From positions 19,895-83,894 of the forward strand of contig JBFESP010000006.1 in the NCBI GenBank assembly GCA_041548485.1: a stretch of DNA of 64,000 bases, read 5' to 3'. The notes under the pieces were generated by a model, which saw nothing but the letters and a program-made list of their open reading frames with translations, did not search any database and had not been told where the DNA came from. How positions within the stretch are numbered: position 1 is the stretch's first letter; each line of letters begins with the position of its first letter. Both the position numbers and the translations under genes were made by a program. Below are positions 1-64,000 of this stretch, piece after piece. The stretch comes from Thermoplasmata archaeon. Its GTDB lineage: Archaea; Thermoplasmatota; Thermoplasmata; UBA10834.

Positions 1-1029
1 TTCGGGGACCTGCTCGGAGGCCTCGTCGAAGCGACGATGGCCGGAATGGCGGGCAGGGACAGAGTCACAACCACGAGGAAGCGGTTCGGCAAGGAAGAGG
101 TCGTGGTCTTCGAGCGAGCAGGCGAGATGATCAAGGTCCTCGACCAGCAGGCGCTTGAGAGCCGGCGGAACTTCGAGAAGCTGAGTCCGAGGAAGGTCAT
201 AGTGCCGATAGACAGAGACACCTTCATCCTGGCGACAGGGGCCAGCGAGACGGAGTTGCTCGGAGACGTGAGGCACGACCCCTACGGCGGCCACCCCCAG
301 CTCGGGACCCAGCCGTACGACCGGGTCGTGGCGGGGGCGATCCACAGCGCCCATCAGGGGGTGCTATTCGTCGACGAGGTGCCGCATCTTGGACATCTAC
401 AGAGGTTCATCCTGACAGCGATGCAGGAGAAGAGGTTCCCGATCACAGGACGGAACCCACAGAGCGCGGGAGCTAGCGTAAGAGTCGACAATGTCCCGTG
501 CGACTTCATATTCGTGGGAGCCTGCAACATTCAGGATCTGCATCACCTACTCTCCCCCCTCCGGTCGAGGATAAACGGGGGAGGATACGAGGTCCTGGTC
601 GAAACGGTCATGCCAGACACTGACGAGAACCGCGCGAAGATCGCGCAGTTCGTGGCGCAGGAGATAGCCATGGACGGAAAGATACCGCATGCCACGAGGG
701 AGTCGGTCGGCATCGTCATCGATGAGGCGAGGAAGCGGGCGAGGATAATCGACAACAGCGACAAGTCCCTGACGCTCCGACTCCGCGAACTCGGGGGACT
801 GGTCAGGGCCGCGGGGGACATCGCGATGGGTGAGCGGGCCAAGTACATCGAAGGCAAGCACATCCGCGACGCCCTCAGGCGGGCTCGTCCTGTCGAGGAG
901 CAGATCAAGGAGAGATACGGTAGCTACATCGGAGGCGTCTCAAAGGATATGAGCACATCGGAGAAGGAGAGCTCGCCGTATCACTACTGGAACGTGCATG
1001 CCCACGACGACAAAACGGGCTACAGATAA
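1..1029 (+). CDS. lonB: LonB-like AAA+ ATPase, 5' partial at window edge; ORF stops before where the Lon protease domain would be
   Basis: Frame is open from nt 1. Motifs closely match the archaeal LonB AAA+ module: VRHDPYGG, AIHSAHQGVLFVDEV (Walker B) and TAMQEKRFPITG...VPCDFIFVGACN. The ORF ends about 35 aa after the AAA+ lid. There is no S16 protease domain downstream, because the minus-strand GNAT gene follows immediately. Confidence 0.6.
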   Translation, partial: FGDLLGGLVEATMAGMAGRDRVTTTRKRFGKEEVVVFERAGEMIKVLDQQALESRRNFEKLSPRKVIVPIDRDTFILATGASETELLGDVRHDPYGGHPQLGTQPYDRVVAGAIHSAHQGVLFVDEVPHLGHLQRFILTAMQEKRFPITGRNPQSAGASVRVDNVPCDFIFVGACNIQDLHHLLSPLRSRINGGGYEVLVETVMPDTDENRAKIAQFVAQEIAMDGKIPHATRESVGIVIDEARKRARIIDNSDKSLTLRLRELGGLVRAAGDIAMGERAKYIEGKHIRDALRRARPVEEQIKERYGSYIGGVSKDMSTSEKESSPYHYWNVHAHDDKTGYR

Positions 1030-1041
1030 CTGTTCTTCGTC

Positions 1042-1530
1042 TCAGCTCTGCAGAATCTTGATCATCTGGTAGGCGCCCTCGCCGTTCAGATAGAAGTTCT
1101 CTATCTCGCCGGACACCGAGTAGCCGTGGCGCTCGTAGAAGGAGATGGCGGACGAGTTGCTCTTCCTGACCTCCAACCCTATGGCACGGAACGCCCCGGC
1201 CAGACATCGGTCCTCTAGCTTCTTCAGGAGCGTCGACCCGTATGAACGTCCCCTGTGCTCCGGAAGCACGGCGAGCATGAGCACACGCGCGACCCGCTTC
1301 TCCGACTCCACAGCTGCCACGAGACCGATTATCTGTCCATTCTCCTCAGCGACCATGAACCCATCTGACCAGATGTTGTGGAGGGTCAGATAGAGCGAAG
1401 GCGGGTACGTCTCCCCGAGGGACCTCTTGACCACGCGCATCACCGAGTGTATGTCATTTATGGAGAAGCGGCGGACTATCATGGCATCGGGCAGAACCGT
1501 CATAGGTGTCATTAATCTTGCGCGTGTCAA
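1042..1530 (-). CDS. GNAT family N-acetyltransferase
   Basis: 162 aa. Acetyl-CoA binding motif region (GLVAAV...RGRSYGSTLL) typical of GNAT/RimI-like enzymes. Confidence 0.8.
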   Translation of the reverse strand: MTRARLMTPMTVLPDAMIVRRFSINDIHSVMRVVKRSLGETYPPSLYLTLHNIWSDGFMVAEENGQIIGLVAAVESEKRVARVLMLAVLPEHRGRSYGSTLLKKLEDRCLAGAFRAIGLEVRKSNSSAISFYERHGYSVSGEIENFYLNGEGAYQMIKILQS

Positions 1531-1534
1531 GCGG

Positions 1535-3682
1535 CTATCGACTCCTCAGTCCACGCCTCCGGAGGATGAGAAGCAGCAGGGCGCCTCCGAGAGCCCCTGG
1601 AACGATTGACGCATAGGTAGCCACACTGTATCTCTCCTCCACGGGGGGACGATGCTCGCTCACCACTCGGATGGTGATCGCCTGGGTCGCTTCGTTTCCC
1701 CACGAGTCCGTCAGGGTCAACACGACTTTCATCTCGCCCGGAACCGTCAGGAGGAAGGAGACGGAGGGCGTGTCCGCATCCACCGACCCATCCCCGTCGA
1801 TGTCCCACTGCACTCCAACCAGCATCCTGTCATCCGAACACCCCTCCGATGTGAGGGTCACCCAGCTGCCGCACGACTCGACGATATCCTTGGGAGCGTC
1901 GATGAGGGGAGCGACCCGATCCGGATACCAGTCCGCCTCGAATGCCTCCGTGAAGTAGCTGGCCACCTCGAGTGAGTCGACCACAGCGGCAAGCTCGCGG
2001 TTCCTGGCGAAGGACGCGTACACCCAGTTGTTGCTCGAGACCACCGTCCTCCTGCCATCGGCTATCACGCCCTTGTTGTGCATGACGGTGACCGGCCCCT
2101 CGGGATCCATGAGGCGGGCCGAGCAGTTGAGGGATTCCCCGGACCCTACGGCGACGAAGGCGTCGACGACCTCGCCATTTCGGTCCAGGTTGAACCATGA
2201 CGAGTCCAGAAGCGCTCTGCACATGACGCCGTCTCTCGCGCGGTCAATCACGCTCGAGACCAGCGGGCTGAGCGACTCGTCACCCGACCATCTCGTACGC
2301 CATCTGAGATCCGCCTGGAACTGCTCGACGATCAGCTCCCTCTCCGACTGGAGCGTGTCGCACAAGAACGGATGTACCAAGGACCCGTCCGGCGAGACCA
2401 CCAGCGTCACGGTCGCGGATGATGAAGTGGTGAATGGGCGGAACATGCCGAGCTCGTGCTGGCTCTCCACCAGTGCCGGGGCCTCTGCCTGGGAATCATA
2501 CCTGGCATCATGCAGCCAATCCGTCACGCACGGTCGGTCCGCCCTCCAGTCGTCCTCAAAGGCCGTGGTCAGGTAAGCAGCGAGTCCGTTGCTGACGGCG
2601 GCCATCCCCCAGCCCCGGTTGCCGAAGACCCGGTCGGCCGGTATCCCGCTCGGGACCGCGTTCTCGGAGAGTACGATGACATCGGTGGAATCGATGACGA
2701 AGTACTTCGAGTGAAGGGCGGCGACGTGCTTCACGATGCCATCATCGAGCGCTCCCGTCAGGACTCGGACCGAGGCTCCAGAGCCAGCCAGAACCGACAG
2801 CGAGGCCACTGCTCGCTCATCCATGCCCCCGACGGGGTTTCCGTCAACGAGCAGGCTCACGTTCACCCCTCGACATAGGGCTCGCAACAACGCATGGCAG
2901 ACGATGGGGGACGAGAATTCGTATGAGCACACCCTTATGCTCTCCCGTGCGGCGTCCAGCCTGGCAACGACCACATCCGCAGAGCAGTCCGGGCTCAGGA
3001 ACGCGGTGAGACTGCCGGGGTCAACGATGGTCGCATACGGTTCCCACGAGGTGTAGCCGTACCTGTGCTCTCGAAATGGCATCCAATCGGTGGATGTGCC
3101 TGCATCCGCGAAACCGTCCGAGGACCTCACCCTCACAAACACCTCGCCAGCGCGAGGGGACGCGAGCGGTGGCCCCGTCCAGCCGGTCGACGTCTCGGCG
3201 CAGTCGCCGTATACGACGAAGTCGAGCACAGCCCCATGGCCATCTCGAAGCAACAGGGAATCGCCGTCGTTCCCCAGCCTGAATGAGCCGGATACCTGGA
3301 CGCCGATGTCGCTCGAGGGGCCATCGAGGCATACCTCCGGCAGGGTGCCATAGGCTGCGAGATAGGAGGATGTGTTGAAGCTGACCGCGAGAGACGCACA
3401 CGGTCCTACGTACATCTGGTCCGAGAAGACGACGGCGCCCTCCCCGTCCGTGACCTCCCAGCCCTCGACCGAAACGCTACTCCTCCCCGCATTCGTCAGC
3501 ACGAAATACTCGTCGTCGCAGACAGCGTTCGGGTAGAACTCCGATAGGACTACGCCTGAGGGGATCGCCGAAAGGGCGTGAACGCAGCCTTCTGAGACGG
3601 CACGTTCGGGCTCTGGACCACCCATGAACGGAATGCATGTTATCGCGAACGCAATCGAAAGCACTACGACGGTGTGTGCCAC
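1535..3682 (-). CDS. Secreted phospholipase D-family (2x HKD) protein with N-terminal lamin-tail-like domain, PKD-like domain and C-terminal PGF-CTERM-like membrane anchor
   Basis: N-terminal signal peptide. LTD-like segment (VVLSEFYPNAVCDDEYFVLTNAG). Two HKD motifs (HSKYFVID and HNKGVIAD). Beta-rich C-terminal region. Tail is PGALGGALLLLILRRRG. Confidence 0.7.
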   Translation of the reverse strand: MAHTVVVLSIAFAITCIPFMGGPEPERAVSEGCVHALSAIPSGVVLSEFYPNAVCDDEYFVLTNAGRSSVSVEGWEVTDGEGAVVFSDQMYVGPCASLAVSFNTSSYLAAYGTLPEVCLDGPSSDIGVQVSGSFRLGNDGDSLLLRDGHGAVLDFVVYGDCAETSTGWTGPPLASPRAGEVFVRVRSSDGFADAGTSTDWMPFREHRYGYTSWEPYATIVDPGSLTAFLSPDCSADVVVARLDAARESIRVCSYEFSSPIVCHALLRALCRGVNVSLLVDGNPVGGMDERAVASLSVLAGSGASVRVLTGALDDGIVKHVAALHSKYFVIDSTDVIVLSENAVPSGIPADRVFGNRGWGMAAVSNGLAAYLTTAFEDDWRADRPCVTDWLHDARYDSQAEAPALVESQHELGMFRPFTTSSSATVTLVVSPDGSLVHPFLCDTLQSERELIVEQFQADLRWRTRWSGDESLSPLVSSVIDRARDGVMCRALLDSSWFNLDRNGEVVDAFVAVGSGESLNCSARLMDPEGPVTVMHNKGVIADGRRTVVSSNNWVYASFARNRELAAVVDSLEVASYFTEAFEADWYPDRVAPLIDAPKDIVESCGSWVTLTSEGCSDDRMLVGVQWDIDGDGSVDADTPSVSFLLTVPGEMKVVLTLTDSWGNEATQAITIRVVSEHRPPVEERYSVATYASIVPGALGGALLLLILRRRGLRSR

Positions 3683-3739
3683 TCCGGTCTCCGAGTGGTT
3701 CTCAGGGAAATAGCACCGTGATTACACGCAGGCTTCGCT

Positions 3740-4420
3740 TCATCGTTGAATGCCGACGGCAAGGTCCAGGAGAACCCTCTTCGGGTCGGAGGCCTTGACG
3801 ACGCCGCTCGCAAGGAGTACGCCGTTTGTGCCGAGTTCGATGGCCTTGGACGCGTCTTCTCCCGTCTTCACGCCTGCACCGCACAACACCTTCACTCCAG
3901 GGAACGCCGCCTTGGCCACACGCACGGACTCGCCGACGATCTCCGGGTTCGCGGTTGTGACGGACACCTCTCCGCCTATCAGTTCAGGAGGTTCGATCGC
4001 GACGAAGTCCGGCTCGAGGGCTGCACACGCCCTCGTCACCTGGAGGTCGTTCGTGCATACGACCGTCGATAGCCCATCCCGTTTGGCCTTCCCGACGAGA
4101 GAGGATATCTCGGATATGCGGAGGCGCCTCTCGGAGTGGTTCAACAGGGTTCCCTTGGCACCCGATGCTAGGATGTTCTCCAACGCGACATGGCCCGTGG
4201 TACTTCCGGGTTTGAGGTCGTCGGCATGCTGGGAGAACACCGGGATCGTGACCGCGGCGACCACGGAGGCAAGGTCGGGCATGGGAGGGGCGACCACGAT
4301 CGCCATCCCAGTCTCGTCGGAGACGCTCTCGCAGATCCTCGCCAGTGCGACCGCCTTGGCGCCGCTCGACTCCAGATAGGTCTTGAAGTTGACGATGATG
4401 ACTGTCTCCGACGCGCTCAA
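3740..4420 (-). CDS. tpiA: Triosephosphate isomerase (archaeal type)
   Basis: 226 aa. VIIVNFKTY N-terminus and overall archaeal TIM architecture. Sits immediately downstream of fbp, which is conserved fbp-tpiA synteny. Confidence 0.9.
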   Translation of the reverse strand: MSASETVIIVNFKTYLESSGAKAVALARICESVSDETGMAIVVAPPMPDLASVVAAVTIPVFSQHADDLKPGSTTGHVALENILASGAKGTLLNHSERRLRISEISSLVGKAKRDGLSTVVCTNDLQVTRACAALEPDFVAIEPPELIGGEVSVTTANPEIVGESVRVAKAAFPGVKVLCGAGVKTGEDASKAIELGTNGVLLASGVVKASDPKRVLLDLAVGIQR

Positions 4421-4431
4421 GCCGATCCACC

Positions 4432-5589
4432 TCAGTCCAGGGGCTTCATGCGCGGCTCGAGCTTCTTCAGTATCTCAGGCCTCGTCGTGTACTCCAACTC
4501 GCTCGGCGAGACGATGCCTGGCATGAACGGCCCATGCCCTCTCATGTAGACCGAGACGTCCATGGCCTTGTTCCTGACATAGTCCCATTCGCTCCCGGAG
4601 AAGTAGTCAATGGGCTCGTGCACGCCGGGTCCAGCATCCGCTGGCTCCAGGCCCTGGATCCTCCCGTTGGATATCTGAATGCCCAGGGCGCACACCCTCG
4701 GTGGCCCGTCATGATACGAAGGATCCGAACCCTCCACGCTGCACGGATACCAGGCACCGTAGTGCGAGCCGCGCATCCACCCGGCGACGAGCTGAGGGAA
4801 GGCAAACGGCTGAAGGACCTCACCTACCGCGGGCAGACCGGATTGGCACCTTACGAGCATGACGGGATCGTCCTTTCCCACGTACTTGCCCGCCAGCATG
4901 TTCAGCTTCTCCGTAGATACGACCGCCGCCACGCCGACGTCCCTGTGCACTACGCGCTTGACGGCGTACCGGGTTGTGTCTCCGAGCAGGGCCAGGATGT
5001 CGTACATCTCCGCAGGTGAGCTCATTACGACCTTCTTGTGGTCCACTACATCGACGACCTCCAGGTCGTAGCCGAGGTGAGCCCTCGGGTCGATGACGAG
5101 CCCGGTCGTTGTGAATGGGTCCATGAATATCTTCGAGATGGGCAACGAGTAGGCGGACGGACCACACTTGTCGGCCAGAAGCACGAGCATGGGCTCCGTC
5201 GGGCGCTCCTCGAACTCCATCTCGGCGGCTCCGGGGCCCTGGCCCCTCACGTTTCCGGAGAACGCATCCGTCAGCAGGTCCTGGCCAGCAGCGTACAGCT
5301 TCATCTTCTTCGCCTCTGACGCTGCGCTCATGAAGGCGTTCCATGCCAACTCGTGGATCTCTTTGTCGTTCTCGCCCTTCCGGTGGGTCATCAGCAGCTC
5401 CATGTCGTCGCCGCAACGCGTCACATAGTAGTCCACCAGAAGTCCATCCTGCACTCCCCTGCTCAGGGCGTTCCCCGCTACCTCCATCATCCTCGGATGG
5501 GGCTTCGAATGGCCAGCCACCGAGCCTACGTCGGCCTTGATCAGAGAGACCGTTATCTTCTCCGGCATTATTTGCTCCTCCAACCTCAA
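4432..5589 (-). CDS. fbp: Fructose-1,6-bisphosphate aldolase/phosphatase (class V FBPase)
   Basis: 385 aa. Strong similarity to the archaeal bifunctional FBP aldolase/phosphatase (GHSKPHP..., YYVTRCGDD...). Confidence 0.9.
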   Translation of the reverse strand: MRLEEQIMPEKITVSLIKADVGSVAGHSKPHPRMMEVAGNALSRGVQDGLLVDYYVTRCGDDMELLMTHRKGENDKEIHELAWNAFMSAASEAKKMKLYAAGQDLLTDAFSGNVRGQGPGAAEMEFEERPTEPMLVLLADKCGPSAYSLPISKIFMDPFTTTGLVIDPRAHLGYDLEVVDVVDHKKVVMSSPAEMYDILALLGDTTRYAVKRVVHRDVGVAAVVSTEKLNMLAGKYVGKDDPVMLVRCQSGLPAVGEVLQPFAFPQLVAGWMRGSHYGAWYPCSVEGSDPSYHDGPPRVCALGIQISNGRIQGLEPADAGPGVHEPIDYFSGSEWDYVRNKAMDVSVYMRGHGPFMPGIVSPSELEYTTRPEILKKLEPRMKPLD

Positions 5590-5618
5590 GTTTCGCAGTC
5601 TGCGAAATGAGGGGCATA

Positions 5619-5632
5619 CGATATATATTAAC
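5619..5632. promoter_or_regulatory. Palindromic TATA element (ATATATATTA) in fbp/acdA divergent region
   Basis: The only strongly AT-rich block between the divergent fbp (minus) and acdA (plus) genes. Confidence 0.4.
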
Positions 5633-5774
5633 CGCTCTGATCAGGGACTCCGTCGCACCCACTGAATACCCGCGAAAAGCCACCATCGTCCTCGAGAAGG
5701 CTCGGGAGCCGCGGTGGTCGAATGGAAAGGCTTATGCGCAGAGATGTCGCTGTTCGACCGACGAGTGGACGCAG

Positions 5775-7181
5775 ATGGGAATCGTCGAGGAGCTCAAACC
5801 GATATTCTCGCCCAAGTCTATAGCCGTCGTAGGCGCGTCCAGGAGCCCCACCAAGCTGGGTTTCGAGATTCTCCAGAACATACTTGTGAGCGGCTACAAG
5901 GGGAAGGTGATTCCCATCAATCCCGAGACGCCCGAGATACTGGGGCTCAGGGCGCTTCCCAGCGTTCAGGCGGTGAAAGAGGACATCGACCTCGCGATCA
6001 TCGTCGTCCCGGCGGAGTTCGTGCCTAAGATAATGACGGAGTGCGCCAAGAAGAAGGTCAAGGGCGTGATAATCATCTCGGCCGGATTCGGGGAGGTCGG
6101 CGACAACGGCCGTCGGCTTGAGAAGGAGGTTCTCGGCATCGCGGCGAAGGCCGGGATAAGGGTCGTCGGTCCGAACACGCTCGGTTACAAGGACCCGATA
6201 GACAATCTGGATGCCGCTTTCGTGTTCGGCATGCCCAAACCGGGAAGGATAGCCCTGGTCAGTCAGAGCGGCGCCCTCTGCGTCGGCATGATATACTACG
6301 CGAACGGAGAACACATCGGCCTCTCGAGAGTGATATCTGTCGGTAACAAGGCGGATGTGGATGACGCGGATCTGATAGACTACCTCGACCATGACAAGGC
6401 GACGAAGGTCATCGCGATGTACATCGAGGGCATTAAGGATGGCAAGAAGTTCCTCGATGCGGCGAGGAGGTGCAGGAAACCGATCGTGGCGATCAAAGCT
6501 GGCAGGACTCCGGCTGGCTCGGCTGCTGCATCGACCCATACAGGCTCGCTGAGCGGCTCGGACGCCGTCTACGATTCCGCGTTCAGGCAGGTGCACATCC
6601 AAAGGGCATACGACGTCGGTGAGATGTTCGATTACGCAAGAGCCCTGACGTATCAGCCGTGCGCGAAGGGGAACAGGGTGGGCATCGTCTCGAACGGCGG
6701 CGGTGCGGGCATAATGATTGCAGACTGGTGCGAGTCGAGCGGTCTGAAGGTTCCCGTCCTGACGAAGAAGACCTGTGACGCGCTGAACCCTCACCTGCCG
6801 CCAATAACGACCGCCCGCAACCCGCTGGATGTGACGGGAGATGCGAGGTACCACAGGTACTACGTCACCGGCAACATCATGCTGGCCGACCCGAACATCG
6901 ATGCCCTCATCATGGCCTGCGTGCACGCAGGGATCGCGAGGCCAAGAGAGTACGTCGGCGCGGTGATCAAGCTAGTCGAAGACAACACTCACCTCAAGAA
7001 GCCGATCGTCGCCTGCTGGGTTGGCGGGCCGGAGGTCGACGAGGTAGTCCAGGAACTCAGGGTCAAGAACATCCCTGTCTATCCGTCTGCGATGAGGGCA
7101 GCCAGAGCGGTGAAGTGCCTCTACGATGAGGGTAAGAGGCTGGACCATGCATGCCGCAGCGTCAAGGGCCGAAAGGCATAG
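5775..7181 (+). CDS. acdA: Acetyl-CoA synthetase (ADP-forming), alpha subunit (CoA-binding/succinyl-CoA-synthetase-like)
   Basis: Start chosen at MGIVEELKPIFSPKSIAVVGAS (CoA-binding fold). The N-terminal extension of the listed ORF is unlikely to be coding. Ligase-CoA domain follows. Confidence 0.85.
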   Translation: MGIVEELKPIFSPKSIAVVGASRSPTKLGFEILQNILVSGYKGKVIPINPETPEILGLRALPSVQAVKEDIDLAIIVVPAEFVPKIMTECAKKKVKGVIIISAGFGEVGDNGRRLEKEVLGIAAKAGIRVVGPNTLGYKDPIDNLDAAFVFGMPKPGRIALVSQSGALCVGMIYYANGEHIGLSRVISVGNKADVDDADLIDYLDHDKATKVIAMYIEGIKDGKKFLDAARRCRKPIVAIKAGRTPAGSAAASTHTGSLSGSDAVYDSAFRQVHIQRAYDVGEMFDYARALTYQPCAKGNRVGIVSNGGGAGIMIADWCESSGLKVPVLTKKTCDALNPHLPPITTARNPLDVTGDARYHRYYVTGNIMLADPNIDALIMACVHAGIARPREYVGAVIKLVEDNTHLKKPIVACWVGGPEVDEVVQELRVKNIPVYPSAMRAARAVKCLYDEGKRLDHACRSVKGRKA

Positions 7182-7293
7182 TCGGGGTGACCTGACAGTG
7201 GCCTGAGGCTCGGGACCGGTTTCTCCAACAAGCCGCCCTCCAGAAGGAGTTTTAAACATCCTATGCATCAGCGGGTGCGGTTGGCCCGTTGAG

Positions 7294-8232
7294 ATGAGAC
7301 ACATCAACTCGTCAGTGGCGGCCCTGTCCGCCGTCGCTCTGTGGGGGCTCGCGTTTCCCTTGATACAGGAAGGGCTCGAGTTCGCCTCTCCCGTCCTCCT
7401 CGGGTTCATCAGGTTCGCGTTTGCCTCGCTCATGATGCTGGTCATCATGCTCTGGATGTACCCGGTCGATGAGATCAGGGCACTCATGGCCAAGGAGTGG
7501 AGGATCCTCGCGGTACTCGCGGTGTTGTACGTCACCATCCCGAACGTCGCCCAGAACATCGGACTACAGAACGGCACCTCCTCTATCGCATGCGTGATTC
7601 AATCCTCCGGGCCCGTGCTGACGCTCATGTTCGCCGTGGCGTTGCTGGGAGAGAGGTTCACGAAGGGGAAGATCGTCGGGACGGTCGTCGCGATCGTGGG
7701 CACGGTCGCCCTCGTGACCAACGGAGGCGTCTCCTTGTCCAACATCAGCTTCGTGAGCAACATCTTCATACTCGTGTCCGCGGTCTCCTACGGGCTCGCA
7801 TGGGTCTCGGCGAAACGCGTGCTCGAGCGGAACCCCCCGATGCTGGTGATCGGGCTGGCCGTGATCATGGGAACGGCGTTCCTCGGACTATCCGTCCCGT
7901 TCGAGGCGGGTCTCAGACTCGAGATGAACGGCTGGGCGCTGCTCGATTTCGCCATACTCGGGCTGTTCTGCGCCGGGCTGTCGTCCATCCTGTACCTGAC
8001 CGCCCTGAGGGAAGAGGAGGTGTCCCGCCTGGCGTTCTTCATATATCTGATGCCGGTGTTTGCATCCCTGTTCGCGTGGATCATAAGGAACGAGATGGTG
8101 GAACTCGCGACCGTGGCATGCGCGTTCGTAATCGTGGTCGGCATCGCCATAGCCACGAAGGAGTGGACAGGGTGCCCCGACAAAGCTACGTCGTCAGGAC
8201 CGGGCCGCAAAAAAGTAAATACTAACGACTAG
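7294..8232 (+). CDS. EamA/DMT-family transporter
   Basis: 312 aa. Ten predicted TM helices and two EamA repeats. Confidence 0.75.
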   Translation: MRHINSSVAALSAVALWGLAFPLIQEGLEFASPVLLGFIRFAFASLMMLVIMLWMYPVDEIRALMAKEWRILAVLAVLYVTIPNVAQNIGLQNGTSSIACVIQSSGPVLTLMFAVALLGERFTKGKIVGTVVAIVGTVALVTNGGVSLSNISFVSNIFILVSAVSYGLAWVSAKRVLERNPPMLVIGLAVIMGTAFLGLSVPFEAGLRLEMNGWALLDFAILGLFCAGLSSILYLTALREEEVSRLAFFIYLMPVFASLFAWIIRNEMVELATVACAFVIVVGIAIATKEWTGCPDKATSSGPGRKKVNTND

Positions 8233-8257
8233 GTATGCGAGAAAAGGTGAGGATGCT

Positions 8258-9586
8258 TTGCCCTCATGGCAACATATCACGTATTCTAACGATATCAAAG
8301 ACGAGCACTTCGGGAAGAGCGTCGTAGTCGGCGGTTGGGCGCAGGAGATACGGAACCTGGGAGGGATATCGTTCCTTCAGCTCAGAGACCGCTTCGGGGT
8401 CGTCCAAGTCACCTCACTGAAGAAGAGGGACCCCGAGCTCTTCAAGCAGATGACATCCATCCAGAGGGAGTCTGTGCTCGTGATAACCGGGACCGTCAAG
8501 GAGAGCAAGGAGGCCAAAGCCGGCTTCGAGGTCATCCCTGAGACGGTCGCCGTGCTGAGCGAGGCCATGACACCACTACCATTGGGCGTTGTGGACAAGG
8601 TCGGAGCGGACCTCGACACGCGGCTGAACAACAGGTTCATGGACCTGAGGAAGCCGGAGACTCGGGCGATATTCCAGATTCGGGCGATGGCTCTCAAGGG
8701 CATGAGGGACTACCTTACGTCCGAGGGGTTCGTGGAGGTGACCACCCCCAAGATTGTGGCAGCTGGTGCAGAGGGGGGAGCGACGCTGTTCCCCATCAAG
8801 TACTTCGACAAGAGCGCGTACCTCGCGCAGAGTCCGCAGCTGTACAAGCAGAACCTCATGGGGACCGGGCTCGACCGGATATTCGAGATATCCCCTGCCT
8901 ACCGGGCGGAGGCATCGGACACGGTCAGGCACATAGCAGAGTTCACATCCCTCGATATCGAGCTCGCGTTCATCGAGTCCTCTGATGACGTGATGGCGGT
9001 CGCTGAAGGGATCGCATACAGCGGTCTTCGGCATGTGAACGAGATGGCCGGCGAGCAGCTCGACCTGCTGGGCGCGGAGGTTTCCGTCCCGGAGACGCCG
9101 TTCCCGCGCATCACCTACTCCGAGGCGATAGACCTGCTGAAGAACGAGGGGATGAAGGTCGGACACGGCGACGACCTCGGCACCGAGGGGGAGAAGCTCC
9201 TGGGAGACGTCATGGCGAGGGAGCGCGGCTGCCAGCTCTACTTCATAACGGACTTCCCGACGTCACTGAAGCGCGGGACATTCTACGCCAAGAGGCACGA
9301 CGACGACCCCGAGCGGACGGGATACTTCGACCTCGACTACAGAGGTCAGGAGATAGTCTCAGGGGGACAGAGGGAGCACAGATACGATGTCCTCGTCGAG
9401 CAGATGAGGGAGAACAACATGGACCTTGACTCGTTCGAGTTCTACCTGAAGGCGTTCAGGTTCGGGATGCCGCCTCATGGCGGATTCGGGTTCGGCATCG
9501 AGAGGTACGTGCAGAAGATGTTGAACCTGCCAAACATACGGGAGGCGGTTCTATATCCACGGGACCGGATGAGACTGATTCCTTGA
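8258..9586 (+). CDS. aspS: Aspartyl-tRNA synthetase (archaeal type)
   Basis: 442 aa. N-terminal OB anticodon-binding domain, class II aaRS motifs, and archaeal AspRS length. Confidence 0.9.
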   Translation: MPSWQHITYSNDIKDEHFGKSVVVGGWAQEIRNLGGISFLQLRDRFGVVQVTSLKKRDPELFKQMTSIQRESVLVITGTVKESKEAKAGFEVIPETVAVLSEAMTPLPLGVVDKVGADLDTRLNNRFMDLRKPETRAIFQIRAMALKGMRDYLTSEGFVEVTTPKIVAAGAEGGATLFPIKYFDKSAYLAQSPQLYKQNLMGTGLDRIFEISPAYRAEASDTVRHIAEFTSLDIELAFIESSDDVMAVAEGIAYSGLRHVNEMAGEQLDLLGAEVSVPETPFPRITYSEAIDLLKNEGMKVGHGDDLGTEGEKLLGDVMARERGCQLYFITDFPTSLKRGTFYAKRHDDDPERTGYFDLDYRGQEIVSGGQREHRYDVLVEQMRENNMDLDSFEFYLKAFRFGMPPHGGFGFGIERYVQKMLNLPNIREAVLYPRDRMRLIP

Positions 9587-10110
9587 ACGGTCGGCCCAGG
9601 CGCATGCTCCTGGAGCTACCGACGGCCGACGAGATCGATGAGATGGCATCCGACAGACCTGCACTTCTGGTCCGCAGGTTCGATTTCAATCTGGAGGATC
9701 GACGGATAGACCTGGACTACGCCCCGTGCAAGGGGGAGACGCTGTTCGTGACAGGGGGCGCCAGAGGAGTCGCACTCGTGAAGACCGAAGGAGCGACCAT
9801 CTGGACCCTGCCCTCTGGAAGGATAGGTGTGAACGAGGCACCGGAGGCCGCCGCCAGAAGGATCGCGAAGGAGAGGTGCGGCATCAGGCTGGGAGAGATG
9901 GACCTGAGGGCACTGTACGACGTGACGAGGCATTACGAGAACGTGTCCGTCAAGAGGCTGGTGGTGGTCTACAGAGCGAAGGTGGAGGACTATCACAGCG
10001 CAGCGCCCGAGGACGGGCACCCGAGGTGCGTATTCCACTCCGCGGACCTCGAAGAACTGGTACACGACGAGATAGACTCCCAGGCCATCGGAGACTGCCT
10101 GGAGAAATAG
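9583..10110 (+). CDS. NUDIX hydrolase
   Basis: Nudix box GRIGVNEAPEAAARRIAKERCGI. Start is either TTG overlapping the aspS stop or an ATG 21 nt downstream. Confidence 0.75.
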   Translation: MNGRPRRMLLELPTADEIDEMASDRPALLVRRFDFNLEDRRIDLDYAPCKGETLFVTGGARGVALVKTEGATIWTLPSGRIGVNEAPEAAARRIAKERCGIRLGEMDLRALYDVTRHYENVSVKRLVVVYRAKVEDYHSAAPEDGHPRCVFHSADLEELVHDEIDSQAIGDCLEK

Positions 10111-10135
10111 ATTTTAGGCCAGAAGACGATACGGC

Positions 10136-10666
10136 ATGGTAGGCGATGGGATGGGAAAGGTTTTCGAGCGCGAGCTCAAGGGCATTCTGAATGCGAACCG
10201 GGAGATTCTGGCTAGGGTCACGAAGACCTGCAGCCCGGAGGAGAGGTCAGGCTACCAGAAGATCAACGACAAACCGTTCATGGTCATACGGGGTGCGGGG
10301 TCGCTCGGGGTGGACCTTGTAGCCATAAGGGAAGGGCTGTCCCTCCCGATCGAGGTGAAGAGCTCCACGAGCGCTGTGCTTCGGTTCAGCAGGAGCGAGA
10401 AACTAGCCATCCAGGCACAAGAGATGATCGATGGCTGCAAACGGGTTGGGCTGATGCCCATCTACGCTTTCAGACATAAGGGGCAGCGCGGAGACGCCTG
10501 GAGGATATTCACCCTTGAGATAGGGCCGGTCAACGGACGTCTCAGGTTCATCTACGAGCGGCTCCCGAAGATTGAGCCTTCGCGTGAGGGCAACCTCATC
10601 ATGCGCTGGAAGGACGGGATGCCGTTGAGCAAGTTCATCGATTACATCGTATCGATACAGTCGTGA
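10136..10666 (+). CDS. hjc: Holliday junction resolvase Hjc-like nuclease
   Basis: Conserved Hjc pattern G..FERELkgiL ... VIRgaGS ... DLVAIREG ... IEVKSS (restriction-endonuclease-like fold), with an extended C-terminus. Confidence 0.65.
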   Translation: MVGDGMGKVFERELKGILNANREILARVTKTCSPEERSGYQKINDKPFMVIRGAGSLGVDLVAIREGLSLPIEVKSSTSAVLRFSRSEKLAIQAQEMIDGCKRVGLMPIYAFRHKGQRGDAWRIFTLEIGPVNGRLRFIYERLPKIEPSREGNLIMRWKDGMPLSKFIDYIVSIQS

Positions 10667-10717
10667 CCGCGACAACGGACGGCCCGAAGGGCATCCTCAC
10701 GGCCGAAAAGATGCGGC

Positions 10718-11305
10718 GTGGGATACTTATGTGAGTGCTTCCATCCACTGGGAAGAGGGAATGATTTGGGCAAGACAGAAGAGAATCTCAAGGCGGCTCT
10801 GGCTGGGGAGTCCCAGGCTAGGGCCAAGTACATGAAGTGGGCCGGTGCGGCCAAGAAGGAGGGCCACCAGGCCATAGCCAAGATTTTTGAGGAGACGGCG
10901 GACAACGAGTACGAGCATGCCGCCATGATCATGAAGCTGCTTGGCGTGGTCGGAACGACAGAGGAGAACCTGATGGAGGCCGTCAAGGGGGAGACCTACG
11001 AGTGGACGGAGATGTACCCGACCTTCGCCAAGGAGGCGCGGGAGGAAGGGAAGGCCGAGGAGGCGAAGTACTTCGAGCATGTCATCGTAAGCGAGAAACA
11101 CCATGCCAAGAGGTATCAGCTGCTTCTCGACCGCCTGAGGAACGGCACGCTCTACAAGTCCGAGAAGGAGGAGGTGTGGTTCTGCACCAACTGCGGATAT
11201 CTGCACAAGGGGATGGAAGCGCTTGACGAGTGCCCGAACTGCAAGCATCCGAAGGGATACTTCAAGAGGATCTCGGACATCGACTACGGCAGCATAGACA
11301 TCTGA
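10718..11305 (+). CDS. rbr: Rubrerythrin
   Basis: Di-iron ferritin-like domain with ExxH motifs plus a C-terminal rubredoxin-like CxxC...CxxC. The true start is probably the TTG at about 10766, just after a GGAAGAGGG RBS. Confidence 0.85.
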   Translation: MGYLCECFHPLGRGNDLGKTEENLKAALAGESQARAKYMKWAGAAKKEGHQAIAKIFEETADNEYEHAAMIMKLLGVVGTTEENLMEAVKGETYEWTEMYPTFAKEAREEGKAEEAKYFEHVIVSEKHHAKRYQLLLDRLRNGTLYKSEKEEVWFCTNCGYLHKGMEALDECPNCKHPKGYFKRISDIDYGSIDI

Positions 11306-11554
11306 CCGCCGAAGCCGACGACGGTTCAAGCGGGTCTGTGAGTCCCGTCCTTCTCGACGTCCAGCACGAGCGTGCTCGCTCAGATTCAGCGGTCGTTGGG
11401 TACGGGGGACGTGTGAGAGGGGCGCCTTGCGGCGCCGATGCCGTATCAGCACTCATAGGGCTCATCACAGGGCGTTGCGCCCTCAGCTGACCCTCTTCTC
11501 ATCACTTGCCCGGAACATCGCGGTTCACGTATATCGGCAGTTCGATGTCAGGGG

Positions 11555-12238
11555 GTGCCCCGTGGAAACCGATTATATAGTCGGTCTGTCGTGAGTACCG
11601 ACGTGGAGCCCATCACCGACAACATCTTGATATTCTTCGGCATCGCCATACTCATCTCCTTCTCAGGAGTCATGATGCCAGGTCCGGTCTTCGCTGCGGC
11701 AGTGGCGAAAGGGTACGAGAACGAGAAGGCCGGGATCAAAGTGGCCCTCGGGCACGGTATCGTCGAGTTCCCACTGATGGCGCTGATCATACTGAGCGTG
11801 GGATACGTATTCACGGACGACCGGGTCATGGCGCTGATCGGTCTCGTCGGTGGAGGACTCCTCATATTCCTTGGAACGTCGATGTTCAGGTCTCGCAAGA
11901 TGGCCATGGACGACGGCGGGGGGATGTTTCCGTACAAACCTCTCGCCGCGGGCGCCATCACAACCTCCGCCAACCCGTACTTCTTCCTGTGGTGGGCCAC
12001 GGTCGGCGCTGTCCTCGTAACGACCGCGATGGAGTTCGGAGTCGTCGTGGTGCTGGTGTTCGCCGTCGTGCACTGGAGCTGCGACCTTGCATGGTACACG
12101 TTCACCACGTTCGCCGTTTTCAGGACGAAGCACCTGTGGACACCGACGGTGCACGAGGTCGTGTTCGGGGCTTGTGGCGCGCTGATGGTCGTGTTCGGCG
12201 TGTACTTCATCCTAGGGCCGGCGAGCGAGATTCTCTGA
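11555..12238 (+). CDS. LysE/RhtB-family amino-acid exporter
   Basis: Six TM helices. LysE-type motif near the N-terminus (MPGPVFAAAVAKG). Confidence 0.75.
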   Translation: MPRGNRLYSRSVVSTDVEPITDNILIFFGIAILISFSGVMMPGPVFAAAVAKGYENEKAGIKVALGHGIVEFPLMALIILSVGYVFTDDRVMALIGLVGGGLLIFLGTSMFRSRKMAMDDGGGMFPYKPLAAGAITTSANPYFFLWWATVGAVLVTTAMEFGVVVVLVFAVVHWSCDLAWYTFTTFAVFRTKHLWTPTVHEVVFGACGALMVVFGVYFILGPASEIL

Positions 12239-12256
12239 CCCTGCGTCTAAGAATGT

Positions 12257-13168
12257 TCAGTCCTGTCTCCCAGCCTCTAGCATCCTCTCAAGAGGGACCC
12301 TCGCCTTAGCGATGACGTCGTCCGACATCTCGACCTTGTGCCGGGATTCGAGAAGCGCGTCACGCACGTTCTCAAGCGTTATCGCTCTCATGTTCGGACA
12401 TACCGCGGCATCGACCGCGTAGAACACCTTCCCAGGAGCCTCCTTCCTGAGCCTGTGGTTCATGTTGGCCTCGGTGCCGATGATGAACTCTCTCCGCGGG
12501 GATGAGACGACATGCCTGATGATCCCCTCTGTGGAGTACGCGAAGTCCGCGAAGTCGATCACATCGGGCGTGCACTCCGGATGCACGAGGACTTCCGCAT
12601 CTGGATGCGTGGATTTCAACTCCTTCAGGTCGTCCACGTGGATGTCCACGTGGGTGGGACAGTATCCTGGCCAGAGCATCAGCTCCTTGTCCTTCACATA
12701 CCGCTGGACATACAAGCCCAGGTTGGAATCGGGCACGAAGATGATCTTCTCGTCCTGGAGCGATCTCACGACCTTGACGGCGTTGGCAGACGTACAACAT
12801 ATGTCGGTCTCGCACTTCACGGCGGCGCTGGTGTTGACGTACGACACGACGGGCACTCCAGGGTTCTCCGCCTTGAAACCTCTCAGCCCCTCGACATCGA
12901 CCATCGCCGCCATCGGACACATCGACTTCAGGTTCGGCAGCAGCACGGTCTTCTTCGGGTTGAGTATCTTCGCCGACTCCGCCATGAAGTCGACCCCGCA
13001 GAACACGATCGTGTCCGCCTCGACCTTCGTTGCCTGGACCGAGAGGCCATAGGAGTCTCCCAGGAAGTCGGATATGTCCTGTACCTCCTTCCGCTGGTAG
13101 TTGTGACCGAGTATGACCGCGCTCCTGTCCTTCTTAAGCTGGAGAATATCTTCCTGAAGGGCGTTCAT
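12257..13168 (-). CDS. nadA: Quinolinate synthase
   Basis: 303 aa. Conserved NadA segments (AVILGHNYQ, CGVDFMAES, VSYVNTSA). Confidence 0.9.
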   Translation of the reverse strand: MNALQEDILQLKKDRSAVILGHNYQRKEVQDISDFLGDSYGLSVQATKVEADTIVFCGVDFMAESAKILNPKKTVLLPNLKSMCPMAAMVDVEGLRGFKAENPGVPVVSYVNTSAAVKCETDICCTSANAVKVVRSLQDEKIIFVPDSNLGLYVQRYVKDKELMLWPGYCPTHVDIHVDDLKELKSTHPDAEVLVHPECTPDVIDFADFAYSTEGIIRHVVSSPRREFIIGTEANMNHRLRKEAPGKVFYAVDAAVCPNMRAITLENVRDALLESRHKVEMSDDVIAKARVPLERMLEAGRQD

Positions 13169-13385
13169 TGTCTCCGTTCCCCGCCTATCCTAATGGTCGT
13201 ATTAATTACTTCGCGTGGACGACCGATAGGCGACTGGCGTCCGCGGAAGGAAAGGGAGGGGCCGCCAGGATACGCGGCCTGAGCGAGAACCAGTCAGACT
13301 TCCGCCAGAGGCGTCACCTGATTGGACGTGTTCATCGCTGCGCTGTCAAAGCCGCGCGATGTGCGTTATCCAGCATCCGAGTTAG

Positions 13386-13399
13386 CGATTTATTTTATG
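13386..13399 (+). promoter_or_regulatory. TATA box/BRE of kor operon promoter (TTTATTTTATG)
   Basis: AT-rich TATA-like element about 45-60 nt upstream of the korD start codon, in an otherwise 60% GC region. Confidence 0.45.
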
Positions 13400-13446
13400 T
13401 CAAATAGATTCAAATATGAACCACCCAATTGACAGAGTGGTGTCGG

Positions 13447-13713
13447 ATGAGACCCGGGATAGATCTTAGATACTGCAAGGGATGCAACATCTGCCTGTAC
13501 ATGTGCCCCAAGAAGTGTTTCTCCGCTGGCGCCGACTTGTCCGTTCAAGGTTACTTCCCGGCGGTCGTGACTGCCCCAGAGAAGTGCTTCAACCACGACC
13601 GTACCGAGAAGCTGGTCTGCGAGCTCTGCGTGCTCGCCTGCCCGGACCAGGCGATTTCGTGGGAGCCCGAGCCTGAAGTGAAGGAGGAGAAGGATGCCGA
13701 TCAAACCGGGTGA
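13447..13713 (+). CDS. korD: 2-oxoacid:ferredoxin oxidoreductase delta subunit (2x[4Fe-4S] ferredoxin)
   Basis: Two CxxCxxCxxxCP clusters (CKGCNICLYMCP and CELCVLACP). First gene of the korDABG cluster. Confidence 0.8.
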   Translation: MRPGIDLRYCKGCNICLYMCPKKCFSAGADLSVQGYFPAVVTAPEKCFNHDRTEKLVCELCVLACPDQAISWEPEPEVKEEKDADQTG

Positions 13714-14824
13714 GTACTTCCTCCAAGGCAACGAGGCGTGCACCGAAGCATCGATCGTGGCAGGTCTGAAGTTCTTCGCGGGATATCCCATCACTCCTTC
13801 CACGGAGATCGCCGAAGGACTCTCCAGCAAGCTCCCTCAGACGGAAGGGGAGTTCATCCAGATGGAGGACGAGATAGCCTGCATATCCGCCGTCATCGGC
13901 GCCTCATGGGGGGGCGCCAAGTCGATGACCGCCACTTCAGGTCCTGGTTTCTCGCTAATGCAGGAGGCGGTCGGGTACGCCGCAATGACGGAGACGCCGG
14001 TAGTCATCGTCAACGTCATGCGCGGAGGACCATCCACGGGCCAGCCCACGAGGGCGTCCCAGGGGGACGTCATGGCTACGAAGTACGGCTCTCACGGCGA
14101 CTACCAGGTCATCGCATTCGCTCCGGCCAGCGTGCAGGAGATGTTCGACCTCACGGTGAAGGCGTTCAACTACTCGGAGAAGTACCGTGTGCCAACCTTC
14201 GTCCTGTCGGACGCCGAGGTCGGCCACATGAGAGGACTTCTGACGGTCCCGAAGGACATCAAGATAGTCAACCGCAAGGAGAAGGGCGTCCGGCGAGCAG
14301 ACGAGGCGTACGACGTTCCGGACGATATGGTCCCCCCGTTCCCCACCTTCGGCAGGGGCCACAAGGCAACCGTGACGGGGATCACGCACACGCCCAAGGC
14401 ACGGGCCGAGCCTGAGGACCAGAGGGTCCACCAGGAGCTGGTCGGGCGGTTGAACGACAAGATATCGGCAAACCGACGCGACATCAACAAGTGGGAGGTC
14501 ATAGGTCCCGACTCGAAGACCATGATAGTCTCCTACGGTTCGGCCTCGTTCGGCGGACGCGAAGTCGCGGCTGGAGACGACAAGGTAGGGCTCCTGAGAC
14601 TCAAGAGTCTATGGCCCCTCCCTGTCGAACCCATCCGGGAGGTGGCGGAGAAGTGCGAACAGCTGCTGGTGTGCGAGATGAACCTCGGACAACTGTTCTG
14701 GGAGATCAAACGAGTCGCCTTGGAGGCTGGGTGTAAGAGGATCGAACTCCTGGCAAAGATCGGGGGAACCCCACCCACACCGGGAGAGGTAAGGCACAAA
14801 CTCAGAGAGATGGGGGTGATCTGA
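13694..14824 (+). CDS. korA: 2-oxoacid:ferredoxin oxidoreductase alpha subunit
   Basis: 376 aa. POR/KOR alpha N-terminal domain. Strong AAGGAGGA RBS precedes the ATG. Confidence 0.9.
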   Translation: MPIKPGEYFLQGNEACTEASIVAGLKFFAGYPITPSTEIAEGLSSKLPQTEGEFIQMEDEIACISAVIGASWGGAKSMTATSGPGFSLMQEAVGYAAMTETPVVIVNVMRGGPSTGQPTRASQGDVMATKYGSHGDYQVIAFAPASVQEMFDLTVKAFNYSEKYRVPTFVLSDAEVGHMRGLLTVPKDIKIVNRKEKGVRRADEAYDVPDDMVPPFPTFGRGHKATVTGITHTPKARAEPEDQRVHQELVGRLNDKISANRRDINKWEVIGPDSKTMIVSYGSASFGGREVAAGDDKVGLLRLKSLWPLPVEPIREVAEKCEQLLVCEMNLGQLFWEIKRVALEAGCKRIELLAKIGGTPPTPGEVRHKLREMGVI

Positions 14825-15642
14825 TGGAGTTGTTCGAATTCTACGATCGGACTCGATGGCCTCACGTCTTCTGCCCGGGCTGCGGGAACGGTACCGTGAT
14901 GAACTGCTTCTTCAGGGCGTTCAACGAGACCGGCTGGAAGCTCGACAACACGGTGTTCGTGAGCGGGATAGGCTGCTCGTCGAGGATCCCGCTGTACATC
15001 AACTCGGATGCCATACACACCACCCATGGCAGGGCGGTCGCGGTCGCAACGGGTCTGAAGCTAGCCCGGCCAGAGTTGGACGTCGTAGTGTTCACCGGAG
15101 ACGGCGACCTCGGTGCGATAGGCGGCAACCACTTCATCAACGGATGCAGAAGAAATGTCGATCTCGACGTCATCTGCATCAACAACAACATCTACGGCAT
15201 GACGGGCGGCCAAGCGTCCATCACGACCCCGCACGACTACATGTCCACGACGACGCCGTTCGGCAACAAGGAATATCCTTTCGACCTAGCTGAGATCGCG
15301 GTCGCCGCGGGAGCGAACTACGTCGCGAGATGGACCACCAGGCACGTCCACGAGCTGACGAAATCGATCAAAGCCTCCCTCGACAAGAAGGGGTTCAACT
15401 TCGTCGAGGTGGTGTCGCAGTGTCCCACCAACTTCGGCAGGAGGAACAACATGGCGGACCCCACTGCCCTCCTGGACTGGTTCAAGGAGAGCTCGGTTCG
15501 GAGGGACAAGGCGCGCGCCGCCGCACTCGACCATGTCGACCTCAACCTCGCGGGACAGATAACGACGGGCGAGTTCGTGTGCAGGGACCGTGAATGCTAC
15601 CACGAACGCAAAGGAGGAAAACCTCATGGAGATAGGCATTAG
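14824..15642 (+). CDS. korB: 2-oxoacid:ferredoxin oxidoreductase beta subunit (TPP-binding)
   Basis: TPP-binding GDGD motif (FTGDGDLGAIGGNH) and CPGCG N-terminal Cys cluster. Confidence 0.9.
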   Translation: MELFEFYDRTRWPHVFCPGCGNGTVMNCFFRAFNETGWKLDNTVFVSGIGCSSRIPLYINSDAIHTTHGRAVAVATGLKLARPELDVVVFTGDGDLGAIGGNHFINGCRRNVDLDVICINNNIYGMTGGQASITTPHDYMSTTTPFGNKEYPFDLAEIAVAAGANYVARWTTRHVHELTKSIKASLDKKGFNFVEVVSQCPTNFGRRNNMADPTALLDWFKESSVRRDKARAAALDHVDLNLAGQITTGEFVCRDRECYHERKGGKPHGDRH

Positions 15643-16207
15643 GTTCACGGGATTCGGGGGGCAGGGGGTCATCCTCATGGGGATAGTGCTCGCCAGGGCC
15701 GCGGCGCTGCACGACCAGCCGGTAGGCCCCGACGGCAAGGTGAGGAGGAAGAGCGCCATACAAACGCAGTCCTACGGCCCTTCCGCCAGGGGAGGACATT
15801 CGAAGTGCGACGTGAAGATATCCACCGAGCCGATGCACTACCCGTTCATCGAGATACCCGATTTCCTCGTCGTCATGTCCAGACAGGGATACGACAAGTA
15901 CATCCACGACGTCAAACCCGAAACCAAGATAATCATAGACCCAGACCTCATCAAGGAGAGGCCCAGCGGACACGTCTTCCGAATCAAGGCGACGAAGTCC
16001 GCCGAGGAGCTCGGGACGAGAATCGTTGCCAACGTGGTCATGCTCGGAGCCATGAGGGAGATCTCCAACATCGTGACATACGAGGCACTCGAGAAGGCGA
16101 TGCTCGAGATCGTACCCAGGGCGACCCACGACCTGAATAAGAGCGCCCTCAGCCTGGGGCGCAGGCTCGCTAGAGAGGCCGTCCACGGCGCCGAGGACAA
16201 GGATTAA
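15626..16207 (+). CDS. korG: 2-oxoacid:ferredoxin oxidoreductase gamma subunit
   Basis: FTGFGGQGVILMG motif typical of the POR gamma domain. Start at MEIGIRF overlaps the korB end. Confidence 0.85.
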   Translation: MEIGIRFTGFGGQGVILMGIVLARAAALHDQPVGPDGKVRRKSAIQTQSYGPSARGGHSKCDVKISTEPMHYPFIEIPDFLVVMSRQGYDKYIHDVKPETKIIIDPDLIKERPSGHVFRIKATKSAEELGTRIVANVVMLGAMREISNIVTYEALEKAMLEIVPRATHDLNKSALSLGRRLAREAVHGAEDKD

Positions 16208-16231
16208 GGGCGGATATGCAGATGGAGACCG

Positions 16232-16897
16232 ATGGGGTATGAGGCTATGACGGTGGAGTCAGTCCTGAAGGAGGGGCGGAAGGCCCTCGCGGAGAACGAG
16301 GTGAAGATGCTGCTCCGCGAGTCGGGCATCCCCACCACCGATTTCCAGGTGGTCAGCTCCTATCGCGACATAGAGCAGAAGAAGCTGAAGTTCCCCGTCG
16401 TCATGAAGGTGTGCTCACCCACCATCCTCCACAAGACGGATGTCGGCGGTGTGGTGCTAGACATCCCGAGGGACCAGCTTGAGACCGAGTTCTCGAAGAT
16501 GAGGAAGAAGTTCGAGAAGGAACCGATACTCGTCGAGTCGATGCAGGACAGACGGGTGGAGGTGATTGTCGGGCTCATAAACGACCCGACCTTCGGCCTG
16601 ACGATCATGTTCGGCCTGGGCGGGATCTACACCGAAGTCTACAAGGATGTGACCTTCAGGGTCGTCCCGATAAAGAAGCAGGACGCGGAGGAGATGCTCA
16701 GCGAGATCAAGGCCGCGCCCATACTCGAGGGGTTCCGCAAGATCAAGGTGGACAGGGAGGCCCTGGTGAACCTCCTGCTCAAGGTGTCCTCGCTCGGGAT
16801 GAAACACATGGACCATCTCGACCAGATGGATCTCAACCCCGTCTTCGTCAAGGCGAAAGGTGTCGTCGTTGTGGACGCGAAGATGCTTCTGAAGTAG
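16232..16897 (+). CDS. acdB: Acetyl-CoA synthetase (ADP-forming) beta subunit (ATP-grasp)
   Basis: 221 aa ATP-grasp domain typical of ACD beta (KSE...FPVVMKV...DVGGV). Confidence 0.8.
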   Translation: MGYEAMTVESVLKEGRKALAENEVKMLLRESGIPTTDFQVVSSYRDIEQKKLKFPVVMKVCSPTILHKTDVGGVVLDIPRDQLETEFSKMRKKFEKEPILVESMQDRRVEVIVGLINDPTFGLTIMFGLGGIYTEVYKDVTFRVVPIKKQDAEEMLSEIKAAPILEGFRKIKVDREALVNLLLKVSSLGMKHMDHLDQMDLNPVFVKAKGVVVVDAKMLLK

Positions 16898-17012
16898 ACG
16901 ACGTATCGGCCTCACGGCGACGCCAGAACCGTCGACCAACAGTTAAATAGAGAGACCTCACGTACTGGCCCTCGCGCATCCTGGCTGCCGCCAGGAGACG
17001 CGGAGAGGCATC

Positions 17013-17420
17013 TTGGACATGGGCGACGCCAGAGAGGAAACGGCCAACGGTCACTTTGAGTGCACCGAGGCCGAGCGAGCGGCCTTCGAGGCCGGAATCA
17101 AGATGGGGACGATCTACCACCAGTTCGTCGGAGTACCCGTGAGCTCCGACAGCGTCGAGACGCTGGAGAGGGCCATGGAGGCTGGGTGCAGCGTCCAGCC
17201 GTTCGTCGAGAGCGTCAAGGTGAGGATCGACAGGAAGAAACTGAAGAGCAAGCGCGGGCAGTTCGACTACGTCTCCCTCACGGGTGAGATGCTGGGCGTC
17301 GACCTCGTGGTCGCATACAAGGGATCTCGCGTGGAGGCGCAGATGAAGTACATCGAGGAAATGGACTATCCCTTGATGTTCATCAGGCATGTGGAGAGGG
17401 GACAGCCGGAACATGCGTGA
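17013..17420 (+). CDS. mptD: Putative archaeal dihydroneopterin aldolase (MptD family)
   Basis: Resemblance to the MptD/DUF381 core (ERAAFEAGIKMGTIYHQFVGVPVS). Assignment is from memory of the family, not a search. Confidence 0.45.
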   Translation: MDMGDAREETANGHFECTEAERAAFEAGIKMGTIYHQFVGVPVSSDSVETLERAMEAGCSVQPFVESVKVRIDRKKLKSKRGQFDYVSLTGEMLGVDLVVAYKGSRVEAQMKYIEEMDYPLMFIRHVERGQPEHA

Positions 17421-17473
17421 GACCCGTCCGAAGCCAGCGCCAGGAGAGACCCCCAGTGAAGATTTATGATATG

Positions 17474-17486
17474 CGTTATATATTTG
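17474..17486 (+). promoter_or_regulatory. TATA box (GTTATATATTTG) for NTPase-trm1 transcript
   Basis: Strong AT-rich TATA about 45 nt upstream of ATG 17530. Confidence 0.5.
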
Positions 17487-17529
17487 AAAAGCCATACCCG
17501 GGCCAGCATTTCAAGCATTAGGTGAACCC

Positions 17530-18075
17530 ATGGCGAGAGGTATCAAGGTAGGCATAACTGGACTCCCTGGAGCGGGAAAGACCCAGGCCCTCGTCAAGGT
17601 CATCGAGATGCTGGAAGAGGAGGGGTTGGTGGTCGGCGGCATGATCACCGAGCCGATCATGGAGAACGGCAAGCGAGTCGGCTTCTACGTGATGGACTGG
17701 AAGACCAAGAAGAAGGCTGTGTTCGCGCACATAGACACCGAATCCAAGTTCTACGTCGGCAAGTACGGCGTCAACCTGGAATCCCTGGACACGGTTGGCG
17801 TCGAGGCGTTGGTGGACTCCAGCAGGAACGCCGACGTCATAGTGATAGACGAAGTGGGCAAGATGGAGGTCGAGTCGGAGCAGTTCGTGAAGGCCGTCAA
17901 GAACGCGATGGAGGTCGACAAGCCCATGATCCTGACACTCCACAAGAAATCCAGGAACCCGCTGCTCCAGGACATACGTCGCAGGGACGACGTCCGCATC
18001 CTGGAGGTCACCCCGATCAACAGGAACCTCCTGCCCTACAAGATCATCAAGCTGATGAAGGGCGAGTACCTTTGA
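17530..18075 (+). CDS. Nucleoside-triphosphatase, THEP1/MJ1559 family
   Basis: P-loop GITGLPGAGKT and Walker B VIVIDEVG. Size and architecture match archaeal NTPase_1. Confidence 0.75.
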   Translation: MARGIKVGITGLPGAGKTQALVKVIEMLEEEGLVVGGMITEPIMENGKRVGFYVMDWKTKKKAVFAHIDTESKFYVGKYGVNLESLDTVGVEALVDSSRNADVIVIDEVGKMEVESEQFVKAVKNAMEVDKPMILTLHKKSRNPLLQDIRRRDDVRILEVTPINRNLLPYKIIKLMKGEYL

Positions 18076-19205
18076 AACATGCTGAGATACGTGAGGGGTC
18101 GACCAGGCTGCTCGTCCCTTCGGGCTTCTGCGAGAAGGGACCTGGCAGGAACACTGGAGAGGTGTTCTACAACAGGCAGATGGAATTCGGTAGAGATGTC
18201 TCGGTGATGCTCAGTAGCGTGCTTCTCGATAGAAGATGTCGGGCGCTCGACGGGTTGGCGGCCACGGGGGCTCGAGGAATCAGAATGGCGAACGAGGGCG
18301 GTTCTGGGGCCGTGTTCTTGCTCAACGACAGGAACGAAGAAGCTTTCCGTCTGATGGAGAAGAACATCGAGCTTAACGAGCTGGACTCGAACGTGACAGT
18401 GCGGTGCAGGGACGTTAGGGCGCTCCTGGCGGAGGAACAGTTCGACTACATCGACATCGACCCGTTCGGGACGCCCGTCGATTTCATCGATGCTGCGGTC
18501 CAGGGTTGCAGGACCGGCGGAATCGTCGCGGTGACCGCCACGGACACCGCCCCTTTGTGCGGGACATATCCTAAGACCTCCTCCAGGAGGTACGGTGCGA
18601 GATCCCTCAGGAGCAACTTCTCCCATGAGACCGGACTGCGAATACTCATCGGCTACCTGGCAAGAGAGGCCGCGAAGCACGACCGCGGGTGCGAGCCAGT
18701 GCTGTGCTACAGCGCAGACCACTACCTGCGATGTCACGTCAGAATCGCGAAGGGGGCTAGGAAGGCGGACGACAGCCTAGGCAAGCTGGGATACGCGTCG
18801 TACGACCCGAAGAGCCTGGCGAGAGAGGTTGTGAGCGAGCGGCCGGCCGAGGGTCTCGCTTTCGCGGGTCCGCTGTGGACAGGGGAGCTCCACGACGGTG
18901 ACACGCTGAGGGCGCTCACGCCGGCGGACGACATGGGAACGAAGCGACGGTCCGACAAGATGCTGAGGTTGTGGCTGGGGGAGGTGGGCGCACCTCCGCT
19001 GCATTTCGTCGTGGACGAGCTGGCACAGAGGACACGATCCGAGCCGCCAAGGATGACGACTCTCATCGACAGGATTCGCGAGACGGGGGCCATTGCGGTC
19101 CCCACGCATTTCAATCCCAAGGGTTTCAAGACGGACCTGCCTCTCGACGATATCATCCGACTGTTCTCTGGAACGGGAGGGCGGACCGAGGCACCTCGAA
19201 ATTGA
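18072..19205 (+). CDS. trm1: tRNA (guanine26-N2)-dimethyltransferase
   Basis: 377 aa. Trm1 N-terminal motifs (VFYNRQMEFGRD, SAM-binding region). TTG start overlaps the upstream stop (TTGA). Confidence 0.85.
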   Translation: MKHAEIREGSTRLLVPSGFCEKGPGRNTGEVFYNRQMEFGRDVSVMLSSVLLDRRCRALDGLAATGARGIRMANEGGSGAVFLLNDRNEEAFRLMEKNIELNELDSNVTVRCRDVRALLAEEQFDYIDIDPFGTPVDFIDAAVQGCRTGGIVAVTATDTAPLCGTYPKTSSRRYGARSLRSNFSHETGLRILIGYLAREAAKHDRGCEPVLCYSADHYLRCHVRIAKGARKADDSLGKLGYASYDPKSLAREVVSERPAEGLAFAGPLWTGELHDGDTLRALTPADDMGTKRRSDKMLRLWLGEVGAPPLHFVVDELAQRTRSEPPRMTTLIDRIRETGAIAVPTHFNPKGFKTDLPLDDIIRLFSGTGGRTEAPRN

Positions 19206-19207
19206 AA

Positions 19208-19220
19208 GCTTTAATATCAC
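19208..19220 (+). promoter_or_regulatory. TATA box (GCTTTAATATCAC) giving near-leaderless purA transcript
   Basis: TATA element 26-38 nt upstream of purA ATG 19246. Confidence 0.45.
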
Positions 19221-19245
19221 GCCTGGCCATGACCAGACCGATACA

Positions 19246-20550
19246 ATGCCGACCTTGGCTGTCGTAGGCGCTCAATGGGGCGACGAAGGAAAGGGCAAGA
19301 TCGTCGATTATCTTGCTCAGGAGGCACACGTGGTGGTACGCTTCCAGGGGGGTAACAATGCGGGCCACAGCGTCAAGATCGGCGAGGAGCTCTTCAAGCT
19401 GCACCACCTCCCCTCCGGCATACTCCGTTCCAGCAAGATGGCTGTCATCGGGAACGGGGTTGTGATCGATCCGGGGGTGCTTCTGGGAGAGGTCGATGGC
19501 CTCCTGAAGAGGGGGAAGAGCGTGAAGAACCTCAGGATCAGCGAGCGCGCGCATGTGATCATGCCTTACCACAAACTCATCGACGCTGCTGAGGAGGGCA
19601 TGAGGGAGGGCGCGAGGGTGGGCACGACCGGCAGGGGGATAGGTCCCGCGTACGCGGACAAGGCCGCGAGGCTGGGCATCCGGATGGGAGAGCTGGTCGA
19701 CAAGGACCTTCTGGAGGAGAGGCTCTCGTTCCTTGTTCCATTGAAGAATAAAATTCTACAAGCCTTAGGGAGTGATTCACGCATTGACGCGAAAAAGGTA
19801 GTGAACGAATACTCCGAATACGGCCGTCGGCTCAGAGTCCATGTCACCGATACCAGAAGTCTCCTGTCGGATGCGATCGCCAAGAAGAAGAGGGTGCTGC
19901 TCGAAGGAGCCCAGGGGACGATGCTGGACATCGACCACGGAACCTACCCGTTCGTGACGTCCTCCAACACGGTCAGCGGGAACGTCGCGGCTGGGTCAGG
20001 CATACCTGCGACAGCCATCGACGAGGTATTCGGCGTGACCAAGGCGTACACCACCCGCGTGGGGGAAGGACCTTTCCCCACGGAGCTGTTCGGAGAGCTG
20101 AGCACGTGCATAGCTGAGAAGGGGAGGGAGTTCGGAACCACCACGGGCAGGAACAGGAGGTGCGGCTGGCTCGACCTCGTCGTCCTCAGACACGCGCACG
20201 CGCTCAACGGGTTCAGCGGGCTCGCGTTGACCAAGGTAGACGTCCTGGGCGGCCTTGACGAGATCAGGGTTTGCACGCATTACTCTCTCGATGGAAGGAA
20301 GACGACGCGCTTCCCTGCAGACCTGAGACGGTTGAAGAGATGCGAGCCGAAGTACAGGGTGCTCGAAGGCTGGAGCGACATCGAACCGAAGCGCATGAAC
20401 AAGGTCCTCAAGGAAGGATTCAGCACCCTGCCGAGCAACATGAGGAAGTACATCAGGTTCGTGGAGAGCGAGATAGGTGTCCGCGTAGTACTCCTCGGGC
20501 TCGGGCGCAGGAGGAGCGAGACGCTCGACCTGAGAAGACGTAGATGGTGA
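19246..20550 (+). CDS. purA: Adenylosuccinate synthetase
   Basis: GAQWGDEGKGK P-loop at the N-terminus, GGNNAGHS and other PurA motifs. 434 aa from the internal ATG. Confidence 0.95.
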   Translation: MPTLAVVGAQWGDEGKGKIVDYLAQEAHVVVRFQGGNNAGHSVKIGEELFKLHHLPSGILRSSKMAVIGNGVVIDPGVLLGEVDGLLKRGKSVKNLRISERAHVIMPYHKLIDAAEEGMREGARVGTTGRGIGPAYADKAARLGIRMGELVDKDLLEERLSFLVPLKNKILQALGSDSRIDAKKVVNEYSEYGRRLRVHVTDTRSLLSDAIAKKKRVLLEGAQGTMLDIDHGTYPFVTSSNTVSGNVAAGSGIPATAIDEVFGVTKAYTTRVGEGPFPTELFGELSTCIAEKGREFGTTTGRNRRCGWLDLVVLRHAHALNGFSGLALTKVDVLGGLDEIRVCTHYSLDGRKTTRFPADLRRLKRCEPKYRVLEGWSDIEPKRMNKVLKEGFSTLPSNMRKYIRFVESEIGVRVVLLGLGRRRSETLDLRRRRW

Positions 20551-20605
20551 CCTGGCTTCCGTCTCATCCGATGCGTACAGCGGGCCGGCTGTCGAGGGGT
20601 TCGCG

Positions 20606-20617
20606 CCCCCACCATGA
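20606..20617 (+). promoter_or_regulatory. TATA box (GATTAAATAAGC) for topA, near-leaderless
   Basis: TATA element about 30 nt upstream of the topA ATG. Confidence 0.45.
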
Positions 20618-20647
20618 TTAAATAAGCCCCCAATCATCCTGCCAGAG

Positions 20648-22972
20648 ATGCGTCGGCTTATCATCTGCGAGAAGAACCATGCCGCGCAAAGGATCGCCCT
20701 GATCCTCTCGGACGGCTCTTACAAGAGACTCTCGGTAGCAGGCAGCCCAGTGCTCCATTTCGAGAGGGGCTCGGACGTCTACCACGTAATCGGCCTGAGA
20801 GGGCACATCGTCGAGCTTGACTACCCGGACGAGTTCAACGATTGGGAGGGGACGCCGCCAAAGAAGCTTGTCACTGCGGAGCCGGAGAAGACCGTTCATC
20901 CGGCCGCCATCAAGATAATGCGGGCACTCGAGGACCTCTCCCGAGGCTCTGACGAGATAATCATAGCCACAGACTATGACCGGGAGGGAGAGCTCATCGG
21001 CGTCGAATCTCTGGAGCGCCTCCAGGTCAAGGCAACCATCAGAAGGGCGAGATTCAGCGCCCTCACGAAGGGGGAGGTCGAGCGTGCGTTCGGGAACCTC
21101 GTGGACGTGGACTACAAGCTGGCCACCGCGGCAGAGACGAGGCAGTACATAGACCTCGCGTGGGGAGCTTCTCTGACCCGGTTCATGTCCTTGGCCTCTG
21201 GCCAGCGAGGAAGCGACTTCCTCTCGGTCGGTCGTGTGCAGACGCCGACCCTCGCGCTGATCGTCTCGCGGGAGAAGGGGATTCGTGAGTTCGTCCCGAC
21301 GCACTACTGGACGGTCACGGCGGACCTGAAGAAGGGCACCGGATTCAGTGCATCACACAAGCACGGGAGATTTGATGATAAGAACGAGGCAAAGGATGTC
21401 GTCGCTCGGGCCAGACGGGCCAAGGAAGCCCATGTCAAGAGCGTCGAGCAGGAGGACAAGTCGGAGTACCCTCCGCCCCCGTTCAGCACCACTGTCTTCC
21501 TGGCGGAGGCGTCCAAGAGGGGGTTGACAGCTGCCCAGGCGATGAAGGTCGCCGAGGACCTCTACACAGAAGGTTACATATCATATCCGAGAACGGACAA
21601 CACCGTCTACCCTCCGTCCCTGAATCTCAAGACCATACTCGATAAGCTCAGGAGGTCGGAGTTCTCTGAGGAGGTAGAGGAGATACTGTCCCAGAAGACG
21701 ATAAGGCCGTCGCGCGGGAAGGTGAGCACCACGGACCATCCACCCATACACCCAGTCGACGCGGCCACGAAGTCTCAGCTCAAGGGTGGCAGGTGGACCG
21801 TGTACGAGCTCGTCACCAGGCGCTTCCTGGCGACCGTCGCGCAGCACTGCATGTCGAAAGTGACCAAGGTCGAGCTGGGCATAGGCGACGAACCGTTCGG
21901 GGTGGCTGGCTATGAGATAACCTCGCCTGGCTGGCGCAAGTACTACCCATATTACAGGGTCCAGGAGGTCATCCTGCCTGAGCTCAAAGCGGGAGAGGAC
22001 GTCGAAGTCGTCAGGGTGCACTCCTCCGACAAGAAGACCCAGCCTCCACCGAGATTCTCCCAGGGCACGCTCATCCAGGAGATGGAAAAACATGGACTGG
22101 GCACTAAGAGCACCAGGCACGAGACCGTTCAGAAGCTCTTCGACAGGAAGTTCGCGAAGGGGACGAGGATTGAGCCGACCGAGAGCGGCATAGCCGTCAT
22201 CACAGCCCTTGAGGACCATGCGAGGCTGCACGACGAGTACAAGATCACCGATGCGAAGATGACGGCTCACCTCGAGATGGAGATGGACCTGATAGCCAAG
22301 GGAGAGCGCGAGCAGCCCGACGTCCTCGAGGAGAGTCAGGCGATGCTGGAGGACATCATCGACGTCCTCGAGAAGAACAAGAGGGAGATAGGCGACGACA
22401 TCAGGAAAGCGCTTATGAAGCAGAGGTCCCTGGGCAAGTGCCCGGAGTGCGATTCAGGAGAGATAGTGGAGATAAGGAAGCGCGACGGCGACTCCTTCGC
22501 GGGGTGCTCCCAATATCCCGAATGCAGCAGGACATATCCTCTCCCGAAGGGCATGCTGGTCCAATCGGCGGACGAGTCCTGCGATGTGTGTGGGGCACCG
22601 AAGATAAGGACCGTGTCGAAAGGTCAGGCGCCGGTCGTGGTGTGCATAGACCCTAAGTGCAAGGGTGCGCAGAAGCTGAGGTACATAGGGAAATGTCCAA
22701 AGTGCGGCGGCGACATGACGACGATCCAGTCGAGAAAGGGCAAGCGGTTCACAGGGTGCACCCGCTACCCAGATTGCAGGACGATGTTCCCCCTGCCTCA
22801 GAAGGGCAGGATCGTCCCGACCGGAGAGGCGTGCAGCGAGTGTGGAGCCCCGGTGATCAAGGTCTGGCAGAAGGACAACAGAGTACCGTGGGTGCTGTGC
22901 GTCAACATGGACTGTTCAAAGAAGAAGAAGAAGAACGAGAAGAAGACCTCCTCTGCGAAGCGGGGAGGCTAG
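20648..22972 (+). CDS. topA: DNA topoisomerase I (type IA) with C-terminal zinc ribbons
   Basis: Toprim N-terminus (LIICEK), type IA core, four C-terminal Cx2C...Cx2C zinc-ribbon repeats, and a lysine-rich tail. Confidence 0.95.
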   Translation: MRRLIICEKNHAAQRIALILSDGSYKRLSVAGSPVLHFERGSDVYHVIGLRGHIVELDYPDEFNDWEGTPPKKLVTAEPEKTVHPAAIKIMRALEDLSRGSDEIIIATDYDREGELIGVESLERLQVKATIRRARFSALTKGEVERAFGNLVDVDYKLATAAETRQYIDLAWGASLTRFMSLASGQRGSDFLSVGRVQTPTLALIVSREKGIREFVPTHYWTVTADLKKGTGFSASHKHGRFDDKNEAKDVVARARRAKEAHVKSVEQEDKSEYPPPPFSTTVFLAEASKRGLTAAQAMKVAEDLYTEGYISYPRTDNTVYPPSLNLKTILDKLRRSEFSEEVEEILSQKTIRPSRGKVSTTDHPPIHPVDAATKSQLKGGRWTVYELVTRRFLATVAQHCMSKVTKVELGIGDEPFGVAGYEITSPGWRKYYPYYRVQEVILPELKAGEDVEVVRVHSSDKKTQPPPRFSQGTLIQEMEKHGLGTKSTRHETVQKLFDRKFAKGTRIEPTESGIAVITALEDHARLHDEYKITDAKMTAHLEMEMDLIAKGEREQPDVLEESQAMLEDIIDVLEKNKREIGDDIRKALMKQRSLGKCPECDSGEIVEIRKRDGDSFAGCSQYPECSRTYPLPKGMLVQSADESCDVCGAPKIRTVSKGQAPVVVCIDPKCKGAQKLRYIGKCPKCGGDMTTIQSRKGKRFTGCTRYPDCRTMFPLPQKGRIVPTGEACSECGAPVIKVWQKDNRVPWVLCVNMDCSKKKKKNEKKTSSAKRGG

Positions 22973-23012
22973 GGCGGTCCGTTGTTCGCCAACATATGAA
23001 CCTCCCTTCTGT

Positions 23013-23426
23013 CTACTCGAGGGGCGGAGGAGGCTCATCCTCATCGGGCTCCACAGCCGAGACTTCTGGGACCATTTCTTCAAAGGCAGGGGCCATAACC
23101 GGAGCCTTGACTCTCTGGGATGGCAGCCGCTTCTCGATGGAATTCAGTTTGGCGATCACATCGCTGAGCGTGTATGCCTCGACCTTGATGCTCAATATGA
23201 CTATCATGACCGCGTCGACGAACAGCCATGCCATCAGAATCCAGATGAGCACCCTGAGAAGATCCCACGTCCATTCAAAGGAGATATTGAACTCCTCGGC
23301 TGCGCTCCTCTCAAGGTCGTCGACGAAACCATCGTGATACAGCAGCAGGATGAATCCCAGCAGGATGAGGAAGACGGCCTTCACCCATCTGCTCGACATC
23401 TGCGGCGTTACTTTTATCTGCACCAC
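23013..23426 (-). CDS. Small membrane protein, hypothetical
   Basis: Two or three predicted TM helices, acidic proline-rich C-terminus. Downstream of and co-oriented with the regulator gene. Confidence 0.45.
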   Translation of the reverse strand: MVQIKVTPQMSSRWVKAVFLILLGFILLLYHDGFVDDLERSAAEEFNISFEWTWDLLRVLIWILMAWLFVDAVMIVILSIKVEAYTLSDVIAKLNSIEKRLPSQRVKAPVMAPAFEEMVPEVSAVEPDEDEPPPPLE

Positions 23427-23486
23427 CGTATGGCTCGTATTGGCTGGGCGCGTATATACACGTTCCTTCTCCGACCGAGCGGAATG

Positions 23487-24557
23487 TCAGTGGCCGATGC
23501 CCGTAATGTGCCTGAGTGCCGGCCCGAATTCGAAGGTCTTGAGCTCTATGCATTGTTCCAAGGGGAACAGGGTTATCTCGGGGTCGCCGTCGAACGCCCC
23601 ACCCTTGTGATACCAGGCCAACAGCGGGTCGACGCTGGCGACGTACTCCTGGAAGGATGGTATCATGTAATTGCCCACCCCCTCGTCAGCCTTGGAGAGA
23701 GTATAGAAGGACAACTCGGCGGTCTCCTTCGGCTGTTGCTGCAGTCTGCTCCATCCGAAGTCGAGCCTGAATTTGGCGAGCATCACAGCGTAGATCTCGA
23801 ACCCCCACTTGTACAACCTGGGCACACAGACGGAAGTGTAGTACCCGTTCTCCCCCAGCTTGTGCCGGATCCTCGTCACGGCCTGACGCGAGAGCTTGGC
23901 CAAGGGCGCTATCCTTCTGTCGGATACCATCGGGTTCTCCACCAGCGCAAGCAGAACCCGTTGTTCGTTCTCGCTCAGATCCATCTCCTCGACCTCTTCC
24001 GAAGTCGTGGGACGGTGCTTTGGCATCGGCACGTCTAGATTGAAGAACCTGTGTACCAAAGGTGCGAAATTCGTTGCGTAGGTGCCGCGGGAGATCGCAT
24101 AGGGGAAAGAGGTCGTATCGAGCTTCGCCTTGGATGCGCGCTTAGAGCCCGAGAAGAAGCGGTTGTGGCCCTGAATGAACTTCTCCATATCGGTGGCGTT
24201 CTTGAACACGCTGTAGAGCGCTATCGAGTTGCCTCCGATGATCGCATCATATATCTGAGGCGCTTTCGAGCAGAACTCGATGTAGTTCGAGACCTTCGCA
24301 TCACTCGACACCGCAGGGTCCGTCGACCCGATGTGGAAACCCATCAACTCACAACCGAGCTTGTTGAACGATGGTATGTTGACGTAATAGACGGCTCCCG
24401 CATCCACGAGTCTGCGTCTGACCGCGGCCACCGTGCCAACGTTCATGTCGTAGAGTTCGGCTATCTCCCTGTCGCGGCGTGTCGCGTCCTCAACCAGGGA
24501 GAGAATGACCTTCATCTCGGAGCGAAGGAACCTCCACATAGGGGATGTAATGGGCAA
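23487..24557 (-). CDS. Putative transcriptional regulator with two tandem winged-HTH (Lrp/AsnC-type HTH-like) domains
   Basis: Two segments resembling HTH_AsnC/MarR N-terminal domains (ILSLVEDATRRDREIAELYDMNVGTVAAVRRRL and VLLALVENPMVSDRRIAPLAKLSRQAVTRIRHKL). Rest of the protein is unassigned. Confidence 0.55.
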   Translation of the reverse strand: MPITSPMWRFLRSEMKVILSLVEDATRRDREIAELYDMNVGTVAAVRRRLVDAGAVYYVNIPSFNKLGCELMGFHIGSTDPAVSSDAKVSNYIEFCSKAPQIYDAIIGGNSIALYSVFKNATDMEKFIQGHNRFFSGSKRASKAKLDTTSFPYAISRGTYATNFAPLVHRFFNLDVPMPKHRPTTSEEVEEMDLSENEQRVLLALVENPMVSDRRIAPLAKLSRQAVTRIRHKLGENGYYTSVCVPRLYKWGFEIYAVMLAKFRLDFGWSRLQQQPKETAELSFYTLSKADEGVGNYMIPSFQEYVASVDPLLAWYHKGGAFDGDPEITLFPLEQCIELKTFEFGPALRHITGIGH

Positions 24558-24567
24558 ATTTCAAATA

Positions 24568-24584
24568 AAAAGGTTCTAGTTGTT
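24568..24584 (-). promoter_or_regulatory. TATA box (minus sense CCTTTTTTATTTGAA) for regulator gene
   Basis: AT-rich element about 25 nt upstream of start codon 24557 on the minus strand. Confidence 0.45.
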
Positions 24585-24747
24585 ACTTTGCAATGCGTGG
24601 CAGAAGAACTCTAGCCAAAAGTGTGTTCATTTGTGCCATATCAGCAGAAGGATTAAAGGGGACGGAGGCGAATCAGCGTTGCCGATTTGGCACACACTCT
24701 TTTGTCGAAAGGAGGAGAGGTGTAACCAAGGGGTGATGCCCAACTGC

Positions 24748-24776
24748 GGTGGAGTCCCCTCCACCCATTCTTTTTC
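24748..24776 (+). terminator. Stable hairpin (GGUGGAG-UCCC-CUCCACC) followed by a T5 tract
   Basis: Perfect 7-bp stem with a 4-nt loop, then CCCAUUCUUUUUCUAUU. Terminator-like on the plus strand, inside the 340-bp non-coding region downstream of rpl40e. Confidence 0.35.
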
Positions 24777-24895
24777 TATTCCCTTGACTGAGACGGCGGG
24801 GTCCGTCCCGGCGGCGAGCCGTTGGAGGGCGGTGTTCTTGGATCCGGATCCTCGCGAAGAAGGATGGCACAGACGAGCGACCCATGGGCGACTGA

Positions 24896-25045
24896 TCAGG
24901 CTTTCTTGGCTTCTCTCCTCTTGAGCCGGAGACCCTTGTAGCCACACTTCCTACATCTGGTGGACTTGACCGCGTTTCGAGCATAGCAGCTCATGCATAT
25001 CTTCTTGACAAGATTCCTGGCTTCAGCTTCTGGAAACCTGGCCAT
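24896..25045 (-). CDS. rpl40e: Ribosomal protein L40e
   Basis: Not in the ORF track (49 aa). Hand translation of the minus strand gives [49 protein letters not shown], which is canonical L40e with a C4 zinc ribbon. TATA GGTATATAACCC at 25078-25089. Confidence 0.9.
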
Positions 25046-25077
25046 TCGAGTCCCTCTGGCGCCTCAAACATGCAGAC

Positions 25078-25089
25078 GGTATATAACCC
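25078..25089 (-). promoter_or_regulatory. TATA box for rpl40e (leaderless)
   Basis: GGGTTATATACC on the minus strand, 34-44 nt upstream of the rpl40e ATG. Confidence 0.5.
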
Positions 25090-25124
25090 TTGTGCACTGC
25101 GGAGGCTCAGGGGTGACTCCGGCT

Positions 25125-26087
25125 TCAGCGCTTCGAGGTTCGACCCTCGTTCGCGAAATGAGCGAGCAACGCCTCGAGCTGGATCCGCTCGCTCGAACCG
25201 GAGACGATACGGAACTCGGCCTCTCCCACGCGGTCGATGAGGCGGATCTTCGAATCCTCAGAGACAGGCAGGTCGAGCACCGCTCTGTGTATGCCCTGGA
25301 CGATGTCCTCGCCTGAGAGGCCGTGGCGGACTATCAGCTCGTCCAGCTTCGAACGCGCAGCTGTGAAATTCCCCTTCAGGGCGATGGTCAGAAGGTCATC
25401 TATCTCAGATGGGCGGATGCTCTCTGTCGATTCGTACACGGCATCCTGGTCGATGGTCTTCGAAGTCGAGGCTGCGACCTGGAGGATGTTCGTCGCCTTC
25501 CTGAGGTCGCCAGCCGCAAGGGCCGTTATCGCATCGAGGCCGTCCCGCTTCACCTCGAACCCTTCCGCGGAGGCGATTCTGGTCAGATATGCCTTCACGT
25601 CCGCTTCGGTCAACGGCTTGAACCTGAACACCGCGCATCTCGACTGTATCGGCTCGATTATCTTCGAGGAGTAGTTGCAGGACAGGATGAAGCGACAGGT
25701 CTGAGTGTACCTCTCCATTGTCCGCCTGAGAGCGGCCTGGGCGTCGTTCGTCAGAGAATCCGCCTCGTCGAGGAATATTATCTTGAAATCCTCCTGACCA
25801 ATCGTGGCAGCCCTGGCGAAATCCTTGATCTTGCCGCGGACGATGTCTATGCCCCTCTCATCGGAGGCGTTGAGCTCGATCAGGTTTCCGTGCCATTCGT
25901 CACCGTACAGCTCCCTTGCGAGGGCAATGGCACATGTGGTCTTGCCGCAACCTGCGGGGCCTGCGAACAGCATGTGGGGCATGCTCTTCGTCCTGACGTA
26001 TGATTCCAGGCGCTCCACTATCGCCTTCTGCCCTATCACGTCTATGAGCTTCCTCGGCCTGTACTTCTCCACCCAGACGGTGTGCAT
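25125..26087 (-). CDS. rfcS: Replication factor C small subunit
   Basis: WVEKYRP, Walker A GPAGCGKTT, DEAD, SRC motif (QSRCAVFRF). 320 aa. Confidence 0.95.
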   Translation of the reverse strand: MHTVWVEKYRPRKLIDVIGQKAIVERLESYVRTKSMPHMLFAGPAGCGKTTCAIALARELYGDEWHGNLIELNASDERGIDIVRGKIKDFARAATIGQEDFKIIFLDEADSLTNDAQAALRRTMERYTQTCRFILSCNYSSKIIEPIQSRCAVFRFKPLTEADVKAYLTRIASAEGFEVKRDGLDAITALAAGDLRKATNILQVAASTSKTIDQDAVYESTESIRPSEIDDLLTIALKGNFTAARSKLDELIVRHGLSGEDIVQGIHRAVLDLPVSEDSKIRLIDRVGEAEFRIVSGSSERIQLEALLAHFANEGRTSKR

Positions 26088-26113
26088 TCGATATCGTCGT
26101 CTCGAATGCGGTA

Positions 26114-26162
26114 GGTTTACTAATAACTATTCAAGGCGGGCTCGAAGAAGGAATAAATACGC
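26114..26162. promoter_or_regulatory. Divergent promoter region with two TATA elements (TTTACTAATAACTATT for rfcS and AGGAATAAATACGC for ncsA)
   Basis: Two AT-rich TATA-like boxes, each about 25-30 nt upstream of the respective start codon. Both transcripts would be leaderless. Confidence 0.45.
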
Positions 26163-26182
26163 CTTGGGGAAATCGGGCCAGT

Positions 26183-27157
26183 GTGAGAACCTGCGACAAG
26201 TGCTCCAAGAACTCGGTCATTCTGGTGAGGTATAGCGGGGCGCATCTATGCAGGCGACACTTCACGGAGTTCTTCGAGAGAAGAATCAAGCACGAGCTGC
26301 GCAGGCAGGTCGATCTGCAGATGGACGAAAGGCTCGCGATGGCCGTGTCCGGTGGGAAGGACAGCACGGTCATGATGTTCCTTCTCGCCAAGATACTGCG
26401 TTCCCGAAGAGACACCGAGCTCTGCGCCGTGACCGTTGACGAAGGGATAGAAGGGTACCGGGACAGCGCGATCCCGACCGTAGCCGAGAACTGTAAGACT
26501 CTCGACATCGAGCACATCGTCGTCTCGTTCAGCGGGCTTCACGGTTTCACGATGGACGACATCGCCGAGGCGGAGAGGAACATGTCCGCCTGCAGCTACT
26601 GCGGGGTGATGAGACGCGCCGCCCTGAACCGCGCGGCCAGGGACTGGGGGGCTACCAGACTTGCCACGGGGCTGAACCTCGATGACACCGCACAATCCAT
26701 CCTGATGAACTTCTCGAGAGGCGATGTGGGACGCTTGGCGAGACTGGGTCCGCACAGACGATTTCAACCCGACCTCGTCCCGAGGATCCAACCCCTGAGG
26801 ACGATCCCCGAGAACGAAGTCGCCCTGTACGCGCTGATCCACGAGATACCCTACCACAACCTCGAGTGTCCCTACGCTTCCGAGGCTCTCAGGAACGACT
26901 ACAGAGCAGTCGTCTCGCAGCTGGAGGACAGATACCCTGGTACGAGGCATTCGATCCTCAAGAGCCACGAGAGGATCATTGAAGCCTTGGAGAAGACAAC
27001 CCCGCCCGCGAAGCTGCGCCGGTGCGAGTGTGGTGAGCCGACCGTCGGCGACCGGTGCAAGGTGTGCGAGCTGGTTGCGTCCATCAGCGAGAAGAGGACT
27101 ACTCCTGGGAGTCGGAGTGGAACCATTCGCCGCAATTCCGGCACACGTAGTCCCTGA
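26183..27157 (+). CDS. ncsA: tRNA thiolation PP-loop ATPase (NcsA/TtcA/Ctu1 family)
   Basis: PP-loop SGGKDS, N- and C-terminal CxxC zinc fingers, and the central CxxC...C of the TtcA family. Confidence 0.85.
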   Translation: MRTCDKCSKNSVILVRYSGAHLCRRHFTEFFERRIKHELRRQVDLQMDERLAMAVSGGKDSTVMMFLLAKILRSRRDTELCAVTVDEGIEGYRDSAIPTVAENCKTLDIEHIVVSFSGLHGFTMDDIAEAERNMSACSYCGVMRRAALNRAARDWGATRLATGLNLDDTAQSILMNFSRGDVGRLARLGPHRRFQPDLVPRIQPLRTIPENEVALYALIHEIPYHNLECPYASEALRNDYRAVVSQLEDRYPGTRHSILKSHERIIEALEKTTPPAKLRRCECGEPTVGDRCKVCELVASISEKRTTPGSRSGTIRRNSGTRSP

Positions 27158-27725
27158 CGGGCGCCTCGGCACCGCAGACCTCGCATACCTTCATCCCCTT
27201 CGCGAGCGGTCTCGCAGGCATCGAAAGAGCATGGTCGACATCATCGTCCGCTGTCACCTCGAACTCAGCAGACCTCATGGCGGCGAAGGGGGCGGACCTC
27301 GGCCGCGGCGTGGGAAGAGGCCTGGACGCCCGGGCCTTCTTCTCCATGAGCTCGAGCCTCTTCTTCCTGACACGCTCCCTCTCGTGATCCTTGAAGTCGC
27401 AGAACGTCGAGACGACTAGAAGCCCCTTGAGCGACAGCCCGACGATCACGATGTAGATAATCATGGTCATGTCGAATCGTACGAAGTACGGACCGTAGGT
27501 CAATTCGGCGACACCGCCACCGAAGACGACGAAGAACCACATGCATACGAACGCGATGGCGAACAGTCCGAACACCATCCTGGTGTATGTCCCCGGCCGG
27601 TGGGCAGCCTCGAGCGTGCTTGAGGCGACGATCATGCCCCCGAAGAACAGCACGAACATCTCGATCTGAGGCATGAACGCAGTAGCCAGCTGCGGGTAGT
27701 TCTCGGTGATGAGATTCACCAGCAC
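27099..27725 (-). CDS. Membrane protein with C-terminal zinc ribbon, hypothetical
   Basis: Four predicted TM helices, a basic linker, and C-terminal CEVCG...CRNCG. Its 3' end overlaps ncsA convergently by about 59 nt. Confidence 0.5.
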   Translation of the reverse strand: MLVNLITENYPQLATAFMPQIEMFVLFFGGMIVASSTLEAAHRPGTYTRMVFGLFAIAFVCMWFFVVFGGGVAELTYGPYFVRFDMTMIIYIVIVGLSLKGLLVVSTFCDFKDHERERVRKKRLELMEKKARASRPLPTPRPRSAPFAAMRSAEFEVTADDDVDHALSMPARPLAKGMKVCEVCGAEAPVRDYVCRNCGEWFHSDSQE

Positions 27726-27799
27726 CAGAGGAACGACGATGAAACGGAGGATCTCCGTGAACGCGGTCCAGACGGTGTCCGGAATCCTCCCCTTCTGCG

Positions 27800-28585
27800 C
27801 TACGGGACCACCCCCGCAGGGATGGAGTACGACTCATCCACCTGGAATCCCGCGATGTTGATTTCCAGTATGACCGCGTCAGGGCTCGAGCCGGCCGGTA
27901 CGTCGAACTCAAGCGTTCCTGTGTGGAACCTCCCCAGTCTCACCGTTTCGGATGTCTCGGAGACCACACTGGACCCATCGAGGAGCGACGCCGTGAGGAT
28001 TGCCTCACTGGAGAGGATGTCGGATGTCACCACCCTGTAGTCTACCAGAAGCTGCATCGAGACTGGATCGAACCTGACGTCCTCGACCCCGACGTCCTGG
28101 ATGAGCGCGTCCCATGGGATGCTCACCGAGTATCTTGCGTCGAACTTCACCAGCTTCATCGTGTAGAAGCATGACACTTCGACGACGAAGTTGAGTAGGT
28201 CGTCGTTGAAGACCATCCATGTGAGCCCTTCGTTATACATTTCAAGCAGGTCGAAAGAGAACTCAATCTCGCCGTTGGAGACCGTGCCCGCTTTCATGGT
28301 GCCCAGTTCGATCACGTCCTGGGCAATGAGCACGTTCGTGTAGTTCGTCACCTCGTAGCGCAGCTCGAGGTCGTCCACGTCGTAGAACCCGCCGTTGTCT
28401 ATCGAGAAGGGCGCCGTGACTGTGACGACTCCCGAATCGTAGTCCCAGAGAATCTCGTTCGGCGACGGCAGATCGACCTTGAAGTCACCCGCGGGGAAAG
28501 GGTATATGCTGGTGAATGCAAGGAGGAAGATGACAAAGTTGACTGAAGCTACGCCGACATTGAGGGCTTTCGTACGTGTGGCCAT
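27800..28585 (-). CDS. Membrane-anchored extracellular beta-rich protein (possible LEA_2/WHy-like repeats), hypothetical
   Basis: N-terminal TM anchor followed by two beta-rich repeats (for example DLELRYEVTNYTNVLIAQDVIELGTMKAGTVSNGEIEFSF). The resemblance to LEA14-like domains is tentative. Confidence 0.5.
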   Translation of the reverse strand: MATRTKALNVGVASVNFVIFLLAFTSIYPFPAGDFKVDLPSPNEILWDYDSGVVTVTAPFSIDNGGFYDVDDLELRYEVTNYTNVLIAQDVIELGTMKAGTVSNGEIEFSFDLLEMYNEGLTWMVFNDDLLNFVVEVSCFYTMKLVKFDARYSVSIPWDALIQDVGVEDVRFDPVSMQLLVDYRVVTSDILSSEAILTASLLDGSSVVSETSETVRLGRFHTGTLEFDVPAGSSPDAVILEINIAGFQVDESYSIPAGVVP

Positions 28586-28647
28586 CAGTAATCCGCGCTA
28601 CTGGATTGCACTCCGGAATATAAGTAACATGAAGACGAGGCCGTTTG

Positions 28648-29976
28648 TCAGGAATCACCGCCACATGCAGGATAATCGTAGGCTTCTTCACCCTCGAAGA
28701 AGCAGTAGTGGACCTTCGTGAAATCGCGCTTGAACTCCCTGACGGAGTCCTTCACATCCGTCGGAGGCCCGGGTTTCATCACCACCCTGGAGATCAGTTC
28801 GGCGACATCGGTCATGTCATTCTCCTTCATCCCCAGTCTGGTGATCTCCTGGGAACCTATCCTGATACCGCTCGGTCTGACGGGGTCATCATCCCAAGGG
28901 AGCAGGTTCTTGTTGACGATGATGTTCGCGTCCTCGAGCGATTTCGCGACCTTCGCCCCACCATGATGCTCCTCGACATCCACAACGAGAGTGTGAGACT
29001 CCGTGAAACCGTTCGGCTCACACAGCACGTCGAACCCGCGCTCGTGCAGCGCCTGGGCCAGGGCCTTCGCGTTCCTTATCGTCTGATCTGCATAGGCCTC
29101 TCCGAACTCCCTGGTTTCGGCCAGCGCAACTGCCAGCGCGGCCACTGAATGAAGATGGTGGTTGCTCGTAACGCCAGGGAACACCCCCCTTCTGAGCGCG
29201 GACTGCATCCCCTCCTTGCTGAGGTCAGAGAGGATCATGCCGTGCTGCGGTCCTGGGAGGGTCTTATGGGTGCTCCCTGAGATGACGTCGACGCCCTCTC
29301 TGAGCGGGTCCTGGAACCTGTTGCCTGCGATCAGGCCGAGGACGTGGGCGGCGTCGTACCAGACTGTGCACCCTATCTCGTCCAGCGTGTCCTGTAGATC
29401 CTTCAGGGGAGTGGGAAACAGATACACGGACTGTCCGAATAATGCGGCCGTGGGTTTGATCTCCCTGAGGAGTCTTCTTGTTCCATCTGGGTCGATGTTC
29501 ATTGTCTTGTTGTCGAACGGATAGTGGTGGCCCCTCACGCCCCTAAGGCCTAGGGCGCCGATTTTGGCGTGGGATATGTGACCTCCGTCGGAGAGGCCCA
29601 CGGCAGTCATATTGTCCCCCGGTTTGACGACCGCCATCAGCACCGCGAGGTTCGCGACGGTTCCCGAGACGGGTCTGACATCAGCGAACCTGCATCTGAA
29701 CACCTCGCGGGCAAGCTCCTCACACGTGCTTTCTATCTCGTCGACGAATATGTTGCCCTGGTAGTATCTCTTGCCTGGAAGACCCTCTGCGTACCTGTTG
29801 TGGAGGTCGGAGTTCATCACTTCTCTGGCGGCGGGGCTGAGAACGTTCTCAGAGGCGATGAGTGGGAGCGCCTCCTTGAACCAGTTGTTGTGTTGACGTG
29901 TCGTCTCCCGTATGTGTTGGACGATCCCCTCTGATGTCTTCACGGGGTCGGAGAACCCGTCGAACATTAAAAACAT
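28648..29976 (-). CDS. glyA: Serine hydroxymethyltransferase
   Basis: LIASEN motif and PLP-lysine region (SGSTHKTLPGPQ). Start taken at the internal MFLMFDG ATG. The listed 5' extension runs into the promoter region. Confidence 0.95.
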   Translation of the reverse strand: MFLMFDGFSDPVKTSEGIVQHIRETTRQHNNWFKEALPLIASENVLSPAAREVMNSDLHNRYAEGLPGKRYYQGNIFVDEIESTCEELAREVFRCRFADVRPVSGTVANLAVLMAVVKPGDNMTAVGLSDGGHISHAKIGALGLRGVRGHHYPFDNKTMNIDPDGTRRLLREIKPTAALFGQSVYLFPTPLKDLQDTLDEIGCTVWYDAAHVLGLIAGNRFQDPLREGVDVISGSTHKTLPGPQHGMILSDLSKEGMQSALRRGVFPGVTSNHHLHSVAALAVALAETREFGEAYADQTIRNAKALAQALHERGFDVLCEPNGFTESHTLVVDVEEHHGGAKVAKSLEDANIIVNKNLLPWDDDPVRPSGIRIGSQEITRLGMKENDMTDVAELISRVVMKPGPPTDVKDSVREFKRDFTKVHYCFFEGEEAYDYPACGGDS

Positions 29977-30156
29977 ATTTGCCAGAACGCAGCCCCTGGT
30001 TGGCCCACTGTAGAGAATCGCGGCAAGCACAGGGGGAGGTCCGTGGAGGTTGAGGCTCGGGGGTCCAACGGTTCCACAGGAAGCGGTGGTCGGTGATTTT
30101 CTAGATAGCTATTTATAAGGTGTGCGACAATCCGTCATACGAGGCTCTGATAATAC

Positions 30157-30558
30157 ATGTCTGCCAGGTCTGCTCGTCTGAACGTCAGAATCCCGGAGGA
30201 CGACCTCAAGGAGCTCGAAGCCATACGGGAAAGGACTGGCCAGCAGACGGTTTCGGACGTCGTGAGGGATGCCATCGCCGCATATGTCGGCGATGAGGCG
30301 ATGTCCTGGAACTCGGACAAGATCACAGCGACGGTACCTTCTGCCCTCGCAGACGATGTTGACATGTTCATAGCCAGCGGAGACGCCAGTGATGTCTCTC
30401 AGGCCGTGACTCTAGCGCTCACGACATGGGTCGAGGAGAGGAAGCGCTACTACCTCGAGGGGAAGGACGCGATCAGAAGGAAGATCGCGGAGACTACGAA
30501 CGAACGCGACACGAGGAAGGGGATGTCCCGGGTCGCGTCGAAGATGAGGATCCAGTGA
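30157..30558 (+). CDS. Ribbon-helix-helix (CopG/Arc/MetJ-like) DNA-binding protein, possibly tandem RHH
   Basis: N-terminal RHH (LNVRIPEDDLKELEAIRERTGQQTVSDVVRDAIAAYV) and a second RHH-like segment (ITATVPSALADDVDMFIASGDASDVSQAVTLALTTWVEE). TATA GCTATTTATAAGG lies 40 nt upstream. Confidence 0.65.
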   Translation: MSARSARLNVRIPEDDLKELEAIRERTGQQTVSDVVRDAIAAYVGDEAMSWNSDKITATVPSALADDVDMFIASGDASDVSQAVTLALTTWVEERKRYYLEGKDAIRRKIAETTNERDTRKGMSRVASKMRIQ

Positions 30559-30647
30559 GTGCCCGGCAAGCCAGGGCACCGAGAGCCTCAGGCGAGAGAT
30601 GGTCGGGGGACCGCAGGTCGCCCGCTGTCAGGACGAAAGGGAAGGAT

Positions 30648-30718
30648 GGGCCTGTCTTTCAGGCCGCGGATGGGATGCACCGACGGGGGGGCTACGGCCC
30701 TCTCAAGGTATTTTTTCT
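30648..30718 (+). terminator. Hairpin (GGCCUG-UCUUU-CAGGCC) and T7 tract in convergent intergenic region
   Basis: Sits between the convergent RHH gene and pgi/pmi. T-rich run ATTTTTTCT at 30710-30718. A second hairpin GUGCCC...GGGCAC lies at 30559-30579. Confidence 0.35.
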
Positions 30719-30754
30719 ACATCAATGCAAGGCAGACTCCACGTGTCGATGGCT

Positions 30755-31801
30755 TCAACTGCCCTTTTCTGCGAGTATTTCCTTCAGGGCATCGATGGGC
30801 TCCGTCGTCGACGGGTCCTCTCCCCTCAGCAGGGCCGCGTATATGCTGACGAAGTCGCCGACGATCACAAGGGAGAACATCTTACCGAGGGTAGAGCGGC
30901 CCACGGCGTTTGAGACGAAGACCCTGACGCGATCTCTGAGCATATCCTTCGTGGCAGCGACCCTTCGTGCCATCGTTGCGTCGCACTCGTCGTGATCCAG
31001 GAATATCATCGAGTAGCCCTGGCTTCTGCCATCGCCGACCCAACCGACTATGCCGTTGTGGTCCATTTCAGGCAGTTCGTCGCTGAAGGCTATCATCTTC
31101 GCGTTCTCGTTGAACTGGTTCGCCCACCTCTTCGCCACCGGCACAGACGGACCGTATCCAATGGTCACAGGAACAGTCCCGTGCAACTCGTGCGCCAGCT
31201 TCTTTGCCGGGTTCTCCGAAGTCCGAGAGGCGGGGCCACAGTCGGAGATGATCCTGCGAAGAACGGCGGACGTCTCCTCCATGTCTTCCTTGGCTTCGGT
31301 TATCCCAGCGCTCTCGAGTATCCCCGCTATCGCGCCGAACACGTGGCCCACGGTCGCGCGCGGAACCAGGCCTGGCGGGACTCCACAGTGGACTATCCCC
31401 CTCTCCTCCGCGACCTCCCTCAACCTGCCCCCTGAGGAGACCGATACGACTTCAGCTCCGCGGGCGAACGCACTGTCGACCATGCTGAGCGTCTCTTCGG
31501 TATCGCCAGAGTAGCTCACGGCTATGACCAGGGAGCCGGAGCCCACATGCGCTGGGACGGAATAGGATCTTATCACGTCACACGGGACACTGCAGGATTT
31601 CGACAGCCATGTGGATATCATGTCGCCACCTATCGCCGAGCCTCCCAGTCCGCAGATGACGATGTTCCTGATGTCGTCTTGCTCAATCTGTGCCGAGCGA
31701 CCGATGAGATTCGAGTCCCTGAGATGATTGGGCATGTCGGCCACCATCTGCAGCATGTCGCGTGTGTCGACCTTGCGGATGTGGTCGAGCGAATCGAGCA
31801 T
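30755..31801 (-). CDS. Bifunctional phosphoglucose/phosphomannose isomerase (SIS-domain, archaeal PGI/PMI)
   Basis: 348 aa. SIS domain with GLGGSAIGGD, and architecture of archaeal PGI/PMI. Confidence 0.8.
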   Translation of the reverse strand: MLDSLDHIRKVDTRDMLQMVADMPNHLRDSNLIGRSAQIEQDDIRNIVICGLGGSAIGGDMISTWLSKSCSVPCDVIRSYSVPAHVGSGSLVIAVSYSGDTEETLSMVDSAFARGAEVVSVSSGGRLREVAEERGIVHCGVPPGLVPRATVGHVFGAIAGILESAGITEAKEDMEETSAVLRRIISDCGPASRTSENPAKKLAHELHGTVPVTIGYGPSVPVAKRWANQFNENAKMIAFSDELPEMDHNGIVGWVGDGRSQGYSMIFLDHDECDATMARRVAATKDMLRDRVRVFVSNAVGRSTLGKMFSLVIVGDFVSIYAALLRGEDPSTTEPIDALKEILAEKGS

Positions 31802-31988
31802 GATGTCAGGGAAAAGGGGGCTGTAATAATAAACCTAGCTTCCAGAAGCCTATATTGCCGGCTGAGAGCACCACCGAAAAGGTAATATGCCCTTCCAGGA
31901 TAAGCAGCACCGCTGCCCATGTGGCCCACGGAGAGGATGGGGGTATACGACCTGTGCGACCGCCGCATGGATTCAGTGGGTGAGGCGT

Positions 31989-32729
31989 ATGAGCGGATCA
32001 GTTAGGGTTGGAACCGCAGAGGGGGGCTCGGAACCGGACTATATCGTCACGGCCAAGGATGTCACGAAGACCTATGACACCGGCAAGGTGAAGGTCGAGG
32101 CACTCCGAGGTGTGAGCATTTCAATCATGCGTGGAGAGATGGTGGCGGTGATGGGGCCGTCCGGGTGCGGCAAGACGACCCTCCTCAACTGCATGTCTGG
32201 ACTTGACGACCTTACTGACGGCGAGGTGGTCATAGGTGGAATACCACTCACATCGATGTCGGACCGCGAGCGCACCCGGTACAGGGCGAAGAAGATCGGA
32301 TTCATATTCCAGGCATACAACCTGCTCCCCGTCCTCACAGCGGCAGAGAACGTCGAACTCCCCCTGCTTCTGGGTGGGCGCAACCCAAAGGACGCCAGAG
32401 ACAGGGCTCTGCAGGCGCTGGATGCGGTGGGCCTGAGGGAGTGGGAGACCCACAAACCAGCCGAACTGTCCGGCGGGGAGCAGCAACGCGTAACGATTGC
32501 ACGATCACTGGTCAACGACCCGGAGATAGTATTCGGTGACGAGCCAACGGGAAATCTCGATAGCGAGATTTCAGGGGAGGTGATGACCCTCCTGAAGAGC
32601 CTCAACAAGAAGAACAGACAGACGTTCATAATCGTTACCCACGATTACAACGTGGGCAAGATGGCAGACAGAATCATCACCATGAGAGACGGCCGCGTGG
32701 AGAAGGAGTTCGTCCCCGCCCCGTTCTAA
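31989..32729 (+). CDS. ABC transporter ATP-binding protein (MacB/LolD-like)
   Basis: Walker A GPSGCGKTT, ABC signature LSGGEQQRV, Walker B IVFGDEPTG. Start at the internal ATG (MSGSVRV). Confidence 0.9.
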   Translation: MSGSVRVGTAEGGSEPDYIVTAKDVTKTYDTGKVKVEALRGVSISIMRGEMVAVMGPSGCGKTTLLNCMSGLDDLTDGEVVIGGIPLTSMSDRERTRYRAKKIGFIFQAYNLLPVLTAAENVELPLLLGGRNPKDARDRALQALDAVGLREWETHKPAELSGGEQQRVTIARSLVNDPEIVFGDEPTGNLDSEISGEVMTLLKSLNKKNRQTFIIVTHDYNVGKMADRIITMRDGRVEKEFVPAPF

Positions 32730-32773
32730 GGAGGTGATTTGCCACGGACACCCTCCAGCAGCTCGCGGTCCTC

Positions 32774-35644
32774 GTGACGGTCGTCATCCTGGTCGTTGGC
32801 GCAATGGCATTCAGGAGGCGAGTCTTCGCGCGCATGGCGATCAGGAACATCTCGCGAAGGAAGAGATTCGTGGTGATAATCGTCTCGGGACTGTTGATTG
32901 CCACGGCCATGATATCGGGATCACTGGTCGTGGGGGACACTCTCGACTACATAATCAAACAGGAGACTTTCGACAACACCGGCGAGGTCGACATAGTCTT
33001 GTATGCCACCGACGAGGCTGGCGACATGACATACTTCAACCAGAGCATCGCCGCCGACCTCATGTCCGCGGTCGATGCCGGGGATCTGCCGCATGTGGAC
33101 AAGGCTGCCCCGGCGGTCAGAGAATGGCTGCCCGTCATCAACCCCAGGCTCAACTCATCCTCCTCGCAGGTGACCATCTTCGGCTTCGACCCATCCAGCA
33201 CGGTCAACAACCTTCTCGGCGAGAGCGGATCTCCGGTCACCGCAGATATGGTGGAGAACGGCAGCGCCGTAATCAACTCGGAGCTCGCTGAGGACCTGGA
33301 GGCGGTCATCGGCGACACAGTCATAGTGTTCAACGCCACGGGTGTGCCCATACCGTTCACGGTCGCGGGCATCGCCCAGGATTCGGGCATGGCGCTCTGG
33401 TACGGAGACGCGATACTCTTCGCAGAGCTGTCCTTCGTGCAGGCCACCATTGGTACCGGACCTGGTCTCATCAACCAGATAGATGTATCGAACGTCGGAG
33501 GGATAGAGGACGGATACCTGGTGACGGACGAGGCGGTTGTGGAGCTGAAGGCTGAACTGCCCTCCGATGTATCCTTCGAGCTCTCCGAGGTGAAGAAGGA
33601 CGGCATAGAGACCGCCCAGGAGACCTCGGATCAGGTGTCGCAGATATTCGTCGTCATGAGCTCTTTCGCGATAATCGCTGGCATCATGCTCATCATCAAC
33701 ATATTCGTCATGCTGGCCGAAGAGAGGAAACCCGAGATGGGGATATCACGGGCCATCGGCATGAAGCGTGGCGACCTCACGCAGACCTTTCTCTTCGAGG
33801 GCACCGTGTACGCGCTGATAGCGTCCGCGGTCGGAACCTTCGTGGGGCTCATCATCGCGGGGATAATGGTGGCTGCCTTCTCCATGGTCATGGCGGGGGA
33901 AGGGCTGACTTTCGTCATCCACTTCACATGGGAGAGCCTGGGTGTCGCCGCCTGCATGGGGTTCCTCATCACACTTGCCACAGTGGCGCTTGCCTCCTGG
34001 AGGGTGAGCAAGCTGAACATCGTCCGGGCGATAAGGGACATACCTGAACCGGTCCTGGCCAAGTCGGAGAAGAGGTATGTCCTCCTGGGGATTCTCTCCG
34101 TAGCGTTTGGCGTCGTTCTTACCGTCGTAGGGGCCCAGTCCCATCAGGCGGCCCTGACATCCTCCGGACCCAGCCTGGCCGCCTTAGGAGTCGCCATGCT
34201 CGCCGTGAGGTTCGTGAGCCCGAGGATGCCGTTCACGATTGCAGGCGCCTTCGTGATGTTCTGGACTCTAGACCCGTTCAACATCCAGGAGTACGTCTTC
34301 GGGGCGGTCACTGGCGACATGGAGATGTTCATTGTGACCGGGGTCCTCCTCGTCACCGGAGGAGTCATCGTATCCATCTTCAACAGCGACCTGTTGCTCG
34401 AGAGCGTGACGAGTATCTTCGGACGAGGAGGTTCGCGCCTTCCGATCCTCAAGTCTGCCATCAGCTACCCGATGAACAAGAAGTTCCGGACTGGTCTGTC
34501 CCTGTTCATGTTCTCGCTGATAATGTTCACAGTCGTCGTCATCGCCATGATGGCGTCGTTCCAGAGGGAGAGCGTAGACACACTCACAGAGCAGTTCTCC
34601 GGTGGATACGACGTGATAGGCATAACCTTCAGGGACCTGCCGGACGACGAGATGGCATCTGGCCTTGACAGGCTGGACGAAGCGATAGGTGGGCCTGCAA
34701 TCGATAAGATGTCAGGGGCGCTGGTGGCCAACATCGGCCTTGTGCCGGAAGGAGAGAACGAATCGTACCAGCGGACCCTGATAGGATTCGATGACGTGGT
34801 AATCGAAGGGGGAGGATTCTCCCTTGCGGATAGGTCGACTGACTACCAGACGGACGCGGATGCGTGGTCTGCGCTCGCGACCGACCACAGCGTCGCCATC
34901 GTGGACGGCAGCGCGATACCACAGATGTATGGCAGCTTCGGATCCCTTAGCCTCGATGTAGGCCAGACAATCACCGTGACGGTATTCAACGGCACGACAG
35001 TTGACCTGACGGTGATCGGGGTAATGGACCAGATGTTCCTCCAGGGCATCTTCATATCAGATGATTTCGTGGCCGAGCTTGCGCCTTCGAGCGCGAAGAG
35101 GCTTCACTACTTCTCGATCGAGGAGGGGACGGGGCTGACGAACGCCGAGGTCGCCGAGCAGATCGAGAGAGTGTTCGTCGAGTACGGCATGACGACGATA
35201 GTGATCAGGGACACAATCGAGATGGTGTTCAGCATGGTGGCGTCGATCATGCAATTAATGGAGATATTCCTCGGGATGGGACTGATCGTGGGCATAACTG
35301 GCCTCGGCATCATAACAATCCGGAACGTCGCCGAGAGGAGGCAGGAGATCGGCGTGATGAGGGCTATCGGGTATCAGAGGGACATGATATTGAAATCCTT
35401 CGTCCTGGAGACTTCGTTCGTGTCTCTCCTCGGCATAATACTCGGGTTGGTGCTTGGTCTCGCCTTGTCGTACCAGCTTCATAGCTGGGGGGGGTTCTCC
35501 GAGGTCTCTCCGTTCGTCATCCCGTGGTTCGACATAATCCTCGTGACTGTGATCGCATTCTCCGTCACACTGCTGTCCACGTTGCCGCCCTCCAGAGCAG
35601 CAGCCAGACTGGCTCCTGCTGAGGCTTTAAGAAGGATAGACTGA
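32774..35644 (+). CDS. ABC transporter permease with two FtsX-like domains and large extracytoplasmic domains (MacB-type)
   Basis: 956 aa. N-terminal TM helix, extracellular domain, a 4-TM FtsX module, a second extracellular domain, and a C-terminal 4-TM FtsX module. GTG start after a GGAGGTGA RBS. Confidence 0.85.
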   Translation: MTVVILVVGAMAFRRRVFARMAIRNISRRKRFVVIIVSGLLIATAMISGSLVVGDTLDYIIKQETFDNTGEVDIVLYATDEAGDMTYFNQSIAADLMSAVDAGDLPHVDKAAPAVREWLPVINPRLNSSSSQVTIFGFDPSSTVNNLLGESGSPVTADMVENGSAVINSELAEDLEAVIGDTVIVFNATGVPIPFTVAGIAQDSGMALWYGDAILFAELSFVQATIGTGPGLINQIDVSNVGGIEDGYLVTDEAVVELKAELPSDVSFELSEVKKDGIETAQETSDQVSQIFVVMSSFAIIAGIMLIINIFVMLAEERKPEMGISRAIGMKRGDLTQTFLFEGTVYALIASAVGTFVGLIIAGIMVAAFSMVMAGEGLTFVIHFTWESLGVAACMGFLITLATVALASWRVSKLNIVRAIRDIPEPVLAKSEKRYVLLGILSVAFGVVLTVVGAQSHQAALTSSGPSLAALGVAMLAVRFVSPRMPFTIAGAFVMFWTLDPFNIQEYVFGAVTGDMEMFIVTGVLLVTGGVIVSIFNSDLLLESVTSIFGRGGSRLPILKSAISYPMNKKFRTGLSLFMFSLIMFTVVVIAMMASFQRESVDTLTEQFSGGYDVIGITFRDLPDDEMASGLDRLDEAIGGPAIDKMSGALVANIGLVPEGENESYQRTLIGFDDVVIEGGGFSLADRSTDYQTDADAWSALATDHSVAIVDGSAIPQMYGSFGSLSLDVGQTITVTVFNGTTVDLTVIGVMDQMFLQGIFISDDFVAELAPSSAKRLHYFSIEEGTGLTNAEVAEQIERVFVEYGMTTIVIRDTIEMVFSMVASIMQLMEIFLGMGLIVGITGLGIITIRNVAERRQEIGVMRAIGYQRDMILKSFVLETSFVSLLGIILGLVLGLALSYQLHSWGGFSEVSPFVIPWFDIILVTVIAFSVTLLSTLPPSRAAARLAPAEALRRID

Positions 35645-35670
35645 TACCTTCGGGATAGTAGCTACAACAT

Positions 35671-35683
35671 CCATATTATCAGG
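35671..35683 (+). promoter_or_regulatory. TATA box (CCATATTATCAGG) for rib operon, leaderless ribB
   Basis: 17-29 nt upstream of the ribB ATG. Confidence 0.45.
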
Positions 35684-35699
35684 ATGCGGCATCGTCGAA

Positions 35700-36406
35700 A
35701 TGATGGCTTCAGCCACCGTGCTAAAAGCATTGGACGCCTTGACAACGGGCCGTTTCGTCCTCGTCTACGACGCCGACGGGAGGGAGGAGGAAACGGACAT
35801 GGTCATAGCGTCGCAGCACATCACGTCGCAGGCCGTACGGACGATGCGCAAGGACGCGGGCGGGCTGATATGCACGACGGCCGACTCGACCATCCAGGAA
35901 GCTCTCGGCCTGCCGTTCCTTTCGGAGATATTCAAGGACATGGGCGCGAAATTCCCCGTGATGGACGAACTCATACCCGACGACATCCCCTACGACGTCA
36001 AATCCGCCTTCGGCATAACCATCAACCACAGGAAGACTTTCACCGGTATCACCGACAACGACCGCTCGCTCACCATCAGGGAGTTCTCCAACCTCGCCCG
36101 CGAAGCCGTCTCCAAAGGGGACGGATGGGGCAAGAGGGAGCTGGGGAAGGGGTTCCGGGCGCCTGGCCACGTCCATCTGCTGAATACGTCCTCCAGGATT
36201 CTGGAGACCCGGTTCGGACACACCGAACTCTCGACGGCCCTGGTCATCATGGCGGGGCTCGTGCCGTCCGCGACGGTGTGCGAGATGATGGGCGACGACG
36301 GGAACGCCCTTCCGAAGGCAGAGGCAATCGCCTACGCTGAGGAGAACGGCCTGGTCTACCTCGACGGGCTGGACATCGTCTCCGCCTGGAAGGAATTCCG
36401 GACGAG

Positions 36407-36410
<4 letters not shown>
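35700..36410 (+). CDS. ribB: 3,4-dihydroxy-2-butanone 4-phosphate synthase
   Basis: 236 aa. DHBP synthase motifs (VLVYDADGREEETDMVIASQH, RAPGHVHLL). Confidence 0.9.
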
Positions 36411-37332
<922 letters not shown>

Positions 37333-37353
37333 GATCATGACATCGGCAGGAGG

Positions 37354-37776
37354 ATGAGAGAGATGGCGAAGAGATACAGTATAGGCATCGTGTGCAGCGA
37401 GTTCAACTTCGACCTCACACAGACGATGCTCGAAAGGGCGAAGGAACACGCGAAGTTCCTGGATGTGGACGTTGCGAAGGTCATGAGGGTACCAGGAGTA
37501 TTCGACATACCCCTGGCCGTGAAGTCACTGATGAAGGACGAGTCCATAGAGGCCGTCGTGACCATCGGTGCGGTCATCGAGGGGGAGACCGAGCACGACC
37601 AGGTGGTCATAGCCCAGGCTGCCAGGAAGATAACGGACCTCGCGGTGGAGTACGAGAAACCCGTCGGGCTCGGGATAACGGGCCCAGGCATGAGCAGACT
37701 CCAGGCTGAGGACAGGATCGAGCGGGCGAAGGACGCCGTGGAATCCGTCGTCAAGCAGCTCAAGATGCTCGGGTGA
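37354..37776 (+). CDS. ribH: 6,7-dimethyl-8-ribityllumazine synthase
   Basis: 140 aa. Lumazine synthase fold motifs (IGIVCSEFN, VPGVFDIPLAV, TIGAVIEGET). Confidence 0.9.
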   Translation: MREMAKRYSIGIVCSEFNFDLTQTMLERAKEHAKFLDVDVAKVMRVPGVFDIPLAVKSLMKDESIEAVVTIGAVIEGETEHDQVVIAQAARKITDLAVEYEKPVGLGITGPGMSRLQAEDRIERAKDAVESVVKQLKMLG

Positions 37777-37822
37777 ACTCCGTCCCGCCAACCGTGAGGG
37801 CGTCGGTCATGGAGCGTTAGAC

Positions 37823-39739
37823 GTGGCAGCCGTCAGACTGGGCAAGATGCACCTCCGCTGGTGTAATTCGTGCAACGTCCCGATTCTGGAGCAGGCCGCA
37901 TGCAGCAAATGCGGCGCCAGCACGAGAGAGGTCAAGATCACTCCGCCCGGGGACGCTCGGCCTGCCTTCGATCACGACATCCGGAGGATCCGAACGCTCA
38001 TAGACACGCAGTTCGGGCCTGGATGCGGGGAGGTCGCCGTACCGACCGGACGGCTGGTGCTCCTGAACAAAGCTCCTGACCTGGACCGCATGGATGAGGT
38101 AGTGCTGGATGGAATGGTCATCGGGGCTGTCAGGTTCGACATCGCGCGAGGGGAGAAATTCCTACCTCGAGGCGTCACTGCGTCGAGGATGGAGAAGATC
38201 ATCTCCCGGGGGTGGGTACGTGTCGACGGAGGAGCCCTGGAATCGATCCGGGAGAGGAGGGCGAGCGCCCTCGCGGTCGGAGTATCCGATGCCGCAGAAG
38301 GGATCGAACGCGGAGACGATATCATCGTGCTCGACCCTGACGGAAAGGCTGTCTCGGTCGGAGTGGCAAAGATGTCCACCGCGGAGATCAGGACGGCCGA
38401 GAGGGGCACCGCAGTCAAGACACGGTGGGTTGCAGACGACTCTGTAGCTGGCACATCGGACAATGGGACCTCGTCGTGGGACGACGCTGTCCTCGCGAAT
38501 AGGGCGATGATCGACCGGAGGGCGTCTGAGGCGGCGAGGTTCGTCAGAGATATTGCGAGGGAGGGCGACCTGCCCGTGGCGGTGTCCTTCAGCGGAGGGA
38601 AAGACAGTCTCGCGACTCTCCTGCTCGTAATGGAGGGGGGCATCACCCCGAAGATGATTTTCGTGGACACGGGCCTTGAGTTCGAGGAGACCCTGAACAA
38701 CGTGCGCGACACGGCAGCGAGGCATTCCCTGGAGCTGATAACGGAGAGCGCCGGCGACGGATTCTGGAGAAACGTCGACTTGTTCGGACCACCAGCGAAG
38801 GATTTCAGATGGTGCTGCAAGACCTGCAAGCTCGGCCCCGCGACGAGGCTCATAGAGAAACACTTTCCGGGCGGTGTGCTCTCGTTCATCGGTCAGAGGG
38901 CCTACGAGTCCCAGACCAGAGCACGGAAGGGCAGGGTCTGGAGGAACCCGTGGACCCCGAACCAGCTGGGAGCCTCACCCATACAGAAGTGGACGGCGTT
39001 GCACGTATGGCTCTACCTGTTCGATAGGAAGGAGCCATCCAACCCGCTGTACGAGAGGGGGTTCGAGAGGATCGGGTGCTACCTGTGCCCCTCCGCGGAC
39101 CTCGCGGAGTTGAAGCATGCGAGGGAGCTCAACGGAGAGTACCGCCGTTGGCAGGAGTATCTCATCCATTACTCACAGAAGCACGACATGCCGGAGGAAT
39201 GGCTCTCCAAGGACCTGTGGAGATGGAGAAAGGTCCCGCGGTCCGTCCTCGACGCTCTGGGTCTGAATGCCGCGCGCTGCGGTGTGTCGCACGACCGCTC
39301 GATTGGCAACGCCCCGATAGGGTTCCAGAGCACCGAAGGTTACAGCCCTTGCGTCGATGGGATGAGCATGGAGGGCGTCTTCAGCCGGGAGCTCGACATG
39401 GACCGTGTCTCGAACCTCCTGAACGTGCTGGGAGAGGTGACGGTCTCACCGGACGGCAGGATAGCCGAGGTGGACCGGATGACAGTCTTCGCCGAAGGGC
39501 CTGTAATGGTCAAGGCGCACGACGAGGAGGGGTTGAGGACCAAGGCCTCCCGTCTGAAGGAAGTGGTCCTCAGGGCCATGGAATGTGCGGGGTGCGGGAT
39601 CTGCGTCTCGAGGTGTCCCGAAAGTGCCCTGAGACTGGATGGACGTGTCAGGATAGATGAAGAGAGATGCTCCCACTGCGGGCAGTGCCTAGGCCCTTGC
39701 CCGGTCGTTCAGTTTAGAGAGGATCAGCTGGACATATGA
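37823..39739 (+). CDS. Zinc-ribbon/PUA-domain protein fused to PAPS-reductase-like PP-loop domain and C-terminal 2x[4Fe-4S] ferredoxin domain
   Basis: N-terminal CxxC...CxxC, PUA-like middle region, PP-loop SFSGGKDS with PAPS-reductase family core (FIGQRAYES, CYLC), and C-terminal CAGCGICVSRCP...CSHCGQCLGPCP. Confidence 0.7.
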   Translation: MAAVRLGKMHLRWCNSCNVPILEQAACSKCGASTREVKITPPGDARPAFDHDIRRIRTLIDTQFGPGCGEVAVPTGRLVLLNKAPDLDRMDEVVLDGMVIGAVRFDIARGEKFLPRGVTASRMEKIISRGWVRVDGGALESIRERRASALAVGVSDAAEGIERGDDIIVLDPDGKAVSVGVAKMSTAEIRTAERGTAVKTRWVADDSVAGTSDNGTSSWDDAVLANRAMIDRRASEAARFVRDIAREGDLPVAVSFSGGKDSLATLLLVMEGGITPKMIFVDTGLEFEETLNNVRDTAARHSLELITESAGDGFWRNVDLFGPPAKDFRWCCKTCKLGPATRLIEKHFPGGVLSFIGQRAYESQTRARKGRVWRNPWTPNQLGASPIQKWTALHVWLYLFDRKEPSNPLYERGFERIGCYLCPSADLAELKHARELNGEYRRWQEYLIHYSQKHDMPEEWLSKDLWRWRKVPRSVLDALGLNAARCGVSHDRSIGNAPIGFQSTEGYSPCVDGMSMEGVFSRELDMDRVSNLLNVLGEVTVSPDGRIAEVDRMTVFAEGPVMVKAHDEEGLRTKASRLKEVVLRAMECAGCGICVSRCPESALRLDGRVRIDEERCSHCGQCLGPCPVVQFREDQLDI

Positions 39740-40614
39740 TCCATCAGCGCCTCGATTGCCGCGGAGACATCTGAGACCCGAGCCCCCCACGGGACTATGG
39801 CGATGTTCCCATCGATCTCGAAACCGTCTTTCACCTTACAGCACTTCGTCAGGACGGGACCGTCCACCTTGACCTTCTGCAGGAGGTCAACGGGACACAT
39901 GTTGACAAGACGCGCCTCGGAGCCATAGACCGCTTTGAACACCCTCGCGGACAGGCTGCACCCGACGACGGCAACCTCTTCTATCTGCTCGGGGGACAGA
40001 CCAGGAGGGTCGTCCATGTAGCCGATCTTCCCCCTGTGGTCCAAACCGGATGCTCTGCACGGGAAGAGCACCGAACGGGCTCCAGACAGCCCTTCGAGGC
40101 TGTTGAGGTCCTCCTCGATGACGTCGTATCGCACATAGCGGTTCTGCAGGATGGAACGCAAGGCCTCATCGACCAATCCGACCAGCTTCGTCGGGCCCGG
40201 CGGGACGACATCGAAAATCGTCAGGCTGAACGGCTCCTGGTCTACGAAGAAAGAGACATGCTCAGACTTCCCACGGACGATGACACACCGTGTTCCGACG
40301 GACTCACGGATGCGTCCCATCTCCGACGCCGAGAGCACATCAAGGGACGGCTCGTCGACGAACGACGTCTCGCCCGGAAGGGACACGATGTTCACAGATG
40401 ACACCGGCAGAAGGACACTGTTGGTCGTGTCCTTCCCGATTTCCGCAACGGCCCAGGTGTCTCCGCGGTTCAGAACAACGTATCGTGTCCTGATGTAGGC
40501 CCTTCTTCCCATCAGATGCAACCTGATCTGCTCTTCGGTGAGCTCGAACTTGACCGAGTGGACGCTGACCTCTTTGCAGTGGTTCGGGAACATGGTCTGT
40601 CGCGTGATGTACAT
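39724..40614 (-). CDS. Conserved hypothetical protein
   Basis: 296 aa, no recognisable motif. Its 3' end overlaps the preceding plus-strand gene convergently by 16 nt. Confidence 0.45.
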   Translation of the reverse strand: MYITRQTMFPNHCKEVSVHSVKFELTEEQIRLHLMGRRAYIRTRYVVLNRGDTWAVAEIGKDTTNSVLLPVSSVNIVSLPGETSFVDEPSLDVLSASEMGRIRESVGTRCVIVRGKSEHVSFFVDQEPFSLTIFDVVPPGPTKLVGLVDEALRSILQNRYVRYDVIEEDLNSLEGLSGARSVLFPCRASGLDHRGKIGYMDDPPGLSPEQIEEVAVVGCSLSARVFKAVYGSEARLVNMCPVDLLQKVKVDGPVLTKCCKVKDGFEIDGNIAIVPWGARVSDVSAAIEALMDHMSS

Positions 40615-40664
40615 GGTTAATTAGTAGATAGAACCAACGCTGAGAAAAGGATAAAGGGGAGGGG

Positions 40665-41273
40665 ATGCAATCATGCGACTCCGGAGATGGCTCCTTGAAG
40701 AACCCAGATGAGTTCCCCACCATAACGACCGAGAGGCTCGTCCTCAGAGAGATCACAGAAGCCGATCTCGAATGGTACTTCAGACACTTCTCCCTGCCGG
40801 AGATCGTCGACAACACGGAATTCCTCGCCCCGAAGGACATGGCGGCCGCAAGAGAGGAGCTCGAATCGTACATTACGAAGCCGTTCAGAGAGAGCACGGG
40901 AATACGCTGGGGCATCACCTTGAAAGGCAGTGACGAGTTGATCGGAAGCTGCGGGTTCTACAAGTGGGAGCACGACCCGCACCGCCGAATCGAGATAGGA
41001 TATGACCTCCATCCTTCCCATTGGGGCAAGGGCATCATGAAGGAGGCGATGAACACCATCATCGACTACGGCTTCGAGAATATGGAGCTGAACAGGATTA
41101 TCCTGTTGGCATTCTCATTCAATGAAAGGTCTACTGCCTTGGCACGGAGCCTGGGATTCGTCAGAGAGGGTGTCCTCAGGGAGAACACCGTCTTCAGGAA
41201 CGAGTTCCTCGATGACGAGTACTTCGCCATGTTGAGGAGCGATTGGGAGAAGCTGCGAGGCCGTGAGGAATGA
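40665..41273 (+). CDS. GNAT family N-acetyltransferase (RimJ/RimL-like)
   Basis: Acetyl-CoA binding motif (HPSHWGKGIMKEAMNTIIDYGF) and length typical of RimJ/L-type GNATs. Confidence 0.8.
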   Translation: MQSCDSGDGSLKNPDEFPTITTERLVLREITEADLEWYFRHFSLPEIVDNTEFLAPKDMAAAREELESYITKPFRESTGIRWGITLKGSDELIGSCGFYKWEHDPHRRIEIGYDLHPSHWGKGIMKEAMNTIIDYGFENMELNRIILLAFSFNERSTALARSLGFVREGVLRENTVFRNEFLDDEYFAMLRSDWEKLRGREE

Positions 41274-41422
41274 GCGACGCTCTTCGACTTCATCCCTGAT
41301 GACCTCGGACCGGAACTGCTGTCGAGACTTTGTCCGGATTCAGGCATTCGGAAGTGGGTCGCGTCGCGTAGCATACAACAAGGTTCTTATCCTATACCCA
41401 TGATAACCCGAAGGTCGTACGG

Positions 41423-42493
41423 ATGAAGGGCTACCTTGTCCTTGAAGATGGGACTGTGATGGAAGGGAGGCCTTTCGGTTTTTCCAAGGACGTCACCGGA
41501 GAGGTGGTGTTCTCCACTGGCATGACGGGGTATCAGGAGTCGTTAACAGACCCGTCATACTGCGGACAGGTCCTCGTATCCTCGTATCCCATGATCGGCA
41601 ACTACGGCATCGACCCCGAGAACAACCAGTCGGGGCGCGTGCAGGTCCGAGGCTACGTGATAAGCGAGCTATGTGACGTTCCCAGTCACAGATTCTCTGG
41701 CATGACACTGGACGAATTCCTGAAACGGGACGAGGTTCCCGGCATTTCGAGAATCGACACCAGGGCACTCATCAGAAAGCTACGGCTGAAAGGAACCATG
41801 AGAGGGGCGATCACGACGGCGGATCCCAAGGCGGCTCTCGAACAAGTCCGTGGAATGCGGAATCCCGATGAGGAGAACCTTGTCGCCAGGGTGAGCGCTC
41901 CAGAAGCGGTCGTCTGCGAATCGGGAAAGGGGAGGCGCGTCGTGGTGATCGACTGCGGAGCCAAGGAGAGCATACTGAGAGAGCTCCGAGCGAGGTTCGA
42001 TGTGGTCCAGGTCCCTTTCGACGCTCCAGCTGACAGCATACGCGCTATGGACCCGGACGGCGTCTTCATCACGAACGGTCCTGGGAACCCGGCACAGGAG
42101 GAGATGCTGGAGACGACCGTGGGGACGTTGAGGGAGCTGAAGGAAGAGGTTCCGATGATGGGGATATGCCTCGGGAACCAGCTACTCGCGCTGGCTCTGG
42201 GAGCGAAGACCTACAAGCTCAAGTTCGGACACAGAGGAATCAACCAACCTGTCGGGAAGGACGGCAGGGTGTACATCACATCGCAGAACCACGGATTTGC
42301 CGTTGACGGGGCTTCTGCGGAGGATGTCGGCATGGAGGTCACTTTCGTCAACCTCAATGACGGGACCGTCGAGGGCATGCGGCACTCGGACCTGCCGATC
42401 TTCTCAGTCCAGTTCCATCCAGAAGCGCGCCCCGGACCCCTCGACACGCGCTTCCTGTTCGATGAGTTCGCCGATATGATGGAGGGGGTCTGA
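41423..42493 (+). CDS. carA: Carbamoyl-phosphate synthase small (glutaminase) subunit
   Basis: CPSase small-chain N-terminal domain plus class I GATase with catalytic Cys (GICLGNQ) and His. Confidence 0.95.
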   Translation: MKGYLVLEDGTVMEGRPFGFSKDVTGEVVFSTGMTGYQESLTDPSYCGQVLVSSYPMIGNYGIDPENNQSGRVQVRGYVISELCDVPSHRFSGMTLDEFLKRDEVPGISRIDTRALIRKLRLKGTMRGAITTADPKAALEQVRGMRNPDEENLVARVSAPEAVVCESGKGRRVVVIDCGAKESILRELRARFDVVQVPFDAPADSIRAMDPDGVFITNGPGNPAQEEMLETTVGTLRELKEEVPMMGICLGNQLLALALGAKTYKLKFGHRGINQPVGKDGRVYITSQNHGFAVDGASAEDVGMEVTFVNLNDGTVEGMRHSDLPIFSVQFHPEARPGPLDTRFLFDEFADMMEGV

Positions 42494-45400
42494 TGCCGAA
42501 GAGGAGGGATCTCCGCAAGATCATGGTGATCGGCTCGGGGCCAATAGTGATCGGACAGGCGGCGGAGTTCGATTTCTCCGGGACGCAGGCGTGCAAGTCA
42601 TTGAAGGAAGAGGGGTACGACACAGTGCTGGTGAACTCCAACCCGGCCACAATCCAGACGGACCCAGAGACTGCAGACGCCGTATACATCGAGCCGTTGG
42701 ACTGCGGCACTCTGACTAAGATAATCGAGAAGGAAGGGGTGGACGGCATACTCGCGGGGATGGGCGGGCAGACGGCACTCAACCTGTGCTCAGAGTTATC
42801 GGAGAACGGTGTGCTGGACCGATTAGGAGTCGAGATGCTCGGAACCAAGACCAGGGCGATCGCACTGTCAGAAGACAGGGAGCTGTTCAGGAGTGCCATG
42901 ATCACGCTCGACGAGCCGATTCCAAGGAGTAGGACCGTCAAGTCAATCGACGAGGCCAGGCGGGCAATCGAAGAAATCGGTGGTTATCCCGTCCTAGTAC
43001 GTCCCGCATACACCCTCGGAGGTACGGGTGGCGGGATAGCCAATGACGAAGAGGAGCTCACCCACATCGTCGGGAGAGGGCTGATATACTCCAGGATCAG
43101 ACAGGTGTTGATCGAGGAGAGCGTCATCGGATGGAAGGAGTACGAGTACGAGGTCATGCGGGACGCGAAGGACAACACGATAATCGTGTGCAACATGGAG
43201 AACCTCGACCCGATGGGCATACACACGGGGGAGAGCATAGTCGTCGCCCCCGCACAGACTCTCAGCGACTCCGATCATCAGTTGCTTAGGTCTGCCGCCC
43301 TCAAGATAATCAGGGCGCTGGAGATCGAAGGGGGAGCGAACATACAGTTCGCTGTGAACCACGACACGGGGGATTACAGAATCATCGAAGTGAACCCAAG
43401 GGTTTCACGCAGCTCCGCCCTGGCTTCGAAGGCTACTGGGTACCCGATCGCCCGCGTGGCGGCGAAGATAGCAGTCGGGATGACGCTGGATGAGATACCC
43501 AACGCCATAACGAAGAGAACCTGTGCGGCGTTCGAACCATCGATAGACTACATCGTTGTGAAGATACCCAGGTGGCCGTTCGACAAGTTCAGGACCGTTG
43601 ACCCCACGCTCGGAACCCAGATGAAGAGCACGGGGGAAGTGATGGCCATCGGCCGCAACTTCGAGGAGGCGCTCCTCAAGGCGACCCGTTCGCTTGAGAT
43701 CGACAAGGTCGGCCTCGAAGGAGGCAATTGGAGCGACGAGGGACTCGATCGCCTTCTCAGAACGGCCACGGATGACCGCCTGTTCGCCATCTCCGAGGCG
43801 CTCCGCCGCGGTATGACGGTCGACGACGTTTGCGGGCTCACTGGATGGGACAAGTTCTTCGTCTCGAAGCTTAAGGGACTCACCGAGATCGAGAACCGAC
43901 TGAAGCACTTCGAAGGAGCAGAGACCCTCGAATCAGCCAAGAACGCTGGCTTCGGAGACGAGTACATAGCCCGCATTTCCGGGAGGGACCCGGAGGACAT
44001 CAGGAAGGCAAGGGAACATTCCGGCATCGGGCCAACATACAAGATGGTCGACACTTGTGCCGCCGAGTTCGAGGCTGAGACGCCGTACTTCTACTCCACC
44101 TACGAGCTAGAGTGCGAGGTCCGACCATCGGACAATAGGAAGATAGTGATAGTCGGCGGGGGTCCGATCAGGATCGGACAGGGGATCGAGTTCGACTACT
44201 GCTGCGTCCACGCATCGCTCGCCCTCAAGGAGGAGGGGGTGGACGCAATCATCATCAACAACAACCCGGAGACGGTCTCGACCGATTTCGACGTCTCGAC
44301 CCGACTCTACTTCGAGCCTATCACCGCGGAGGATGTGCTGAATGTCGTCGAACGCGAGGACGCCGATGGGATCATGCTACAGTTCGGGGGGCAGACCGCA
44401 ATCAACCTGGCCATGAGCCTCCAACGGTCCCTCCAAGGGCGCAAGACGGTCATCCTCGGGACCTCCCCGGATGCGATCGACCTTGCTGAGGACCGGAAGA
44501 GGTTCTCGAGCCTGATGGATTCCCTGGAGATACCGCAGCCGAAATCGGGCACGGGGTTCTCCTTCGAAGAGGTCAGGAACCTCGCCCAGGACATCGGCTA
44601 TCCCGTCCTGATAAGGCCGAGCTATGTGCTCGGCGGCAGGGCCATGGAGATCGTCTACAACGAGGCCGAACTCGAGATGTACATGCGTAGCGCGGCCAAG
44701 GTCTCCAAGCACCATCCAATCCTCGTCGACAAATACCTCACAAGCGCGATAGAGATTGATGTCGACGCGGTATGTGACGGAAGCGAGGTCTACATAGGAG
44801 GCATACTCGAGCATATAGAGGAGGCAGGAGTCCACTCCGGAGACGCCACGATGGTGCTCCCGCCCCAGACCCTGTCCCAGGATGTCCTGGATAGGGTGAG
44901 GGAGATAACCCGCAAGGTCGCCTTCGCGTTAGACACGAAGGGGCTGATGAACCTTCAGCTCGCCTACAAGAACGGGACGGTCTACATGCTAGAGGCGAAC
45001 CCCAGAGCCTCAAGGACGGTCCCGATAATCTCGAAGGCCACAGGAGTCCCGCTCGCAAAGGTGGCCACGAAGATCATGCTCGGCAGAACCCTTGAGCAGC
45101 AAGGACTTGTTGGAGAGGCCAAGATGGAGCACATCGCTGTCAAGGCTTCAGTGTTTCCTTTCCTGAAACTCCCAGGGGTCGACAGCATCCTCGGCCCAGA
45201 GATGAAATCCACAGGGGAGGTGATGGGCATCGACAGGTCCTATCCGGCAGCGGTATGGAAGGCGCTGATCGCATCCGGCCAGAAACTGCCGAAGAGCGGA
45301 AACGTATACATCAGCGTGGCCGAGGAGGACAAGGGGGAACAGGTCGTCGACATCGCTGGGAGGTTGAGCGAGCTAGGGTTCGGCCTCTTCGCCACAAAAG

Positions 45401-45699
45401 GAACCGCGTCATTCCTGCGCTCCGCTGGTCTGGAAGTCACGACGGTTTACATGATCTCCGAGAAGACTTCGCCCGACGCGTTGTCATTGATGAGAGGCGG
45501 TTCTGTCCAGATGATAGTCAACACCCCCACAGAGTCGTCCGGCGCAAGAAGGGACGGTTTCATGATGCGAAGACTGGCGGTGGAGCTGGAGATACCGATG
45601 CTCACGACCCTCAACGGAGCCAGTGCGGCCGTGCTCGCGATGGGGCATGCGATGACCAGGGAGATGTCCGTGAACGACCTGGCCTCGTTCAACTCGTGA
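42493..45699 (+). CDS. carB: Carbamoyl-phosphate synthase large subunit
   Basis: 1068 aa. Duplicated ATP-grasp halves, oligomerisation domain and MGS-like C-terminus. Start overlaps the carA stop. Confidence 0.95.
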   Translation: MPKRRDLRKIMVIGSGPIVIGQAAEFDFSGTQACKSLKEEGYDTVLVNSNPATIQTDPETADAVYIEPLDCGTLTKIIEKEGVDGILAGMGGQTALNLCSELSENGVLDRLGVEMLGTKTRAIALSEDRELFRSAMITLDEPIPRSRTVKSIDEARRAIEEIGGYPVLVRPAYTLGGTGGGIANDEEELTHIVGRGLIYSRIRQVLIEESVIGWKEYEYEVMRDAKDNTIIVCNMENLDPMGIHTGESIVVAPAQTLSDSDHQLLRSAALKIIRALEIEGGANIQFAVNHDTGDYRIIEVNPRVSRSSALASKATGYPIARVAAKIAVGMTLDEIPNAITKRTCAAFEPSIDYIVVKIPRWPFDKFRTVDPTLGTQMKSTGEVMAIGRNFEEALLKATRSLEIDKVGLEGGNWSDEGLDRLLRTATDDRLFAISEALRRGMTVDDVCGLTGWDKFFVSKLKGLTEIENRLKHFEGAETLESAKNAGFGDEYIARISGRDPEDIRKAREHSGIGPTYKMVDTCAAEFEAETPYFYSTYELECEVRPSDNRKIVIVGGGPIRIGQGIEFDYCCVHASLALKEEGVDAIIINNNPETVSTDFDVSTRLYFEPITAEDVLNVVEREDADGIMLQFGGQTAINLAMSLQRSLQGRKTVILGTSPDAIDLAEDRKRFSSLMDSLEIPQPKSGTGFSFEEVRNLAQDIGYPVLIRPSYVLGGRAMEIVYNEAELEMYMRSAAKVSKHHPILVDKYLTSAIEIDVDAVCDGSEVYIGGILEHIEEAGVHSGDATMVLPPQTLSQDVLDRVREITRKVAFALDTKGLMNLQLAYKNGTVYMLEANPRASRTVPIISKATGVPLAKVATKIMLGRTLEQQGLVGEAKMEHIAVKASVFPFLKLPGVDSILGPEMKSTGEVMGIDRSYPAAVWKALIASGQKLPKSGNVYISVAEEDKGEQVVDIAGRLSELGFGLFATKGTASFLRSAGLEVTTVYMISEKTSPDALSLMRGGSVQMIVNTPTESSGARRDGFMMRRLAVELEIPMLTTLNGASAAVLAMGHAMTREMSVNDLASFNS

Positions 45700-45716
45700 A
45701 TGTGGGCGAGGAGGTT

Positions 45717-46505
45717 TCATTCGTCCTTATCCAGAGTCTTGAGCGCCAGTTCGGCACCCTTGCGTCCCGAGAGAAACATGGAGCCGAAAGTCGGCCCCAT
45801 CCTGGGCAATCCGTACGTGGCCGACACGGACATGCCAATCACTATCAATCCTGGGTGCACGAAGCCGGTCTTCTCCACCACGGCGTCTTCGCTGGCCTCG
45901 ATCCACATAGCACCGCATCCCGGGATCTTGAGCAGGCCCCTCTCCGCAAGCTTCCTCACGACGGAGGCGTCGTGTCCCGTTCCGTCGATGACAACCTTCG
46001 ACTCAAGGGAGATGGGATCGACGCATGCGACAGGCTTGGGCAGATAATTCACGGGGGTCCAGTTCACCACCACCCCCGCAACCCTGTTCTGCTCCCTGAG
46101 AACGATGTCGTCGAACGCAACCATGTTGAGGACCTTGGCGCCGGCTTCGCACGCAGCTGTGATGAGCTTGGAGCATGCCAGGGGCCCAGGGGTGGTGTAG
46201 AGTCCATCCTCGTACTCCTTGCACCTGACCCCCAGCTCGTCCAGTATCTCGTTGGCCGGGGCTCTGACCGTGACGGTATTCATCAGGAAGCCACCCATCC
46301 AGAACCCACCGCCGAGGTAGTTGTTCTTCTCCACGATCACGACATCGACGCCTTTGCTTGCCAGATCATAGGCAGCGACGAGGCCGCTCGGGCCTCCGCC
46401 GACGATGATCACGTCGGAATCGATTGCCTCTTCCATGTCCTTGTTGAACTCGGACAAGATGGCCCGGGTCACGGAGCTCTCAGATGATTTCTCAAAGATA
46501 GGCAT
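45717..46505 (-). CDS. thi4: Thiamine thiazole synthase (Thi4 family)
   Basis: FAD/NAD-binding GGGPSG and Thi4-specific core. 262 aa. Confidence 0.9.
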   Translation of the reverse strand: MPIFEKSSESSVTRAILSEFNKDMEEAIDSDVIIVGGGPSGLVAAYDLASKGVDVVIVEKNNYLGGGFWMGGFLMNTVTVRAPANEILDELGVRCKEYEDGLYTTPGPLACSKLITAACEAGAKVLNMVAFDDIVLREQNRVAGVVVNWTPVNYLPKPVACVDPISLESKVVIDGTGHDASVVRKLAERGLLKIPGCGAMWIEASEDAVVEKTGFVHPGLIVIGMSVSATYGLPRMGPTFGSMFLSGRKGAELALKTLDKDE

Positions 46506-46723
46506 AGTATTACACCGGATTGCGCTGACGGCATACCTGGTACCCGAATATAACGATTGTCATTTCAATCCCCTCGGGTCAATCTGCCGAGGGGGCACGT
46601 ACGGGACAACGATAAAGGCGCTCAGGGCGATATTGAACACACGGAGCGGACAGATGCTTCCGCACGGATGCCCCGCAGGCGAGACCATCTGGTTCCGCTC
46701 CTCCACGCGGAACCGGGATGGGC

Positions 46724-47344
46724 CTAACTCGGGCTGTTGGCTGCGGCTTTCATGCGCTCATACTTCTCCTTGTACAGCTTCGCGCACACACTGCAGCAGA
46801 GGTAATGCGTCCGGCCGTCAAGCTTGATCTTCACACCCTCATCCCTCATCTGATGATCACAGTAGTAGCATTTGATGAGCAAGCTCGTCTCATCCTTGAC
46901 GGATGCCCGGGGGCTCTCCTTCGGGGTTCTGAGGACCATCGAGTTGTCCATCTTGGTTATCTCTGGTATGCTGCCGAGAGAGTGCATGAAGCTCTGGTAC
47001 TTCTTCTGGTCGTAGAAGGACAGGATGCACAGTATCCTGGAGTCCGATAGGACGTGTATCTGCCTGACAATGTCCTCGGTGCAGATCCTGTTCACCACTC
47101 GGTCTATGTCGGAAGGCCTCGCCTCCAAAATCGTGGCGACTGAGACCTGCCCCAAGAGGTCAGCGTCGAGCAGGACGGAATATCCCTTTATCAGGCCGAC
47201 GTCAGTCATGTTCTGGACGCGGGAGCTGACGGTGGGAGTGCTCACCTTCACCTTTGAGGATATCTCCCTGAACGAGGACCGCCCGTTCTCCTGAAGTTGC
47301 CTCAGTATCCTCCTATCGACGTCATCTAGAGTCATCATCTTCAC
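46724..47344 (-). CDS. Lrp/AsnC-family transcriptional regulator fused to C-terminal TRASH metal-binding domain
   Basis: N-terminal HTH_AsnC (LDDVDRRILRQLQENGRSSFREIS) with a RAM-like middle region. C-terminal TRASH motif CYYCDHQ...THYLCCSVC. Confidence 0.75.
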   Translation of the reverse strand: MKMMTLDDVDRRILRQLQENGRSSFREISSKVKVSTPTVSSRVQNMTDVGLIKGYSVLLDADLLGQVSVATILEARPSDIDRVVNRICTEDIVRQIHVLSDSRILCILSFYDQKKYQSFMHSLGSIPEITKMDNSMVLRTPKESPRASVKDETSLLIKCYYCDHQMRDEGVKIKLDGRTHYLCCSVCAKLYKEKYERMKAAANSPS

Positions 47345-47593
47345 CTAACCCTTGGCGCTCACAAGGGATATTCTTTTCGATTGACAGGTACGGGGGGTCT
47401 TCGAGATAACAGTTGAAAACATGTGAACTGAACGCCTCTCCAGACGTTGCGGGCTCATGGCGCGGCCGCCGATCTCTCGCGGTCGGCACAATAATGGTGA
47501 GCAGGAACCGGATGTGTTCATACCCCGTCGGCTCTGAGTACTCTCAAGCACAATGCGACAACTTAATTACGCCCGCAGCACTTCTGCGGAGCC

Positions 47594-47875
47594 ATGGCAT
47601 CCAAGGTGAACGCGGCTCACATACTGGTGAAGGACGAAGCGAAGGCGAAAGACATACTGGCCATGATGAAGAGCGGCAAGGACTTCGGCCAGCTTGCCGG
47701 GACTTACTCGGAATGCCCATCAGGCAAGAACGGTGGGAGCCTCGGTTGGTTCGGAAGAGGGCAGATGGTGAAGGAATTCGAGGACGCTGCGTTCAACGCG
47801 AACAAGGGGGATACCGTCGGCCCCGTCAAGACTCAGTTCGGGTGGCACCTGATCAAGATAACGGACGTCGAGTGA
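47594..47875 (+). CDS. Parvulin-type peptidyl-prolyl cis-trans isomerase
   Basis: 93 aa. PpiC/rotamase motifs (AAHILVK, SECPSGKNGGSLGWF, GWHLIKI). Confidence 0.85.
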   Translation: MASKVNAAHILVKDEAKAKDILAMMKSGKDFGQLAGTYSECPSGKNGGSLGWFGRGQMVKEFEDAAFNANKGDTVGPVKTQFGWHLIKITDVE

Positions 47876-47983
47876 TACCCGGCATGTCAGGCATCCAAAC
47901 GAGAGAGCACTGAAGGTCCACCGCCCTCCCTCCGACACCAGCCTTGGTGCCAACTGACGAGGCTAGGCAGTGAAACGAGGGCG

Positions 47984-48859
47984 TCAATCGCCTCCGTACA
48001 TCTCATTAGGCCCAAGATACTCCGGGTGGTCTCCTCGAAGGATGGTACGTGCCACGTAACATAGGTGGCAATCATCCGCGAACCTGTCCATCGGCAGCCC
48101 GACCCCAAGCTTTCGCACCAGCGCCGCCGGACCCCCTTCGATCAGTGCAGAAACCACAGGATGTTTCGACGGGTCGTACTCTTCGATGATGTCCTTCAGA
48201 CTTCTAGAGGCCGTGTCTCCGATGACTATGCCCTGGCATACATGGACCAGGCCAATGGGGTCGATATGGACCCGCCCAGGCGCTCTCAAGTCCTCAGGAC
48301 AGGACCCGAGTTCAGAAACCTCACGGGTGCAGTGGTCCCCCGCGAGTTTGTCCGAGGCACGACCTCTGAAATACAGCCCGCCATCAGCCCCCGCGCCTGC
48401 ATCTGGTTTGCACACCTCGATCACTCCGACCGGGATTCCGAGTCTTTCGGCGGCCTCAACGACCTCACGCGCCCTTCTATCGTCCGGGGAGAATCGGTGA
48501 TACTCATCATCGCTGATGCTCAGGTCCGAAACGCCGAGCTCTGCCAACGGGGCAAGCCACAGCTCCGCGTCCGCAACCGAGGTACCCCAATAGCCGTTGG
48601 TGACGATTCCGACATCGAACCCCATCGAGCGGGCCGCTCTCACCCCTTCCAGGACTACAGGGTAGTAGAGGAATGGTTCGCCCCCCTCGAAGTAGATCGT
48701 CCTGACGCTCTCGATCTCGCTCGCCTGGGCTAGCAACCTGCGAATCATCTCGATCGTCATCGTCGCCTCAAACTGGGGGCTAGCCCACACGAAGCAGTGG
48801 TCGCACTCCCTGTCGCAACGATACGTCGTTAGCAGGTGTACGCCTTCCAAGCCCGACAT
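47984..48859 (-). CDS. Radical SAM enzyme, small, function unknown
   Basis: CxxxCxxC cluster (CDRECDHC) near the N-terminus at the internal ATG (MSGLEGV), and GGEP glycine-rich motif. 291 aa with no SPASM/twitch extension. The listed 5' extension overlaps the upstream gene and is unlikely. Confidence 0.75.
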   Translation of the reverse strand: MSGLEGVHLLTTYRCDRECDHCFVWASPQFEATMTIEMIRRLLAQASEIESVRTIYFEGGEPFLYYPVVLEGVRAARSMGFDVGIVTNGYWGTSVADAELWLAPLAELGVSDLSISDDEYHRFSPDDRRAREVVEAAERLGIPVGVIEVCKPDAGAGADGGLYFRGRASDKLAGDHCTREVSELGSCPEDLRAPGRVHIDPIGLVHVCQGIVIGDTASRSLKDIIEEYDPSKHPVVSALIEGGPAALVRKLGVGLPMDRFADDCHLCYVARTILRGDHPEYLGPNEMYGGD

Positions 48860-48941
48860 GATGACGAACCACCGTCGACTGAATACGCCATACGCTATGA
48901 GGCGGATATTGAAAGGGTTTGCCGCGTTCCTTCGAATCCGC

Positions 48942-50276
48942 TCACGCCTCGTCTCGCAGGTCCACACCCAGGTCTCGCATGCTCCGCTTGTACGAGCGGA
49001 TGATGGTCGAGTACTCCTTCGTGGGTCGGCGCTTCTCGGCGTCCCAGCACTCGTACAGAGACTTGCCGAGTGGCGGCTTGAGAAGCCTGTTCTCATATTT
49101 CCCGAGAAGCTTCTTCGCGAGCGTGTTGGCATCCTGTAGCTTCATGCCAGCGACGGCATGACCTACCTCCGCGGATATCCGCGGCTCGACCGGCGTCGTC
49201 CTATCCTCATACCTGTTGGACGCGATGCCCACGGATTCTATGGATAGCCCAGAGGTGACGGCCGCGGTGACCGATGCGGACGTCTCGAACAGAGCCATCG
49301 GTGTGCACGGGCCTGCCGAGGCGTAGTTCAGGTTGATGCTTAGCATATTGGAGTTGCGGGTGACTGCCTGACCGGTCGAGCTGATGACCCAGAGCAGTTC
49401 CCTGCAGCTGCTGGAGACGTACCTGAGGTGCAGTGGGAACGGCAGCAGCCAGCTCGCCTGGTATGTGAGTAGACCCATCATGTGATGGGCCACATTGGAG
49501 ACCGCCGTCCCCTCGGGACCGCCTGAGTACCCACCAAGGAGGGGGCCGAAGCACATGCCGATGGGACCTCCCATAGACAACGCGACCGCAGCTTTGTTCA
49601 GACGCGCGAAATCCACCTTCATGGGGTCCATGCAGCAGATCAAGTAGCCGTCCGACGGTCTCATGCCGTACCTCGGGTGCAGGGCCGCTGCGAAAGCGAT
49701 ATCCGACTCAGCCGTCGAGAGCGAGTTCATTATCGGTATGCCCTCGCGGCCTACGCGGTTGCAGGCCTCCCTTGCAAGGACTGCGTTTCTCATCGCTCCG
49801 AGTACTTCCAGCGGAGAAGCGGGCCTGATCCTCATTCCTCCGACACGCGTGAGAGCTGGCGTCGTGATCGCGTTCGTCTCTGGAATCTCCGCGTAGCCCT
49901 CAACGAGGGTCATGAACGACCTGTCACTCGACGCGGAACCACCGCCCGCACCTAGAAAGCACCATGGGGGGGTCTTGTCGCCAACCTTCCTCGATCTGAA
50001 GGTCTTCCTGTCGCGTCCCTCCCCGAGCTCGAGCGCGTCTGGGGCGGTCCTGATGGCCTCCCTTACCTCCTGGTCGGTGTACGATATGACTCGGGCGCTG
50101 CTTGTGCAGTAAGCACCGACATCGACGAGCAGCTCGACCGCCGCCTTGAAGATGTCGTCCACCAGGGAGCCGTCGTTCGGGATGGGGTTCTTCGGGTCGT
50201 ACTTGATGTCGTACTTCTTGACGACCTCCTGGACCTTCGGGGCGAAGCTGCGAAGCTGGTAGTCAGTCTCGCTCAT
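48942..50276 (-). CDS. MtmB-family (monomethylamine methyltransferase-like) protein lacking pyrrolysine
   Basis: Full-length collinearity with MtmB (for example KVGDKTPP, LGGYSGGPEGTAVSNVAHHMMGLLTYQASW, YASAGPCTPMALFETSASVTAAVTSG). Continuous ORF with no in-frame UAG. The region aligning to the Pyl loop reads GREGIPIMNSLS and is 2-3 residues shorter. Start at the internal ATG (MSETDYQ) with a GAAGGAAA RBS. Confidence 0.75.
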   Translation of the reverse strand: MSETDYQLRSFAPKVQEVVKKYDIKYDPKNPIPNDGSLVDDIFKAAVELLVDVGAYCTSSARVISYTDQEVREAIRTAPDALELGEGRDRKTFRSRKVGDKTPPWCFLGAGGGSASSDRSFMTLVEGYAEIPETNAITTPALTRVGGMRIRPASPLEVLGAMRNAVLAREACNRVGREGIPIMNSLSTAESDIAFAAALHPRYGMRPSDGYLICCMDPMKVDFARLNKAAVALSMGGPIGMCFGPLLGGYSGGPEGTAVSNVAHHMMGLLTYQASWLLPFPLHLRYVSSSCRELLWVISSTGQAVTRNSNMLSINLNYASAGPCTPMALFETSASVTAAVTSGLSIESVGIASNRYEDRTTPVEPRISAEVGHAVAGMKLQDANTLAKKLLGKYENRLLKPPLGKSLYECWDAEKRRPTKEYSTIIRSYKRSMRDLGVDLRDEA

Positions 50277-50328
50277 CGGTTTTCCTTCGAGAGCCCGCCC
50301 CATCACGTCGAGGAACTGGACCAAGACG

Positions 50329-51003
50329 TCACTTCCCCTTGGCCAACTTGTTCGCCAGCTTGATCGTCGTGGCTGCGTCCTCTCCCCAGCCATCGGCCCC
50401 GATCTCGTCGGACCACTCGCCGGTCGTCGGACCGCCTCCGACCATCACTGCGAACTTCTTCCTTTCCTTCAGCGAGACCAGATAGTCCACGATGTCCTTC
50501 TGCGACCCTATGGTGCTGGACATCAACGCAGAGGCACCGATTATCTTCGCGTTGGAGCGCTTGGCCTCCTCCACGAATGTCGTCGTCTTGACATCGACAC
50601 CCAGGTCGATGACGTTGAAGCCGTTCGCCAATAGCATGTTGGATACGATGTTCTTGCCGATCTCGTGCACATCTCCCTGGACCGTCCCAATCGCCACGGT
50701 GGCCTTGGAGACCATCTCGCCCTTCGGGACCAGAGGCAGGAGCAGGGCCATCGCCGTCTTCATCGCGTCGGCGGCAAGCATCAACTCGGGGAGGTATATC
50801 TCCATCTTCTCGAACTTGTCTCCCACCTTCTCGATCGCAGGCACCAATCCCTTCTCAATCGCCTTCAGCGGGTCAACCTTCGCCCTTATCGCATCCTTCG
50901 CTGACTTCTCGGCAGCCGAAGAATCGAAGGACAGGATGGCGTCGCCGAGCGACTTGAACATCTTCTTCTCATCCATGGGGTTCCTTCCTAGCAGCGCGGA
51001 CAC
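50329..51003 (-). CDS. Cobalamin-binding corrinoid protein (MtmC/MtbC/MttC-like)
   Basis: B12-binding N-terminal cap plus Rossmann domain with DxHxxG (GDVHEIGKN). 224 aa. Confidence 0.9.
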   Translation of the reverse strand: MSALLGRNPMDEKKMFKSLGDAILSFDSSAAEKSAKDAIRAKVDPLKAIEKGLVPAIEKVGDKFEKMEIYLPELMLAADAMKTAMALLLPLVPKGEMVSKATVAIGTVQGDVHEIGKNIVSNMLLANGFNVIDLGVDVKTTTFVEEAKRSNAKIIGASALMSSTIGSQKDIVDYLVSLKERKKFAVMVGGGPTTGEWSDEIGADGWGEDAATTIKLANKLAKGK

Positions 51004-51129
51004 AGGGGCCGCGCTGGCTGGGAATGAAGCACTGACGATTTAAAGGGTTCTCTCGGAGGATATCATGACCTATGACCGGGTCGCCACTGGAACGGGCGAC
51101 AGACGGCGGGGATAGGGCCGTTGGAGCCG

Positions 51130-52572
51130 TCAGAACTCGTCTATTACCTTCTTGAGTGCTGACAGTCTGGCACCATCGAGTTTCTCCGGCTGGTGCTCGG
51201 ACAGCATCTTCTGAGCCTTCTCCTCTGCGACATCCATCAGGTCTCTCTTGCCGCTTTCCTCCCACGATTCGTACGAGGACATGTCCCACAATGTCGACAT
51301 GTAGAAGTCCTTCACATGCTTCACCGTGTGCATCTCGCCCAGATAGTTCCTGCCGATGCCGACCTTCTTTATCAGATCCAGCGAGACAGACTCGTCGTTG
51401 ACCTCGATGTCTCTGTTGGAGTTCAGCACGAGAGCCACAATCTCGTTGTCTATGACCATCTGAGCGAAGGAGAGCAGGGTCGAGCCGTCCGCAAGGCCTA
51501 TACCGTTCATTATCTCACAGCCGACAGCGGCCAGCGGCGGAGAGAGGACGGCGTTCTCGACGGACTGTCTCAGTCCTGGAGTCCTCGCACTGCCCCCCAT
51601 TCCGCCAGCGGAACATGGCACGTCCAGATACTTCGCCATCTCCACATTGCCGATGCTCAGCATTATCGTCTCCGGGGCGCCCGAGTTGTAGGCGCCCGTC
51701 TTGGGGTCCATGCTAGACTGAACTGAGCCGTACAGGAACGGCGCACCAGGCTCGTGCGCCTGCATGGCACAGGCAAGGGCCATGGTCTCAGCATGGTTGA
51801 CGACGAGGCTGCCGGCCACCGTGGCGGGGCCGCTCAGGCCCATGCTCGCCATGCCGGTTATGTGCACAGGAACGTGGTTCTCGGCCCAGACCATCGCAGC
51901 GTCGGTCGCTCCGCCGTCAAGGACGAGCGGGGATATCGTGCACACCATCGCGGAGATATAGTGACGTTTCCTGAGCTCCTCCTCGGATCCGACGACGGCC
52001 GCCGCCATCTTGACCTGAGCCCGAGCCTCCTCGGGGGTCGTCGTGGACTCGGTCTCGATATGCTTGGTCGTGTTCTCCATGCCAACCTTCAACCCCTCGA
52101 GGACGTGTGTCTTCGAGGAGATGTCATGCGCCACCACCATCGGCTCGAATATGCTCAGGTACGGCAGCGCGTCGCCCAGAACGGCCGTCTTTCGGATGTC
52201 CTCGAGGACGGATTGACGACGGCTCTTGGTCCTAGGGTCCCACACGGCGATGCCACAGCCGTCGGTGGTGTAGTAGTGATGACGGCGGTCCAGAGGCAGG
52301 TCGTAGTCCTTCGTCCGTCCAGCGAGAACGATGCTAGACGGCGCCTTGGACATCAGTGAGTTGACGAGATCAGGGGAGAACTTCACGACGTTCGTCTTGT
52401 CGTCAACGGCTGCCCCCGCACGTTTCAACGAGTCTCGCGCAACCGGACTCATCACCCTGATTCCAGTGTTCTCAAGAATATCCAGCGCGGAATCATGTAT
52501 CTTCTTCCTATCCGAGTCCTTCATGAAGGACCTTGGCTCTCTCACCTTGAATCTGTCTGCAAACATTGACAT
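51130..52572 (-). CDS. MttB-superfamily (trimethylamine methyltransferase-like, COG5598) methyltransferase, non-pyrrolysine
   Basis: 480 aa. N-terminal pattern typical of the MttB family (KIHDSALDILENTGIRV...LKRAGAAVD...VKFSPDLVNSLMSKAPSSI) and TIM-barrel-length body. No in-frame UAG. AGGAGG RBS. Confidence 0.85.
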   Translation of the reverse strand: MSMFADRFKVREPRSFMKDSDRKKIHDSALDILENTGIRVMSPVARDSLKRAGAAVDDKTNVVKFSPDLVNSLMSKAPSSIVLAGRTKDYDLPLDRRHHYYTTDGCGIAVWDPRTKSRRQSVLEDIRKTAVLGDALPYLSIFEPMVVAHDISSKTHVLEGLKVGMENTTKHIETESTTTPEEARAQVKMAAAVVGSEEELRKRHYISAMVCTISPLVLDGGATDAAMVWAENHVPVHITGMASMGLSGPATVAGSLVVNHAETMALACAMQAHEPGAPFLYGSVQSSMDPKTGAYNSGAPETIMLSIGNVEMAKYLDVPCSAGGMGGSARTPGLRQSVENAVLSPPLAAVGCEIMNGIGLADGSTLLSFAQMVIDNEIVALVLNSNRDIEVNDESVSLDLIKKVGIGRNYLGEMHTVKHVKDFYMSTLWDMSSYESWEESGKRDLMDVAEEKAQKMLSEHQPEKLDGARLSALKKVIDEF

Positions 52573-52709
52573 CCCGATACCTCCTGCTGTAGGAAGCCCA
52601 GGCCCCGGAGGCCGGCTTCAATAGAAAAGGGTTTTCAGATAGCTTCATGACCGTGGAGCGGTGCAACGGCGAAGGATTAAGTAGTTGCCGCATGGCCCAT
52701 TGCACACGT

Positions 52710-54143
52710 TCAAACGCCGACCATCTTCTCGTAGTCTGCGATGATCCCGTCACCCTTGCGCTTCATGTCACCGTCCAACGAAGGGACCTCATGCTCCCGG
52801 AGTATCCTCTTGGCGATCTCCTTCGCCTCGGGGACCATGGCATCGGAGTATGTCCTCTCCCAGTCCTTCTTCGCCTCATCGAAGAAGAACAGCTCCTTCT
52901 TGAAGTTGCGGGCTGTGTGGACATGGCTGAGGAAGGTGTTGCCGTGGCCCACCTGCTTCACGACATCCAAAGCGATCGTCTCGTCGGAGATCTCGAACCG
53001 CCTCATGAAACCACGGACATGCTCCCAGATGCGTGATTCGATGACTGCCTGCTCGTATGACACGCCCTTGACGGCGTCAATCCCGCCGATACCGGAGATG
53101 AGATCGGAGTTGCCCATGGAGCTCAAAGCCACGCCCATGACCTCCGAGAACGATTGTGGGATGCCCGGCGTTTCCTTGTCGTTTATACCCCACTCGCCCA
53201 CCATCGACGGCAGACCGTATCTTCTCGCCATCTGACCGAGCCCAGCGGCGATGATGCAGTGCTCCGGAACCATGTAGTTGATTACTCCTGTCTTCATGCT
53301 GATCGGGGCCGATGATGAGCAGTATATGTGCGGGGAACCAGGAGCGGCGAACTGGGTGATCACCAGGCTTGCCAGGTTCTCAGTGTTCGCGTTCGATATC
53401 GTCCCCGCCATGGTGACGGGACTTGACCCCCCCGGGAGGGACATAGACATCGACATTATCGGTATGCCCGCCCTCACCAGCTCGACCATCCCTTCGACGG
53501 CTCCACCCTCGTACGAGAGGGGAGCGATCGAGCAACAGATCACGGAGAACAACGGCCGCTTCCTCAGCTCCTCCTCGCTCCCTGCGATGAGGGCTCCGAG
53601 CTCCACCTGCTTGCGCGAATCGGCAGCGCCCATCACGGAAACGCCGTTCACGTGCTTCGTCGTGTTCTGCATGGCCGTCCAGAGCTCATGAAGACCGTGT
53701 GAGATCTGAGGCACCTCGTTCGCCGTGATGGACGTCCACAGGAAATCGACCCCATCGAGCCCATCGCCTAGACGAATGAAATCGGCTATGTCCTTCCTAG
53801 TCGACGGCTTCTTCTCGCCCGTCTCCATATCCCTGATGTACACTCCCAGGCCGGAGGTGGCCACGAACGGAGGGCCGGATACCGGGATCTCCATATCGTG
53901 CTTCGGATCCCTGGCACAAAGACGTATGCTCCTGGGTGCCTTCATCAGAGCCTCATTGACCATTTCCTCAGGTATCTTCGCGATCATCTTCGTGAAATCA
54001 ACTTCCGCACCGGAATCGCTGAGCATCTTCAGCGTCACGTCGCTGCGTATGAGCATGCCTATCTCCTGTAGGCTCTTCAGGCTGGATTCGTGTATCAGAT
54101 CCTGCTCATCCCCGGACAGAAAAACAAGTCTCGCTACCGCCAT
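52710..54143 (-). CDS. MttB-superfamily methyltransferase paralog, non-pyrrolysine
   Basis: 477 aa from the internal ATG (MAVARLVFLSGDEQDLIHESSLKSLQEIGMLI...). Same family as the adjacent gene but divergent. TATA CCCATATTATAGGGG lies about 60-75 nt upstream. Confidence 0.85.
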   Translation of the reverse strand: MAVARLVFLSGDEQDLIHESSLKSLQEIGMLIRSDVTLKMLSDSGAEVDFTKMIAKIPEEMVNEALMKAPRSIRLCARDPKHDMEIPVSGPPFVATSGLGVYIRDMETGEKKPSTRKDIADFIRLGDGLDGVDFLWTSITANEVPQISHGLHELWTAMQNTTKHVNGVSVMGAADSRKQVELGALIAGSEEELRKRPLFSVICCSIAPLSYEGGAVEGMVELVRAGIPIMSMSMSLPGGSSPVTMAGTISNANTENLASLVITQFAAPGSPHIYCSSSAPISMKTGVINYMVPEHCIIAAGLGQMARRYGLPSMVGEWGINDKETPGIPQSFSEVMGVALSSMGNSDLISGIGGIDAVKGVSYEQAVIESRIWEHVRGFMRRFEISDETIALDVVKQVGHGNTFLSHVHTARNFKKELFFFDEAKKDWERTYSDAMVPEAKEIAKRILREHEVPSLDGDMKRKGDGIIADYEKMVGV

Positions 54144-54202
54144 GTTACTGCACTCCCCATCGATGCCCCGTTCGTCAACGGGCGTGTCCGCAATCCTCAA
54201 CC

Positions 54203-54214
54203 CCTATAATATGG
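54203..54214 (-). promoter_or_regulatory. TATA box for MttB-cluster transcript
   Basis: CCATATTATAGG on the minus strand, directly abutting the upstream TTG codon. This favours the internal ATG at 54143 as the start. Confidence 0.4.
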
Positions 54215-54272
54215 GTTTGCGTGGTCCGGGGTGATGTGTTTAAGACCTTTTCCCAAATGTGAGAATTCAGAT

Positions 54273-55202
54273 TCAAGCGAGGGGCTTCGTGTCTGGCGTG
54301 GGGGCCTTCTCCTGCAGCCCCTTCATCAGGACGATGTATAGGCCGCCGATGACCAGGATTGAACCGACCACTATCCATCTACCGGGCATCTCGTCAGGAA
54401 GGAGGAAGTACGCCAGCACCGAAGCGCCAATCGGCTCGGCAAGAAGGGATGTCGAGACGATGTGCGCAGGGAGCGTTTTGAGGGCGAAGTTGAACATCGT
54501 GTGGCCGAAGATGGTCGGAACGACCGCCAGTAGGACGAACAGCGAGAGCTCGCGATGCGACGACACTGCGATGACATCGCCCACGATGACGGCTCCGACG
54601 AACAGCATGGCTGCGCATATCAGATAGACCGTGAAGACATACGTTCCCAGTGACACCTTCTGCCTCGCCCGCCTCCCGGAGAGGAGGTAGATGCCCGCAC
54701 AAATACCGCCGAGGAATGCCAGCGTGTTCCCCGTCATGTTGGTCCCCCCCAGCTGTAAGTCTGCCACCGAGATGACACACACGCCAAGAAACGCGACGAC
54801 TATGCCTATCGCCGCTATACGACGCACACGCTCACCGAGCACGAAATGCGACACGCCCGCCACGAACATAGGGTGGGCCGTCACAAGCACGACGGATGTC
54901 GCCACCAGCGTGAGGCTGAGGGACGCAATCCAGAGGCCGAAATGAAACGCCAACGCGGTGGCGCTGACGAAGATGAGGACCCACTCGCGCAGCGGGAGGG
55001 AGCGGAGTTCGGTGAGTCCACGGCTCCTTGCGACGAACGGAAGGAGCATGGCGCACGTGAAGAAGAGTCTGTAGAACGTGATCACGAAAGGCGTCGACTC
55101 ACACCACTTGATCAGTATCGGTGCGAACGAGATCGATACCATCGCGACGACTACCGCGGTGTAGGCTCTGGATACCTCGCTGCCAGCCACTATACGCGTC
55201 AC
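54273..55202 (-). CDS. EamA/DMT-family transporter
   Basis: 309 aa. Ten TM helices and duplicated EamA domains. Immediately upstream of and co-oriented with the methyltransferase genes. Confidence 0.75.
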   Translation of the reverse strand: MTRIVAGSEVSRAYTAVVVAMVSISFAPILIKWCESTPFVITFYRLFFTCAMLLPFVARSRGLTELRSLPLREWVLIFVSATALAFHFGLWIASLSLTLVATSVVLVTAHPMFVAGVSHFVLGERVRRIAAIGIVVAFLGVCVISVADLQLGGTNMTGNTLAFLGGICAGIYLLSGRRARQKVSLGTYVFTVYLICAAMLFVGAVIVGDVIAVSSHRELSLFVLLAVVPTIFGHTMFNFALKTLPAHIVSTSLLAEPIGASVLAYFLLPDEMPGRWIVVGSILVIGGLYIVLMKGLQEKAPTPDTKPLA

Positions 55203-55242
55203 ACTCCCCCGAACGAGCCTGCCGCAGTCTGCGCGACGAATA

Positions 55243-55743
55243 TCAGTAGATCGTGACGCCTCTGACGCCCCTCGCCTGGCGGATCAGAGGGATGATCTCA
55301 GAAGGCACCATGCTGTCGGTGACGATGAACAGCTTGGGTTCCTCGGAGGTCATGGGGTCGTCCACTATAGCCTGCCGGATCGATATGTTCGACCGCATCA
55401 GAATCTCCGCCACGCCTGAGATGATGCCAGGCTCGTGGGCATTCACCGGGACGATCTCGATGGCGCTCCACCCCATCGCCGAGGCCGCGTTCTTCAGGTG
55501 GTTCGTGGGCAGAAGCTGCGAGAAGAACTTCTGCAGCGTCGAATCGCCCTTTATCGTCTCAACCGTAGACTTCACCACTCTCCGGTCAACGCCCGCTGCT
55601 CTCGCAAGTGCTGAATCTGCTATCTGTACGTCGCCGCAATAGACACGGTCCCCGTGTATGCGGAGGCCGTACTTCAGCAGATACCGGGCGACCTTCGCCT
55701 GGGACGGGTACTTCTCGAAGTAATTGGCTATTCTATCCCACAT
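55243..55743 (-). CDS. ACT-domain regulatory protein (COG2150-like predicted regulator of amino-acid metabolism)
   Basis: 166 aa. N-terminal HTH-like region and C-terminal ACT-like fold. Divergently arranged with the aro operon. Confidence 0.5.
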   Translation of the reverse strand: MWDRIANYFEKYPSQAKVARYLLKYGLRIHGDRVYCGDVQIADSALARAAGVDRRVVKSTVETIKGDSTLQKFFSQLLPTNHLKNAASAMGWSAIEIVPVNAHEPGIISGVAEILMRSNISIRQAIVDDPMTSEEPKLFIVTDSMVPSEIIPLIRQARGVRGVTIY

Positions 55744-55894
55744 ACCAATCGATGACGATATGTGTACAGTAATAGATTAATATTGCCTTACAGTGTACGA
55801 CTTCGCGCTGCCATTGAATAGCAAGGGCCATATAGGTCCTGCACGATTGCCACGGCATTGACACAGATTAGCACGGTGTGAATTTGGTGATGGA

Positions 55895-56680
55895 ATGGTT
55901 GGAAAGACGATCAGGCTGAGACGCATCTTCGACCAGAAGAGCGGGAATACCGTGATCGTGCCGATGGATCACGGCATCTCCCTCGGTCCGGTCAAGGGTT
56001 TGGCGGACATTAGGAGCACGGTCGACAGACTCGCAGAAGGCCGAGCCTCTGCGGTAGTGGTCCACAAAGGCCTGGTCCCATATATCGGCACTGCCGTAGG
56101 AGCTCCGCTGGGACTAATCGTCCACATATCCGCCAGCACATCGATGTCCCCCGACCCCAACGCGAAGGTGTTGGTGGCAAGCGTCGACGCGGCGGCCGCG
56201 CTCGGGGCGGACGCGGTCTCGATCCACTGCAACATCGGAAGTGACACCGAGAACGTAATGGTTTCCGATTTCGGGATGGTCTCGGACAGATGCGGCGAAC
56301 TGGGCATGCCACTCTTGGCGATGTGCTACCCCAGGGGCAAGAACGTCAAGGACCAGTTCGATGTGGACGCTGTCAAGCATGTCGCGAGATTGTCCGCCGA
56401 GCTCGGCGCCGACGTGGTGAAGACGAACTACACGGGTTCGATCGACACCTTCAAGGAGGTCGCCAACGGAACGCCAGTGCCGGTGGTCATCGCCGGCGGC
56501 CCGAAGATGGATTCCGACATGGACCTCCTCAAGATGGTGAGCGACGCCATGACAGCCGGCGCCCGTGGCGTCTCCATCGGCCGGAACGTCTTCCAGCACG
56601 ACGACGTGGCCATGATCACGAGAGCCATCGGAAAGGTTGTTTTCGAGGGGGCAGCCCCCGAGGATGCTTATAGGCGGTGA
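55895..56680 (+). CDS. aroA': 2-amino-3,7-dideoxy-D-threo-hept-6-ulosonate (ADH) synthase (AroA', DhnA-type aldolase)
   Basis: Class I aldolase fold with Schiff-base Lys region (ADVVKTNY). Family of MJ0400. First gene of the aro operon. Confidence 0.8.
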   Translation: MVGKTIRLRRIFDQKSGNTVIVPMDHGISLGPVKGLADIRSTVDRLAEGRASAVVVHKGLVPYIGTAVGAPLGLIVHISASTSMSPDPNAKVLVASVDAAAALGADAVSIHCNIGSDTENVMVSDFGMVSDRCGELGMPLLAMCYPRGKNVKDQFDVDAVKHVARLSAELGADVVKTNYTGSIDTFKEVANGTPVPVVIAGGPKMDSDMDLLKMVSDAMTAGARGVSIGRNVFQHDDVAMITRAIGKVVFEGAAPEDAYRR

Positions 56681-57716
56681 TCCCCTGGTCGGCCGTCAGG
56701 TCTGGATCGGGGCGATCTTCCAGCCAAACAGGGAGAGCAGGAAGAAGATCGTCCTATCCGCTTTGGAAGTAGGATTCGACACGATAGTTCTCGACAAGAG
56801 GGACTCAGCGTTCACTGAGCTCGGGAGGTTCAGAGCCATCACTCTTTCTGGGAGCAGCTTCACGGAGGACGGAAGAGCCGTTGGGAAGCTTGTGGAGATA
56901 GTCAAGAAGGAGGACGAGCTGAAGGCGAAGAAGTTGACTGATGAAGAGGACCACGTGGTAATCTCCGCGAATGACTGGAAGGTGATCCCTCTTGAGAATC
57001 TCATCGTTCATTTCCAGGGTAGTCGTGCCAAGCTACTCATGGTCGCAAGGACGATAGAAGAAGTGAAGCTGTTCTTCGAGACCATGGAGCGCGGGGCGGA
57101 CGGTGTCCTCTTCGCACCCAAGAGGGTTGAGGACCTGGGCAGGCTGCGCAAGCTGGTCGAGAAGGAGTCACCCAAGCTCGACTTGAAGGAGGGGAAGATA
57201 ACCGTCCTCAGGCAGCTGGGGCTCGGGGACCGGGTCTGCATCGACACATGTTCGGTACTGCGTATCGGCGAGGGGATGCTGATAGGCAACCAGTCATCAT
57301 GCATGTTCCTCATCCACTCTGAGACCCTCGAGTCGGAGTACGCAGCTTCGAGACCGTTCAGGGTGAACGCTGGCCCAGTCCACGCATACATATTGATGCC
57401 TGACGGAACCACGAGATACCTGTCAGAGCTCCGCGGAGGAGAGGAGGTGCTGGTGGTCGACTCCGGGGGACACACCAGAACGGCTATCGTCGGGAGGACG
57501 AAGGTTGAGAGCAGACCGCTGCTCCTGATAGAGGCCGAAGTGGACGGCTCCAAGTACTCCACCATCGTCCAGAACGCCGAGACCATACGAGTGTACTCCA
57601 GGGGAAAGGTCGTGTCAGTCTCGAAACTGAAGGTGGGGGATCCCATCCTGCTGAGGTTGGAGAAGGGTGGACGCCACTTCGGCATGTACGTGGATGAAAC
57701 CATACAGGAGAGGTGA
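56664..57716 (+). CDS. aroB': 3-dehydroquinate synthase type II (AroB')
   Basis: Similarity to archaeal DHQ synthase II (QVWIGAI...KKIVLSALEVGFDTIVL). Start chosen at MLIGGDP. Confidence 0.8.
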   Translation: MLIGGDPLVGRQVWIGAIFQPNRESRKKIVLSALEVGFDTIVLDKRDSAFTELGRFRAITLSGSSFTEDGRAVGKLVEIVKKEDELKAKKLTDEEDHVVISANDWKVIPLENLIVHFQGSRAKLLMVARTIEEVKLFFETMERGADGVLFAPKRVEDLGRLRKLVEKESPKLDLKEGKITVLRQLGLGDRVCIDTCSVLRIGEGMLIGNQSSCMFLIHSETLESEYAASRPFRVNAGPVHAYILMPDGTTRYLSELRGGEEVLVVDSGGHTRTAIVGRTKVESRPLLLIEAEVDGSKYSTIVQNAETIRVYSRGKVVSVSKLKVGDPILLRLEKGGRHFGMYVDETIQER

Positions 57717-59209
57717 TGATGACCCTCGTTGTCGCTTCTCTCGTCGAGAGAGGCATTGCCGGAGTCGCTCGCTCGTCAAAGGAGGCCTTTGCAGCGGGAG
57801 CGGACGCGGTCGAGATCCGCCTGGACCACATACGCGGTCTTGAGCGGAAGACGGGGCTGCTGGATGAGGCGCGCTCTGCGATTGACGGACCGGCCATCGC
57901 TACCCTTCGCTCGGCTCGAGAGGGAGGCCTCTCACGATGCACAGGTGCCAACAGAGCACGGTTGATGGCCACGGTCCTAGATTCCGGGTTCGACTACGTG
58001 GACCTCGAGCTGGTCATGGACAGGAAGCTTCTGGAATACCGCAGGGGCAGACCACGTGGACCGAAGGTGATCGGATCATACCACTTCCGGCGCCCGGCTA
58101 CGCGATCCGAGATAAGAGGACGGCTCGAACGGGCCTGCGGGACGGCAGACATAGGGAAGGTGGCCGCACCCTGCAACCACGCTGGTCACGCGATCGCGAT
58201 CGCGGACGTTGGGTTGGAGTTCTCGAGGAAGAAGCGTGTGTTCGCCGTAATGGGAATGGGTGTCCAGGGGCAGCTGACTCGTGCGTGCGCCAATGGTATC
58301 GGTTCCGAGCTCGTATACGCATGCCTCCCCGGCAGCCCTGCGGCACCAGGTCAGCTCGACGTCGTTCTCCAGTCAGATCTGCTGCGTAAGGAATCCGTCG
58401 TTCTCGGACTCGTCGGGCATCCTTTGACGCACTCAGTGTCCAAGCCCATGCATGAGGCAGCCCTCCGCAGCGTCGGCCTCAAGGGCATCTACATGCCCCT
58501 CGATGTGCCTCCCGGAGGCATGGGCCGGAGGGCGGTCACGACGCTGTTCAAGATCGGCTTCACCGGGCTCAATGTGACCATCCCGCACAAGCGGAAGGCT
58601 TTCGATATCTGCGACGACCACCGCCCGTCCGCTGCATCTACAGGCGCCGTCAACACGCTCGGATGGACGAACGGCAAGCTTGTGGGAGAAAACACAGATG
58701 TACTCGGGCTAACAAAGCTCATTGACGCTAAAAAGGTACGAACGAAAGGGGTCGATTCGCTAGTGGTCGGAGCCGGAGGAGCTGCTCGCGCAGCGTGCCG
58801 GGTCCTCTTGGACGGTGGGTCTGCCGTTACTGTCGTGGCGAGAAGAGACGGCAGGGCACGCGCTCTCGCTAAGTCCTGCGGGGTCCTGGCCGGGTCGTTC
58901 TCTTCCGCGTCGGCAGGGACAGGCATCTTTGGCATCGTGGTCAATGCAACGCCCGTGGGGACACGCGGGACACGACTGGAAGGAGTGACCATTCCCGAGA
59001 GCTTGCTGGAAGGTAGGCCGGTGTTTATCGACCTGGTATACAATCCCCCCGTGACAGGAAGCATGAGGCTGGCGCGGGACAGAGGCTGCGTCGCACACGG
59101 GGGATTGGAGATGCTCGTCGGTCAGGGGGCGGAGGCGTTCGGCATATGGACAGGATACGCTCCGGACCCAAGCGTGATGAGAGCGGCCGCCAGGAGGGCT
59201 TTGGCATGA
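57713..59209 (+). CDS. aroDE: Bifunctional 3-dehydroquinate dehydratase (type I) / shikimate dehydrogenase
   Basis: N-terminal AroD-I region and C-terminal AroE with the NAD(P)-binding GAGGAARA motif. Confidence 0.85.
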   Translation: MMMTLVVASLVERGIAGVARSSKEAFAAGADAVEIRLDHIRGLERKTGLLDEARSAIDGPAIATLRSAREGGLSRCTGANRARLMATVLDSGFDYVDLELVMDRKLLEYRRGRPRGPKVIGSYHFRRPATRSEIRGRLERACGTADIGKVAAPCNHAGHAIAIADVGLEFSRKKRVFAVMGMGVQGQLTRACANGIGSELVYACLPGSPAAPGQLDVVLQSDLLRKESVVLGLVGHPLTHSVSKPMHEAALRSVGLKGIYMPLDVPPGGMGRRAVTTLFKIGFTGLNVTIPHKRKAFDICDDHRPSAASTGAVNTLGWTNGKLVGENTDVLGLTKLIDAKKVRTKGVDSLVVGAGGAARAACRVLLDGGSAVTVVARRDGRARALAKSCGVLAGSFSSASAGTGIFGIVVNATPVGTRGTRLEGVTIPESLLEGRPVFIDLVYNPPVTGSMRLARDRGCVAHGGLEMLVGQGAEAFGIWTGYAPDPSVMRAAARRALA

Positions 59210-60075
59210 GGACGGGAGAGGCGGCCAGCAGGGGAGCAGCGACGATAGTGAACGCCATCGCCTCCGGAAAGGGTGCGGCCTTCGGCATCAGCCTCGAGGT
59301 CGATGCCCGCATCCAGCTCGAAACGGGCGACGGGCCAATAGACGTCGACGGACCGAAGGAGGGGGATGGGCTTGTGGTAGGCTGCATCAGAGCCGCGGCG
59401 TCGGCGACGGGGGCTGGCCCCGTCAGAGGAAAGGCCGTTATCAGGTCAGACATACCGATATCCAGAGGGCTGAAGAGCAGCAGTGCGGTCTCAAACGTAG
59501 TCGCCCTCGCCACGCTCAGAGCGGTCGGGAGGGACCTGAAAGACGATGCGCTTCTGAACATCGCGATCGATGAGTCCATGCGGGCGGGCGTGACGATCAC
59601 GGGAGCGTACGACGACGCTGCGGCATGTCATTTCGGGGGGCTCGTCGTGACAGACAACATATCCAGGACAGTCATCAAGAGGGGAGCGTTGGACCCGGAG
59701 CTCGCCGTCCTGATCCAGGTGCCGGAGGGGAGGATAGCGAAAAGCAGCGTCGACCCGGCCCGCTTCGCCGAGCAGAGCGAGGATTTCGAGAACGCGCTCG
59801 GCCTCGCCGTCAGGGGGGATTATCTTGAGGCCATGGCTCTGAACTCGAGGGCCACGGCCAAGGCGCTAGACCTATCCGACGAAGCGCCAGCTGCCGCAAG
59901 GAAGGCGGGAGCCCTTGCCGCCGGAATAACTGGAACAGGACCTGCGAGCGTCGCCCTGTGCAGGCGCGATAGGATCAAGGATGTCGAGAAGGCGTTGGCC
60001 GCCTTCGACGGCAGCGTCATCCATGCCAGCCTGAACTCGACGCCGTCCAGGGAGGTGGTTCCGCGGCTATTGTAG
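59206..60075 (+). CDS. aroK: Shikimate kinase, archaeal GHMP-kinase type
   Basis: GHMP motif region (PISRGLKSSSAVSNVVA) and an N-terminus matching the archaeal SK (ATIVNAIASGKGAAFGISLEV). Confidence 0.85.
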   Translation: MRTGEAASRGAATIVNAIASGKGAAFGISLEVDARIQLETGDGPIDVDGPKEGDGLVVGCIRAAASATGAGPVRGKAVIRSDIPISRGLKSSSAVSNVVALATLRAVGRDLKDDALLNIAIDESMRAGVTITGAYDDAAACHFGGLVVTDNISRTVIKRGALDPELAVLIQVPEGRIAKSSVDPARFAEQSEDFENALGLAVRGDYLEAMALNSRATAKALDLSDEAPAAARKAGALAAGITGTGPASVALCRRDRIKDVEKALAAFDGSVIHASLNSTPSREVVPRLL

Positions 60076-61337
60076 TCCGGTCGTCGACGGCAAGGGGCAC
60101 GGTCACAGCACCGCCCTCGAAGTCCTACACTCACAGAGCCATGGTCCTCGGGGCGCTGACGAGGAACAGGTTCACGCTGAAGAGTCCATTGTTGTCCGAC
60201 GACACGACGGCCACCCTCGACGCTCTGGCATCTATCGGGACGGACGCCGATGTCCGGTCAGGGGGCCATATAAGACTGACATGTCACGAGCTCAAGTCAC
60301 CGGGAAGAGTGATCGATGTCAGGAACTCAGGGACGACCATCCGGTTGATGAGCGGGATAGCATCCCTGCTCGATACGCCGATCACATTGACCGGCGACGC
60401 CAGCCTCATCAGGCGACCGATGGCGCCGCTCGTGGACGCCCTCGGCCAGCTCGGTGCCAGCTGTGCATACATCGGCCAGCCCGGAAGGCCTCCCCTCAGG
60501 ATCACAGGGCCCATCACCAAGGCCGAGGCGGAGATCGACGGTGGCGTCAGCTCGCAGTTCGTCTCCTCGCTTCTCGTAGCATGCACTCAGAAGGCGTCAT
60601 CGACGAAGTTGAGAGTGAATGGGACCATCACTTCCCGACCCTACGTGGACATAACCCTTGAGATGCTTGCGCAGTTCGGCGCGAGGGTCGATGAAGGCCC
60701 AACGGGCTTCGACATGCCGGGCAGCCAGAGGCTCCGGAGGGACGATTACACGGTCCCAGGAGACTATTCGTCGGCGGCGTTCATGTTGGCTGCTGGAGCG
60801 GTCACCGACGGTGCTGTGACTGTCAGACGGCTGGACGCCGAATCAGCGCAGGGAGACAAGGCGATACTTGAACACCTCGACCGCTTCGGCGCGGATGTTT
60901 CGCGCGCCGCACACACGGCGACTGTGAGAGGGGGCAGGCTCGTGGGCGCCGAGATCGACGTCGGCGATACCCCTGACCTGTTCCCGGTGCTCGCCGTGGT
61001 GGGGGCTGTGGCAGAAGGGAAGACTGTGCTCAGAGGGGGGGTGAACCTGAGGGCGAAGGAGAGCGACCGTATCGCAACGACTACGAAGTTCCTCCAGGAC
61101 ATGGGTGCGAGGATAAGACCTATGGAAGACGGGTGCGAGATCATCGGCGTGCCGAAGCTGGCAGGGGCCAGGGTGGACACCCAGGGGGACCACAGGATTC
61201 TTATGGCTGCAACTGTTGCTGCCCTGGTATCTGGCACCGAGACAGTCATCGAGGACGAGGAGTCCTTCAAGGTGTCGTATCCCGGCTTCATCAGGGACCT
61301 GCACCAGCTGGGATGTCGTGTGGAGGTGAGGAAATGA
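60069..61337 (+). CDS. aroA: 3-phosphoshikimate 1-carboxyvinyltransferase (EPSP synthase)
   Basis: Full EPSPS fold. The conserved N-terminal PPSKSYTHRA motif is encoded upstream of the first canonical start codon (ATG 60141). A 5' boundary at ATT 60069 is proposed. See findings. Confidence 0.85.
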   Translation: MVVRSSTARGTVTAPPSKSYTHRAMVLGALTRNRFTLKSPLLSDDTTATLDALASIGTDADVRSGGHIRLTCHELKSPGRVIDVRNSGTTIRLMSGIASLLDTPITLTGDASLIRRPMAPLVDALGQLGASCAYIGQPGRPPLRITGPITKAEAEIDGGVSSQFVSSLLVACTQKASSTKLRVNGTITSRPYVDITLEMLAQFGARVDEGPTGFDMPGSQRLRRDDYTVPGDYSSAAFMLAAGAVTDGAVTVRRLDAESAQGDKAILEHLDRFGADVSRAAHTATVRGGRLVGAEIDVGDTPDLFPVLAVVGAVAEGKTVLRGGVNLRAKESDRIATTTKFLQDMGARIRPMEDGCEIIGVPKLAGARVDTQGDHRILMAATVAALVSGTETVIEDEESFKVSYPGFIRDLHQLGCRVEVRK

Positions 61338-62410
61338 ATATCATCGGATCGGCTTACAAGGTGTGCATATTCGGCTCGAGCCATGGTCCATTCGTGGGGG
61401 GCAGCGTCCAGGGCTGCCCGCACGGGGAGAAGATCTCCACAACCGCCATACAGATCGAGCTTGACCGGAGAGCGCCCGGCAAGGGGCCGGTGTCGACTCC
61501 CAGGAGTGAGAGAGACAGGATAGAGATCGTCTCCGGACTGCACAACGGAAGGGCTACGGGAGCTCCTATAGTCGGGCTCGTGAAGAACCGCGACTGCGAC
61601 TCGTCGGCGTACGACGCTTTCAGGAGGGTTCCGAGGCCCGGACACGCAGACTATCCTGCGCTCGTCAAGTACGGCGGCAGCAACGACCACCGCGGGGGAG
61701 GGCAGTTCTCCGGCAGAATGACCGCGGGGCTCGTCTTCGCCGGTGCGGTGGCAAGACAGGTTCTGGAGAGGCGCAAGGTGAGAGTCCTCGCCCAGACGGT
61801 GCAGATCGGGAAGGTGAAGCTCGAGAAGCATGTGCCATTCAGTGCGGCGGAGAAACTGACCCGTAACAACGCCGTCTGCTGCGCGGACCGGGCGGTCGCC
61901 GAACGGATGAAGGATGAGATCGTGAAGGCGCACGAGGAGAAGGACAGCGTCGGCGGCGTCGTGCGCTGCACTGTGCTCGGAGTCCCAGTCGGAGTCGGCG
62001 AACCGTTCTTCGGGTCGATAGAGAGTTCTCTCTCAGCCATGATGTTCTCGATACCAGGCGTCAAGGGCGTAGAGTTCGGGGCCGGATTCGCATCTGGGGC
62101 GTTGCGAGGAAGCGAGAACAACGACCCTTTCATAGTCCGAAACAAGAAGATAGCCACGAAGTCGAACAACGCCGGAGGCATACTGGGCGGGCTCTCCACG
62201 GGCATGCCCATAGAATTCAGGGTGGCATTCAAACCGACATCGTCGATCGCTAAGCCACAGATGAGCGTGGACATCGAGGCGATGAAGCCCATCGAACTCG
62301 TCGTCAGTGGAAGACACGACCCGTGCATAGTGCCGAGAGCAGTGCCAGTGGTCGAGAACTCCGCAGCGGCGTGCACGCTGGATCTGATGCTCCAGGGGGG
62401 TTTCATCTGA
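61334..62410 (+). CDS. aroC: Chorismate synthase
   Basis: MNIIGSAYKVCIFGSSHG start (ATGA overlap with the aroA stop). Conserved chorismate synthase signatures. Confidence 0.95.
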   Translation: MNIIGSAYKVCIFGSSHGPFVGGSVQGCPHGEKISTTAIQIELDRRAPGKGPVSTPRSERDRIEIVSGLHNGRATGAPIVGLVKNRDCDSSAYDAFRRVPRPGHADYPALVKYGGSNDHRGGGQFSGRMTAGLVFAGAVARQVLERRKVRVLAQTVQIGKVKLEKHVPFSAAEKLTRNNAVCCADRAVAERMKDEIVKAHEEKDSVGGVVRCTVLGVPVGVGEPFFGSIESSLSAMMFSIPGVKGVEFGAGFASGALRGSENNDPFIVRNKKIATKSNNAGGILGGLSTGMPIEFRVAFKPTSSIAKPQMSVDIEAMKPIELVVSGRHDPCIVPRAVPVVENSAAACTLDLMLQGGFI

Positions 62411-63492
62411 CGAAGGTCGAACTCGACTCGCTGCGCGAGGAGATCACACGGGTGGACATATCCATCCTGTCGCTCCTGGCGAGACGCATGGAGGCCGCCC
62501 AGGAGATCGGCCTCACCAAGACGAAGGACGGCGCGGAGGTCAGGGATGCGTCCCGCGAGGAGGCGGTGGTGAGGGACTTCGCAGAGAGGGCGAGAGTCCT
62601 GGGCCTCGACGAGGGGATGGCGACGACCATAGCCAACACGATCATCGAGGAGGCGGTCCGGACCCAGCTCGAGCAGGACGTGGGGCACCTACAGGGGAAG
62701 AGGATCGTCATCATCGGGGCCGGACGAATGGGTGCATGGGCCGCACGTTTCGCCTCCAATCGGGGCGCCGCAGTCTCAGTGCACGATCCGAGAGGCACCC
62801 TTGACGGCTACGAGAACCTGCAATCGCCCGAAGACGGGGCGGGGGACGCCGACTTCGTCATCATCGCCAGTCCTCTCGGGACAGCGAAGGAAGACTTGCG
62901 GGCCCTGTTCTCGGCGAAGCCCTCGGGCATCATCTTCGACCTCTGCAGCGTGAAATCCTACCTGAAGGACGTCCTACGGGAGGGAGTGGCGAAAGGTTTC
63001 AGGATCACCAGCGTACATCCGATGTTCGGGCCCGGTGCCATCACGCCGAGGGGCAAGAATGTGCTTGTCTGCAGCTGTGGCTGTGGTGAGGCGGATGCCG
63101 CGGCCAGGCAGTTGTTCGAGAACGAAGGAGCCATCGTCACTGATGTACCCATTGACGGCCACGACAGGCTCATAGCCCATGTCCTCGGGGCCCCTCACAT
63201 ATGCGCTCTTGTATTCGGCAGAGCCGTCTCGAAGTCGGGACTGTCGCCCAAGGATCTCGCCACGGTTCATGGACCGTCGTTCGCGGCGTTATGCGCGCTG
63301 GCAGGAAGCATATCGAGAGAGAGCAGACGCGTGTATCACGATATTCAGAAGCTGAACCCGCACACAGCGGAGGTGATCCGATCCATCGAGCAGGCGCTTG
63401 ACGAACTCAGGAACGCCTCGCTGGACGATGACCCTGGGAGGTTCGCGAGGATCATGGACGATGAGAGAGACTTCTTCGGAGGCTGGTCGTGA
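62371..63492 (+). CDS. tyrA: Chorismate mutase (AroQ) / prephenate dehydrogenase (TyrA) fusion
   Basis: CM helix (LDSLREEITRVDISILSLLARRMEAAQEIG) followed by the TyrA Rossmann (IVIIGAGRMG). The 5' boundary is ambiguous: GTG 62371, ATG 62323, or a CTG overlapping the aroC stop. Confidence 0.8.
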   Translation: MHAGSDAPGGFHLTKVELDSLREEITRVDISILSLLARRMEAAQEIGLTKTKDGAEVRDASREEAVVRDFAERARVLGLDEGMATTIANTIIEEAVRTQLEQDVGHLQGKRIVIIGAGRMGAWAARFASNRGAAVSVHDPRGTLDGYENLQSPEDGAGDADFVIIASPLGTAKEDLRALFSAKPSGIIFDLCSVKSYLKDVLREGVAKGFRITSVHPMFGPGAITPRGKNVLVCSCGCGEADAAARQLFENEGAIVTDVPIDGHDRLIAHVLGAPHICALVFGRAVSKSGLSPKDLATVHGPSFAALCALAGSISRESRRVYHDIQKLNPHTAEVIRSIEQALDELRNASLDDDPGRFARIMDDERDFFGGWS

Positions 63493-64000
63493 TGACGAAG
63501 CGAAAGGCGGCAATACTTGGCTCAAGCGGAATGATCGGACAACGGTTCGCGCACATGCTACACAGGCACCCCTATTTCGAGGTCGTCTCGTACTGCGCCT
63601 CGGACAGGTCAGAGGGGAAGCGGCTCTCGGAGGTGTGGAAACTCGCGGAGGCGGAGCTCGACAACGACCTCGGACAGCAGGTAATCAGGGCGACCAATGT
63701 GGACGGCCTGATCGGAGAGGGTGTGGAGATCGTGTTCAGCGGTCTCCCGTCCGGTGTGGCGGGGGGCATAGAGGACGAACTGGCGGAACATGGCACCGCC
63801 GTGTTCTCGAACGCGTCGGCCCATAGAGCGGACAAGGACACGCCGATTCTGATACCGGAGATCAACCACGGTCACCTCAAGGCCATTGATGCGCAGAAGA
63901 GGAAGAGGAGAAAGGGGGGATTCATCGTCACGAATGCCAACTGCTCAGTGACAGGACTAGCTCTGGGACTGAAGCCCCTCATCGATTCCTTCGGCTTCAC
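63492..64000 (+). CDS. asd: Aspartate-semialdehyde dehydrogenase (3' partial at window edge)
   Basis: Hand translation gives MTKRKAAILGSSGMIGQRF...IVTNANCSVTGL, the N-terminal NAD(P)-binding and catalytic-Cys region of Asd. The ORF runs off the window. Confidence 0.85.
   Translation, partial: MTKRKAAILGSSGMIGQRFAHMLHRHPYFEVVSYCASDRSEGKRLSEVWKLAEAELDNDLGQQVIRATNVDGLIGEGVEIVFSGLPSGVAGGIEDELAEHGTAVFSNASAHRADKDTPILIPEINHGHLKAIDAQKRKRRKGGFIVTNANCSVTGLALGLKPLIDSFGF

Follow-up and report, generated by a model that had tools for sequence, protein, structure and literature searches.

A probable corrinoid-dependent methyl-transfer module without pyrrolysine in an uncultured Thermoplasmata archaeon

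The window analyzed here is a 64-kb stretch of DNA from an uncultured, probably non-methanogenic Thermoplasmata archaeon. On the balance of the evidence, positions 48942-54143 of its minus strand encode a corrinoid-dependent methyl-transfer module in which three substrate-specific methyltransferases (MT1) would share a single B12 carrier. Analogy with characterized systems makes N-methylated or quaternary amines the most likely substrates. The MT1 set would comprise two MttB paralogues and one enzyme resembling MtmB and MtqB, none of which contains pyrrolysine (Pyl).

The preliminary description held that no such system had been described in archaea, which is overstated, since modules of this kind have already been noted in related genomes. 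According to the available parts of two reports, mttB, mttC and mtmB occur in genomes of Ca. Gimiplasmatales (UBA10834) and RBG-16-68-12, relatives in which mcr, pyl genes and MtaA are absent and for which methylotrophic acetogenesis was proposed (PMC11264602; bioRxiv 10.1101/2020.03.09.984617). Several non-Pyl mttB and mtmB genes are also present in Methanococcoides methylutens Q3c, and the biochemically characterized MtqB, which demethylates tetramethylammonium and choline, provided in 2026 the first function for a pyrrolysine-free MtmB (PMC13044021). The sets of Ca. Gimiplasmatales and RBG-16-68-12 consist of the same protein families as that of the window and come from uncultured, mcr-less Thermoplasmata of the same kind; an MT2 is missing there too. 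They differ in that, in the window lineage, the corrinoid/MtmB-like pair is preceded by two MttB genes in tandem, beside trpY-eamA. The same portions of those papers treat the genes by annotation only; the coupling of carrier to MtmB-like gene and the residue at the Pyl position of mtmB are added here. Genomes from both reports (RBG_13_57_23, RBG_19FT_COMBO_56_21 and the OBJ isolates) are among the loci compared.

Gene content of the locus

Six co-oriented, intact minus-strand genes occupy 47984-55202, just as first described. With best-supported limits, they encode an EamA/DMT transporter (54273-55202; PF00892, 108 bits), the probable MT1 enzymes MttB-A (52710-54143; 477 residues; PF06253, 229 bits) and MttB-B (51130-52572; 480 residues; PF06253, 287 bits), a corrinoid (B12-binding) protein of 215 residues (50329-50976; PF02310, 86 bits, and PF02607, 71 bits), the MtmB-like protein, a probable substrate:corrinoid methyltransferase (MT1) of 460 residues (48942-50324; PF05369, 314 bits), and a radical SAM protein of 291 residues (47984-48859; PF04055, 56 bits). 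All six exceed the Pfam gathering scores, and the proposed family memberships therefore withstood the profile-HMM check. The start of MttB-A is best placed at the ATG at 54143, although its open reading frame extends to a TTG at 54200. The gaps from EamA to the radical SAM gene measure 129, 137, 153, 4 and 82 nt. Their description as short is apt for the corrinoid and MtmB-like genes, the latter beginning at a TTG 4 nt past the corrinoid stop, but not for the others, at 82-153 nt. Nine independent metagenome contigs carry the same gene block with identical proteins.

No in-frame TAG interrupts any of the six genes, and TAG is the ordinary stop of 11 of the 53 genes in the window (21%). The Pyl column is occupied by Met in the MtmB-like protein, by Ile in MttB-A and by Gly326 in MttB-B, and the three methyltransferases are Pyl-free, as had been claimed.

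The two MttB paralogues share 31% identity. MttB-A and MttB-B reach 362 and 394 bits, respectively, against the NCBIfam model TIGR02369, under its cut-off of 525, and align over the full length with MttB (7XCL), with E values of 5e-61 and 8e-56. Orthologues of MttB-A in loci L007, L009 and L064 are 78-96% identical, and homologues of MttB-B (55-100%) occur on many Thermoplasmata metagenome contigs. Members of the non-Pyl MttB superfamily are described as acting on glycine betaine (MtgB), proline betaine, carnitine and gamma-butyrobetaine (PMC13080624; Ticak 2014, cited in PMC13044021). Like these MtgB-type enzymes, the paralogues belong to PF06253, lack Pyl and lie beside a corrinoid protein. 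In contrast, the four glycine-betaine residues of MtgB (Tyr-97, Arg-312, His-348 and Phe-356) are all absent from both, and the Pyl-type MttB 7XCL gives each of them a higher score than MtgB does.

The MtmB-like enzyme and its corrinoid carrier

The MtmB-like protein shares the PF05369 fold family with the Pyl-dependent monomethylamine enzyme MtmB of M. barkeri (PDB 1L2Q/1NTH) and aligns with 1L2Q from end to end (E 1.7e-69). The two are nevertheless only 33% identical, and Pyl202 is replaced by Met, within the motif GIPIMNS. With Pyl202 replaced and no UAG present, activation of monomethylamine via a Pyl adduct is impossible in this enzyme. Met fills the same column in all of the Thermoplasmata and Bathyarchaeota homologues aligned. 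The enzyme is strongly conserved: homologues in some 30 Thermoplasmata loci are 71-94% identical, more than 120 full-length protein clusters lie at 76-93%, and its conservation between the window and L064 or L009 equals that of CarB. Identity to the homologues in the Bathyarchaeota loci L034, L036 and L040 is 44-54%, and beyond its own clade no 50%-cluster representative exceeds 41%.

The single cognate carrier fits the cobalamin-binding corrinoid protein originally proposed. Its best NCBIfam matches, all just under their cut-offs, are MtgC, the pyl_corrinoid family and MtbC, and among solved structures MttC (7XCN_M, E 3.8e-46; aligned over the full length) and MtmC (3EZX) come closest. The His-on B12 motif DxHxxG reads GDVHEIG, aligned with GDIHSIG of MttC. 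Of the 62 MtmB-like copies found in 57 related loci of Thermoplasmata, Bathyarchaeota and bacteria, 50 are directly preceded by a corrinoid gene in the same orientation. The conserved core is thus the corrinoid gene followed by the MtmB-like gene, with the two MttB paralogues joining in the window lineage. There, the block running from EamA to the MtmB-like gene recurs in L007, L009 and L064 with identities of 73-96%, matching those of CarB and AroA'. Many other Thermoplasmata loci likewise have an MttB gene within ~2-4 kb of the pair. Homologous pairs in Desulfobacterota adjoin a RACo activase, MttB and a URO-D MT2, which indicates that the family operates inside complete methyltransferase systems.

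The closest parallel is the MtqC/MtqB system. In both, the gene for a Pyl-free MtmB homologue directly follows that for an MtbC-like corrinoid protein, and the pair comes without an MT2 or activase gene of its own. The window pair could be a true orthologue specific for tetramethylammonium and/or choline, with the MttB paralogues taking downstream or related quaternary amines, but we regard this as rather unlikely. The products are of nearly the same length (215 and 460 residues, compared with 216 and 459 for MtqC and MtqB; PMC13044021), so that the likeness is one of gene order and size. Met at the Pyl position and the Met/Cys-rich loops of the MtmB-like protein recall the conserved Met, Cys and aromatic residues stressed around the MtqB ligand (PMC13044021), and choline/ethanolamine-kinase-like genes lie beside the pair in the bacterial and Bathyarchaeota clades that are nearest in a rough neighbor-joining tree. 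Against orthology, MtqB reportedly falls in a clade close to the Pyl-MtmBs (PMC13044021), whereas the same rough tree, drawn without MtqB, sets the window clade well apart from M. barkeri MtmB. Elsewhere in the family, the catabolic surroundings are different (PhnW/PhnX and HutH), so that specificity varies from clade to clade. The systems differ further in that two MttB paralogues adjoin the pair here and that the host is a Thermoplasmata archaeon, probably no methanogen.

Flanking genes and promoter-like motifs

EamA begins 40 nt downstream of a gene for a TrpY-family regulator (55243-55743), with no promoter-like motif in the 40-nt gap, and faces an aromatic amino-acid operon. It weakly resembles the amino-acid exporters YddG and RhtA (NCBIfam) and probably goes with that operon; whether it belongs to the methyltransferase module is doubtful. 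The radical SAM protein resembles YydG over its N-terminal ~116 residues only (NCBIfam, 77 bits against a cut-off of 300; PDB 8AI3, E 8e-15), and is probably an unrelated, lineage-specific neighbor.

Four promoter-like motifs lie on the minus strand 52-66 nt upstream of the respective start codons: AAACCCTTT upstream of MttB-B (52626-52634) and again before the radical SAM gene (48912-48920), with sister copies GAACCCTTT before the corrinoid gene (51042-51050) and AAACCCATA before MttB-A (54210-54218). The two exact AAACCCTTT sites are its only matches in the window. L007 keeps all four sites. L008 shares the one before the radical SAM gene, and L009 the three before MttB-A, MttB-B and the corrinoid gene, the last of them degenerated to GAATCCTTT. 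These may be BRE/TATA-like elements, which, if correct, would imply separate transcription units. MttB-A, MttB-B and the carrier would each have their own, which weakens the case for co-expression of the module; the MtmB-like gene is the one module gene without such an element.

A link of this archaeal MtmB-like clade to aromatic amino-acid metabolism, such as demethylation of N-methylated aromatic amino acids or betaines in place of general quaternary-amine methylotrophy, seems improbable. The block does adjoin the TrpY regulator and a shikimate operon in the window lineage; in the Bathyarchaeota loci L036, L037 and L038, MtmB-like genes directly follow genes of this kind, a full AroA'-to-prephenate dehydrogenase set in L036 and L038 and, on the short contig of L037, those for the aminotransferase and for prephenate dehydrogenase; and a different clade, in Chloroflexota, adjoins histidine ammonia-lyase. 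Nevertheless, the pair has unrelated neighbors in most Thermoplasmata loci (L010-L035), the adjacency could reflect chance or inherited synteny, and the activity is without biochemical precedent.

The preliminary description saw in all six genes one undescribed system, in which the transporter would import the substrate and a radical SAM enzyme would be an integral partner, for instance in maturation or activation. The genes are contiguous and co-oriented, the radical SAM gene shares the AAACCCTTT upstream motif with the MttB-B and carrier genes, and EamA travels with the block in L007, L009 and L064. This reading is largely refuted and has little probability left: the radical SAM gene is restricted to the window and its closest relatives (L002, L007 and L008), is absent from between MtmB and PpiC in the syntenic L064 and from the likewise syntenic L009, and is missing from all of the other 50+ loci, its product matching YydG-type peptide-modifying enzymes in their core alone; EamA closely follows the TrpY-family regulator and is absent from every other Thermoplasmata locus with the carrier/MtmB-like pair. 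Most likely, neither is a component of the module. That the genes are Pyl-dependent mtm/mtt genes with misread stops, or decaying pseudogenes, has nothing in its favor beyond the family names and is refuted by the unbroken frames, the Pyl-column residues, the use of TAG as a stop and a conservation equal to that of housekeeping genes.

Proposed route of methyl transfer

In the methyl-transfer module favored here, each MT1 would bind an N-methylated compound of its own, by analogy with MtxB/MtxC systems most likely a quaternary amine, and would hand the methyl group of this compound to the Co(I) form of the carrier, giving methyl-Co(III). From there, the methyl group would be moved onward by a second methyltransferase, and an ATP-dependent reductive activase would repair oxidized cobalt; both are predicted to be encoded elsewhere. 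Pfam scans of the other large ORFs and tblastn searches (URO-D MT2, RACo activase and pterin-binding methyltransferase as queries) confirmed the earlier observation that the window holds no MT2 and no RamA/RACo homologue. None was found in the fetched Thermoplasmata loci either, except in L022 and L023, where a methyl-H4folate:corrinoid methyltransferase adjoins a second carrier paralogue ~9 kb from the pair; the pathway as seen is therefore incomplete. MtqB, which draws on the MtbA and RamA that serve its host in general, provides a precedent for such shared parts (PMC13044021).

In a host that is probably no methanogen, coenzyme M is unlikely to accept the methyl group, and tetrahydrofolate or tetrahydromethanopterin would be the likely acceptor. 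If this is true, the module would feed the folate or methanopterin C1 pool of a non-methanogen.

Composition and limits of the gene block

Six co-oriented genes on the minus strand at 47984-55202 had been described as a single system, and all six open reading frames are present, with their limits set from homologue alignments and from gene calls on identical contigs. In order of transcription they encode an EamA transporter (54273-55202; PF00892, 108 bits), the MttB paralogues MttB-A (52710-54143; PF06253, 229 bits) and MttB-B (51130-52572; PF06253, 287 bits), a corrinoid protein that would act as the methyl carrier (50329-50976; PF02607 and PF02310), an MtmB homologue, referred to here as MtmB-like (48942-50324; PF05369, 314 bits), and a radical SAM protein (47984-48859; PF04055, 56 bits). 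The profile-HMM check upheld every family assignment through these Pfam matches. The feature is therefore real and its recognition at the family level was correct, and nine metagenome contigs carry an identical block encoding identical proteins. The system is smaller than was claimed, consisting of the four central genes, with the radical SAM and EamA genes left out. From EamA to radical SAM, the intergenic gaps are 129, 137, 153, 4, and 82 nt, so that tight coupling is confined to the corrinoid gene and the MtmB-like gene directly after it (hereafter the pair). Across the whole 64-kb window, no Rfam family was matched at its gathering score and a tRNA scan found no tRNA gene.

The wider gaps contain a recurring motif, AAACCCTTT or AAACCCATA (AAACCC(T/A)T), on the minus strand at 48912-48920, 51042-51050, 52626-52634, and 54210-54218. 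These sites precede the radical SAM, corrinoid, MttB-B, and MttB-A genes, respectively, by 52-66 nt, and the only two exact copies in the 64-kb window both fall inside the cluster. Among the fetched comparison loci, all four sites are conserved at orthologous positions in L007 and the radical SAM site in L008; in L009 the three methyltransferase-side sites are conserved, one of them degenerate. MttB-B and the corrinoid gene have, in addition, a GGTCATGA element placed 11-13 nt further upstream than the motif. By inference the motifs are BRE/TATA-like promoter elements, and together with GGTCATGA they may comprise both BRE/TATA elements and the site of a common regulator. Read as promoters, they would make the cluster several units with similar promoters rather than one operon.

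The radical SAM gene is limited to the window and loci L002, L007, and L008. It is absent from L009 and from the syntenic L064 (the complete 1.42-Mb genome CP070736.1), where a PpiC gene directly follows the MtmB-like gene. Similarity of its product to YydG covers the N-terminal core only (77 bits against an NCBIfam cut-off of 300; the match to PDB 8AI3 spans residues 12-127), and it lacks the full-length match of at least 300 bits that would mark a YydG-type peptide epimerase. A role as a PylB-like or activase partner was also considered and rejected, as there is no match to such a family and the gene is not conserved. Judged from its sequence and distribution, the gene probably does not belong to the methyltransferase module.

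At the other end, a 166-amino acid open reading frame missing from the preliminary description (55243-55743, minus strand) encodes a TrpY-family regulator (NF053754, 186 bits; cut-off, 180). No other gene of the block is as well conserved (89-91% identity with L064 and L009), and at 55895-63492, in divergent orientation to it, is a complete archaeal shikimate operon. The EamA gene starts 40 nt past the regulator gene with no promoter-like element between; its product has faint NCBIfam similarity to amino acid exporters, and it is absent from every pair-bearing locus other than the window, L007, L009, and L064. On these grounds we assign EamA, with moderate confidence, to the trpY unit.

Three methyltransferases without pyrrolysine and their probable carrier

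The MtmB-like protein scores far above the PF05369 cut-off of 25, and residues 29-477 of its open reading frame align with residues 11-456 of Methanosarcina barkeri MtmB (1L2Q; E = 1.7e-69), which places it within the MtmB family along its full length. MtmB proper, the pyrrolysine (Pyl)-dependent monomethylamine methyltransferase, has an in-frame UAG at Pyl202. In the window gene that column is Met (ATG), within 'GIPIMNS'. Met occupies the column in all Thermoplasmata homologues of the alignment and in the Bathyarchaeota loci L034, L036, and L038, with Leu in the Bathyarchaeota loci L040 and L041 and Leu, Ile, Val, Gly, or His in bacteria. In four full-length MtmB homologues that have the Pyl-type motif 'GMxV-x-GPE', the column holds Ile (P0311), Val (P0461), or Lys (P0457 and P0450). 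P0457 and P0461 are named as Methanomassiliicoccales by NCBI and P0311 and P0450 are metagenomic clade-mates; these may be recent losses of Pyl or read-through artefacts of gene calling.

MttB-A and MttB-B, which are 31% identical to one another, both exceed the PF06253 cut-off of 25 and align with the solved Pyl-containing MttB 7XCL (E = 5e-61 and 8e-56, respectively). Neither is a Pyl-dependent trimethylamine methyltransferase by score or by residue: they reach 362 and 394 bits, respectively, against the TIGR02369 equivalog cut-off of 525, and the column of Pyl334 in M. barkeri MttB is Ile in MttB-A and Gly326 in MttB-B. Nor does either resemble the glycine betaine methyltransferase MtgB at its substrate site. 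The residues Y97, R312, H348, and F356 that form this site (Picking et al., PMC13080624) are replaced by C, S, N, and S in MttB-B and by L, M, S, and V in MttB-A, so that none of the four is retained in either protein.

The claim that the three methyltransferases are free of pyrrolysine thus holds. The alternative, that these are Pyl genes with mis-called stops or else pseudogenes, is excluded by the open frames, none of the three genes having an in-frame TAG, by the Met, Gly, and Ile replacements, and by stop codon usage. TAG terminates 11 of the 53 window genes (TGA 40, TAA 2), which does not suggest a Pyl-decoding organism.

The closest solved structures to the 215-amino acid carrier are MttC (7XCN_M; E = 3.8e-46) and MtmC (3EZX). 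It has the B12-binding cap and Rossmann domains expected of an MtxC protein and keeps the DxHxxG His-ligand motif as 'GDVHEIG', aligned with that of MttC. Its best NCBIfam scores all fall just below the cut-offs (TIGR02370, 198 against 215.3; MtgC, 206 against 310; MtbC, 181 against 350); it belongs to the family, with no named subtype assignable.

The block from EamA to the MtmB-like gene also occurs in L007, L009, and L064. The methyltransferases and carrier of the window share 73-81% identity with their counterparts in L064 or L009, compared with 82% for CarB and AroA' and 55-59% for AroDE and shikimate kinase. This degree of conservation argues that the four are functional genes under strong constraint.

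Distribution of the pair and its relation to MtqB

A scan for relatives of the MtmB-like protein, taking one genome per species, recovered 57 loci with 62 copies. Thermoplasmata contribute around 30 of the loci, at 71-94% identity, among them RBG_13_57_23, RBG_19FT_COMBO_56_21, and Slate River 'OBJ' genomes. Bathyarchaeota account for nine, six at 43-55% identity and three set apart as more distant or poorly matched (L034, 54%; L036, 50%; L062, 36%, the match being confined to the first 214 residues), and the remainder are bacterial, at 31-41%. The best 120 matches in a database of 5.8 billion proteins are all 453-463 amino acids long, at least 76% identical, and from close Thermoplasmata relatives only; a library clustered at 50% identity holds 938 representatives with E < 1e-3. 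Only one neighbour is constant, a corrinoid gene immediately upstream in the same orientation, found with 50 of the 62 copies. At other Thermoplasmata loci a more distant MttB gene (38-41% identical) is often convergent, 2-4 kb downstream of the pair. Gimiplasmatales-type loci (L010-L025; e.g. L011:6942-12099) have a PAS-GAF-GAF histidine kinase upstream on the opposite strand and, downstream, a DUF835 protein followed by a HAD hydrolase and the convergent MttB gene.

Elsewhere in the MtmB-like family, adjacent genes point to varied substrates. Choline/ethanolamine kinase-like genes (PF01633, PF01636) lie beside the pair at seven loci (L040, L042, L043, L046, L048, L049:8725-9945, and L051) from Spirochaetota, Proteobacteria, Thermodesulfobacteriota (L051), and one member of the Bathyarchaeota, and in L049 and L051 the kinase-like gene sits between the corrinoid and MtmB-like genes. 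In Planctomycetota (L052:3818-9191 and L054:1710-5582), tandem MtmB-like genes are flanked by those for 2-aminoethylphosphonate transaminase (PhnW, 498 bits) and phosphonoacetaldehyde hydrolase (PhnX, 329 bits), and an aldehyde dehydrogenase gene is close by. On L059, a contig that starts at the first MtmB-like gene, the tandem genes are followed by PhnX and aldehyde dehydrogenase. The Planctomycetota context suggests that N-methylated aminoethylphosphonates are demethylated anaerobically. In Chloroflexota (L044, L047, and L050:11885-13444), a gene for histidine ammonia-lyase (HutH, 655-688 bits) adjoins the corrinoid and MtmB-like genes, a hint that the substrate of that clade may be an N-methylated histidine, for instance hercynine.

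The closest MtmB-like genes outside Thermoplasmata, in the Bathyarchaeota loci L036:981-11356 and L038:971-11356, are co-oriented with and ~130 bp past a complete shikimate/aromatic amino acid operon, from AroA' through prephenate dehydrogenase, and have no adjoining corrinoid gene. The short contig L037 has the order aminotransferase, prephenate dehydrogenase, MtmB-like. An operon of this type adjoins the block in the window lineage as well; the arrangement may be due to chance or may reflect a functional link.

A biochemical precedent for the pair is provided by MtqB and its carrier MtqC of Methanococcoides methylutens Q3c. Kashyap et al. (2026; PMC13044021) reported that MtqB, a non-Pyl MtmB homologue encoded just downstream of its MtbC-like carrier gene, uses tetramethylammonium and choline to methylate cob(I)alamin; by their account, non-Pyl MtmBs were familiar for a long time but none had been given a function. 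The window pair has the same architecture, with a non-Pyl MtmB homologue beginning 4 nt after the corrinoid stop, and the proteins are nearly equal in size (460 and 215 amino acids, against 459 for MtqB and 216 for MtqC). In a rough neighbour-joining tree without support values, the window clade has Bathyarchaeota sequences as its sister group, inside a set of bacterial clades. It is 33% identical to M. barkeri MtmB and, in the same tree, lies far from that protein and from the non-Pyl sequences nearest to it. When the three library representatives nearest to Pyl-containing MtmB were made into a profile, the search retrieved proteins of Methanomassiliicoccales, Asgard archaea, and Methanohalobium and no Methanococcoides protein. 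The Methanohalobium homologue P0481 was ruled out as part of an mtqCB-like pair for lack of an adjoining carrier gene. In the cultured methanogen Methanohalobium evestigatum (CP002069.1; L065:8001-9368), a non-Pyl MtmB homologue with Met at the Pyl column adjoins an iron/B12-type ABC transporter, with no adjacent corrinoid gene.

Proposed methyl transfer and its place in the lineage

Pfam scans and tblastn searches of the 64-kb window found no URO-D-type or pterin-binding second methyltransferase (MT2) and no RACo/RamA reductive activase, in agreement with the preliminary description; a complete three-component system is thus not encoded with the cluster. The same search of the fetched archaeal loci was negative except for L022 and L023, two Danish Thermoplasmata genomes. 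At ~9 kb upstream of the pair, these encode a methyl-H4folate:corrinoid methyltransferase (L022:673-1566 and L023:675-1562; PF00809; NF005719, 270 bits against a cut-off of 259) in divergent orientation to a second MtxC-like corrinoid gene, and this enzyme is a candidate MT2. In Desulfobacterota the pair lies within a full set of RACo activase, MttB, GntR regulator, carrier, MtmB-like protein, ABC transporter, and URO-D MT2, which indicates that the MtmB-like family operates in complete methyl-transfer systems.

The best-supported reading is that the cluster encodes three substrate:corrinoid methyltransferases (MT1), each for a different N-methylated, probably quaternary, amine, and that all three would share a single carrier, methylating its Co(I). 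From there an MT2 with its gene elsewhere would pass the methyl group on to folate or methanopterin, while Co(II) would be repaired by an activase. The analysis itself establishes the families, the loss of Pyl, the intact frames, the conservation, and the coupling of the genes; the class of substrate, the use of one carrier by all three enzymes, and the acceptor are inferences.

The cluster had been put forward as an undescribed system; its kind has already been reported in the lineage. Zinke et al. (bioRxiv 10.1101/2020.03.09.984617) report that genomes of RBG-16-68-12 and UBA10834 have non-Pyl MttB and MtbC/MttC genes and lack MtaA, pylBCDS, and mcr. Rasmussen et al. (PMC11264602) record mttB, mttC, mtmB, and mtgB in Ca. 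Gimiplasmatales, propose methylotrophic acetogenesis, and note MT2 as missing. Two other reports concern different proteins: the 'MtgB' of the Bathyarchaeia lignin O-demethylase (PMC10989822) has ~300 amino acids and belongs to an unrelated family, and the mlp gene clusters (PMC10418091) are a different, URO-D-based system. With families, architecture, and presence in the lineage in the literature, the value of the locus is incremental rather than conceptual.

A bolder proposal, which we consider improbable, is that the Thermoplasmata/Bathyarchaeota MtmB-like clade has a substrate specificity new for corrinoid methyltransferases, perhaps for an N-methylated aromatic amino acid or betaine, and feeds methyl groups to the folate/methanopterin pool via an unrecognised MT2 and activase. 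The aromatic substrate is suggested by the recurrence of the MtmB-like gene next to shikimate/TrpY genes in two phyla; the clade has Met in place of Pyl and, throughout its well-conserved Thermoplasmata members, its own carrier. If true, this would establish a form of archaeal methylotrophy that is not methanogenic.

Anoxic sediments abound in pyrrolysine-free MttB and MtmB homologues, the MtmB family alone accounting for at least 219 clusters (50% identity, E < 1e-30), and MtqB is the only non-Pyl MtmB with an assigned function. With its three predicted MT1 enzymes and one carrier, the locus is a small and strongly conserved set suited to expression, and it comes from Thermoplasmata that are abundant, uncultured, and lacking mcr. 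Knowledge of the substrates would reveal the methylated nitrogen compounds that these archaea draw away from methanogens and would test the methylotrophic acetogenesis proposed for archaea.

Follow-up and report, generated by a model that had tools for sequence, protein, structure and literature searches.

Pyrrolysine (Pyl), encoded by an in-frame UAG codon at residue 202, is the mark of the monomethylamine methyltransferase MtmB of Methanosarcina barkeri, whose gene adjoins that of a corrinoid protein. MtmB homologues that lack Pyl have been recognised for many years (PMC13044021; PMC9768040), and the first of them to be characterised, in 2026, was MtqB, which uses tetramethylammonium and choline and is weak on monomethylamine (11 nmol/min/mg) (PMC13044021). 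MtqB is ACT9XH_RS04775 of Methanococcoides methylutens Q3c, a protein of 459 aa and 49,382 Da, and its gene lies directly after a corrinoid gene annotated as MtbC-like. The pocket predicted for MtqB is described as rich in aromatic residues and in residues that contain sulfur, a conserved Met and a conserved Cys among them, and no metal is invoked (PMC13044021).

The MttB superfamily offers a parallel, as it was likewise founded on a Pyl enzyme and most of its members are Pyl-free (MtgB, MtcB, MtpB and MtyB). These Pyl-free enzymes pass methyl groups from quaternary amines to a corrinoid protein and on to tetrahydrofolate, and two such genes lie in the cluster described here. However, MttB is a separate family, with only the TIM-barrel architecture in common with MtmB (TM about 0.5).

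For metagenome-assembled genomes of Candidatus Gimiplasmatales, mtmB, mttB and mttC have already been listed and methylotrophy proposed (bioRxiv 10.1101/2020.03.09.984617; PMC11264602). These papers take mtmB as a monomethylamine methyltransferase; the missing Pyl, the Met/Cys signature and the operon structure are undiscussed there. The window, i.e. the whole stretch of 64,000 nucleotides analysed here, comes from a host of this same order, the non-methanogenic Thermoplasmata order UBA10834, and its MtmB-like gene belongs to the same gene family as the annotated mtmB.

An intact MtmB-family gene without UAG

The MtmB-like gene occupies 48942..50324 on the minus strand and encodes 460 aa, as supported by its open reading frame and by Pfam and PDB matches. 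It starts with TTG at 50324, 4 nt past the stop codon of the corrinoid gene, and ends with TGA. The surrounding open frame (48942..50393, minus strand) is uninterrupted in the ORF listing of the window, and we found zero in-frame UAG codons in the gene, as an earlier note on this DNA had described. That note had placed the start at 50276, which is 48 nt short and loses 16 residues; the corrected TTG start is backed by the N-termini of homologues (MVQ[IL]LDVMEKALEG) and by concordant gene calls.

A UAG concealed by sequencing error was a further concern. The identical 460-aa protein was called on four independent assemblies, and all 54 close copies from other genomes are free of internal stops and carry Met at the Pyl column. 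Hence, a hidden UAG is excluded. The dN/dS of the gene is 0.06-0.11; the gene is intact and under strong purifying selection.

The protein matches the Pfam MtmB family (PF05369) with an E value of 1.7e-93 (314.4 bits vs a cut-off of 25) over profile positions 3-449 of 450, and it matches PDB entries 1L2Q/1NTH with an E value of 1.7e-69 over residues 11-456. Corroborating these matches, Foldseek superposed its AlphaFold model (pTM 0.87) on the same M. barkeri MtmB structures with a TM of 0.91 and an rmsd of 2.3 Å over 455 columns, the active-site region of the model being of low confidence (pLDDT 50-66 for residues 200-270). The two proteins are 32-33% identical and of nearly equal length (460 vs 458 aa), and the window protein keeps the G-R-x-G strand before the Pyl column, GGY, AGPCT and E348. 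Hence, the protein is collinear with MtmB across its full length, as had been claimed, and lies inside the family rather than outside it: it is a full-length MtmB-family member without pyrrolysine.

Methionine occupies the pyrrolysine column

At the column of Pyl202 of M. barkeri MtmB, the window gene has the ATG codon of Met199 (49728..49730, minus strand), within the stretch E-G-I-P-I-M-N-S-L-S (49716-49745, minus strand). Met199 stands opposite Pyl202 in all four alignments, by HMMER, by MAFFT with 7 and with 155 sequences, and by hhalign, so the UAG of strict-sense MtmB is absent there and the Pyl-equivalent position is not misaligned. Met199 is invariant in 64 clade members, and the ATG codon was confirmed in the 25 loci where the codon was extracted. 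The absence of the catalytic Pyl, proposed from a hand-made comparison, thus holds under every alignment method used.

The same comparison had suggested that the loop is 2-3 residues shorter than in MtmB, and this was not established. The HMMER alignment and both MAFFT alignments are gapless after the Pyl column. Only hhalign yields a gap, pairing M with Pyl and N with G, leaving three residues out, pairing SLS with SLS and then compensating directly with five inserted residues. The segment that runs from the Pyl column up to the conserved Asp has 26 residues in the window protein vs 24 in MtmB and is thus two residues longer. The AlphaFold models agree with the gapless register, as a short helix begins 8 residues past the Pyl-equivalent both in the window protein (M199 to 207, with low confidence at 203-209) and in a close MtmB relative (K202 to 210). 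P0386 was rejected as a Pyl-type reference, since its Pyl column holds AAG, a genuine Lys codon, and was kept as a close structural proxy for MtmB. Hence, the deletion appears with one alignment method only; it is probably an artefact that arises when the two SLS tripeptides are paired.

Clade-specific cysteines and methionines

The exchange of Pyl for Met is accompanied by others. Cys258, at the position of MtmB Glu259, forms with Met257 a clade-specific invariant pair (49551..49556, minus strand); in contrast, Glu259 is invariant in the 17 aligned sequences closest to Pyl-MtmB (alignment A3). D258, E229 and Q333 of MtmB are replaced by M257, L228 and L332. A second clade-specific invariant motif, Cys230-Cys231-Met232 (49629..49637, minus strand), is located at the end of a predicted barrel strand (226-231).

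In total, C122, C230, C231, C258, M199, M232 and M257 are invariant in the clade, as are Y227 and W292. Each of the four Cys and three Met occurs in 0-6% of 125 family representatives, and all seven are positioned in or at the ends of barrel strands in the predicted model. The Bathyarchaeota relatives (50-55% identity) have Met199 as well, but neither the CC nor the MC motif. Hence, the motif is dispensable for the wider subfamily.

The window clade has invariant Met and Cys residues around the Pyl column; for MtqB, with which the clade was compared by description only, a conserved Met and Cys are described from the predicted pocket. Work by Hao and colleagues from 2002 is said to give Glu259 of MtmB a structural role beside Pyl; in the literature searched, no confirmation was found as to which MtmB residues contact Pyl.

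A large and almost uncharacterised group

The window gene belongs to a large group that is already recognised and almost uncharacterised. Our representative search found more than 120 full-length Pyl-free MtmB clusters at 50% identity. The earlier statement that this family is very poorly characterised therefore stands as regards characterisation; however, the family is not rare and has long been known (PMC13044021; PMC9768040).

The survey of orthologues proposed in the earlier note found copies at 71-94% identity in about 45 Thermoplasmata species by genome scan, and there are hundreds of metagenomic copies of the window clade. Carriers include the isolates UBA10834, RBG_13_57_23, RBG_19FT_COMBO_56_21 and UBA9653, with copies in the first three 76-84% identical to the window gene. 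The genome scan also gave Bathyarchaeota copies at 43-55% identity, which are equally uncharacterised.

The window clade falls in a group with those sequences from Bathyarchaeota, Asgard and bacteria in which the Pyl column is followed by Asn, whereas MtqB lies near the Pyl-MtmB branch (PMC13044021). No full-length representative of a cluster in the 50%-identity library was more than 41% identical to the window protein, and the same bound, derived from these representatives, is applied to MtqB, which was compared by description. Searching from P0191 retrieved Pyl-free Methanomassiliicoccales homologues, and searching from P0404 retrieved the Methanosarcinales Pyl-free clade, including Methanococcoides proteins of 455-456 aa, none of which fits the length and mass of MtqB. 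Identity is about 29% to the retrieved Methanosarcinales paralogues and 27% to the closest Methanomassiliicoccaceae homologue. Given the bound of 41% and the 29% to these paralogues, no substrate can be transferred by homology.

The corrinoid partner and the gene cluster

As with MtmB and MtqB, the gene adjoins a corrinoid gene. This gene (50329..51003, minus strand) encodes the cognate B12-binding protein of 224 aa, with intact Pfam B12-binding and B12-binding_2 domains and the DxHxxG motif (DVHEIG); its nearest NCBIfam models are MtgC/MtbC-like. Nearly all archaeal and most bacterial loci keep this gene order, with the corrinoid gene first and the MtmB-like gene second, and the pairing is conserved across about 45 related species.

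The corrinoid gene is preceded on the same strand by two genes for Pyl-free methyltransferases of the MttB superfamily, identified by Pfam, NCBIfam and alignment. One (51130..52572, minus strand) encodes 480 aa with Gly at the Pyl334 column, and the other (52710..54200, minus strand) encodes 496 aa with Ile at that column. At the head of the same-strand cluster is a gene for an EamA-family (drug/metabolite transporter) membrane protein (54273..55202, minus strand), which is syntenic in 10 related loci and is a candidate substrate transporter. Betaine/choline transporters of the BCCT or OpuA type are absent from the cluster, with the EamA protein there instead.

Host, use of UAG and methyl acceptor

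In the literature, the lineage of the host is without methanogenesis and without pyl genes, a further difference from MtmB; specifically, the order, whose MAGs include the four carriers named above, lacks pylBCDS (bioRxiv 10.1101/2020.03.09.984617). In the window, TAG terminates 9 of the 40 long ORFs, and neither tRNA genes nor Rfam matches were found within its 64 kb, which is consistent with an organism that does not decode UAG.

Neither a pterin methyltransferase nor a RamA-type activase was found within the 64-kb window. In related genomes, a methyltetrahydrofolate:corrinoid methyltransferase passes the NCBIfam NF005719 cut-off (266.9 vs 259 bits), and its gene and a second corrinoid gene lie side by side, at a distance of about 9 kb from the MtmB-like orthologue. 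The host thus probably hands methyl groups to tetrahydrofolate; in contrast, MtqB serves a methanogen in which the methyl group goes to coenzyme M.

Proposed function and alternatives

On balance, we favor a functional, Pyl-independent, corrinoid-dependent methyltransferase (MT1) of the MtmB family whose donor is probably a compound other than monomethylamine. With a methylated compound bound, this enzyme would transfer the methyl group to the Co(I) form of the corrinoid protein, whose gene lies 4 nt upstream. [quoted passage not shown] By analogy with MtqB, the donor is more likely one that has no need of activation by Pyl, for example a methylammonium compound that is quaternary or pre-charged in another way. 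Since the cluster combines two MttB paralogues, an EamA protein and a single corrinoid gene, the reaction could be one step in a multi-step demethylation.

The doubt about monomethylamine raised in the earlier note is well founded: with Pyl replaced by Met199 and Glu259 by an invariant Cys, the donor is probably not monomethylamine, and the donors of MtqB are tetramethylammonium and choline (PMC13044021). A Pyl-free enzyme that is nonetheless a true monomethylamine:corrinoid methyltransferase, and that in concert with the two MttB paralogues would make simple methylamines usable without Pyl, is unlikely. All annotation sources do label the clade 'monomethylamine:corrinoid methyltransferase', the literature on the order accepts this (PMC11264602), the low activity of MtqB on monomethylamine is measurable, and both MttB neighbors score higher against the Pyl-type MttB 7XCL (193-210 bits) than against MtgB (157-170 bits). 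However, besides the two replaced residues, the window protein matches no NCBIfam model, the cluster contains no MtbB homologue for dimethylamine, and the identity to M. barkeri MtmB (32%) and to Methanomassiliicoccaceae (27%) is low.

The clade-specific residues raise another reading, in which a cysteine-based site, with a metal or a thiol, replaces Pyl and acts on a non-quaternary donor (methanol, methylthiol, a methoxy compound, a halomethane, or a secondary or primary amine). Such an enzyme would resemble MtaB, which is Zn-dependent. The seven invariant Cys and Met residues in or at the ends of predicted barrel strands, rare elsewhere in the family, argue for it, as does strain DCMF, in which a Pyl-free protein of the MtmB superfamily showed the strongest induction of any protein on dichloromethane (PMC9768040). 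It is unlikely all the same, as the Bathyarchaeota relatives keep Met199 without CC and MC, and the pocket of MtqB is likewise sulfur-containing and aromatic with no metal invoked (PMC13044021). Quite improbable is an extended form of this idea, in which C122, C230, C231, C258, M199 and M257 make up a new activation site, metal or thiol, that replaces Pyl in Gimiplasmatales and takes a non-quaternary amine (monomethylamine, sarcosine or another N-methyl amino compound), so that with the two MttB paralogues and one shared corrinoid protein a trimethylammonium compound would be fully demethylated without Pyl. That the gene is an artefact or dead, through a masked UAG, as a pseudogene or as a non-catalytic relic, is barely conceivable; we found no point in its support, and it is refuted as far as sequence data go by the four identical assemblies, the 54 uninterrupted copies with Met, the low dN/dS and the conserved, tight pairing with the corrinoid gene.

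The favored reading, an MT1 with a donor other than monomethylamine, bears on genome surveys of sediment archaea, where the gene is read as "monomethylamine methyltransferase" and models of methylotrophy are built on that. Since the catalytic residue that defines this activity is missing, the inferred substrate is probably wrong. With one characterised member so far, the Pyl-free MtmB family may here yield a second function, and the clade is a natural comparison for asking which chemistry really requires pyrrolysine. Its presence in about 45 species-level genomes, the strong purifying selection and the compact operon make it a tractable target.

Other genes at the locus

A radical SAM protein of 291 aa is encoded 82 nt downstream of the MtmB-like gene (47984..48859, minus strand). 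We regard it as an accessory gene and rejected it as a conserved partner, since it is confined to the window and its three nearest relatives (L006-L008) and is missing from the otherwise syntenic L005 and L009-L013. The protein is not PylB-like; its top match is to YydG, a peptide epimerase, in the N-terminal core. PMC10418091, which concerns the mlp gene cluster, mentions neither MtmB nor radical SAM in the version consulted.

Tandem copies in Planctomycetota (L070, L075) appeared to contain in-frame stops, and these are natural TAG stops at gene ends. Near the window cluster and syntenic with it is a gene for an Lrp/AsnC-type regulator with a C-terminal TRASH domain (46724..47344, minus strand). 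On the other side, an ORF of 166 aa (55243-55743) was rejected as a cluster member, as it encodes a TrpY-family regulator of the neighboring aromatic amino acid genes.

An MtmB-family protein with methionine in place of pyrrolysine

The protein encoded at 48942-50324 on the minus strand (460 aa) belongs securely to the monomethylamine methyltransferase (MtmB) family. We found it is collinear with MtmB, as the earlier note had claimed, matching Pfam PF05369 over its full length (E 1.7e-93) and, at residues 11-456, the M. barkeri MtmB of the PDB (E 1.7e-69), and its AlphaFold model (pLDDT 78.6, pTM 0.87) fits the M. barkeri structures 1NTH/1L2Q with a TM score of 0.91 and an rmsd of 2.3 Å. The open reading frame is uninterrupted over 48942..50393 (minus strand), with a TTG start at 50324, 4 nt past the stop codon of the corrinoid-protein gene that precedes it. 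Since homologues begin with MVQ[IL]LDVMEKALEG and the 460-aa product is called identically on four independent assemblies, this TTG is the true start. Hence, the start first placed at 50276 was 48 nt short.

All four alignments (HMMER, MAFFT with 7 and with 155 sequences, and hhalign profile-profile) put Met199 opposite Pyl202, the pyrrolysine of M. barkeri MtmB. Met199 is an ATG at 49728-49730, within E-G-I-P-I-M-N-S-L-S, and sits in strand 198-202 of the AlphaFold model; Pyl202 is anchored on a barrel β-strand (PMC9842639). Methionine is invariant here in 64 aligned members of the Gimiplasmatales (order UBA10834) clade and is present in 54/54 close genomic copies, all free of internal stops; the codon is ATG in all 25 loci from which it was extracted. 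Because the identical protein is found on four assemblies and all 54 close copies have Met, a hidden UAG or a sequencing error is excluded. Hence, the reading frame lacks pyrrolysine, as first reported. Of 40 long ORFs in the window, 9 end in TAG, and no tRNA gene or Rfam match was found in its 64 kb, consistent with an organism in which UAG is not translated as pyrrolysine.

The pyrrolysine loop and active site

The earlier note had also described a loop shortened by 2-3 residues. HMMER and MAFFT are gap-free after the pyrrolysine column; hhalign alone reproduces that hand alignment, pairing M with Pyl and N with G, then leaving a 3-residue gap before SLS is matched to SLS and five inserted residues follow directly. 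From the pyrrolysine column to the conserved Asp, the window protein is 2 residues longer than MtmB. We also modelled P0386 (pLDDT 91), which is nearest to M. barkeri MtmB among the full-length sequences collected, and found the short helix after the strand begins 8 residues past the pyrrolysine equivalent in both models (K202 to 210 in P0386, M199 to 207 in the window protein), which argues against a deletion. Since the window model has low confidence at residues 203-209, we call the deletion not established; it is probably an artefact of the SLS coincidence.

P0386 (L083:3122-4510, from the Methanomassiliicoccaceae MAG GCA_009784745.1) is 46% identical to M. barkeri MtmB and has a genuine AAG lysine codon at the pyrrolysine column (GMGIK-GPDTPLS); lysine also occupies it in four more sequences (P0385, P0387-P0389). 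A PylC-like ATP-grasp gene lies 200 nt downstream (L083:4711-5856).

E229, E259 and Q333, which we take to line the pyrrolysine pocket in 1NTH, are all replaced. Glu259 is invariant in the 17 aligned sequences closest to pyrrolysine-containing MtmB and is an invariant Cys258 in the window clade; E229, D258 and Q333 become L228, M257 and L332. Ten residues (M199, C122, Y227, C230, C231, M232, M257, C258, W292 and N333) are invariant in the clade and occur in 0-6% of 125 family representatives, and all map within predicted barrel strands or to their ends. Bathyarchaeota relatives retain Met199 and lack the CC and MC motifs.

A distinct clade within a large pyrrolysine-free family

We searched 1.84 billion cluster representatives exhaustively with HMMER and obtained 938 matches (219 under 1e-30). 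Among the best 150 of the 938, more than 120 are full-length (about 455-470 aa) and uninterrupted, and across representatives the pyrrolysine-column residue varies (L, I, V, M, H, Q, A, G and others). The window protein shares just 41% identity with the best full-length representative; hence, the Gimiplasmatales clade forms a distinct subfamily, with Bathyarchaeota, Asgard archaea, Thermoleophilia and Spirochaetota sequences as nearest neighbours. Since the window protein is only 27-29% identical to Methanomassiliicoccales homologues and 32% to M. barkeri MtmB, we reject recent pyrrolysine loss from the sister order's enzyme.

Surveying one genome per GTDB species for orthologues, we found copies 71-94% identical in about 45 Thermoplasmata species, including isolates UBA10834, RBG_13_57_23, RBG_19FT_COMBO_56_21 and UBA9653. 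These four are MAGs that define the non-methanogenic order UBA10834 (Ca. Gimiplasmatales), sister to Methanomassiliicoccales and reported without mcr and pylBCDS (bioRxiv 10.1101/2020.03.09.984617; PMC11264602). Bathyarchaeota copies are 43-55% identical, and those of Spirochaetota, Anaerolineae, Desulfobacterota and Planctomycetota 33-41%. The top match, isolate SG225.bin4 (94%, L006), has a second paralogue (76%, L054) on a different contig in a different gene context; the window organism may likewise have a second copy beyond the window.

Gene context

The order corrinoid gene, then MtmB-like gene, is kept in virtually all Thermoplasmata loci and in most bacterial ones. In the window, as in ten related loci, the pair belongs to a run of genes (context A), all on one strand (minus in the window): an EamA transporter (54273-55202), two pyrrolysine-free MttB-like genes (52710-54200, 496 aa, Ile at the Pyl334 column; 51130-52572, 480 aa, Gly at that column), the corrinoid protein (50329-51003) and the MtmB-like gene. 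For both MttB paralogues, the score against pyrrolysine-type MttB (trimethylamine methyltransferase, 7XCL) exceeds that against MtgB, the glycine betaine enzyme, and both fall under the NCBIfam cut-off for trimethylamine methyltransferase.

In most species (context B), the pair is accompanied by a PAS/GAF histidine kinase, an ABC transporter with a family-5 solute-binding protein, a HAD hydrolase and a divergent MttB. In three context-B loci (L030, L031 and L081; L081:1-1589), a methyltetrahydrofolate:corrinoid methyltransferase passing the NCBIfam NF005719 cut-off adjoins a further corrinoid gene, about 9 kb away from the MtmB-like gene; no such methyltransferase gene is in the window. The L030/L031/L081 gene could supply the second methyltransferase described as missing in Gimiplasmatales (PMC11264602).

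Proposed function

Pyrrolysine-free MtmB proteins are said to have been known for many years (PMC13044021, 2026). The first function reported for one is that of MtqB from Methanococcoides methylutens Q3c, whose gene follows that of a corrinoid protein and which uses tetramethylammonium (37 nmol/min/mg), choline (42) and, weakly, monomethylamine (11) to methylate cob(I)alamin (PMC13044021). In strain DCMF, the protein most strongly induced on dichloromethane is reported to be a pyrrolysine-free member of the MtmB superfamily (PMC9768040). The window gene is of a known, recently opened kind and not a new kind of system; its protein is at most 41% identical to MtqB, an upper bound rather than a direct comparison.

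We favour, with some reserve, a functional pyrrolysine-independent MT1 (the substrate-specific first methyltransferase) that would take a methyl group from a donor other than monomethylamine and hand it to the adjacent corrinoid protein. [quoted passage not shown] The clade-specific cysteines could instead form a cysteine- or metal-based activation site for another class of methyl donor, which we consider unlikely. A true monomethylamine enzyme working without pyrrolysine seems quite improbable. An artefact or relic is scarcely credible, as dN/dS of 0.06-0.11 against orthologues and the paralogue indicates strong purifying selection. The first reading was essentially right apart from the start coordinate and the loop deletion, and the gene is real and conserved.

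PMC11264602 and the papers cited therein list mtmB for Gimiplasmatales and take it as monomethylamine use. This annotation, in a widespread sediment archaeal order, is a likely mis-annotation that the present reading corrects, and the window gene is a clean target toward a second substrate in the pyrrolysine-free MtmB family.

Flanking genes

A gene for a 291-aa radical SAM protein (47984-48859, minus strand) follows the MtmB-like gene in the same orientation after 82 nt. The protein resembles only the N-terminal core of the peptide epimerase YydG (PDB 8AI3, E 8e-15), falls far under the TIGR04078 cut-off (E 1.4e-21), and is confined to the window and its three closest relatives (L006-L008), being absent from otherwise syntenic genomes. 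An Lrp/AsnC-type regulator fused to a C-terminal TRASH domain (PF24273; 46724-47344, minus strand) is syntenic downstream of the methyltransferase cluster. Directly flanking that cluster, and syntenic in related genomes, are a TrpY-family regulator (55243-55743, minus strand; NCBIfam NF053754, 186 bits against a cut-off of 180) and the adjoining archaeal-type shikimate cluster (55895-63492, plus strand: DeoC-like aldolase, DHQ synthase II, DHQase/shikimate dehydrogenase, GHMP-type shikimate kinase and EPSP synthase). A 715-aa protein at 1535-3682 (minus strand) carries one lamin-tail and two PLD-like domains.

Follow-up and report, generated by a model that had tools for sequence, protein, structure and literature searches.

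Two divergent pyrrolysine-free MttB-superfamily paralogues in a conserved gene cluster of Thermoplasmata archaea

To our knowledge, substrates are known for few enzymes of the MttB superfamily, and all of these are either trimethylamine (with pyrrolysine, Pyl) or acidic quaternary amines held by an arginine. In MttB, Tyr364 is 100% conserved, and the exchange Y364F cuts Vmax about 28-fold (PMC9842639). The glycine-betaine-binding motif of MtgB consists of Y97, R312, H348 and F356, and an arginine equivalent to R312 is reported to be shared by every member with a known function (PMC13080624). MtcB, MtpB, MtyB and MthB, the methyltransferases of carnitine, proline betaine, gamma-butyrobetaine and phosphocholine, respectively, work with separate corrinoid proteins. 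MtqB is the only characterised non-Pyl MtmB homologue and demethylates tetramethylammonium and choline. For genomes of Ca. Gimiplasmatales (UBA10834), published accounts describe non-Pyl mttB, mttC and mtmB genes together with the absence of a recognisable MT2, and methylotrophy has been proposed there for this lineage.

Two adjacent MttB-superfamily genes of this lineage, termed A and B, were analysed within a 64-kb window, i.e. the whole stretch of DNA under study (64,000 nt). The features of the locus are compiled in Table 1.

Table 1. Features of the paralogue locus, with window coordinates
Feature	Position	Strand	Basis or remark
Non-Pyl MtmB-family methyltransferase, 460 aa, TTG start	48942..50324	-	PF05369, E 1.7e-93
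Corrinoid (B12-binding) protein, 215 aa, ATG at 50976	50329..50976	-	PF02607 + PF02310
BRE/TATA-like box AGAACCCTTTAAAT, upstream of corrinoid gene	51038..51051	-	conservation
Paralogue A, MttB superfamily, subfamily G1, non-Pyl, 480 aa, ATG start	51130..52572	-	PF06253
Spacer between B and A, 137 nt	52573..52709	-	no terminator-like site
Shine-Dalgarno-like GGAGGT, 6 nt 5' of A ATG	52579..52584	-	GGAG in all orthologous spacers
GC hairpin of the initial annotation, GGCCTCCGGGGCC = GGCCUCCGGGGCC, 4-bp stem	52601..52613	-	literally present
T-tract of the initial annotation, TTTTCTATT	52628-52620	-	literally present; T run of four T only
BRE/TATA-like box AAAACCCTTTTCTAT, upstream of A, includes the T-tract	52621..52635	-	conservation
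Paralogue B, MttB superfamily, subfamily G2, non-Pyl, 477 aa	52710..54143	-	PF06253
Shine-Dalgarno-like GGGGAG, 9 nt 5' of B ATG	54158-54153	-	sequence
BRE/TATA-like box AAACCCATATTATA, about 61 nt before B ATG	54205..54218	-	conservation
EamA/DMT-family permease, directly upstream of B	54273..55202	-	PF00892, E 5.7e-31

Family membership, divergence and integrity

Both proteins were matched at full length by PF06253 (A: E 1.6e-85, 287.5 bits; B: E 8.3e-68, 229 bits; cut-off 25), and the matches spanned positions 31-493 of 500 in the PF06253/COG5598 profile. The sole NCBIfam match of either protein was TIGR02369, the Pyl-MttB equivalog, with scores of 394 bits (A) and 363 bits (B), both below the cut-off of 525. 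In the PDB, A matched 7xcl (E 8e-56) and 9yce (E 7e-45), and B matched the same entries at full length (E 5e-61 and 6e-49, respectively). The AF2 model of A was of moderate quality (pLDDT 65.6) and gave TM scores of 0.81 to 7xcl, 0.79-0.81 to 9yce/2qne and 0.79 to 4yyc; like the solved structures of MttB and MtgB, the model is a TIM barrel that carries a C-terminal extension. For B, modelling gave an unusable result (pLDDT 50.7), and the fold was therefore assigned from the two full-length E-values given above. No UAG or other stop codon was present in frame inside either ORF. The mechanical ORF of B extends to a TTG at 54200; the ATG at 54143 was taken as the start because orthologues begin with MAxAxxVFLS. 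Homologues of these proteins are labelled 'trimethylamine--corrinoid protein Co-methyltransferase' by JGI and NCBI.

The initial annotation had described A and B as members of one family with strongly divergent sequences and had argued against a recent duplication. Both statements held. The identity was 31% over 457 aa (BLASTP, E 6e-71), which is far below 80% and does not indicate a recent duplication, and the two proteins fell into separate deep subfamilies, G1 (A) and G2 (B), with a mean identity of 28% between them. With MttB, MtgB and 4yyc included as references, identities of G1 and G2 to Pyl-MttB and MtgB were 24-30%. Orthologues of A and B in other Thermoplasmata were 72-96% identical (78-96% for B; 80% for A on a further UBA10834 contig, L006) and kept the tandem order unchanged. 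Judged by these identities, A and B are anciently diverged.

Both genes are under purifying selection. Values of dN/dS were 0.057-0.10 for A and 0.055-0.089 for B, and about 0.06 for both against the closest relative at a dS of about 0.34-0.36. The superfamily-conserved set was defined as 42 columns with at least 88% conservation in 109 sequences; A kept 42 of 42 and B 40 of 42, and the changes in B were conservative (K for R, E for D). The ORFs were intact in every orthologue. A decaying or non-catalytic state of one copy, for which the paralogy of the genes speaks and nothing more, is hardly credible in view of the low dN/dS at the given dS, the intact ORFs and a conserved Shine-Dalgarno sequence and upstream box at each gene; the retained columns (40-42 of 42) together with dN/dS values of 0.056-0.10 effectively refute a degraded copy.

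Active-site positions and substrate class

The pockets of A and B were compared by sequence alignment only. The known active-site positions corresponded to C106, S321, G326, N356 and S364 in A, all of them invariant within the orthologue set (C106, S321, N356 and S364 in 13 orthologues), and to L99, M314, I320, S350 and V358 in B, among which only L99 was invariant across orthologues. Pyl334 of 7xcl aligned with Gly326 (A) and Ile320 (B), and Tyr364 of MttB with Asn356 (A) and Ser350 (B). Thr111 of MttB was replaced by Cys (A) and Leu (B); Gly110 and Met249 were retained (G105/M241 in A, G98/M234 in B). Trimethylamine cannot be demethylated by A or B through the pyrrolysine mechanism.

Residues Y97/R312/H348/F356 of MtgB were replaced by C106/S321/N356/S364 in A and by L99/M314/S350/V358 in B, and an arginine in the R312 column was found in 0 of the 104 MttB-family ORFs of the fetched loci. 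A grouping with the characterised quaternary-amine methyltransferases, to which the initial annotation had referred for placement, was not supported, as both proteins lack the motif including the conserved arginine. Without the Arg/His that bind the carboxylate in MtgB and without its aromatic pair, A and B are unlikely to act on glycine betaine or on any other acidic quaternary amine known as a substrate. The substrates of A and B are probably non-carboxylated methylated compounds that differ between the two enzymes; the differences between their aligned active-site residues lend indirect support to the initial proposal of different substrates.

According to the automatic annotation, A and B would be MttB (trimethylamine) or MtgB (glycine betaine) enzymes. 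The names of homologues at JGI and NCBI, TIGR02369 as the only NCBIfam match and MtgC as the best match of the corrinoid protein encoded nearby are in agreement with this assignment, but it is highly improbable given the absence of a UAG/Pyl codon, the replacement of Tyr364, the TIGR02369 scores below the cut-off (394 and 363 versus 525), the presence of 0 of 4 glycine-betaine ligands and an MtgC match far below its cut-off (206 versus 310).

Intergenic spacer and upstream boxes

In the initial annotation, a terminator-like T-tract and a GC hairpin between B and A were taken as signs that the downstream paralogue may be separately regulated, and each gene was assigned its own ribosome-binding site. 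The latter was confirmed, with GGAGGT before A and GGGGAG before B. The terminator scan of the 137-nt spacer reported no site. Of 10 orthologous spacers, 8 contained a box AAAAsCCTTTTCTAT about 48 nt before A, and a degenerate form was present in the remaining ones (L011, L012). Upstream of B, the block cGAAAcnnATATTA was kept in 10 orthologous upstream regions, and upstream of the corrinoid gene the block GGAAyCCTTTwwAT was kept in 9 orthologous regions. The boxes upstream of A, B and the corrinoid gene have a BRE/TATA-like architecture in common. Because the T-tract lies inside a conserved box with the same architecture as those at B and the corrinoid gene, this box is more likely the promoter of A than a terminator, as suggested by conservation and position. 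A terminator function of the T-tract was rejected on the basis of the empty scan, the run of four T only, the co-conservation of the A-rich 5' part and the match to the other two boxes, which would likewise function as promoters.

The GC hairpin did not stand out as a feature. Folding of the hairpin region gave a z of -0.04 versus shuffled sequence, i.e. a stability at chance level. RNAalifold analysis of 10 orthologous spacers yielded an energy of about 0, no consensus structure and no compensatory pairs, and orthologous spacers folded singly formed hairpins in shifting registers with a mean z of about -1.1. An Rfam scan of the spacer resulted in a chance match only (Chlorobi-1, 19.9 bits versus a gathering score of 50). 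For lack of excess stability and of a consensus, and because of the shifting registers, a conserved RNA element was discarded. Separate regulation of A was thus upheld by the conserved promoter-like box, and not by a terminator or hairpin.

An organism-wide promoter motif was also considered. Simple regular expressions matched the A site alone, and inspection of 28 upstream regions by eye revealed AT-rich boxes and no single strict consensus, on which grounds such a motif was rejected. Three AACCCWTWWHWW sites, including the box upstream of B, were present in the whole window; the test of the AACCC pattern was designed after the three sites had been seen, and its chance estimate is therefore biased. 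A conserved box and a Shine-Dalgarno sequence accompany B, A and the corrinoid-MtmB pair individually, and these are probably three separately expressible transcription units.

Gene cluster, proposed role and comparison with known systems

The cluster comprises, in this order, the EamA permease, B, A, the corrinoid protein and the non-Pyl MtmB homologue. Within the UBA10834 (Ca. Gimiplasmatales) lineage, its synteny extends over at least 12 loci from Thermoplasmata MAGs; the whole cluster is carried by loci L001-L012, L036, L045 and L079-L081, and the EamA and MtmB-like genes occupy the same position in all orthologous loci. The permease scored 76 bits against TIGR00950 (carboxylate/amino acid/amine transporter), below the cut-off. 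It is possibly a transporter of substrate or product and could equally belong with the neighbouring TrpY/aro (aromatic-amino-acid) genes. A recurrent link between B and EamA was rejected, as the EamA protein beside a B-type gene in locus L076 is unrelated to that of the cluster.

The start of the corrinoid protein was fixed by orthologue alignment. The protein is MtgC/MtbC-like, below the respective cut-offs, and contains DVHEIG, corresponding to the B12-binding motif DxHxxG; it is presumed to be the shared methyl acceptor. The TTG start of the MtmB-like gene lies 5 nt after the stop codon of the corrinoid gene, and the two genes are translationally coupled. The MtmB-like protein matched PDB entry 1l2q (E 1.7e-69), and a Met takes the place of Pyl202 in the alignment. 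A relaxed tblastn search of about 60 related loci detected no corrinoid gene near MttB genes other than in this cluster. Of a three-component system, the DxHxxG corrinoid protein is present in the cluster; none of about 45 ORFs scanned in the 64-kb window was recognised as an MT2, a RamA-type activase or a pterin-binding methyltransferase, nor were Pyl genes found, and the window contains no tRNA at all.

The adjacency of G1 and G2 genes, in either order, in many distantly related genomes would suit a single heteromeric methyltransferase composed of A and B, as would the dimer-based organisation of MtgB and MttB, in which each subunit adds to the active-site rim of its partner. Such a complex is very unlikely. 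Three B-type orthologues with 60-70% identity were sampled, and each was solitary, for which reason the heterodimer was dismissed; where both flanks of an A-type gene outside the orthologous cluster could be read, 15 genes were solitary and others were accompanied by G3 or G5; the solved relatives are homo-oligomers, and the 137-nt spacer carries a separate promoter-like box.

Alternatively, the MtmB-like protein, A, B and the one corrinoid protein could form a single pathway for the successive demethylation of one non-carboxylated quaternary amine without pyrrolysine, either from choline via dimethylethanolamine and monomethylethanolamine to ethanolamine, or from tetramethylammonium via trimethylamine and dimethylamine to monomethylamine (tetramethylammonium to ammonium). 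The conserved clustering of three distinct MT1 genes with a single corrinoid gene, the precedent of MtqB (tetramethylammonium, choline), the missing carboxylate-binding arginine of A and B and the lack of a nearby corrinoid gene in every other fetched MttB locus are consistent with this pathway. It is purely inferential, however, and unlikely; elsewhere, A- and B-type genes stand by themselves or together with members of other MttB subfamilies, and a promoter-like box per gene suits independent substrates at least equally well. If it were true, the system would belong to a non-methanogenic archaeon, and no enzyme before A and B would have been shown to remove methyl groups from tertiary or secondary amines independently of pyrrolysine.

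The most likely reading, which we hold with some confidence, is that A and B, long separated and both functional, act as Pyl-free MT1 enzymes of a conserved cluster with different substrates and a shared corrinoid protein; we infer both the MT1 activity and the use of this protein. The TIM-barrel pocket of each enzyme would accept a methylated compound of its own, from which one methyl group would pass to Co(I) of the corrinoid protein encoded just downstream. From there, the methyl group would be transferred to a pterin carrier by a second methyltransferase encoded outside the 64-kb window.

A and B represent two large Thermoplasmata-wide subfamilies without pyrrolysine or the conserved arginine. 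Automatic annotation calls them trimethylamine methyltransferases, and carbon-cycle papers tally them as methylamine-utilisation genes. Their true substrates would amend metabolic reconstructions for abundant sediment archaea and reveal a further demethylation range of the MttB enzyme scaffold. With the only corrinoid gene adjoining any of the related loci, the cluster is the obvious starting locus for biochemistry.

The top solved-structure match of both proteins was Pyl-MttB of Methanosarcina barkeri (7xcl/7xcn), at about 29% identity. A and B resemble it in full length, TIM-barrel fold and an MttC-like corrinoid protein encoded close by, and differ from it in the replacement of Pyl334, Tyr364 and Thr111, the TIGR02369 score and a host lineage described as non-methanogenic. 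MtgB of Desulfitobacterium hafniense (2qne/9yce) is non-Pyl, of the same superfamily and length, and has an adjacent partner corrinoid protein; the modelled fold of A agrees with it at a TM score of about 0.80-0.81, whereas identity to A and B is only about 24% and all four glycine-betaine ligands are replaced. MtcB, MtpB, MtyB and MthB of Eubacterium limosum are likewise non-Pyl MT1 enzymes of the MttB superfamily, and according to the description in PMC13080624 they keep the R312-equivalent arginine, in contrast to Ser321 of A and Met314 of B. MtqBC of Methanococcoides methylutens Q3c shares the architecture of a corrinoid and non-Pyl MtmB pair with the neighbour genes of A and B, not with A and B themselves, and the host here is non-methanogenic.

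Genes of the same families have been reported from MAGs of Gimiplasmatales (UBA10834) and RBG-16-68-12 (Zinke et al. 2020/2021; Hu et al. 2021; PMC11264602). The lineage is shared, and Pyl and a recognisable MT2 are absent there as in the window. In the available parts of these accounts, mttB, mttC and mtmB of Gimiplasmatales are already described at the annotation level; the cluster order, the split into two subfamilies, the residue signatures of the active sites and the boxes before the genes do not appear in those parts. The locus is an ordinary putative methyl-harvesting locus, an instance of a well-known system and not a new kind.

Age and integrity of the paralogue pair

Both genes of the adjacent MttB-superfamily pair, the upstream B and the downstream A, matched the Pfam profile PF06253 (MTTB) over nearly its whole length (A, E 1.6e-85; B, E 8.3e-68). 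Their products shared 31% identity over 457 residues (BLASTP, E 6e-71). The initial annotation had described one family with substantial divergence and had set identity above 80% as the sign of a recent duplication; the measured value is far below that threshold. No stop codon was found inside the ORF of A or B, so neither encodes pyrrolysine (Pyl). Both scored under the curated cut-off of 525 bits for TIGR02369, the Pyl-MttB equivalog (A 394, B 363 bits), and neither qualifies as Pyl-MttB or as MtgB. The nearest solved structures were M. barkeri MttB (7xcl), D. hafniense MtgB (2qne/9yce) and a Sinorhizobium homologue (4yyc). The AF2 prediction for A (pLDDT 65.6) gave TM scores of 0.79-0.81 against 7xcl, 9yce and 4yyc; that for B was of too low quality for use, and the fold comparison covers A only.

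The mechanical ORF of B extends to a TTG at 54200 (496 aa). Gene callers took that start, so B has no 100%-identity match in the protein collection. The ATG at 54143, as initially annotated, was retained because 10 of 10 orthologues begin there with MAxAxxVFLS and a GGrGAG 9 nt upstream is conserved across them. A GGAG Shine-Dalgarno sequence before A is likewise conserved in the spacers, which bears out a separate ribosome-binding site for each gene. The gap between B and A is 137 nt.

All MttB-family ORFs of 78 fetched loci were clustered together with three PDB sequences, resulting in nine deep groups with a mean between-group identity of 24-37%. A fell into group G1 (60 sequences) and B into group G2 (24 sequences). 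These groups were 28% identical, and thus no closer to each other than either is to Pyl-MttB (G1 30%, G2 29%) or to the MtgB/4yyc group (G1 26%, G2 24%); membership in separate deep subfamilies speaks against a recent duplication. Neither copy was degraded. All 42 superfamily-conserved columns were retained in A and 40 of them in B, whose two changes are conservative. Against the closest relative (L005, dS ~0.34-0.36), dN/dS was 0.057 (A) and 0.056 (B), and against more distant orthologues 0.055-0.10. The paralogues are ancient and intact, and are probably specific for different substrates.

Predicted substrate pockets

Functional positions were mapped by residue-by-residue HMMER alignments and a 109-sequence MAFFT alignment. 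Positions experimentally important in MttB are G110-T111, M249, Pyl334, Y364 and G372 (PMC9842639); in MtgB, glycine betaine is bound by Y97, R312, H348 and F356 (PMC13080624). Gly110 and Met249 of MttB were retained in both A and B.

Residues of A and B aligned to functional positions of MttB and MtgB
Position	MttB	MtgB	A	B
1	T111	Y97	C106	L99
2	Y329	R312	S321	M314
3	Pyl334	Leu	G326	I320
4	Y364	H348	N356	S350
5	G372	F356	S364	V358

The predicted pocket of A is made up of small polar residues, which were unvarying among 13 A-type sequences with identity as low as 55%. The predicted pocket of B is hydrophobic and also includes Trp318, which sits in an insertion of one residue; among B orthologues, L99 was invariant, and W318, N321 and D322 were nearly so. 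R312 is conserved in every superfamily member with known function (MtgB, MtcB, MtpB, MtyB and MthB), and the substrates of all five are acidic quaternary amines (PMC13080624). In contrast, arginine was absent from this column in A, in B and in 104 of 104 related ORFs from the fetched loci; A and B thus lack the sole feature common to the characterised quaternary-amine enzymes. Since the pockets differ and neither protein has a basic residue aligned at the carboxylate site, the substrates of A and B are likely distinct from one another and from the known betaines.

Spacer and promoter-like boxes

The initial annotation had placed a terminator-like T-tract and a GC hairpin between B and A, and had proposed separate regulation of A. 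Ten orthologous spacers (103 to ~160 nt) were aligned, and a single strongly conserved block was found, ~48 nt before the start codon of A (ATG). The T-tract, TTTTCTATT, makes up its 3' half. Boxes of the same build, with an A-rich element, 2-3 nt and an 8-nt AT-rich box, precede A, B and Corr, the corrinoid-protein gene downstream of A; all three sit 48-65 nt ahead of the start codon, and AT-rich boxes occur at similar distances before other genes of the window. Archaeal BRE/TATA promoters are built in this way, with an A-rich element followed by an AT-rich box, and we infer from this layout that the boxes function as promoters.

Features of the methyltransferase cluster and its surroundings
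Feature	Position	Strand	Remark
Shikimate operon	55895-61337	plus	divergent to TrpY gene
TrpY-family regulator	55243-55743	minus	186 bits; cut-off 180
EamA/DMT permease	54273-55202	minus	
Conserved block GAAAAGGTCTTAAACA	about 54232-54247	minus	~30 nt upstream of box of B
Box upstream of B, AAACCCATATTATA	54218-54205	minus	conserved block cGAAAcnnATATTA
AACCCWTWWHWW site	54206-54217	minus	before B
B	52710-54143	minus	477 aa
Conserved block TCATGAAG	52644-52651	minus	~10 nt upstream of box of A
Box upstream of A	52635-52621	minus	conserved block AAAAsCCTTTTCTAT
AACCCWTWWHWW site	52622-52633	minus	before A
A	51130-52572	minus	480 aa
Box upstream of Corr, AGAACCCTTTAAAT	51051-51038	minus	conserved block GGAAyCCTTTwwAT
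AACCCWTWWHWW site	51038-51049	minus	before Corr
Hairpin in Corr leader	about 50985-51030	minus	7-11 bp, GC
Corrinoid protein (Corr)	50329-50976	minus	DxHxxG motif = DVHEIG
Non-Pyl MtmB-family gene	48942-50324	minus	PF05369, full length
Radical SAM gene	47984-about 48900	minus	downstream of MtmB-like gene

The T-tract was rejected as a terminator, as it lies within the conserved box and is more likely the TATA box of a promoter of A. Past the end of B there is no stretch of five T or more, and the scan for terminators gave no site there, so that read-through from B is possible. From the TATA box TTTTCTAT, with its centre near 52624, transcription of A is expected to start near 52596-52600 (~26 nt after the centre), which would leave most of the hairpin (52613-52601, a 4-bp stem) upstream of the A transcript. 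The 66-nt hairpin region was no more stable than shuffles (z = -0.04), RNAalifold gave no consensus structure across the orthologous spacers, and no Rfam match was obtained in the spacer. GC-rich hairpins were present in the orthologous spacers in differing registers, and their z averaged only about -1.1. The hairpin is therefore not supported as a feature. What is kept of the proposed separate regulation is that A probably has its own promoter.

An AACCC prefix is common to the three boxes in this lineage. The pattern AACCCWTWWHWW matched three times in 64 kb against 0.07 expected, a biased figure, as the pattern was drawn up once the sites were known; it may represent a shared BRE variant or the site of a common regulator for the three units. 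The conserved blocks TCATGAAG and GAAAAGGTCTTAAACA may be regulator binding sites. The leader of Corr carries a GC hairpin between TATA-like box and Shine-Dalgarno sequence in every orthologue (L001-L012). Its arms vary (AGCGCGG/CCGCGCT, GGACCGC/GCGGTCC, ATGGACC/GGTCCAT), with no single alignment register and z values of -0.7 to -3.4.

Gene cluster, proposed mechanism and known systems

The minus-strand order is TrpY, EamA, B, A, Corr, MtmB-like gene and radical SAM gene. The block from TrpY to the MtmB-like gene is flanked by an archaeal-type shikimate operon and AsnC/Thi4/CarAB. At least 12 MAG loci of Thermoplasmata share its order (A 72-96% identical); loci with the block include the closed chromosomes CP070732, CP070736 and CP070748, and the UBA10834 reference MAG contig also carries it (A 80% identical). 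The radical SAM gene was restricted to the window and the nearest relatives (L005, 6881-7795; L081); in other orthologous loci a rotamase gene takes its place. At 77 bits, its best NCBIfam match, YydG peptide epimerase, fell far short of the cut-off. An overlap of the listed ORF with the MtmB-like gene places the true start of the radical SAM gene later. The shikimate operon comprises DeoC-family ADH synthase, DHQS-II, DHQase/shikimate dehydrogenase, GHMP shikimate kinase and EPSP synthase; the targets of the TrpY regulator may be these genes, perhaps together with the EamA permease, and not the methyltransferases. The remainder of the window carries housekeeping genes (FBPase, TIM, ADP-forming acetyl-CoA synthetase, 2-oxoacid:ferredoxin oxidoreductase, SHMT, topoisomerase, RFC, CarAB).

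The gene call of Corr from GTG-51003 (224 aa) is over-extended; orthologues begin at ATG 50976 (MDEKK). The MtmB-like gene has no in-frame stop, a Met being aligned to Pyl202 of M. barkeri MtmB, and its TTG start 5 nt past the stop codon of Corr suggests translational coupling. Of the non-Pyl MtmB homologues, only MtqB has been characterised (2026), with tetramethylammonium and choline as its substrates.

Outside the orthologous cluster, at loci with both flanks readable, the A-type gene was solitary (15 loci), followed by a B-type gene (7), or preceded by a member of a third (G3, 5 loci) or fourth subfamily (G5, 3 loci); B-type orthologues sampled at 60-70% identity were solitary in three of three cases. 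No corrinoid or MtmB-like gene was found within 8 kb in ~60 other Thermoplasmata/Chloroflexi MttB-family loci (L013-L078). Among the fetched loci, no MttB context other than the cluster of the window has a corrinoid carrier; a single carrier may thus serve many dispersed paralogues of the substrate:corrinoid methyltransferase (MT1). Three Chloroflexia MAG loci (L070-L072) contained arrays of 3-4 tandem, mutually divergent MttB-family genes (G4, G7, G8).

Based on solved relatives and conserved gene context, A and B would most likely each act as an MT1: each would hold a methylated compound of its own in its TIM-barrel pocket and present one methyl group to Co(I) of Corr, the carrier encoded downstream. 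The MtmB-like protein would be the primary partner of Corr because of the coupled genes; A, B and perhaps dispersed MttB paralogues without a corrinoid gene of their own would use this carrier too. Stepwise, Pyl-independent removal of the methyl groups of one quaternary amine by the three enzymes is considered improbable. Onward transfer would require a second methyltransferase (MT2, methylcorrinoid to pterin or CoM) encoded outside the window: no MT2, RamA, Pyl or tRNA gene was found within the 64 kb, and MT2 is not recognisable in published Gimiplasmatales genomes either.

The locus is not a new kind of system. The lineage, UBA10834, corresponds to Ca. Gimiplasmatales, for which the literature already reports non-Pyl mttB, mttC and mtmB and proposes non-methanogenic methylotrophy; similar uncharacterised MttB-like clades were described in papers on Asgard archaea, Brockarchaeota and Culexarchaeia. 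Relative to the accessible parts of these accounts, four findings go further: the constant gene order of the cluster, the placement of A and B in different deep subfamilies, each with invariant pocket residues of its own, the consistent lack of arginine at the R312 column, and the new reading of the spacer.
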